Source of the DNA: Fidelibacterota bacterium
Lineage (GTDB): Bacteria; Fidelibacterota; Marinisomatia; Marinisomatales; S15-B10
Assembly: GCA_002729175.1 (NCBI GenBank)
Contig: PBTS01000072.1
Span: 1-26,288 of the forward strand
Direction: 5' to 3'
Length of the DNA: 26,288 bases
Shown here: piece by piece, positions 1 to 26,288 of the stretch
Layout: every line of letters starts with the position of its first letter
Position numbering within the stretch: the first letter of the stretch is position 1
Position numbers and translations under genes: made by a program
The notes under the pieces: model-generated
What the model saw: only the letters and a program-made list of their open reading frames with translations
Databases searched by the model: none
Told to the model about the DNA's origin: nothing

Positions 1-1
1 A

Positions 2-1234
2 GCTCCAGATGCAGAATATACTTACAAGCTCTGGCTGGCACATGGCATAACCACCGTTCGTGGTGTCGCTTTGGGACCCATGGAATGGACTCTCAGCGAA
101 AGGGACCGCAGTGCGAAAAATGAGATTGTGGCTCCCCGCATCTATGTTTACGAAAGGCCCGGTAATGGGGAAGATTGGAAAGATGGTTCCATCAATGACC
201 CCGAGACTGCTCGTAAGTGGGTCCGCTACGCCACCCGGAAAGGGGTGGATGGGCTGAAACTGGGCGCCTTCCGCCCGGATATAATGGAGGCGCTTCTGGA
301 TGAAGCAAAAAAACAGAAACTAGGCTCCACAGCTCACTTGGCACAGACCGGAGTGGCACAGATGAATGCAATCGATGCTGCTCGGCTTGGCCTTGGCGCC
401 ATGACACACTACTACGGCCTCTTTGAAGCACTCTACAAAAATCACGACGTCCAGCCGTGGCCCGTGGATATGAACTACACCAATGAACAGGACCGCTTCG
501 GTCAGGTGGCCCGGCAGTGGAACATGATCCACGAGCGGGGAAGTGATGAATGGGACGCCTTGCTGAAAGAATTCAAGGAGCTCGACTTTATTCTTGATCC
601 CACCATGACTGCCTATCTTGCCAGCCGGGACGTCATGCGGGCCCGTAATGCCGACTGGCACGAAAAGTACACTCTCCCATCCCAGTGGGAATTCTACCAG
701 CCCAGCAGAGTCTATCACGGCTCCTACTACTACGATTGGACTACTTGGGACGAGGTGGCGTGGAAGAACTTTTACCGTGTCTGGATGTCATTCCTCAATG
801 ATTACAAGAATATTGGCGGCCGGGTTACTGTCAGCTCAGACGCCGGCTATATCTACAACCTTTACGGCTTCTCTACCATTGAAGAGATGGAGCTGCTTCA
901 GGAGGCGGGTTTCCATCCGCTGGAAATTTTCCGCGGCGCCACTATGCATGGCGCCCAGGCCATCTTTGACCCCAAGGGAGAAAAGATACAATTTGGCGTA
1001 GTCCGTGCCGGCATGCTGGCCGATCTCGCCATTGTCGGTGAAAACCCCGTTCAAAACCTGAAAGTACTCTATGGTACCGGCGCTGTCCGCCTTAACGATG
1101 AGACAGGTAGAGCCGAGCGTGTTGGTGGTATTCTCTACACTGTGAAAGACGGCATCATTTATGATGCCAAGCAGCTGCGGAAAGACGTGGAAAAGATGGT
1201 TCGGAAACAGAAGAGGGAAAGAGGGGTTCGGTAG
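2..1234 (+). CDS. Metal-dependent amidohydrolase superfamily protein, 5'-truncated by the window edge
   Basis: Frame is open from base 2 (APDAEYTYKLWLAHGITTVRG...), upstream of the track's start at 71. Motifs GITTVR, GVDGLK, TAH, MTH, VSSDAG and C-terminal G-x-V-x-x-G-x-L-A-D-L fit the amidohydrolase TIM barrel. Confidence 0.85.
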   Translation, partial: APDAEYTYKLWLAHGITTVRGVALGPMEWTLSERDRSAKNEIVAPRIYVYERPGNGEDWKDGSINDPETARKWVRYATRKGVDGLKLGAFRPDIMEALLDEAKKQKLGSTAHLAQTGVAQMNAIDAARLGLGAMTHYYGLFEALYKNHDVQPWPVDMNYTNEQDRFGQVARQWNMIHERGSDEWDALLKEFKELDFILDPTMTAYLASRDVMRARNADWHEKYTLPSQWEFYQPSRVYHGSYYYDWTTWDEVAWKNFYRVWMSFLNDYKNIGGRVTVSSDAGYIYNLYGFSTIEEMELLQEAGFHPLEIFRGATMHGAQAIFDPKGEKIQFGVVRAGMLADLAIVGENPVQNLKVLYGTGAVRLNDETGRAERVGGILYTVKDGIIYDAKQLRKDVEKMVRKQKRERGVR

Positions 1235-1251
1235 TATTTAAACAGTTAAAT

Positions 1252-4200
1252 GTGATGAGACAGGATAAGAACAGGTTTATTCTCGCTCTTATATTAGCGG
1301 CTTTTGGCTGCGACAGCACACCGGAAGTAGCCATCGACACACCGGCTCCGGCTGACACTGTGGCTGAAGCTGTACCTATCACACTCACCGCTACCGATAA
1401 CGACTCTGTCACTTTTGTGGAGCTTTGGGTAGACGGTGATTCCACCGGCCTTACGGACGACTCAGAACCTTTCTCTTTCCGATGGAACACTGTCGACTAC
1501 GGGAACATCTCCGCTCACAATCTCGTGGCCTACGCCGTTGATATCGACGGCAACCGCGGCAAGAGCGACACTGTTACCATCACTGTGGATAACCGCCAGT
1601 CATATCCAGAGCCCAAATCGGTAGATAGCACCGCCTTTATGAACGGCCGATATACTCTTAACTGGGTATTAGCCGCAGATAATGATTTTGCTTCCTACCG
1701 TATCGAGAAGTCAGATGATCCGAAGATGGCTGAAGCCCAGGTGATCACTACCTTCGAAAACAGGAACACAACCACCTTTACCGATAGTAACATGGATCCG
1801 TTGCAACACCATTATTATCGTGTTGTTGTTATTGACACCCTTGGTTTTGAGTCTCCCGGGCCTATTCACCGTTCGGACCTCTATCCACCACCTCTTCCTG
1901 CTAATGTCACCGCTGTCACCTACGACTATGACGCCATGACAGTGGAGTGGACCCCCAGCAACGGCGAAAACTTTGAGCAGTACACGCTTTTTACCGCCTC
2001 TTCCGAAGTAGGTTCCAGAAGAGCAGTGGCCACTTATGATGATCCCACCGTCACCACTCATATTCTGGATAATTTCGATCCCACCCGGGAAAACTGGTTC
2101 TGGGTTGTTACTCGGAACATTTATGATCAGACCACCCAAGGTGAAGGGATCACTCACACTCCCGATCCGCCTCCTGCGACTCTGGCTGTCACATCGGTGA
2201 AATATAACCTGAAGAAAATGATCATTAATTGGGAGAAAACGCCTGATGAAGATTTCAGAGTCTATGAACTGCTCCACAGTGAAACTGAGGACGGAATCAG
2301 GACATTGGTTGCTACTGTCGAAGATCCCGAAATAACCAGCCACACACTCACTGATTTTGATCCCACCTATGAGAACTGGTTCTGGGTCCGGGTCACCGAT
2401 CACTGGAGGCTCAGATCCATTGGGAATGCCATGACACATGAACCGGATAAGCCGCCAAGACCTATTGCCGTCAGGTCCGTCAGCTACGACCTTGAGAAGA
2501 TGACCGTAAAGTGGCAACGATCCAGAGAGAAAGATTTCCTTGCTTACGAGGTCCTCCATTCGGACAGCGAGATGGGGGAGAAGCAGCTGCTGGAGATTAT
2601 CACTAATCCCAAAACAACCACCTATCGGTGGAAAGATTTTGATCCCACCCATGAGAACTGGTTCTGGATCCGAGTTACCGATCACTGGGGCCTTACCTAT
2701 AAGGGGTCGGGCAAGACTCATGAGATCGACCCACCACCGGTCTCCGTGGATGTGGACTCTGTCTGGTACAATGAACAAATAATGACCGTTACTTGGGGCA
2801 TTTCCGAGGAAGCTGACTTCGCTTACTACGAACTATTCACTTCCGACATCGAATATGGTAATCGTCGGCCTGTAGTGAAGATTGGTGACATTAACCGGAC
2901 CAGTTATATCTTCCGTCATTTCGATCCCACGAAAGAGAACTGGTTCACTGTGGACGTGGTGGACAAGTGGGGACTCAGATCAACCGGTCGGGCCAGGACC
3001 AACGAAGCAAACGAACCGCCTGAGCCCATCCGCATCATCTCCGTCGATTATAATTTTGAACAGTTCAACATTACTTGGCGAAAAACTGCCCAAGCCGATT
3101 TTTCTTTTTATGATCTTCTTGTCTCCACCGAACGGGATGGTAAGCAGAAGCGGCTAGTGACACTTACCTCAGTGGAGGATACAGCGTACACTATTAACGG
3201 TAGGGGTGTGTTTGACCCCACCCGGAAGCACTGGTTCTGGATCCGTACCGGGGACACCTGGGGGCAAGAGGTGACAGGTCCCGGCTATCGGGTTTTGGAT
3301 GATCCTCCGCTCATGTCTTATCTCCAACCTGTGGAATACCGCAAGGACCAGTTCATTTTCACCTGGGCTGCCAACGGCGAGGATGACTTCAGCCGTTACA
3401 ACCTATATGAATCAGCTAAACCTGAAATGCTTGATGAAACTATAATCTTTACAACCGTAGACAGGATAGACACCACATTTGTTCTTCAAGGGATCGACCC
3501 TTGGGAAGCCCACTACTATCGTCTTGAAGTGGAAGATGTCTGGGGGCTTCGAACAACCGACGAGATCCGTAAAGGTGATTCGGAGAGCTGGTTTATTGCA
3601 ACCCATGGTGACGTGCACCATGAAGAGGGACGTTCGGTCCAGGAAACTGCCGACGGTGGGTTCATCGTTGCTGGTCACGCCTACGCCAATGAGGACAACG
3701 GTGACATTTGGCTCGTAAAGACCGATCCCAAAGGCAATATCGACTGGACTCAAACCTACGGTGGCGACGGCGACGACCATGCCTATTCAGTTCAAGTCAC
3801 AGCAGATGGCGGCTATGTTGTGGCCGGTTTTTCTGAGGCCATTGCCGAAAAGTGGAGCGACGCCTGGGTAATCAAGACTGATAACGAAGGGCGCGTAGAG
3901 TGGAACCGGACCTACGGCGGTTTTCGTTGGGATAAAGCACACCACATTCGTCAGACTACTGACGGCGGTTACATCATCACAGGTTATACCTTTTCGCGCG
4001 GTAGCGATAATGCTGATATCTGGCTCATCAAGGCCGATGCCAGCGGTTATCCGGTCTGGACAAACACTTTCGGCGGCCCCGACTGGGAGTATGGCTATGC
4101 GGTCCAAGAGACTGCTGACGGAGGTTATATTATTTCAGGATTCACAGAGACAGAAGAGAAGAAATCAAGTCGCATCTGGTTGGTGAAGACCGATAGTCAG

Positions 4201-4734
4201 GGCCAGGAGCAGTGGACAAGAACATTCGGGAGCCGAAAGCACAACACCGGCCACTTTGTTCAGGAGACTGCCGACGGCGGTTACATTGTTGTAGGTATCA
4301 CTCAGTCGTTCTTCCCCAATTTTGAAGATGTTTTGCTTATTAAGACCGATGCTGTCGGCGAAACTCTCTGGGAAAAGACCTTCGGTGGGCAGAGCTGGGA
4401 CCGGTGCCATACTGTCCGGCAAACCGATGACGGCGGTTACATCCTGGCCGGTTCCAGCCGTCTCAAAGAAGAGAGTAATGCCGACGCCTGGCTCCTGAAG
4501 ACAGATGCCGTTGGCAATCCCCTTTGGAAGCAGACTTTTGAGAGTATATCCAGTGATGAGATCACCTCTCTCCAAATCACCTCAGACGGCGGGTTCGTTC
4601 TGGCAGGATCCAGTGCATCCATGGATGGCAGCCCCGCCGATTTACTTTTGATCAAAACTGATGCTCGCGGCACAACACCATCCCGGCCGGAAGAGGCTCT
4701 CCACCGCCTCGGTGCTGTGTTAGAAAGAGAGTAA
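1252..4734 (+). CDS. Large modular lipoprotein: Ig-like (Big) domain, seven FN3-like repeats, seven-repeat DGG[YF] beta-propeller
   Basis: 1160-aa ORF with lipobox LAAFG-C. Bacterial Ig-like segment (ATDND..V..VELWVDG...PFSFRWNT...LVAYAVD.DGN), then ~94-aa repeats and ~52-aa T-x-DGG[YF]...W-L-x-K-T-D-x-x-G repeats. Confidence 0.85.
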   Translation: MMRQDKNRFILALILAAFGCDSTPEVAIDTPAPADTVAEAVPITLTATDNDSVTFVELWVDGDSTGLTDDSEPFSFRWNTVDYGNISAHNLVAYAVDIDGNRGKSDTVTITVDNRQSYPEPKSVDSTAFMNGRYTLNWVLAADNDFASYRIEKSDDPKMAEAQVITTFENRNTTTFTDSNMDPLQHHYYRVVVIDTLGFESPGPIHRSDLYPPPLPANVTAVTYDYDAMTVEWTPSNGENFEQYTLFTASSEVGSRRAVATYDDPTVTTHILDNFDPTRENWFWVVTRNIYDQTTQGEGITHTPDPPPATLAVTSVKYNLKKMIINWEKTPDEDFRVYELLHSETEDGIRTLVATVEDPEITSHTLTDFDPTYENWFWVRVTDHWRLRSIGNAMTHEPDKPPRPIAVRSVSYDLEKMTVKWQRSREKDFLAYEVLHSDSEMGEKQLLEIITNPKTTTYRWKDFDPTHENWFWIRVTDHWGLTYKGSGKTHEIDPPPVSVDVDSVWYNEQIMTVTWGISEEADFAYYELFTSDIEYGNRRPVVKIGDINRTSYIFRHFDPTKENWFTVDVVDKWGLRSTGRARTNEANEPPEPIRIISVDYNFEQFNITWRKTAQADFSFYDLLVSTERDGKQKRLVTLTSVEDTAYTINGRGVFDPTRKHWFWIRTGDTWGQEVTGPGYRVLDDPPLMSYLQPVEYRKDQFIFTWAANGEDDFSRYNLYESAKPEMLDETIIFTTVDRIDTTFVLQGIDPWEAHYYRLEVEDVWGLRTTDEIRKGDSESWFIATHGDVHHEEGRSVQETADGGFIVAGHAYANEDNGDIWLVKTDPKGNIDWTQTYGGDGDDHAYSVQVTADGGYVVAGFSEAIAEKWSDAWVIKTDNEGRVEWNRTYGGFRWDKAHHIRQTTDGGYIITGYTFSRGSDNADIWLIKADASGYPVWTNTFGGPDWEYGYAVQETADGGYIISGFTETEEKKSSRIWLVKTDSQGQEQWTRTFGSRKHNTGHFVQETADGGYIVVGITQSFFPNFEDVLLIKTDAVGETLWEKTFGGQSWDRCHTVRQTDDGGYILAGSSRLKEESNADAWLLKTDAVGNPLWKQTFESISSDEITSLQITSDGGFVLAGSSASMDGSPADLLLIKTDARGTTPSRPEEALHRLGAVLERE
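1600..3580 (+). repeat. Seven in-frame FN3-like tandem domain repeats, period 282 nt
   Basis: [FMI]DP anchor codons at 1792, 2074, 2356, 2638, 2920, 3211, 3493 (spacings 282, 282, 282, 282, 291, 282). Recurrent FDPT.ENWFW.RV.D.W motif. Array boundaries are approximate. Confidence 0.85.
3589..4671 (+). repeat. Seven in-frame ~52-aa repeats, probable 7-bladed beta-propeller
   Basis: [QR]-x-T-x-DGG units start at 3640, 3793, 3949, 4105, 4261, 4417, 4573 (153 then 156 nt spacing). Confidence 0.85.
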
Positions 4735-4792
4735 GAGATCCACTGGGAATTGCTTTATTGTTTATCAATCGATTTATAACATAGAGGACGAA

Positions 4793-5968
4793 ATGAAAAA
4801 GACAGCTGATGTAATTATCATAGGTGGTGGCATCATGGGGTGTAGTAGCGCCTACCAGCTTAGTAAAGCCGGTGTGAAAGTTACCCTGCTGGAAAAGAGG
4901 TATGTAGGAGACGGTCCTACAGGCAAATCGTCTGCTATCATCCGGCAGCACTACTCCCATAAAATCACTGCCAGCATGGCATTCCATAGCCTGAAAATAT
5001 TTCACAATTTCAAGGATGAGGTGGGAGACGAATGCGGATTTAATCATACAGGATTTCTCAATGTGGTGAGTAAGAAAGACCTAGAAGGCCTCAAGCTTAA
5101 CGTACAACTCCAGCAATCTCTCGGTATCAACACTAAGGTTATATCAGGTGAGGAAATTGCTGAAGTGATGCCTGGTCTGGTAACCAATGATCCTTTGTAT
5201 GCTGCTTACGAACCTGACGGCGGTTATGCAGATGCTTATTTGACTGTTGGCGCTTACGCCCGAGCGGCAAAAAAGCTGGGTGCCGAGATAGTTCAGAAGG
5301 CGGAAGTGACAGCCATCCGGCGGTCAGGTGATAAAGTTGTGGGTGTCGATTCATCAAAGGGTCAGTTTGATGCACCTGTCATTCTTAGCGCCACCGGAGC
5401 TTGGGCCAAAGGGGTGGGTCAAATGGTTGATCTGGATCTTCCCATTAATTCCTGCAGAGTTCAGGTGGCCTATTTCCACCGCCCAGGGGATATGAAAGGT
5501 TATCATCCTGTTGTTACTGATTTTGTGAAGGCCATTTATTTCCGGCCCGAAGGGACGGATCTTACTGTTGCCGGTCTCGTCGATCCAGCGGAAGCAAATG
5601 TCGTTGTCGATCCGGACGAATACGACGAAGGTGTGAATCTCGATTTTGTCACTGAGGTTGGCGAAAAAATCATGTACCGCTATCCGGATATGGAAAAGTC
5701 AGAAAGCCGGGGCGGTTACGCCTCTCTCTATGCCGTCACCCCTGATTGGCACGCCATCGTTGATGAACTACCTCAAGGGAGCGGTTACTATGTCTGTTCA
5801 GGTTTCAGCGGCCACGGTTTCAAACTGGGACCAGCGGTGGGCCTTATGGTAGCCGATTTCATTACAGGAAATTCCACACCGAAATTTGACCACACCCTTT
5901 TCAGATTTTCCCGTTTTGAAGAAAAGAACACGATGGAAGGTAGATACCAATACAGCATAGCGGGGTGA
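4793..5968 (+). CDS. FAD-dependent oxidoreductase, DAO family (sarcosine oxidase beta / amino-acid oxidase-like)
   Basis: N-terminal ADVIIIGGGIMG dinucleotide fold, TGKSSAIIRQHY, TPDWH, C-terminal GFSGHGFKLGPAVG. GAGG RBS upstream. Confidence 0.88.
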   Translation: MKKTADVIIIGGGIMGCSSAYQLSKAGVKVTLLEKRYVGDGPTGKSSAIIRQHYSHKITASMAFHSLKIFHNFKDEVGDECGFNHTGFLNVVSKKDLEGLKLNVQLQQSLGINTKVISGEEIAEVMPGLVTNDPLYAAYEPDGGYADAYLTVGAYARAAKKLGAEIVQKAEVTAIRRSGDKVVGVDSSKGQFDAPVILSATGAWAKGVGQMVDLDLPINSCRVQVAYFHRPGDMKGYHPVVTDFVKAIYFRPEGTDLTVAGLVDPAEANVVVDPDEYDEGVNLDFVTEVGEKIMYRYPDMEKSESRGGYASLYAVTPDWHAIVDELPQGSGYYVCSGFSGHGFKLGPAVGLMVADFITGNSTPKFDHTLFRFSRFEEKNTMEGRYQYSIAG

Positions 5969-5995
5969 TCAGAAACTTGAGACTGGAGAAAAGCA

Positions 5996-7087
5996 ATGAG
6001 AAGCGACAGAAGAACATTTCTTAAAACCGCTACGTTTGGAGCGGCCGGTGTTGCTCTGGGGAATTCCTTGACAATGGGTCAGGGAAAGCGAACTGTGGAC
6101 AAGTTATACGAGGGAGCTATTGTTATTGATTCCCTTTCGGTAGGGCGTCAATGGGGGGAAGTGGCATACTCCGCAGTTAAGGAATCCGGTTACACGGGGA
6201 TTCAGACCAGTCTTCACAACCGAACATGGGACGGTGCCCTGAAAGATATTGCGGAATGGAATGATAGAATTTCTGAGAACCCTAACCTTTTTTTCAAAGC
6301 TACTACTGCTAATCATTTCCGTCAGGGAAAGAAGGAAAATAAACTAGCGGTCATGTATGGACACCAGAATACCACAATGATTGAAAATAAAATTAACCGT
6401 CTTGATATTCTTCATGACTTGGGTACCCGCTGTATCCAGCTCACTTATAATTCACGAAACTTGGTTGGTGATGGATGTACTGAACGAACCAACGCCGGTC
6501 TTTCCGATTTTGGGGTGGATGTTGTTAAACGCATGAATGAACTGGGTATTATTGTTGACCTTTCACACTGTGGAAAACAGACCTCATATGACGGTATACA
6601 GTTTTCTGAGCCACCTGCATGCTTCACGCATACTATGTGTGAATCTATCTATAGGAACCATCCCAGAGCCAAAACGGATAACCAAATCCGGACGATGGCG
6701 GATAAAGGGGGCGTCATGGGAGTGGCTGCACTGGGGTATTTCGTAGGTCCCGACCCTGGTGGGAAAACCACCATTGAAACATATCTTGATCATGTGGACC
6801 ATGCGGTGAAGGTTGGTGGCATTGACCACGTTGCGCTTTGTACTGATTTTCCTATTCAGGGGATAAAAGTGTGGGCAACCAAAGAAACCTGGTACGAGCC
6901 AAGGCTCAAATCGTTCAAACCTTCCTACAACGTAAAGTGGCCTCCTTGGATACCTGATCTGGATAAACCTGGAAGATTCCGGAGTGTGGCTCACGGTCTC
7001 AGTAAACGCGGCTATTCCGATGATAAAATAGAAAAAATACTTGGACTTAACTGGTTGCGCTATTTTGATACCGTTTTGGAGGGTTAA
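5996..7087 (+). CDS. Membrane dipeptidase family (peptidase M19) protein with Tat signal
   Basis: DRRTFLK twin-arginine signal. QLTYN.RN..GDGC.E, GLS.FG...V..MN.LG.IVDLSH, THT, HPRAK.D, G.DHV...TDF and EKILG.NW motifs. Confidence 0.88.
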   Translation: MRSDRRTFLKTATFGAAGVALGNSLTMGQGKRTVDKLYEGAIVIDSLSVGRQWGEVAYSAVKESGYTGIQTSLHNRTWDGALKDIAEWNDRISENPNLFFKATTANHFRQGKKENKLAVMYGHQNTTMIENKINRLDILHDLGTRCIQLTYNSRNLVGDGCTERTNAGLSDFGVDVVKRMNELGIIVDLSHCGKQTSYDGIQFSEPPACFTHTMCESIYRNHPRAKTDNQIRTMADKGGVMGVAALGYFVGPDPGGKTTIETYLDHVDHAVKVGGIDHVALCTDFPIQGIKVWATKETWYEPRLKSFKPSYNVKWPPWIPDLDKPGRFRSVAHGLSKRGYSDDKIEKILGLNWLRYFDTVLEG

Positions 7088-7122
7088 TGCAGATAGTAAC
7101 GAAAAAATTGAAGAAATAAACT

Positions 7123-8292
7123 ATGTTGTCTATATCCCGTTGTAATAACGTAAATGATCTCAGGTCTCTTGCAAAACGCCGTTTACCCCGGTCCATGTTT
7201 CATTATATTGATGGTGGAGCGGATGATGAGGTGACTCTCCGGCGAAACACGGATGCTTTTGAAGACTATGAGATTCAACCTCGCTTCCTCAGGCCGGTAG
7301 ATGAGATTGACACAACTGTCACACTCTTCGGCAAAAAACTCGATATCCCATTCTTCATCGCACCCACCGGCATGTCGAGGCTTTTCCATCACACCAAGGA
7401 AAATGCGGTAGCCCGTGCCGCCGCCAAGTTTGGAACGGCGTACAGCCTGTCAACACTTGGAACCGCCAGTCTTGAGGAAATTTCTGAGGAGACAGATGGG
7501 CCGAAAATGTTCCAGATCTATATCCTGAAAGACAGGGAACTCACCCGGGAGTTTGTGGAGCGGTGCAAGGCCGCAAACTATGACGCCCTCTGCCTCACTG
7601 TAGATGTCCCTCTTGCTGGGAACCGGGAAAGGGACAAAGTGACTGGCATGACCATGCCGCCGCGGTTTACGATGAAGAGTTTCTTCAGTTTTTTTTCACA
7701 CCCGAACTGGTCATTCAACTTCTTGCTTCATCCCGATTTCCGTCTGGCCAATGTGGTCCACCGGGTTGATGCCCTGGGCAAAGGTGCTATGGGCCTCATA
7801 GAATATGTGAATAGTCAATTTGATAGGACAGTCACCTGGGACGATGCTTCCCGGCTCATTCAACAGTGGGGGGGGCCTTTTGTCATTAAGGGGGTACTTA
7901 CTTCCGAAGATGCAAAACGGGCCCGGGAGATCGGCGCCACAGCGCTCATGATTTCCAACCACGGCGGCCGCCAGATGGACGGTGTCCCGGCAGCCATAGA
8001 TTGTTTAGCACCCATAAGGGATGCTGTTGGAAGTGACATGGAACTGATTCTGGACGGCGGCATCCGCCGCGGAACTCATATGCTGAAGGCATTGGCATTG
8101 GGAGCAAATGCTGTTTCTATCGGTAAGGCCTATCTCTACGGACTTGCCGCCGGAGGGCAAAAAGGGGTAGAACTGGTACTTCAGATACTAAAGGATGAAC
8201 TGGAACGTGACATGGCACTTATGGGATGCGGAACAATTCAGGAATTATCTAAAGAATTTGTAAAACGCCGATACAATAGAAGTATTCCATGA
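7123..8292 (+). CDS. lldD: FMN-dependent alpha-hydroxy-acid dehydrogenase/oxidase (L-lactate dehydrogenase-like)
   Basis: AKRRLP..F.YIDGGA.DE.TLRRN, APTG, LTVD, SNHGGRQ.D and DGGIRRG motifs. Exact substrate not determinable from sequence. Confidence 0.85.
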   Translation: MLSISRCNNVNDLRSLAKRRLPRSMFHYIDGGADDEVTLRRNTDAFEDYEIQPRFLRPVDEIDTTVTLFGKKLDIPFFIAPTGMSRLFHHTKENAVARAAAKFGTAYSLSTLGTASLEEISEETDGPKMFQIYILKDRELTREFVERCKAANYDALCLTVDVPLAGNRERDKVTGMTMPPRFTMKSFFSFFSHPNWSFNFLLHPDFRLANVVHRVDALGKGAMGLIEYVNSQFDRTVTWDDASRLIQQWGGPFVIKGVLTSEDAKRAREIGATALMISNHGGRQMDGVPAAIDCLAPIRDAVGSDMELILDGGIRRGTHMLKALALGANAVSIGKAYLYGLAAGGQKGVELVLQILKDELERDMALMGCGTIQELSKEFVKRRYNRSIP

Positions 8293-8555
8293 AAGCTATT
8301 ATAGGGCTTTTTCTTACACTCTCAATCATAGTTTCTCAGTCCTCAGCTGACAAGCAGTTTGAGGATATTGCCCAGCTTCCCACTTATTTTGGCGGTTTTT
8401 TGGAGCACTATGCCCTAAGGCAGGAGCTTCAAAAGCGGCGCGGTGCTAAATTTGTGTTGAAAGATTACCATGATGAGGAACTCTCTTTTGGCTCACCACC
8501 TGTCCAGTATGTGCGGGCACTCATGCTGGACGAGCTCATTCCGGCGATAAAATGA
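8289..8555 (+). pseudogene. 88-aa ORF resembling an internally deleted DUF885-family gene (signal peptide and N-terminus fused to extreme C-terminus)
   Basis: Signal peptide plus ADKQFEDIA, directly followed by QLPTYF.G..EH..LR......F.LK.YHD..LSFGSPPV.YVR.LM, which matches my recollection of the DUF885 C-terminus. ATGA overlaps with both neighbours. Confidence 0.65.
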
Positions 8556-9244
8556 TCCATTCGAAACGACTTATGCTTGTCACAATTCCTCGATGGAACT
8601 TAGGAGTATTTATATTACTTGTTTTTTTGGCCATGTTTTTCTATCCGGGTGGTACTTATCGTGATGGTACTACTGAAGGCTATATTTTTTCCCAAAACTT
8701 CTTGAGTGATCTGGGGCGGTGGGCTGTATATAACGGTCAGGAAAATTATTTTTCATCAGTCCTTTTTAGCTTTGCATTTGCTGCGACTGGGCTAGTCTTC
8801 TGCTTCTTTTTTTGGACTCTTCCGTCACTTTATTCAAAGGAAAGAAATATCTATTTGGTTTCAATGATAGGATCGGCCGGCGGTATTCTTGGAGGTATCT
8901 TTATAATGGGCAGTGGTCTTACGCCAGGGGACTTGATGTTAGATCCTCACGTTTTTTTTAGCAATTGGTGTTTCAGATTCTTCCTCATTGCTGCAGTATG
9001 TTATACATTTGTTTTCTTTAGGACTGACACAATGCATACCATATACGGGATGGGCTACGGTCTTTTTGCATTTCTCATAGCTGTTTACATCGGTATCATT
9101 GAATTCGGTCCTTCTATAGAAGAGAGCCTGTCAGCACTTAAGATTCAGGTCGTCTCACAAAAACTGATCTGTCTCACATTCATTCTTGCCGTGGCGTTTC
9201 AGACTTACGGCAATGAAGAGGCCCTTGGAAAGCGGGGCATCTAA
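8552..9244 (+). CDS. Multi-pass membrane protein, possibly DUF998-like
   Basis: About six hydrophobic segments. YPGG....GY.F..NFLSDLG motif near the N-terminus and a His after the third helix (DPHVFF). Family assignment tentative. Confidence 0.65.
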   Translation: MIHSKRLMLVTIPRWNLGVFILLVFLAMFFYPGGTYRDGTTEGYIFSQNFLSDLGRWAVYNGQENYFSSVLFSFAFAATGLVFCFFFWTLPSLYSKERNIYLVSMIGSAGGILGGIFIMGSGLTPGDLMLDPHVFFSNWCFRFFLIAAVCYTFVFFRTDTMHTIYGMGYGLFAFLIAVYIGIIEFGPSIEESLSALKIQVVSQKLICLTFILAVAFQTYGNEEALGKRGI

Positions 9245-9289
9245 CCTTCTTGTCTTATCTTAATTCCATGTCATCTTAAGGATCTGTAG

Positions 9290-10306
9290 ATGAGTTCCCC
9301 TTTAAGGATCGGTCTCATGGGATTCGGCCGTATTGGTCGCAACCTGTTTCGCCTCGGCTATGACAATCCCAACTTTCAGTTTACCGCCATCAGCGATCTG
9401 GGTCAACCGGAAACTCTCAGGTATCTACTGCTCCGTGATTCCGTCCACGGTCCCTTTGATGTGGAAGCTACCGTCAACGACAGTTACCTTGAAGTAGGTG
9501 ATCAAAATGTGAGACTCCTCCCTGGGGGCAAACCTTCGGAGATCCCATGGGATATGATGAACTTGGATGTGGTCATTGATTCCACCGGTGTCACCTGGGC
9601 TGACGAAGAGGTAGAGGCCTATCGCAACCACACCAAACGAACCATTATCACAAATCCGGATGTCACCTCTGTTGACCGCATTGTTGTTCCAGGTGTGAAC
9701 GAATCTGAAATTTCTCAGGATGACAAAATAGTATCGCCGTCTTCCTCCACTACTCAGGTCCTGGCACTCATGCTCAAGATTTTGGATCAGGAATTTGGTG
9801 TTAGGAACGCAATGATGGCCACTGTTCATGCGTACACTTCAGATCAGCCCTTGGCTGACAATACGCGGGTTCGGCGGCGCCGGAGCAGGTCAGCTGTGGA
9901 AAATATCATCCCCAACGAAACACCTTCACCCCGGCTGGTGGAAGCCATGTTCCCTCATCTAAAAGGAAAAGTGAAAGGGATTGCATTCAACGTACCCGTC
10001 CCTGACGGTTCTTGTATTGATCTTACCACGGAGCACGATAAAATGCCCTCTGTTGACAATGTAAATGAAGTTATGAAAATCTGGTCTCAGGGCGACTTAT
10101 CCCATATTGTAGGATATACGGAAGATCCCATCGTTTCCAGCGATGTTATCGGCCGTGGGGAGTCCATGATCTTTGATGCCAAGGCCACCATGATTGCTGC
10201 CGGCAACTTTTTGAAAACAATCTGTTGGTATGATAACGGGTGGGGTTATTCAAAGCGCATTTTAGAGCTAGTAGAAGCCTACAGCGGCCTGGGAGGTGAC
10301 AGTTGA
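9290..10306 (+). CDS. Type I GAPDH-like protein lacking the catalytic cysteine (probable pseudoenzyme)
   Basis: GFGRIGR, DSVHG, TVHAYTSDQ, VPVPDGS, IVSSDVIG and WYDNGWGYS are retained. The active-site motif reads SPSSSTTQVLA instead of SNASCTTNCLA (Ser codon TCC at 9746-9748). Confidence 0.88.
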   Translation: MSSPLRIGLMGFGRIGRNLFRLGYDNPNFQFTAISDLGQPETLRYLLLRDSVHGPFDVEATVNDSYLEVGDQNVRLLPGGKPSEIPWDMMNLDVVIDSTGVTWADEEVEAYRNHTKRTIITNPDVTSVDRIVVPGVNESEISQDDKIVSPSSSTTQVLALMLKILDQEFGVRNAMMATVHAYTSDQPLADNTRVRRRRSRSAVENIIPNETPSPRLVEAMFPHLKGKVKGIAFNVPVPDGSCIDLTTEHDKMPSVDNVNEVMKIWSQGDLSHIVGYTEDPIVSSDVIGRGESMIFDAKATMIAAGNFLKTICWYDNGWGYSKRILELVEAYSGLGGDS

Positions 10307-11316
10307 GAATCGCCATTAACGGTTTTGGCCGTATTGGCCGGTCAGTTTTTCGAATTTTAAACGAACGGTCTGATGTTGAGGTGGTAGCAATTAATGATCT
10401 TTCTGAGCGGGAGGCACTGGTCTATCTGTTAAAGTACGATACTGTCATGGGCCGCTTTCACGACAAAGCGGAACTCACCGATGATATACTTAAAACTTCC
10501 AACCATACAGTTACCCTGCTTTCGGGTCCCGTTCCTGCCCAGCTTCCCTGGGATGACATGGGCATTGATGTGGTCGTGGAAGCTACCGGTGTTTTTAGGC
10601 AGAAGGAACAGTTGGAGAGCCACCTGTCCGCCGGTGCCAGTAGGGTTGTTCTTACCGTCCCTGCCAAAGATGAGATTGATTACACAGTGGTTATCGGTGT
10701 GAATGATGACGATCTGAAGCCTGAGCACAAAATTATTTCCAATGCCAGCTGTACCACCAACTGCCTCGCACCCATGGCCAAGATACTGAATGATGCTTTC
10801 GGAATTGAGACAGGTGTCATTAATACCATCCATGCTTACACCAATGATCAGCGGCTGGCTGATGTCCCCCATAAGGATTGGCGCCGGAGCCGCGCTGCAG
10901 CTGAGAATGTGATCCCTACAACCACAGGTGCTGCACGGGCTGTGGGGATGGTTCTTCCTGAACTTGATGGGAAACTGGACGGGATTGCTATGCGCGTTCC
11001 CGTTCCTGACGGATCAGTGGTTGATCTGGTGGTTCGTTTGAATCAGGATGTTACCGAAGAACGTGTAAAAGAAGCAGTCCGCACCGCTTCTGAGACGGAT
11101 AAGCTGGCGCCTATCTTAGAATACCAGGAAGAACCTGTCGTTTCTACCGATATAATAGGTAATAGCCACTCTTCCATTTTCGACGCACCGTTTACACAGG
11201 TCATTGACGGCTCGCTGGTAAAAACACTCAACTGGTATGACAACGAGTGGGGCTATTCTAACCGCGTCGTGGACCTTATGGATATCCTCGCCAGGTTTGA
11301 CAGCGGCACGACGTGA
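10303..11316 (+). CDS. gap: Type I glyceraldehyde-3-phosphate dehydrogenase
   Basis: INGFGRIGR, SNASCTTNCLAP (Cys codon 10750-10752), HAYTNDQ, IPTTTGAA, RVPVPDGS, WYDNEWGYS. TTG start overlaps the upstream TGA, with GGAGGT RBS at 10292-10297. Confidence 0.95.
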   Translation: MRIAINGFGRIGRSVFRILNERSDVEVVAINDLSEREALVYLLKYDTVMGRFHDKAELTDDILKTSNHTVTLLSGPVPAQLPWDDMGIDVVVEATGVFRQKEQLESHLSAGASRVVLTVPAKDEIDYTVVIGVNDDDLKPEHKIISNASCTTNCLAPMAKILNDAFGIETGVINTIHAYTNDQRLADVPHKDWRRSRAAAENVIPTTTGAARAVGMVLPELDGKLDGIAMRVPVPDGSVVDLVVRLNQDVTEERVKEAVRTASETDKLAPILEYQEEPVVSTDIIGNSHSSIFDAPFTQVIDGSLVKTLNWYDNEWGYSNRVVDLMDILARFDSGTT

Positions 11317-11411
11317 AGGGCGGCCGGAAAGTTGTCCTCGCCATTTTTCTCTTCTGGGCATTTTTTCTTTCTGCTCTCGGCATTTTGCTGAACCGCTACG
11401 ACTGGCTTTAA
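11313..11411 (+). CDS. Candidate 32-aa single-transmembrane small protein (MKGGRKVVLAIFLFWAFFLSALGILLNRYDWL)
   Basis: Read manually. GTG overlaps the gap stop (GTGA). Basic N-terminus, 20 uncharged mostly hydrophobic residues, TAA at 11409-11411; fills the gap before the next gene. Confidence 0.5.
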   Translation: MKGGRKVVLAIFLFWAFFLSALGILLNRYDWL

Positions 11412-11424
11412 CGGTACCTCTTCC

Positions 11425-11988
11425 GTGAAAAAAAGAGTGTTCCATTTTATTGTGCTCCTGCTGCTTGTCGGCTGTGCAGGAGAGCCCACAGTGGTTACCG
11501 AGACCTATCCCAACGGTCAGAAAAAAGAGGAGGGAGGCATTCTCAATGATCGCAGGGAAGGGAATTGGGCATGGTGGTATGCTTCAGGCCAGAAGCGTGG
11601 TGAAGCAATCTACAATAATGGAAAGAAGAACGGGCCCGCTTCTTACTGGTTCAAAAACGGGAATTTAGATCGGAGGGGTGAATTTAGGAAAGATAGGCTT
11701 CATCACGAGTGGATTTTTTGGTATCCCAGCGGCGTGAAACGGTCGGTTGCTACTTACTTAAGAGGCAAGTTTCACGGTCCTTACGGGCGTTGGTATGAAA
11801 ACGGTCAGCAGGAGATGGAGGGACACTACTATCGCGGTGAGCGAACGGGTGAATGGAGTTGGTGGTATGAATTGGGACAACTTCGATCGAGAGGATTTTA
11901 TGAGAGAGGAAAACGGACAGGCAAATGGACCTTTTGGGATACGAAAGGAAAAATGACTCGAGAAATGAATTTCAATCCATCAGATTGA
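11425..11988 (+). CDS. MORN-variant repeat lipoprotein (YwqK-like repeat family)
   Basis: Lipobox LLVG-C. About six 24-aa repeats of the type W-Y-x-[SN]-G-Q-x-x-x-E-G-x-Y-x-x-G-x-x-x-G-x-W. Confidence 0.8.
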   Translation: MKKRVFHFIVLLLLVGCAGEPTVVTETYPNGQKKEEGGILNDRREGNWAWWYASGQKRGEAIYNNGKKNGPASYWFKNGNLDRRGEFRKDRLHHEWIFWYPSGVKRSVATYLRGKFHGPYGRWYENGQQEMEGHYYRGERTGEWSWWYELGQLRSRGFYERGKRTGKWTFWDTKGKMTREMNFNPSD

Positions 11989-12068
11989 CTTCAAACATTG
12001 TCTTTAAGTAACACTACTTATGTCATTTTTCACTACCACCCTTTTTAATATGATAAAGACCCGTAATA

Positions 12069-12704
12069 TTGATTAAACCTGTATCAGTCGGCATTTTCAT
12101 TTATAATGATGTGGAGGTTCTGGATTTCACTGGCCCCTTTGAAGTTTTTTCCACAACACGCAAGCAGGCAGGCGGTGAAGAAAAGTATCTTTATTCTGTT
12201 TGTCTCATCGGGCCCAAAGATGGTGCCATAACGACAAGAGGCGGCATGGAAGTGAAACCCCATTTTTCCATTAGCTCACATCCTCAACTGGACCAGCTTA
12301 TCGTTCCCGGTGGCTATGGCACCCGGCCGCTCATGCACGATGAATCCGTAATTGATTGGATCCGGTCATTCGACCCAAAGAGTACACGTTTGGCATCTGT
12401 CTGTACCGGGAGTTTACTTCTCGCCAGCGCCGGGCACCTTGACGGAAAGCGTGCCACTACTCACTGGACCGTTCTGGACATGATGGAAAAGTCTTTTCCC
12501 GAGGTTCAGGTGGACAGGGATTGTCACGTCATCATTGATGAAACTGTTTTCACTTCGGCTGGAGTCTCCGCCGGCATCGATCTTGCTCTCCAAATGGTCA
12601 GACTCGATTTTGGAGAAGCGCAGGCGGATTGGACCGCTCGCCACATAGAGTACGCTTTCGACAGTGAAAACTTTGAAAGGAGACTGAAGGCGGACAATGG
12701 CTGA
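12069..12704 (+). CDS. DJ-1/PfpI family protein (isonitrile hydratase-like subgroup)
   Basis: VEVLDFTGPFEVF, LIVPGG.G, SVCTGS nucleophile elbow, ATTHW, TSAGVSAGID. TTG start. Confidence 0.88.
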   Translation: MIKPVSVGIFIYNDVEVLDFTGPFEVFSTTRKQAGGEEKYLYSVCLIGPKDGAITTRGGMEVKPHFSISSHPQLDQLIVPGGYGTRPLMHDESVIDWIRSFDPKSTRLASVCTGSLLLASAGHLDGKRATTHWTVLDMMEKSFPEVQVDRDCHVIIDETVFTSAGVSAGIDLALQMVRLDFGEAQADWTARHIEYAFDSENFERRLKADNG

Positions 12705-12843
12705 CAGAGTAATATTATTCGAAAACTGGGGCGAGGGGCGCACTTTCGGGTCATTTATAATAAACTGTATTCCATACCGGGATTGTTGGTTGGATAGATG
12801 ATAATCGCTGCGGTGGAAAACAGATAGATCGGCCATACTAGAG

Positions 12844-13944
12844 ATGAACAGAACGCTTGTAATCCTCCGCTATCCGATCTTTGCCTCCGCGTTGGTTGGA
12901 TTGGTGACAGGCATCTGGGCTGGTCTAATTCGGATCGGATGGTGGTTCCCTTTCAGTGAGCATATCCCCCTTGAGGCTCACGGTCCTCTCATGGTCAGTG
13001 GTTTCCTGGGAATCGTTATCGGACTCGAGCGTGCCGTTGGCTTGAATCAAAAATGGAATTACCTTGCACCGGCACTGACCGGGATCGGCGTACTGGGGGT
13101 TATCGTGGGCCTTCCGTCACCTCTGCCTCGTTTGTTGATCACACTCGGTAGTTTGGTCTTTGTACTTATTTCACTGCGAATTGTCCAGATACGCAAAGCA
13201 ATGTTTACGGTTACAATGGCGCTTGGCGCTTTGGCCCTCTATGTGGGTAACATGTTGTGGATGCTCGGCCATCCCATCTTTAACGCCGTCTACTGGTGGG
13301 GCGCTTTTCTTATCTTTACAATCGCCGGCGAGCGCCTTGAACTGGCACGAATTGTGCAAGTATCGAAGGTAGGAAGAATTCTGTTCACAATGATGGTTAC
13401 CTTGCTCGCTATGGGACTCATTATTGTTTCCTTCAGTCCCGAAACGGGAGTTTTCCTTACGGGAGCGGGTATGGCAGGAATTGGCCTGTGGCTCCTGAGG
13501 TACGACATAGCCAGGAAAACTGTCCGCACGGCCGGACTCCCGAGATTCACAGCCACCAACCTACTCATCGGCTACATCTGGCTTTCTGTCAGCGGGACGC
13601 TGGCGATCTGGTTCGGTGCTGTCGATTCGGGACCTCAATTTGATGCCATTCTCCATTCCCTTTTTCTCGGATTTGTCTTTTCCATGATATTCGGTCATGC
13701 TCCCATGATCTTCCCATCACTTCTTCAAGTTCCCATGCTCTTTCACTGGAGTTTCTACCTTCATGTAGTGCTGTTACACATCACACTGCTTGTTCGGGTT
13801 GGGGGTGATCTGTCCGGATGGTTTACCGGCCGCTCCCTTGGGGGTCTGATGAATGCCGCTGTGCTTGCGCTTTTCTTTCTCAATACGGGAATCGCTATTA
13901 TAAGAGGGAAACGGGCAGAAAAAGTAGCTTATCAAAAGGAATGA
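12844..13944 (+). CDS. Polytopic membrane protein, NnrS-like
   Basis: About 12 hydrophobic segments. HGPLMVSGFLG.VI.LERA, TIAGERLEL and HSLFLGFVFSMIFGHAP motifs with membrane-embedded His. NnrS-like call is from recalled similarity. Confidence 0.6.
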   Translation: MNRTLVILRYPIFASALVGLVTGIWAGLIRIGWWFPFSEHIPLEAHGPLMVSGFLGIVIGLERAVGLNQKWNYLAPALTGIGVLGVIVGLPSPLPRLLITLGSLVFVLISLRIVQIRKAMFTVTMALGALALYVGNMLWMLGHPIFNAVYWWGAFLIFTIAGERLELARIVQVSKVGRILFTMMVTLLAMGLIIVSFSPETGVFLTGAGMAGIGLWLLRYDIARKTVRTAGLPRFTATNLLIGYIWLSVSGTLAIWFGAVDSGPQFDAILHSLFLGFVFSMIFGHAPMIFPSLLQVPMLFHWSFYLHVVLLHITLLVRVGGDLSGWFTGRSLGGLMNAAVLALFFLNTGIAIIRGKRAEKVAYQKE

Positions 13945-14150
13945 TACTTCAGTCTTCTACGTCGAGTAGTTGTGCGTAATCCGGCGAATTGAGCAAGACA
14001 GTTTCGAATATGCTACTACTACAATTGTTGATAGAAACAGATCCATTTCCGTCTTAGGCGTTTCTAATCTCTCACTAAATTCCTCATGGGAATTTCTTAA
14101 ACTCTCTCAATTTTCCACTTGAAACAGAAAAAAGTAAGGAGACTATTCCG

Positions 14151-16412
14151 ATGTATAGACAGTATGTTGCACTGCTGATATCATTTTCTCTCATGGGGTG
14201 TTCCACACCTCCATCAGACGCCTCTCCGGCTGCAGCTCCAATGGCCGATGCTATTTCCACTTTGGATGCCGGCTTCGATGCAACGGCTCAGCGGAAATTG
14301 GAGAAACAGTTCGATTCTTATCTCAATCCTGATAATCTCCGGGAGTGGATGAAACATATGTCTTCAAAGCCCCACCATGTAGGTTCACCATGGAGCAAAC
14401 AGAACGCGGAATATATTGCCGCCAAGTTTGAGGAGTGGGGTTATGAAACTGAGATCGAGCAGTTTGATGTTTTGCTCCCCATCCCAAAGGTGAGACTTCT
14501 AGAAATGGTTTCGCCCACCCGATTCACAGCTGAGCTTAAGGAGCCTGTTCTGAAGGAAGATGCCACCTCGTCCGTCATGGAAGATCGTCTCCCCGGATAT
14601 AATGCCTATTCAGCCGACGGTGATGTGACAGCTGAACTGGTTTATGTCAATTACGGTATTCCTGCCGACTATGAAGTCTTGGAACGTCAGGGCATAGATG
14701 TGAAAGGAAAGATTATCATTGCCCGCTATGGAGGTTCCTGGCGTGGAATCAAGCCGAAAGTAGCCTACGAAAAAGGAGCCATTGGCTGTATTATTTTCTC
14801 TGACCCCAGAGATGACGGCTATATGCAAGGCGACGTCTATCCTGAGGGACCGTACAGAATGGAGAACGGTATCCAGCGGGGATCGGTGGTGGACATGCCT
14901 ATGTATCCCGGCGATCCCCTAACTCCGGGCTACGGTGCTGTGGATGGGGCCGAACGTCTCGATTACAAGGAAGCACCCACCATTATGAAAATTCCTGTGC
15001 TTCCCATTTCTTATGCTGACGCCCAGCCACTCCTGGAAGCCATGGAAGGTCCTGTGGCACCGGCCAACTGGCGAGGGGCGCTGCCCATCACTTATCACCT
15101 GGGACCGGGACCTTCAAAAGTGCACCTGAAACTGGAATTTGAATGGAAACTTAGGACAGCTTACAATCCCGTGGGAAGGATGGTTGGAAGCCAGTATCCC
15201 GATGAATGGGTTATGCGAGGGAATCACCATGATGGTTGGGTATTCGGAGCTTCGGATCCCATCAGTGGTATGGTCTCTCTCATGGAAGAGGCACGGGCTG
15301 TGGGTGAACTGGTAGAAACAGGATGGCGACCGAAGCGGACCATCATTTACGCCGGCTGGGATGCGGAAGAGCCGGGTCTTTTAGGTTCCACCGAGTGGGT
15401 GGAACACCACAAGAAGGAACTTAGCGAAAAGATGGTGGCATATATCAATACAGATGCTACCAGTCGGGGATTTCTTGGTATCAGTGGTTCACATACGCTT
15501 GAGAAGTTCGTGAACGAAGTTAGAGAAGAGGTGGATGATCCTTTTGTGGACGCTTCTTTACAGGAGAGGCTTCGAGCGAGGATGATGGTGAGTGGCAGTA
15601 AGTACGCTGACAGGGAAGATCTTCCCATTGGCGCCCTGGGTGCCGGCTCAGACTATACACCTTTTCTTCATCATGCCGGTATTGCCTCACTAAATATGGG
15701 TATGGGGGGCGAGGCCGGCGGTGGTTCTTACCATTCCGTTTACGACTCCTTCGATCACTATACCCGCTTTATGGATCCAACTTTTGAGTATGGTGTGACC
15801 CTTGCAAAATCAACGGGCCGAGTGACACTTCGGCTTGCTGATTCCGATGTGCTGCCATTTCGGTTCACCAATTTTGTGGATCATGTTGCGCAGTATGCAA
15901 AACAGTTGAAAGAGTTTGCGGTAGAGATGAGAGAGAAGACCAAACACAACAACAAACTTGTTGATCAAAATGCCTATTCGCTGGCGGCTCATCCGGATAA
16001 AACTTACGTTCTTCCAAAAAAGCTTGATTCTGTTCCTTTGTTCGATTTTTCACCTATCGACAACGCTCTTGCCCGTTTGAGAGCAAGTGCGAACAGATAT
16101 GAGGTAGCGCTGACGAATAACATCAAAAAGGACGTCCGTCCGTCCGGGGATGAGGCTCAAAACCTTAACCAGATTCTTATGAAAAGTGAACGGGCCATGA
16201 TGAGGGCAGAGGGTCTTCCCCGTCGGGATTGGTTCAAGCACATGATCTATGCACCTGGGTTTTATACCGGTTATGGTGTCAAAACACTTCCTGGTATACG
16301 GGAAGGGCTGGAGGAACGAAAATGGGATGAGGTTAATCTGTTTATCGGTGAAGTGGCGGCAGCACTCAACCGCGTTGCTGACGAGTTGGACAGGGCTACT
16401 TCCCTGCTATAG
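14151..16412 (+). CDS. Peptidase M28B (glutamate carboxypeptidase II / NAALADase-like) lipoprotein with PA and transferrin-receptor-like dimerisation domains
   Basis: Lipobox LMG-C. LVYVNYG, IARYG..WRG.K, GDPLTPG; metal/catalytic motifs GNHHD, SDP, DAEE, INTD, YHS.YD; C-terminal W[FY]KHMIYAPG.YTGY. AAGGAG RBS. Confidence 0.92.
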   Translation: MYRQYVALLISFSLMGCSTPPSDASPAAAPMADAISTLDAGFDATAQRKLEKQFDSYLNPDNLREWMKHMSSKPHHVGSPWSKQNAEYIAAKFEEWGYETEIEQFDVLLPIPKVRLLEMVSPTRFTAELKEPVLKEDATSSVMEDRLPGYNAYSADGDVTAELVYVNYGIPADYEVLERQGIDVKGKIIIARYGGSWRGIKPKVAYEKGAIGCIIFSDPRDDGYMQGDVYPEGPYRMENGIQRGSVVDMPMYPGDPLTPGYGAVDGAERLDYKEAPTIMKIPVLPISYADAQPLLEAMEGPVAPANWRGALPITYHLGPGPSKVHLKLEFEWKLRTAYNPVGRMVGSQYPDEWVMRGNHHDGWVFGASDPISGMVSLMEEARAVGELVETGWRPKRTIIYAGWDAEEPGLLGSTEWVEHHKKELSEKMVAYINTDATSRGFLGISGSHTLEKFVNEVREEVDDPFVDASLQERLRARMMVSGSKYADREDLPIGALGAGSDYTPFLHHAGIASLNMGMGGEAGGGSYHSVYDSFDHYTRFMDPTFEYGVTLAKSTGRVTLRLADSDVLPFRFTNFVDHVAQYAKQLKEFAVEMREKTKHNNKLVDQNAYSLAAHPDKTYVLPKKLDSVPLFDFSPIDNALARLRASANRYEVALTNNIKKDVRPSGDEAQNLNQILMKSERAMMRAEGLPRRDWFKHMIYAPGFYTGYGVKTLPGIREGLEERKWDEVNLFIGEVAAALNRVADELDRATSLL

Positions 16413-16429
16413 TAAAGGAGATCCATATT

Positions 16430-17647
16430 ATGAAAAAAGTGTTTAGAGCACTAGTCTGTTTATTAACTGTTTTCACAGTCAGGGCCGCTAACGACAGGCT
16501 GGCGGTCATAAACGCAAAACTCATCGATGGAGAAAGCGACCGTATCCAGAGCAGTGTCACAGTTCTCATTTCCGATGGGAAAATTGAGTCAGTCAAGCGG
16601 GGTGGTAAAGTACCGAAAGGTTATGAAACTATTGACATTGCCGGAGCAACACTTATGTCCGGTTTCATTGACGCCCATACCCATATCAGGTCTCTTTCTT
16701 CGGCGAAGCGTGCCCTGGAGTCCGGTGTTACTACGGTCCGGAGTGCCAGTACACCCAATTATCAGGATGTCAATATCCGGGAACTGGTGAAATCAGGCGC
16801 CCTCTCTGGTCCCGATATGGTGGCGACCGGTGTGTTTGTGACACCAAATCTCGGCGAAACGGTTCTGGCTGATCCGCGCCTCGCTGCTCTCATGAATGGG
16901 GTCAACAGCGAGGAGGAGCTTCGAATGCTGGTTCGAATCAATGCTGACCGAGGAGTGGACTTTATCAAGACACGGGGCACAGAACGAGCTGGATTGCCCA
17001 ACACTGATCCCCGAAAGCAGACTTATACCCAGGCACAGCTGACCGCAATTGTGGATGAAGCCAGAAAACACAATATCCCGGTTATGGCTCACGCCCATGG
17101 TGATGAAGGAGGTTACGCTGCTGTGGCCGCAGGGGTGAGAAGCATTGAACACGGCACTTATCTCAGCGAAAAAACCCTGAAGTTGATGAAGCAGAAGGGG
17201 ACATATCTTGTTCCCACATTTACAACGGTGGTGGATCTTACCGAACCGGGCGGCGACTACGACAATCCTGTTCTTTTCATTCGTGGTCAACATATGCTGT
17301 CAGCCTTAGAAAAAACATTAAAACGTGCCTATGAAATGGAAATTAAAATTGTTACTGGCGCAGACACCGGATACGGTCCAAACAGCGTCACCCGGGTGGG
17401 AATGGAGATCGCCAACTTCGTGAAGCTGGGGATGAAACCGATGGATGCCATCCGCTCCGCCACAAGCGTCGGTGCGGAGCTGCTACAAATTTCTGACAGA
17501 ACAGGTACTGTGACTGTGGGCAAGGAAGCTGATCTTATTGTGGTTCCTGACAATCCGTTGGAAGACATACGTTCCGTTCAGGATGTGGTGTTGGTCATCA
17601 GTAACGGTGCGATTGCCATGAACCGTCTGCCGTTCAGGAAGGAGTAG
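16430..17647 (+). CDS. Amidohydrolase family protein (Xaa-Pro dipeptidase / imidazolonepropionase-like) with signal peptide
   Basis: GFIDAHTH, GVTTVR, GVDFIK, AHAHG, SIEHG, GADTG, GKEADL. Sec-type N-terminus MKKVFRALVCLLTVFTVRA. AAGGAG RBS. Confidence 0.88.
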   Translation: MKKVFRALVCLLTVFTVRAANDRLAVINAKLIDGESDRIQSSVTVLISDGKIESVKRGGKVPKGYETIDIAGATLMSGFIDAHTHIRSLSSAKRALESGVTTVRSASTPNYQDVNIRELVKSGALSGPDMVATGVFVTPNLGETVLADPRLAALMNGVNSEEELRMLVRINADRGVDFIKTRGTERAGLPNTDPRKQTYTQAQLTAIVDEARKHNIPVMAHAHGDEGGYAAVAAGVRSIEHGTYLSEKTLKLMKQKGTYLVPTFTTVVDLTEPGGDYDNPVLFIRGQHMLSALEKTLKRAYEMEIKIVTGADTGYGPNSVTRVGMEIANFVKLGMKPMDAIRSATSVGAELLQISDRTGTVTVGKEADLIVVPDNPLEDIRSVQDVVLVISNGAIAMNRLPFRKE

Positions 17648-18541
17648 ATGATGAAGTTTCCCCGATACCAGTTAATATTAATCTCTGTGGCAATTGCATT
17701 GTCTTTTCTCCCTGCCACGCCTCAAAAACCGCTGAAGATTTTCATCTCCGTGGATATGGAAGGTATCGGAGGTATTGGGACGAGCGAAATGACACGTCAC
17801 GGCGGAAAGGATTATGAAACCGGCCGCCACCTTATGACAGGAGAGGTAAATTCAGTGGTAGAGGCTATTTTTGAGAATGGCCCCTCAGAGATCTTGGTAA
17901 ATGACTCTCACGGCGATATGCAAAATCTCCTACATCAAGATCTCGATTCGAGAGTCATTTACATTCAGGGAAATATAAAACCGCTTGGCATGGTACAGGG
18001 TCTCGACGCGTCGTTCGATGGTGCGATCTTTTTAGGCTATCATGCCCGCGCCGGCACAGCCCGGGGATTCTTGGCCCACACAGGCTCAGGCTCCGTTAAA
18101 GGACTGTGGCTTAACGGAAAAGAAGTGGGTGAGGGCGGACTTAATGCCCACTATGCAGGGGAACAGGGTGTTCCTGTCATTCTGGCGGCGGGGGATGATG
18201 TATTTACTGACCAGTTCGGTAGACTAGTGAAGTGCGAACTGGTTACCACCAAGACAGCGGAGACTGCTCAGGTCGCCCGGTTAAAACACGGGGAAGTTGT
18301 TCGGAAGGAACTGGCAGAAGCCACCCGAAAAGCACTTAAGAATATTAAAAAGGCCAAACCGTTCAAAGTAAGTAATCCCGTTAAAATAAAAATGAGATTT
18401 TCGAGCACTACTCACGCCGAGGTATTACAAGCCATTCCAGGAATGAAACTTATTGACGGCTTCACGGTGTCTTATGAAGCTAATAATATGCAAGAGGCCT
18501 ATCCTTTTATAAGACTGATGTATAAGTATGTGAAGTCTTAA
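17648..18541 (+). CDS. dppA: Peptidase M55 D-aminopeptidase (DppA family) with N-terminal signal-like extension
   Basis: KIFISVDMEG, VNDSHG.M.N, GYHARAG, LAHT, VGE and GDD motifs. Starts immediately after the previous stop; AAGGAG RBS. Confidence 0.88.
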   Translation: MMKFPRYQLILISVAIALSFLPATPQKPLKIFISVDMEGIGGIGTSEMTRHGGKDYETGRHLMTGEVNSVVEAIFENGPSEILVNDSHGDMQNLLHQDLDSRVIYIQGNIKPLGMVQGLDASFDGAIFLGYHARAGTARGFLAHTGSGSVKGLWLNGKEVGEGGLNAHYAGEQGVPVILAAGDDVFTDQFGRLVKCELVTTKTAETAQVARLKHGEVVRKELAEATRKALKNIKKAKPFKVSNPVKIKMRFSSTTHAEVLQAIPGMKLIDGFTVSYEANNMQEAYPFIRLMYKYVKS

Positions 18542-18551
18542 AAGAGTCTTA

Positions 18552-19883
18552 ATGAATTCAGCTTCCCCCGAACTCAAACGATCTCTAGGTATCTTTGACG
18601 GAATAGGCCTTCTCGTGGGGATCACCATCGGTGCCGGGATTTACTCCACTCCCCAGATCATCGCTGGCTACCTCAGTTCCTACGGCACTATCATGCTCCT
18701 CTGGATCGGTGTAGCTCTCTTTGTCTATGTGGGAAGTCTCATCTACGCGGAGCTGGGTAGTCGGTTTCCTGAAACGGGCGGAGAATATGTATATATTCTT
18801 AAGGCTTTTGGGCCGTTCTGGGGATTCCTGTTCGGTTGGGCTCAGCTCTTTATCATCCGCACCTCACCGGCCGCTGGCCTCTCGCTGGTTACCGCCAACT
18901 ATATTGGTTTTTTCATTGACCTGAATCGGACGGAAAAAATCATTATCGCACTGTCAGTCTTAGCCCTGTTCGGAGCATTGAATGTGGCCGGAGTAAATAA
19001 GGCCAGTTTCTACAATAAACTTTCTTCAGCAGCAAAGATTGGTGGGTTGGCGATCTTGGGTGTCGTCGGGATGCTGCTACTGAACGGTAATGGGGATTTT
19101 CTGAGTCAAACCGCTCATCCAACAGCGACACTCGGTCCGGTGGGGAATGTTATTGCAGCGCTCATGCTTGTCCTCTTTTCTTACATCGGCTGGGACAGGG
19201 TTGGCTATGTTGCAGGGGAGATGAAGAATCCGCGTAAGGTTATACCGCTCAGCATGTTTCTCGGTATGGGTATCATCATTGCCCTTTACCTTTTGATGAA
19301 TACGCTTTATCATGCTACGCTGGGTATGGAAGGGATGCGGGGCAGTACCATTGTCGCTTCTGACGCGGCGGTACAGATCTTTGGCTCAGTCGGGGCAGCA
19401 GTGGTTTCCCTGCTTGTCATTGTCTCCGCAACAGGTAGCATCAACGGTACAATTATGTCAGCCAGCCGTGTCTATTACGCCATGGCGCGGGACGGTCTGC
19501 TTTTCAAGTGGCTGGACTATATCCACCCCATATTTCAGACCCCCACCCGTGCCATCTTTGCTCATTGCGTATGGGGAGCCGTCATCCTGGTCGTCCGTGG
19601 AACATTTGAAACCATCGTCGCCGGGATGGTTTTTGCCATTCTCATCTTCTACACCTTTACCACCATCGCTCTGTTCAAATTCAGAAGAGAAAGAGCTGGA
19701 TCCAAGGATGCCTATGAGATTCCCGGTTTTCCTGTTGTCCCGGGGCTCTATCTGGCGGGGATCGTAGTTCTCATCAGCCTCAGGGGCTACTATGAGTGGG
19801 GAAAATCGGCCCAGGATCTAGCATTCGTGCTGACGGGGATTCCTGTATATTTTCTCTGGTTCAGATCAAAAATAGACAGATGA
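18552..19883 (+). CDS. APC-superfamily amino acid permease (LAT/SteT-like)
   Basis: LKRSLG, VG.TIGAGIY.TP, YAELG..FP..GGEYVY, SYIGW, AGEMKNP, SRVYYAMARDG. About 12 TM segments. Confidence 0.92.
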   Translation: MNSASPELKRSLGIFDGIGLLVGITIGAGIYSTPQIIAGYLSSYGTIMLLWIGVALFVYVGSLIYAELGSRFPETGGEYVYILKAFGPFWGFLFGWAQLFIIRTSPAAGLSLVTANYIGFFIDLNRTEKIIIALSVLALFGALNVAGVNKASFYNKLSSAAKIGGLAILGVVGMLLLNGNGDFLSQTAHPTATLGPVGNVIAALMLVLFSYIGWDRVGYVAGEMKNPRKVIPLSMFLGMGIIIALYLLMNTLYHATLGMEGMRGSTIVASDAAVQIFGSVGAAVVSLLVIVSATGSINGTIMSASRVYYAMARDGLLFKWLDYIHPIFQTPTRAIFAHCVWGAVILVVRGTFETIVAGMVFAILIFYTFTTIALFKFRRERAGSKDAYEIPGFPVVPGLYLAGIVVLISLRGYYEWGKSAQDLAFVLTGIPVYFLWFRSKIDR

Positions 19884-19981
19884 TGGTATTAAGTGATGGC
19901 AACACGATGAAAAAATTGTGGCCTGAAGAGAAGGAGATCGAACCGCTCTGGTGGTGGGACGACGGTCCGGTAGAAAAATGA
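19880..19981 (+). CDS. Candidate 33-aa Trp-rich small ORF or gene remnant (MMVLSDGNTMKKLWPEEKEIEPLWWWDDGPVEK)
   Basis: ATG 19880 overlaps the permease stop (ATGA), and its TGA 19979-19981 overlaps the next ATG (ATGA). Confidence 0.35.
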   Translation: MMVLSDGNTMKKLWPEEKEIEPLWWWDDGPVEK

Positions 19982-20286
19982 GAAAACTCTTTCTCATTGC
20001 TTTTTTGTTCATATTTGTTACCTGTGAGGATGAGGAAGAACCACTCTGCAACATAAAGGTAACACTTGAAGACTATAGCGATCTGGATGGTTGCGGATTT
20101 GTCATAATGTTAGAGGACAGTACTATCCTAGAGATAGGAGATTATGATGAAGAGCCAGACTTTAGTTTCAGAGACGGAATGGCGGTGAATATATCCTACG
20201 AAGAAATGAAAGGTATCGCTACTGCTTGCATGGTAGGTACTATTGTTCGAATTACCTGCATGGAAAAGAATGGGAGTGAAGGCTGA
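19978..20286 (+). CDS. Small acidic lipoprotein of unknown function
   Basis: Start at ATG 19978 preferred over the track's 19951 because it gives a clean signal peptide MRKLFLIAFLFIFVT-C. Four further Cys (PLC, DGCG, ACMVG, ITC). Confidence 0.7.
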   Translation: MRKLFLIAFLFIFVTCEDEEEPLCNIKVTLEDYSDLDGCGFVIMLEDSTILEIGDYDEEPDFSFRDGMAVNISYEEMKGIATACMVGTIVRITCMEKNGSEG

Positions 20287-20304
20287 ACTGATTTTCAGTG
20301 ACGA

Positions 20305-21198
20305 GTGATTCAAATTGTGGAGAAAAACACTAGCCGTCAGCATATAAACGTCCGGACCAACGGAATTACACTCCATACCGTCCAGGCCGGGCCGAAAGAT
20401 GGGCCACTACTTATCTTTCTCCACGGCTTTCCCGAGTTCTGGTATTGTTGGCACAGGCAAATTGATTTTTTTGCTGAAAAAGGGTTCCGTGTCATGGTAC
20501 CCGATCAGCGGGGCTATAACACCTCATCCAAACCGTCCGGAATCTCACCGTACCGTGTTGACTTTATCGCCCGGGATACAATAGGCCTCATAGAATACGC
20601 CGGTCGTCGGAAAGCGTGCATCGTGGGGCACGACTGGGGCGGTGCTACTGCCTGGTGGCTGGGACAACGCTATTTTTCATGGGTCGAGAAACTGGCAGTC
20701 CTAAACTGTCCTCATCCCAGCGTCATGAGAGAACATCTGTCCAATAATCCGGCCCAGCGAAAAAAGAGCTGGTACATCTTTTACTATCAGCTCCCATGGC
20801 TGCCGGAGTGGACCATGTCCCGGAACGACTGGGAGTTTTCTAGAAAGGCGCTCCAGTTTACCTCTGTCCGGGGAACGTTCAACGAAGATGAGATGTCAAA
20901 ATATGTAGAGGCTTGGTCACAGCCCGGTGCACTCACAGCCATGCTAAATTGGTACCGAGCCGGCATTCAGCTCTTGAAAGGGCGCCGCCGAAATGGACAC
21001 TCCCCGCGAAAAATTGAAGTTTCCACCCTCCTCCTTTGGGGTGTGAAAGACCGCTTCTTGGATCGCGAAATGGCTCAACCGAGTATTGAGCGGTGTACCA
21101 GGGGTGAGGTCGTCTATCTGGATGAGGCGACCCACTGGCTGCAGCACGAGGAGCCGGAGACAGTTAATCCGCTTCTTTTGGAATTTTTTAGTTGCTGA
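20305..21198 (+). CDS. Alpha/beta hydrolase, epoxide hydrolase-like
   Basis: HGFPEFW oxyanion motif, PDQRGYN.S, GHDWGG (Asp nucleophile), SWY and NWYRA lid tyrosines, HWLQHE. Confidence 0.9.
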   Translation: MIQIVEKNTSRQHINVRTNGITLHTVQAGPKDGPLLIFLHGFPEFWYCWHRQIDFFAEKGFRVMVPDQRGYNTSSKPSGISPYRVDFIARDTIGLIEYAGRRKACIVGHDWGGATAWWLGQRYFSWVEKLAVLNCPHPSVMREHLSNNPAQRKKSWYIFYYQLPWLPEWTMSRNDWEFSRKALQFTSVRGTFNEDEMSKYVEAWSQPGALTAMLNWYRAGIQLLKGRRRNGHSPRKIEVSTLLLWGVKDRFLDREMAQPSIERCTRGEVVYLDEATHWLQHEEPETVNPLLLEFFSC

Positions 21199-21283
21199 AT
21201 TGTCAAATTAGAGTGACTCCCGATTCAATTAATTGTAAGTTACGATTGAGGAATTTTCCCTACCGTCAAGCACCGTAACAATC

Positions 21284-22003
21284 GTGGAAGACACTTATCA
21301 CAAGCGCACCACATTTTTAAGTTTCCAGAAAGAATACATTGCCGAATTCGTTTACGGCGGTATTGATGGAACCATTACTACTTTTGCTGTTGTGGCGGGT
21401 GCAGCCGGGGCCGAACTTGCCCTTCCCATCGTTTTGATTCTCGGATTTGCTAACCTCATCGCTGACGGATTCGCCATGTCCGTGGGGAGTTATTTTTATG
21501 CCAAAGCCGAACACGAATCTTATGAAAAGCACAGGGCTATAGAATATTGGGAGATTGAAAACCTCCGTGAAAAAGAGGTTGAGGAAATTCATGAGATCTA
21601 TGAGACAAAGGGATTCACAGGGGACCTGTTAAAGCAGGTGGTGGATGTGATCACCTCTGACGACGAGGTGTGGGTAGACACTATGATGAAGGAAGAATTG
21701 GAAATGATGAAGGATGACAGGCCGGCGTGGAAACGGGGACTGGTCACATTCATGGCCTTTAATCTCATCGGTTTTATTCCGCTGGCGGCCTATGTCCTCG
21801 CCGGTTTTATCGATGCCAGCGCCTCTGACCTGTTTGTGGTGTCTTCTATCTCTACTGCAGTGGCTCTTGCCCTCATTGGCGCCCTCAAGGGATTGGTGAC
21901 AGAACAGAGCCGAATCAAAGGGATCATTGAGACAGTTTTTCTCGGCGGTATCGCCGCCACTATCGCCTTCTTTGTTGGCGACATACTGGAGAAGCTTCTC
22001 TGA
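21284..22003 (+). CDS. VIT1/CCC1 family Fe2+/Mn2+ transporter
   Basis: VYGGIDG.ITTFAVVAG, GFANLIADGFAM.VG.Y, Glu-rich cytoplasmic domain, MMKEEL. Confidence 0.9.
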   Translation: MEDTYHKRTTFLSFQKEYIAEFVYGGIDGTITTFAVVAGAAGAELALPIVLILGFANLIADGFAMSVGSYFYAKAEHESYEKHRAIEYWEIENLREKEVEEIHEIYETKGFTGDLLKQVVDVITSDDEVWVDTMMKEELEMMKDDRPAWKRGLVTFMAFNLIGFIPLAAYVLAGFIDASASDLFVVSSISTAVALALIGALKGLVTEQSRIKGIIETVFLGGIAATIAFFVGDILEKLL

Positions 22004-22028
22004 GATTGACATACTAAGTTAAGGTACC

Positions 22029-22421
22029 TTGCCAGTTTTGTCGGAAGCGATCACAAACGGTCTTTGCGTTTCAGTAGAGAGTGAGTTTGTTCCGGAGCGC
22101 TCCAATCCCGACCAGCCGCTCTTTTTCTTTGCCTACCACATCACAATAAAAAATGAGGGTAACCGCCCACTGACGCTCATGAATCGCTATTGGCACATCA
22201 CCGACGCTGCCGGACAGGTGGAGGAGGTTCGGGGTCACGGAGTTGTGGGTTATCAGCCGCGGCTGGAAAAAGATCAGTCATTCCAATATACCAGTTTCTG
22301 TCCCCTTCGGACAGAATTCGGTACCATGAAAGGAACCTATGAGATGGTTTGGGACGACGGCGAAATATTTGATGCTGAAATTCCCGTATTTCGGCTGGTC
22401 ACACCTCATGCAGTCAACTAA
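22029..22421 (+). CDS. apaG: ApaG domain protein
   Basis: FAYHITI.N, L..RYWHITD, EEVRG.GVVG.QP, F.YTS.CPL.T.FG.M.G.Y. TTG start. Confidence 0.93.
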   Translation: MPVLSEAITNGLCVSVESEFVPERSNPDQPLFFFAYHITIKNEGNRPLTLMNRYWHITDAAGQVEEVRGHGVVGYQPRLEKDQSFQYTSFCPLRTEFGTMKGTYEMVWDDGEIFDAEIPVFRLVTPHAVN

Positions 22422-22448
22422 TTTTACATAATTGAAAAAGAGGGGATC

Positions 22449-22655
22449 ATGAAAACTGGTACAGTAAAAGAATATGATCAGTCGAAAGGTTTTGGCTTCA
22501 TCGAATCTGATGATGGGGAGGATCTTTTCGTCCATGTGAGCGGATTGCGTGTTGATCTCAAAGAACAGGGGTTGAGACAGGGCCTACGTGTCCAGTTTGA
22601 TGTGCAATATGATGTAAAAGGTGATCGGGCTGTAAATGTGAAGCCTGCTAGCTGA
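22449..22655 (+). CDS. Cold-shock domain protein
   Basis: GTVK, RNP1 KGFGFI, RNP2 DLFVH.S, G.RAVNV. 68 aa with GAGGGG RBS. Confidence 0.92.
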   Translation: MKTGTVKEYDQSKGFGFIESDDGEDLFVHVSGLRVDLKEQGLRQGLRVQFDVQYDVKGDRAVNVKPAS

Positions 22656-22666
22656 CCAATTTCTAC

Positions 22667-24007
22667 ATGACGGATTGGTTCAGTGTCGTTGCCGAGCTAA
22701 CGGCTGATTTGTCCGACATTGTCTGGGGTGTTTGGACCATCATTCTCCTCTGCGGAGTTGGTTTACTCCTTACTTGGAAAACCAAATTCGTTCAGGCCAC
22801 AAATTTTATAAAAGCTCTCAAGTTAATCTTCGGTGGTGCTCTGAAAAGAGGCTGTTCAGAGGAAGGAACAGGCGACATTTCGCCGTTTCAGGCTCTTACC
22901 ACTGCACTCTCCGCCACTATTGGTAACGGTAATGTGGCAGGCGTAGCCACTGCCATTGCTATAGGTGGTCCCGGCGCAGCATTTTGGATGTGGACGGTAT
23001 CTCTTTTTGGTATGGCAACAAAATATGCTGAAGCAGTCCTTGGAGTGAAGTATCGTCAAAGATCTGGCGATGGGACCATGCTGGGCGGTCCCATGGTCTA
23101 TCTCAATGAAGGCTTGGGTATGAAGCGTCTGAGTCTCTTCTTTGCTATCTCGGCCCTTTTCGGCGGCATAGGGGCAGGCAACATGACTCAGTCCAATTCT
23201 GTTGCCCTTGTTCTGTTCAGCGATTTCGGTGTTCCCAAGTGGTCCAGTGGACTCGTGCTTGCGGTGGCACTTTGGCTTGTCATAATAGGGGGCATTCGTA
23301 GAATAGGACGCTTTGCTGAAATGTTGGTCCCTTCTATGGCACTTGTCTATGTTCTCAGTTGTCTCGTTATACTTGTAGTCAACGTAGCAGAACTGCCCGC
23401 TGCATTTTCGCTCATCATAAAAAGTGCATTTAGCCCTACTGCTGCTACCGGGGGATTTGCCGGTGCCACGGTAGCCAGAGCCATGGCCTACGGCTTTCGT
23501 AGAGGGACAGTTTCTAGCGAAGCCGGTGTCGGAACAGCTGCTATTGCCCACGGCGCCGCTCGGACTGCCGACCCTCATCGCCAGGGTATTATTGGAATGA
23601 TGGGTGTATTTATCGATACAATGGTGGTTTCTACTATGACAGCACTCGTGCTTGTATCCACCGGGGCCTGGTCCTCTGGTCTCATTAGTACTGAAATGAC
23701 AGCCGTGGCGTTCAAGAGTGTATTGCCGTTCGGCGGTATCATAATCGTGGTTGTCTCAGCTCTGTTTGGTTTTACAACAATGGTCGGTTGGGCTTATTAC
23801 TGTGAACAGTCCCTCCGTTTTGCCGGTGGCATAAAACTGTCCATCCCTTTTCGTTGGATCTATTGCGTCCTTGCGGGGTTGGGTGCCATATTCCAAGTGA
23901 AACCACTTTGGGATTGGGCGGATATATTTATGGGTTTCATGGTATTTGCAAATCTGGTGGCTCTTGTGGGTCTAAGTGGAGAAGTAAGAAAGATCAGTGA
24001 AACATGA
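22667..24007 (+). CDS. Sodium:alanine/glycine symporter (AGCS family)
   Basis: ISPFQAL.TALSATIG.GN.AGVA.AI..GGPGA.FWMW, GMATKYAE, GGPM, EAG.G, FIDT and GW.YY.E motifs. Confidence 0.92.
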   Translation: MTDWFSVVAELTADLSDIVWGVWTIILLCGVGLLLTWKTKFVQATNFIKALKLIFGGALKRGCSEEGTGDISPFQALTTALSATIGNGNVAGVATAIAIGGPGAAFWMWTVSLFGMATKYAEAVLGVKYRQRSGDGTMLGGPMVYLNEGLGMKRLSLFFAISALFGGIGAGNMTQSNSVALVLFSDFGVPKWSSGLVLAVALWLVIIGGIRRIGRFAEMLVPSMALVYVLSCLVILVVNVAELPAAFSLIIKSAFSPTAATGGFAGATVARAMAYGFRRGTVSSEAGVGTAAIAHGAARTADPHRQGIIGMMGVFIDTMVVSTMTALVLVSTGAWSSGLISTEMTAVAFKSVLPFGGIIIVVVSALFGFTTMVGWAYYCEQSLRFAGGIKLSIPFRWIYCVLAGLGAIFQVKPLWDWADIFMGFMVFANLVALVGLSGEVRKISET

Positions 24008-24918
24008 ACACGGTTAACCCTATTGTCATCTCCACTTGGTATCATGGCGAACGAGCTAACGAAGCGGCCTCTAATGTTCTTCAAAAAGGTGGTTCTGCGC
24101 TTGATGCGGTAGTTGCCGGGGCAGCAGTGTCTGAGGAAGATCCGAATGTCATGGATGTAGGCTACGGTGGGCTGCCAGGTGAGAACGGTATTGTTACACT
24201 GGATGCCGCTGTCATGGGACCGGGAGGACGTAGCGGCTCGGTGGCGGGGATGGAAGGGATCGTCAATGCGGCAGCAGTGGCGAAAAAAGTAATGGAAGAG
24301 ACGGAGCATGCCATGATTGTTGGCGAAGGTGCGAAAAGATTTGCTCTCAAAAAAGGGTTTCAAGAGAAAAATCTTCTCACAGAAAAAGCGCGTCAGAGAT
24401 GGTTGGAATGGGAAAAAGATCCTGAAAAATCATCCGCTTGGCTCAGTGAACAGTCCCATAACGAAACGCTGGGAATCTTGGCTATGGATCAGAAGGGAGA
24501 TTTGGCCGGTGCATGCACTACCAGCGGTGCCGCGTGGAAAATTCATGGCCGTGTGGGAGATTCACCTCTTATCGGAGCCGGGCTATATGTAGACAATGAA
24601 GTGGGTGCTGCTGCGGCTACAGGAGCGGGGAGGGAAGTTATCGCAATCTGCGGCAGTTTCTTGATTGTAGAAAATATGCGTAGAGGAATGTCTGCGCATC
24701 TAGCTTGTGAAAATGCTCTTCAGAGGATGATCGATCGGCATGGTGGAGATGTAGAATTTCAAGTCGGCTTTGTGGCGCTCAGGAAGGATGGTGAAACAGG
24801 TGCTGCTTCAATCATGAACCCATTTGAATTTGCTCTCTTTCATGATGGTAAGAATCGGCTGGCTAAGGCAAAAGCGATGCTGGACAAACAGACTTCATTT
24901 TATAACATCTATCGCTAG
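24004..24918 (+). CDS. Type-2 asparaginase (Ntn-hydrolase), glycosylasparaginase / isoaspartyl peptidase-like
   Basis: ISTW, GGSALDAV, VGYGG.P...G.VTLDA, VMEET.H...VGEGA..FA, nucleophile region ETLG, TTSG...K..GRVGDSP.IGAG.Y. ATGA overlap with the symporter. Confidence 0.88.
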   Translation: MNTVNPIVISTWYHGERANEAASNVLQKGGSALDAVVAGAAVSEEDPNVMDVGYGGLPGENGIVTLDAAVMGPGGRSGSVAGMEGIVNAAAVAKKVMEETEHAMIVGEGAKRFALKKGFQEKNLLTEKARQRWLEWEKDPEKSSAWLSEQSHNETLGILAMDQKGDLAGACTTSGAAWKIHGRVGDSPLIGAGLYVDNEVGAAAATGAGREVIAICGSFLIVENMRRGMSAHLACENALQRMIDRHGGDVEFQVGFVALRKDGETGAASIMNPFEFALFHDGKNRLAKAKAMLDKQTSFYNIYR

Positions 24919-24928
24919 AGTTGATTCA

Positions 24929-25903
24929 ATGAGCCTGAGACCCTCCACAGCTGAAATGGAATCTTCACTTAGCGTCATTCGGGAATTTTTGTCTGAAACA
25001 CCTCTGAATTTGGAAAGTGATCTCAGCGCACTCACGGAAACCACCACTTATGTGAAACATGAGTACAAATCTCCCGTTAACTCATTCAAGGCTAGGGGTG
25101 CATTAACCCTTGTACATCGTCTTTCGCAGTCCAGTAACGTTACAAAAGTGATCACCGCTTCAACAGGTAATCACGGCTCCGCTATGGCGTATGCCTGCCA
25201 GAAATTTGATATCCCCATTACTGTTGTGGTGCCGGAAGGGGCGGATGAAAGAAAAGTTACCCTGATCCGCAAGTTTGATGCTGATCTTCAAGTTCTGGGG
25301 AGAGATTTGGACGAGGCGAAAGATAGGATCTTGGAGTGGGATATGCCCAGTGATCATCTCTTTGTAGAGGATGGTGCCGTACCGGATATTGTGATTGGCA
25401 CGGCTACAATAGGTTATGAAATCATGGAACAACGGAAAGAAGGCCTTGACGTGATTATAGTCCCTGTTGGAAACGGTTCTCTAATTGGCGGTTTGGGGAG
25501 TGCCGTGAAGGATAAGAATCCTTCAACGCAGGTCGTAGGTGTGCAATCGGAGGCGGCACCTTGTATGACATATTCATTTCGCGAAAAACGGCCCGTAAAT
25601 ACAGACAGTTGTGACACGTTTGCTGGCGGCATCGCAGTTCGTGTCGCTATTCCTGAGGCGGTAAACCTCATGCTGGAAGTGGTTGATGATGTGATACTTG
25701 TGTCTGAAAATGAACTGAAAAAAGCCATGGCACTTTTCTTGAAAGCTGTTGGAGTGCTTTTGGAGGGTGCCGGAGGGGCGTCCTTGGCGGCAGCATTGAA
25801 ATTGAAGGATGAACTCAAGGGAAAATCTGTCTGTCTTTTAGCCACAGGCTGTAATGTGGACGAGACCCTTCAACAGGAAATTCTGAGGGATTATGTGCAA
25901 TAA
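24929..25903 (+). CDS. Fold-type II PLP enzyme, serine/threonine dehydratase or racemase-like, no regulatory domain
   Basis: ETPL, SFKARGA (PLP lysine), ASTGNHG, VPVGNGSLIGG. Start placed at ATG 24929 because the track's 24824 overlaps the upstream gene by 95 nt. Confidence 0.85.
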   Translation: MSLRPSTAEMESSLSVIREFLSETPLNLESDLSALTETTTYVKHEYKSPVNSFKARGALTLVHRLSQSSNVTKVITASTGNHGSAMAYACQKFDIPITVVVPEGADERKVTLIRKFDADLQVLGRDLDEAKDRILEWDMPSDHLFVEDGAVPDIVIGTATIGYEIMEQRKEGLDVIIVPVGNGSLIGGLGSAVKDKNPSTQVVGVQSEAAPCMTYSFREKRPVNTDSCDTFAGGIAVRVAIPEAVNLMLEVVDDVILVSENELKKAMALFLKAVGVLLEGAGGASLAAALKLKDELKGKSVCLLATGCNVDETLQQEILRDYVQ

Positions 25904-25917
25904 GATTGGAGGTAGTT

Positions 25918-26288
25918 ATGGCTGATCTTGTAATAAAAAGCGGGAAGGTAATTGATGGAACCGGTAACCCGGCTGTGATGGGTGATATTGTTATCAGTGA
26001 GGGCTCTTTTTTCTCAGTAGGTGATGGGACGGAAGTAGAAGGGAACCTTGAATGGGACGCCAGAGGCAAGGTTGTCTGTCCCGGTTTTATTGACATCCAT
26101 AGTCACGCCGATTTTTCTCTCATGGCTGATCGTCGGAATGAAGGGGCCATACGTCAGGGGATCACCACATTGGTGACTGGCAATTGCGGCCACGGTCCAG
26201 CCCCTGCTCGTGATGTGGATCTCGCAAAACGTAATACAGCTGGTTTCAGTGAAAGCTGGAATGTGCATTTTTCATGGGGTTCATTTAG
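25918..26288 (+). CDS. N-acyl-D-amino-acid deacylase (D-aminoacylase) family protein, 3'-truncated by the window edge
   Basis: Not in the ORF track because no stop lies in the window. Manual translation MADLVIKSGKVIDGTGNP...CPGFIDIHSHAD...RQGITTLVTGNCG shows the HxH and GNCG ligands. GGAGG RBS at 25908-25912. Confidence 0.88.
   Translation, partial: MADLVIKSGKVIDGTGNPAVMGDIVISEGSFFSVGDGTEVEGNLEWDARGKVVCPGFIDIHSHADFSLMADRRNEGAIRQGITTLVTGNCGHGPAPARDVDLAKRNTAGFSESWNVHFSWGSF

Follow-up and report, generated by a model that had tools for sequence, protein, structure and literature searches.

Gene pair and genomic surroundings

On the forward strand of the window, by which we mean the whole analysed stretch of 26,288 nucleotides, we found two GAPDH-like genes in tandem, which are called A and B here (Table 1). 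An earlier note on this DNA had described them as two full-length type I GAPDH paralogs sharing a 4-nt TTGA overlap, and this description agrees with the coordinates and with a sequence identity of 43% across 327 residues (BLASTP, E 2e-92). Both proteins carry the Gp_dh_N and Gp_dh_C domains (Pfam E-values of 4e-26 and 9e-45 for A). When they were scored with TIGR01534 (NCBIfam, cut-off 367.2 bits), B, the canonical copy, passed with 434.6 bits, but A remained below the cut-off with 298.9 bits. With the Epd model TIGR01532, A reached 216.6 bits compared with a cut-off of 530.55, and since it also lacks the Cys it does not qualify as an erythrose-4-phosphate dehydrogenase.

Comparison of the sequence motifs reproduced the lack of Cys, the altered phosphate site and the replacement of RVP by NVP that had been reported for A. 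Here, SPSSSTTQVL of A corresponds to SNASCTTNCL of B, IPNETPSP to IPTTTGAA, and FNVPVP to MRVPVP. It can also be seen that the NAD-binding motif, the Asp, the His region and WYDN.WGY are retained in A, as previously stated (GFGRIGR, ISDL, HAYT, WYDNGWGY), and that the frame is interrupted by neither a stop codon nor a frameshift. The C-terminus of the protein (...AYSGLGGDS) carries no extension. Throughout this text Cys149 denotes the catalytic nucleophile of GAPDH.

Table 1. Positions of the features of the A/B gene pair in the window
Feature	Position	Strand	Basis
Possible Shine-Dalgarno AAGGA for gene A, ATG 7 nt downstream	9278..9282	+	read from sequence
Gene A, GAPDH-like paralog without Cys149/Arg231, 338 aa, ATG start	9290..10306	+	ORF and translation
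Ser153 codon TCC in A, at the place of catalytic Cys149	9746..9748	+	sequence and alignment
Asn234 codon AAC in A, at the place of substrate-phosphate Arg231	9989..9991	+	sequence
GGGAGGTG, Shine-Dalgarno for gene B within the last codons of A, 4 nt 5' of TTG	10291..10298	+	sequence
TTGA, B start TTG overlapping A stop TGA	10303..10306	+	sequence
Gene B, canonical type I GAPDH, 337 aa, TTG start	10303..11316	+	ORF and TIGR01534
B Cys150 codon TGT	10750-10752	+	sequence
B Arg231 codon CGC	10993-10995	+	sequence
Terminator-like hairpin and T run, directly 3' of B stop	11317..11348	+	motif scan

The region contains five terminator-like sites when 3.6 are expected by chance, and because such sites occur at close to the chance number, only the position of the hairpin behind B is suggestive. 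A promoter scan, in which promoter and terminator counts were at chance level, yielded no convincing sigma-70-like promoter between the upstream gene and A. In the assembly (1.83 Mb, 93% complete), A and B are the only Gp_dh_C matches. B is the sole canonical GAPDH, and therefore the pair should constitute the housekeeping enzyme. It had been noted before that pgk and tpi are not adjacent; this was borne out by a profile search, which found neither the PGK nor the TIM family in the window, and the two genes adjoin each other on a different contig (C39). The flanks of the pair vary between lineages among the 20 loci compared, with no conserved third gene, and A and B are the only genes conserved together.

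Linkage, selection and expression

Of 122 loci, 119 have A as the next gene upstream of B (41 of 42 in 40 genomes of the phylum and 78 of 80 in the species-genome collection), and the other three loci stop at a contig edge. None of the 119 testable loci has A without B beside it, and such a recurrence in related loci indicates that the arrangement is not due to chance. The translational coupling proposed for the pair is conserved as well. For 100 A/B junctions we counted a 4-nt overlap in 58 cases, a 1-nt overlap in 20 cases and a gap of 0-3 nt in 12 cases, so that 90 junctions fall within -4 to +3 nt. For nine of the 100 the start-codon heuristic was wrong for B, as indicated by apparent overlaps of 11-85 nt and by non-GAPDH N-termini. 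GGAGG-like strings were observed at the same place at most of the 100 junctions.

In the phylogenetic tree one clade (SH-aLRT 98), which comprises 34 of the 135 rows, contains all 29 A proteins, four cysteine-less representatives and P0130. A second clade (97) holds the 29 B partners and stands apart from the GAPDHs found in 14 relatives without A; its internal groupings match those of the A clade. Orthologs of A span many families of the phylum and further lineages. Metagenomes yielded nine tandem pairs with a canonical downstream copy throughout, in which the upstream copy has lost the Cys only, Arg231 only, both residues or the Pi loop only. These varied losses give the impression that catalytic constraint was relaxed while the partner itself was retained. 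The patterns used for the metagenome scan were generic (ordinary solo GAPDHs made up 71 of the 80 loci), and the number of pairs is no measure of their frequency. P0325 and P0327 combine A-type and B-type domains as A-B fusions would, yet they contain out-of-frame-looking stretches and were taken as frameshifted calls. P0163 and P0322, in which an A C-terminus continues in frame into a B N-terminus, are incomplete ORFs from a single 90% cluster and were given no weight.

For nine pairs with unsaturated dS for A, we determined dN/dS ratios of 0.037-0.159 for A compared with 0.020-0.129 for B, and eight more pairs, for which dS of A was saturated, are not part of this range. In comparison with the same-genus genome a ratio of 0.084 was obtained for A. 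Ratios of 0.41-0.85 for three Fibrobacteraceae-labelled loci were dropped as invalid because the stop-to-stop ORFs involved up to ~340 non-coding codons. The ratios for the nine pairs indicate that A is under purifying selection, close in strength to that on B, and the neutral evolution that the earlier note had considered incompatible with its proposal is absent.

Both genes are present in RNA libraries, and A was found in those of four studies. The A/B junction is spanned by RNA-library contigs in X9 (record 19, 10188-10338) and X3 (record 5, 10267-11643), but such contigs, one of which may be DNA, cannot establish a single transcript. The parts of the stretch left uncovered in X3, X7 and X9 are without meaning.

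Since A has lost Arg231 and the catalytic Cys and scores under the family cut-off, it could be a functionless decaying duplicate and thus a pseudogene in the making. However, its frame is intact, its dN/dS ratios are low, its orthologs occur in many families inside and outside the phylum, the A alignment contains 38 invariant columns, and the gene is found in RNA libraries. We regard decay as refuted. Instead, the linkage data and the dN/dS ratios agree with the original suggestion that A is a selected pseudoenzyme tied to B.

Catalytic and cofactor residues of A

To the 113 distinct A genes the following pattern applies at the Cys149 site: Ser is present in 85, Ala in 26, Thr in two and Cys in none. 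Similarly, none of 120 database homologs of A carries a Cys at the nucleophile site. Retention of the Cys by most orthologs, which would have spoken against the proposal of the earlier note, was thus not observed in either set. The alternation of Ser, Ala and Thr argues against a substitute nucleophile at this site, and no Cys column is invariant across A. Asn is found at the places of Arg231 and of Thr206 in all 113 distinct A genes; Arg231 is Arg in all B proteins and in all 57 solo GAPDHs compared. Asn152, Gly209 and Ala210 are not conserved in A, and the position of Glu314 is never occupied by Glu. The substrate-phosphate site of type I GAPDH (Arg231, Pi loop Thr208-Gly209) is not present in A. 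Judged by these residues, A is probably a pseudoenzyme as regards GAPDH chemistry.

His176 is kept in all 113 distinct A genes, and Ser148, Thr150, Thr179 and the novel Asn residues at 206 and 231 are also invariant. A subunit with a purely structural role would not need so much order, and the invariance leaves room for ligand binding or other chemistry. In the cofactor region, GxGxxG is conserved in 110 of 110 A genes, and the place of Asp32 is taken by Asp in 104 of 111 and by Glu in seven. Arg10 of GxGRxG is replaced by Glu in 10 of 110 A genes and there are changes on the nicotinamide side (Asn6 and Glu314 are never kept, and F, Y, Q or H stands in the place of Tyr317), and for these reasons NAD binding by A is not assured.

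Such a pattern may be explained differently if A were an active NAD-dependent dehydrogenase that needs no thiol and acts on another substrate, such as an alcohol or an aldehyde hydrate without C3 phosphate, in the same pathway as B. A common pathway would account for the coupling, since translational coupling is also frequent between genes for successive steps of a pathway, and the conserved GxGxxG and Asp32, the invariant Ser148, Thr150, His176 and Thr179, both Asn novelties and a purifying selection as strong as on B all suit an active enzyme. The variable nucleophile site, the changed nicotinamide side and the unconserved Pi loop do not. Moreover, the wider clade lacks a common catalytic set (N, K, T, H, S or E at site 231; N, V, A, P, S, G or C at site 149) and no further pathway gene is conserved near the pair. 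We consider an active dehydrogenase rather unlikely.

Putative A-B assembly and related systems

The AF2 model of the A monomer (pLDDT 89) displays the GAPDH fold with TM values of 0.87-0.90 against solved GAPDHs (Foldseek). Although strongly conserved, its S-loop (183-204) has a pLDDT below 50, which fits a segment that is ordered only within an oligomer. For the A:B complex we obtained an ipSAE of 0.71 (0.70, 0.72, 0.71) compared with 0.00 for the best of three controls, but since GAPDH homotetramers have been solved many times, the model may mirror these known structures. A value of 0.71 is attained by 116 of 157 solved complexes and by 2 of 215 mismatched pairs. At least 96% of the contacts agree between the runs and the partner pLDDT is 91, values that do not separate A:B from A:A or B:B. 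The modelled interface columns of A are more strongly conserved (0.78) than the remaining ones (0.62). Glu201 occurs in 41 of 41 B proteins and in 93% of A but in none of the 57 solo GAPDHs, and Ser196 and Thr308 behave likewise. Glu201 and Asn202 fall within the modelled A:B interface. Because this interface is symmetric, the signature residues common to A and B may fit homo-oligomers equally well or may reflect common ancestry. Among solved structures we found no A-type protein; there were 140 matches at E <= 1e-30 and all of the 60 listed are named GAPDH. The nearest Protein Atlas clusters are generic GAPDH and E4PDH families.

A conserved oligomer interface suits A:A as well as A:B, and with the adenosine half of the NAD pocket conserved, A might alternatively be a free-standing GAPDH-shaped homo-oligomer with a binding or regulatory role (NAD(H) or metabolite sensor, moonlighting protein), which would be expressed together with B without entering a stable assembly with it. 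A eukaryotic precedent is TbGAPDHL, a GAPDH-like protein that is catalytically dead and acts outside glycolysis (PMC4106842). However, A does not occur apart from B at any testable locus, the stop-start overlap is retained at most junctions, and the partnered B proteins constitute a lineage of their own with derived interface residues common with A. Constant linkage, overlap and shared residues are expected of subunits of one complex more than of a separate regulator, and a free-standing A appears quite improbable to us.

On balance, we favor the explanation that A joins B in a heteromeric GAPDH as its non-catalytic partner subunit, and we consider this somewhat probable; the assembly, its stoichiometry, NAD binding and any regulatory effect are what we infer here from sequences and models. 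According to this partner-subunit explanation, A and B would be transcribed together, and ribosomes ending A would restart at the overlapping B start, guided by the Shine-Dalgarno inside A. We propose that restarting at the overlapping codon thereby supplies the two chains in matched amounts. A and B would join in a common oligomer, in the simplest case two A-B dimers forming a tetramer, and would pair through the ordinary GAPDH dimer interface (catalytic-domain sheet and S-loop end). The reaction would be carried out at the B sites. The A sites would retain the adenosine half of the NAD pocket, but they should form no thiohemiacetal (no Cys149) and should have no grip on the C3 phosphate of the substrate (Arg231 to Asn), and their role would be structural or regulatory, tuning B.

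A further-reaching version, which is possible but doubtful, is that an A2B2 heterotetramer is the obligate form of the housekeeping GAPDH in Marinimicrobia and in the other, mostly uncultured lineages bearing the pair. Here, two of the four sites would have been turned into non-catalytic nucleotide or metabolite sites, and via the S-loop these would determine with what cofactor affinity, cooperativity or flux direction the working sites operate. If this is true, A2B2 would represent a hard-wired form of the half-of-the-sites behavior that has long been discussed for homotetrameric GAPDH.

Chloroplast GapA/GapB is an A2B2 enzyme of two paralogous subunits, both of which are catalytic, and its regulation proceeds via the C-terminal extension of GapB. 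The proposed A/B enzyme resembles it in being a GAPDH of two paralogous subunits, one of which is regulatory in plants, but A is catalytically disabled (no Cys149) and has no C-terminal extension. For chloroplast GAPDH, the solved-structure matches listed comprise A-type entries only. With type I phosphorylating GAPDH (GapA, EC 1.2.1.12; Thermotoga maritima 1hdg, Geobacillus stearothermophilus 1gd1), A shares the two-domain fold and the length; it is 36-40% identical to the solved enzymes and has GxGxxG, Asp32, His176 and the S-loop ends in common with them. In contrast to these enzymes, A lacks Cys149, Arg231 and Glu314, its Pi loop is altered, and a canonical copy always accompanies it. For G. 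stearothermophilus GAPDH, the engineered mutants C149A and C149S (PDB 1npt, 1nq5) indicate that a thiol-less GAPDH folds and crystallizes with NAD+, and the engineered residues are those naturally present in A. However, these are laboratory point mutants with the other site residues intact, whereas A has additional conserved changes.

A dead paralog that selection keeps as partner of an active enzyme is also found in the trypanosomatid prozyme of AdoMetDC (PMC6221367). Like a prozyme, A originates from a catalytic family, has lost catalytic residues and is under purifying selection. Prozyme pairs differ in that they belong to another enzyme family, are eukaryotic and have unlinked genes, and any activation of B by A is hypothetical. 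TbGAPDHL of the trypanosome paraflagellar rod has, like A, lost the nucleophile and may retain the adenosine site of the cofactor (PMC4106842). It is described there as a eukaryotic, cytoskeletal protein that is poorly conserved among orthologs, but A is strongly conserved and coupled to an active GAPDH. In the full-text literature searched we came across no account of a cysteine-less partner of GAPDH in bacteria, and PMC12041015 mentions pseudoenzymes only for Aldh16. Within this literature, the pair can still be called an undescribed system, as had been suggested.

The pair is found in abundant marine bacteria (SAR406/Marinimicrobia), and related pairs occur in other lineages. Few enzymes have been studied as much as GAPDH, and its bacterial form is regarded as a homotetramer; the A/B pair would add a two-subunit form. 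In public records A-type genes are named 'type I glyceraldehyde-3-phosphate dehydrogenase', and because of this naming, copy numbers of gap and metabolic reconstructions are overstated for these organisms.

Sequence features of the gene pair and the active site of A

The domain search found Gp_dh_N and Gp_dh_C both in A, the GAPDH-like paralogue, and in B, the type I GAPDH directly downstream, and the two proteins share 43% identity across 327 residues. On TIGR01534, an NCBIfam equivalog model with a cut-off of 367.2 bits, B scored above this limit (434.6 bits) whereas A remained below it (298.9 bits). The earlier note had described the pair as a Cys-less pseudo-GAPDH coupled to an intact GAPDH, and when we re-read the translations and the alignment every sequence motif it had cited for the two copies was right.

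Positions of the two genes and of their start signals
Feature	Position	Strand	Description
Gene A	9290-10306	+	ORF, 338 aa, ATG start
Gene B	10303-11316	+	ORF, 337 aa, TTG start
TTGA	10303-10306	+	TGA of A overlapped by TTG of B
GGGAGGTG	10291-10298	+	Shine-Dalgarno sequence assigned to B; within the last codons of A, 4 nt 5' of the B start
AAGGA	7 nt 5' of A's ATG	+	

The numbers of Cys149, His176, Thr179, Thr206, Thr208, Gly209, Arg231, Asp32, Asn313, Glu314 and Tyr317 follow G. stearothermophilus GAPDH, whose literature also supplies the names S-loop and P/R axes. PDB titles bear out this numbering for Cys149, Asp32, Leu187, Pro188 and N313 only.

Residue exchanges were counted in 113 distinct A ORFs from loci of 40 genomes of the phylum and 80 species genomes. 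Here, we found Ser (85), Ala (26) or Thr (2) at the Cys149 site and Asn at the Thr206 and Arg231 sites of all 113 ORFs, and His176 was retained throughout. Cys149 was also absent from all 120 best database homologues of A (58-97% identity), each of which carries IPN and xN[VI]P. The A copies of L122, L131, L132 and L167 (record label uncultured Fibrobacteraceae) read S[NG]GSSSCHAL, with Ser at the Cys149 site and a Cys two residues downstream. Ser148, Thr150 and Thr179 are likewise retained in A, as are arginines at the S-loop end, and Asn152, Gly209 and Ala210 are lost or altered. That A is a neofunctionalised, thiol-independent enzyme appears unlikely to us.

As for the cofactor, GxGxxG was retained in 110/110 A genes, the Asp32 site carried Asp (104) or Glu (7) and Asn313 was kept in 103/113. 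Asn6 and Glu314 were kept in no A gene, Asn31 is replaced by Ser, Arg10 by Glu in 10 genes, and the Tyr317 site varied (F 68, Y 22, Q 13, H 10). Judged by these and the preceding sites, the NAD pocket seems intact in its adenosine half, unlike its nicotinamide half and the substrate half. A free-standing binding or regulatory protein is a reading to which we assign a still smaller probability than to a thiol-independent enzyme.

Conservation, linkage and descent of the pair

In an alignment of 43 A sequences, 38 columns were invariant and mean column identity was 63% (75% for 41 B partners). In nine pairs with unsaturated dS, Nei-Gojobori dN/dS ratios spanned 0.037-0.159 (A) and 0.020-0.129 (B); three pairs with wrong ORF boundaries and eight saturated for A were left out. 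Between the window and a same-genus relative, the ratios were 0.084 (A) and 0.086 (B). On these data A is a conserved family rather than a broken copy, and a decaying duplicate is highly improbable.

A was directly followed by B in 41/42 loci of the phylum genomes and in 78/80 loci of the species-genome set, and all three loci lacking B at this place end at a contig edge. The 100 junctions comprised 4-nt overlaps (58), 1-nt overlaps (20), gaps of 0-3 nt (12) and a 15-nt gap (1); in the other 9 the B start was mispicked, and some genomes are counted in both locus sets. On sequence grounds, the pair is a conserved unit. When flanks were compared at 20 loci they varied, and no third gene was conserved beside it. 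In some lineages (L027, L033, L045, L055) the neighbours include a TrmB-family sugar regulator, a GH57, CBM48 or alpha-amylase gene, or pyruvate kinase, and such neighbours, glycogen-related enzymes among them, fit a role in central carbohydrate metabolism.

In the phylum sample, 134/151 genomes matched the protein A query. The 14 fetched single-match genomes, from several families, had one canonical GAPDH each, and A was absent within about 2.5 kb of it. With protein A as sole query (E <= 1e-20), no GAPDH match was obtained in G024, G035, G043, G071, G079, G087 and G143, genomes of family f3 of the window's order (0.8-1.1 Mb, 95-99% complete). Two genomes, G067 (L014, L051) and G083 (L006, L050), carry two pairs each; the A copy of L051 is much more divergent (196 vs 446 bits) and partly masked. 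In the homologues P0163 and P0322, partial ORFs of one 90% cluster, a complete A-type C-terminus is followed in frame by 5-7 residues and a B-type N-terminus, which could be a genuine fusion or a calling artefact.

A tree of 135 rows, built by IQ-TREE quick search under LG+G4, rooted at the midpoint and with SH-aLRT as the sole support measure, contains a 34-row clade (support 98) made up of every one of the 29 A rows, P0130 and four cysteine-less representatives of 50% clusters. On one side of a branch with support 94, the A rows are joined by P0130, by 13/16 cysteine-less representatives and by P0148, which retains Cys. All 29 partnered B rows form one clade (support 97), separate from the GAPDHs of relatives without A, and the two clades, A and B, agree in their internal groupings. 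On this tree, the pair has been passed down as a unit. By source name, Actinomycetota, Planctomycetota and a Gammaproteobacteria MAG are among the origins of the wider cysteine-less clusters; three loci carry the record label uncultured Fibrobacteraceae.

Among 80 metagenome loci, nine were tandem pairs, always with the divergent copy upstream; the downstream copies scored 520-636 bits on the partnered-B profile. The upstream copy had lost both Cys and Arg231 in L151, L156, L167, L180 and L218, only Arg231 in L150 and L152, only Cys in L170 and only the Pi loop in L155. Such varied losses fit relaxed catalytic constraint on a copy kept for another reason.

Possible association of A with B

That A serves a heteromeric GAPDH as its non-catalytic partner subunit is a reading to which we give somewhat better than even chances. 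Glu201 was present in 100% of B and 93% of A sequences and in 0% of 57 solo GAPDHs; Ser196 and Thr308, common to A and B, occurred in 9% and 4% of the latter. In the metagenome set, 7/9 partnered B but 9/71 solo GAPDHs carried Glu201 (table count).

The A:B complex model scored 0.71 (0.70, 0.72, 0.71), with a contact agreement between runs of at least 96% and a partner pLDDT of 91; the best of three controls reached 0.00. The mark applied is attained by 116/157 solved complexes and 2/215 mismatched pairs. However, this pass may stem from likeness to GAPDH homotetramers, since these have been solved many times, and the model does not discriminate A:B from A:A or B:B. The modelled interface involves the catalytic-domain sheet and the S-loop end with Glu201 and Asn202, and its columns were more conserved than those elsewhere in A (0.78 vs 0.62) and B (0.81 vs 0.76). 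The A monomer model (pLDDT 89) confines disorder to the conserved S-loop.

Contigs of four metatranscriptome runs from four studies covered both genes. Two of them, in runs X9 (10188-10338) and X3 (10267-11643), span the junction, which is no proof of a single transcript. A 12.8-kb contig of run X1 differed from window 8500-12100 by one substitution and one one-base gap and may be carried-over DNA or come from the window's own source sample.

Full-text literature searches returned no description of a Cys-less GAPDH/GAPDH tandem pair. Plant A2B2 GAPDH, trypanosome TbGAPDHL (PMC4106842) and prozyme-type dead paralogues (PMC6221367) come closest as precedents.

Genomic surroundings

The assembly (1.83 Mb, 87 contigs, completeness 93%, contamination 7%) contains no Gp_dh_C matches other than A and B, and B is therefore its sole canonical GAPDH. 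pgk and tpi adjoin each other on another contig, C39, apart from the pair. The public names of close homologues assign the organism to Candidatus Marinimicrobia / Fidelibacterota (SAR406).

Outside the pair, the domain search identified mostly peptidases, amidohydrolases and amino-acid transporters. Packed same-strand genes for using peptides and amino acids (4793-8292 and 14151-26286) include a DAO oxidoreductase, M19 dipeptidase, M28/transferrin-receptor-like peptidase, M55 D-aminopeptidase, amidohydrolases, two amino-acid transporters, asparaginase and a PLP enzyme. A 1160-aa ORF (1252-4734, +) with N-terminal bacterial Ig (Big_7) and fn3 domains and few other recognised parts is probably a large surface protein. 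The 88-aa ORF at 8289-8555 (+) shares 4 nt with each neighbour (7123-8292, 8552-9244) and matches only the last 60 of 532 DUF885 profile positions; in the related locus L005 a far longer DUF885 ORF, running past the locus start, occupies this place. The window copy, beside an FMN-dependent dehydrogenase gene, therefore looks like a truncated DUF885 remnant.
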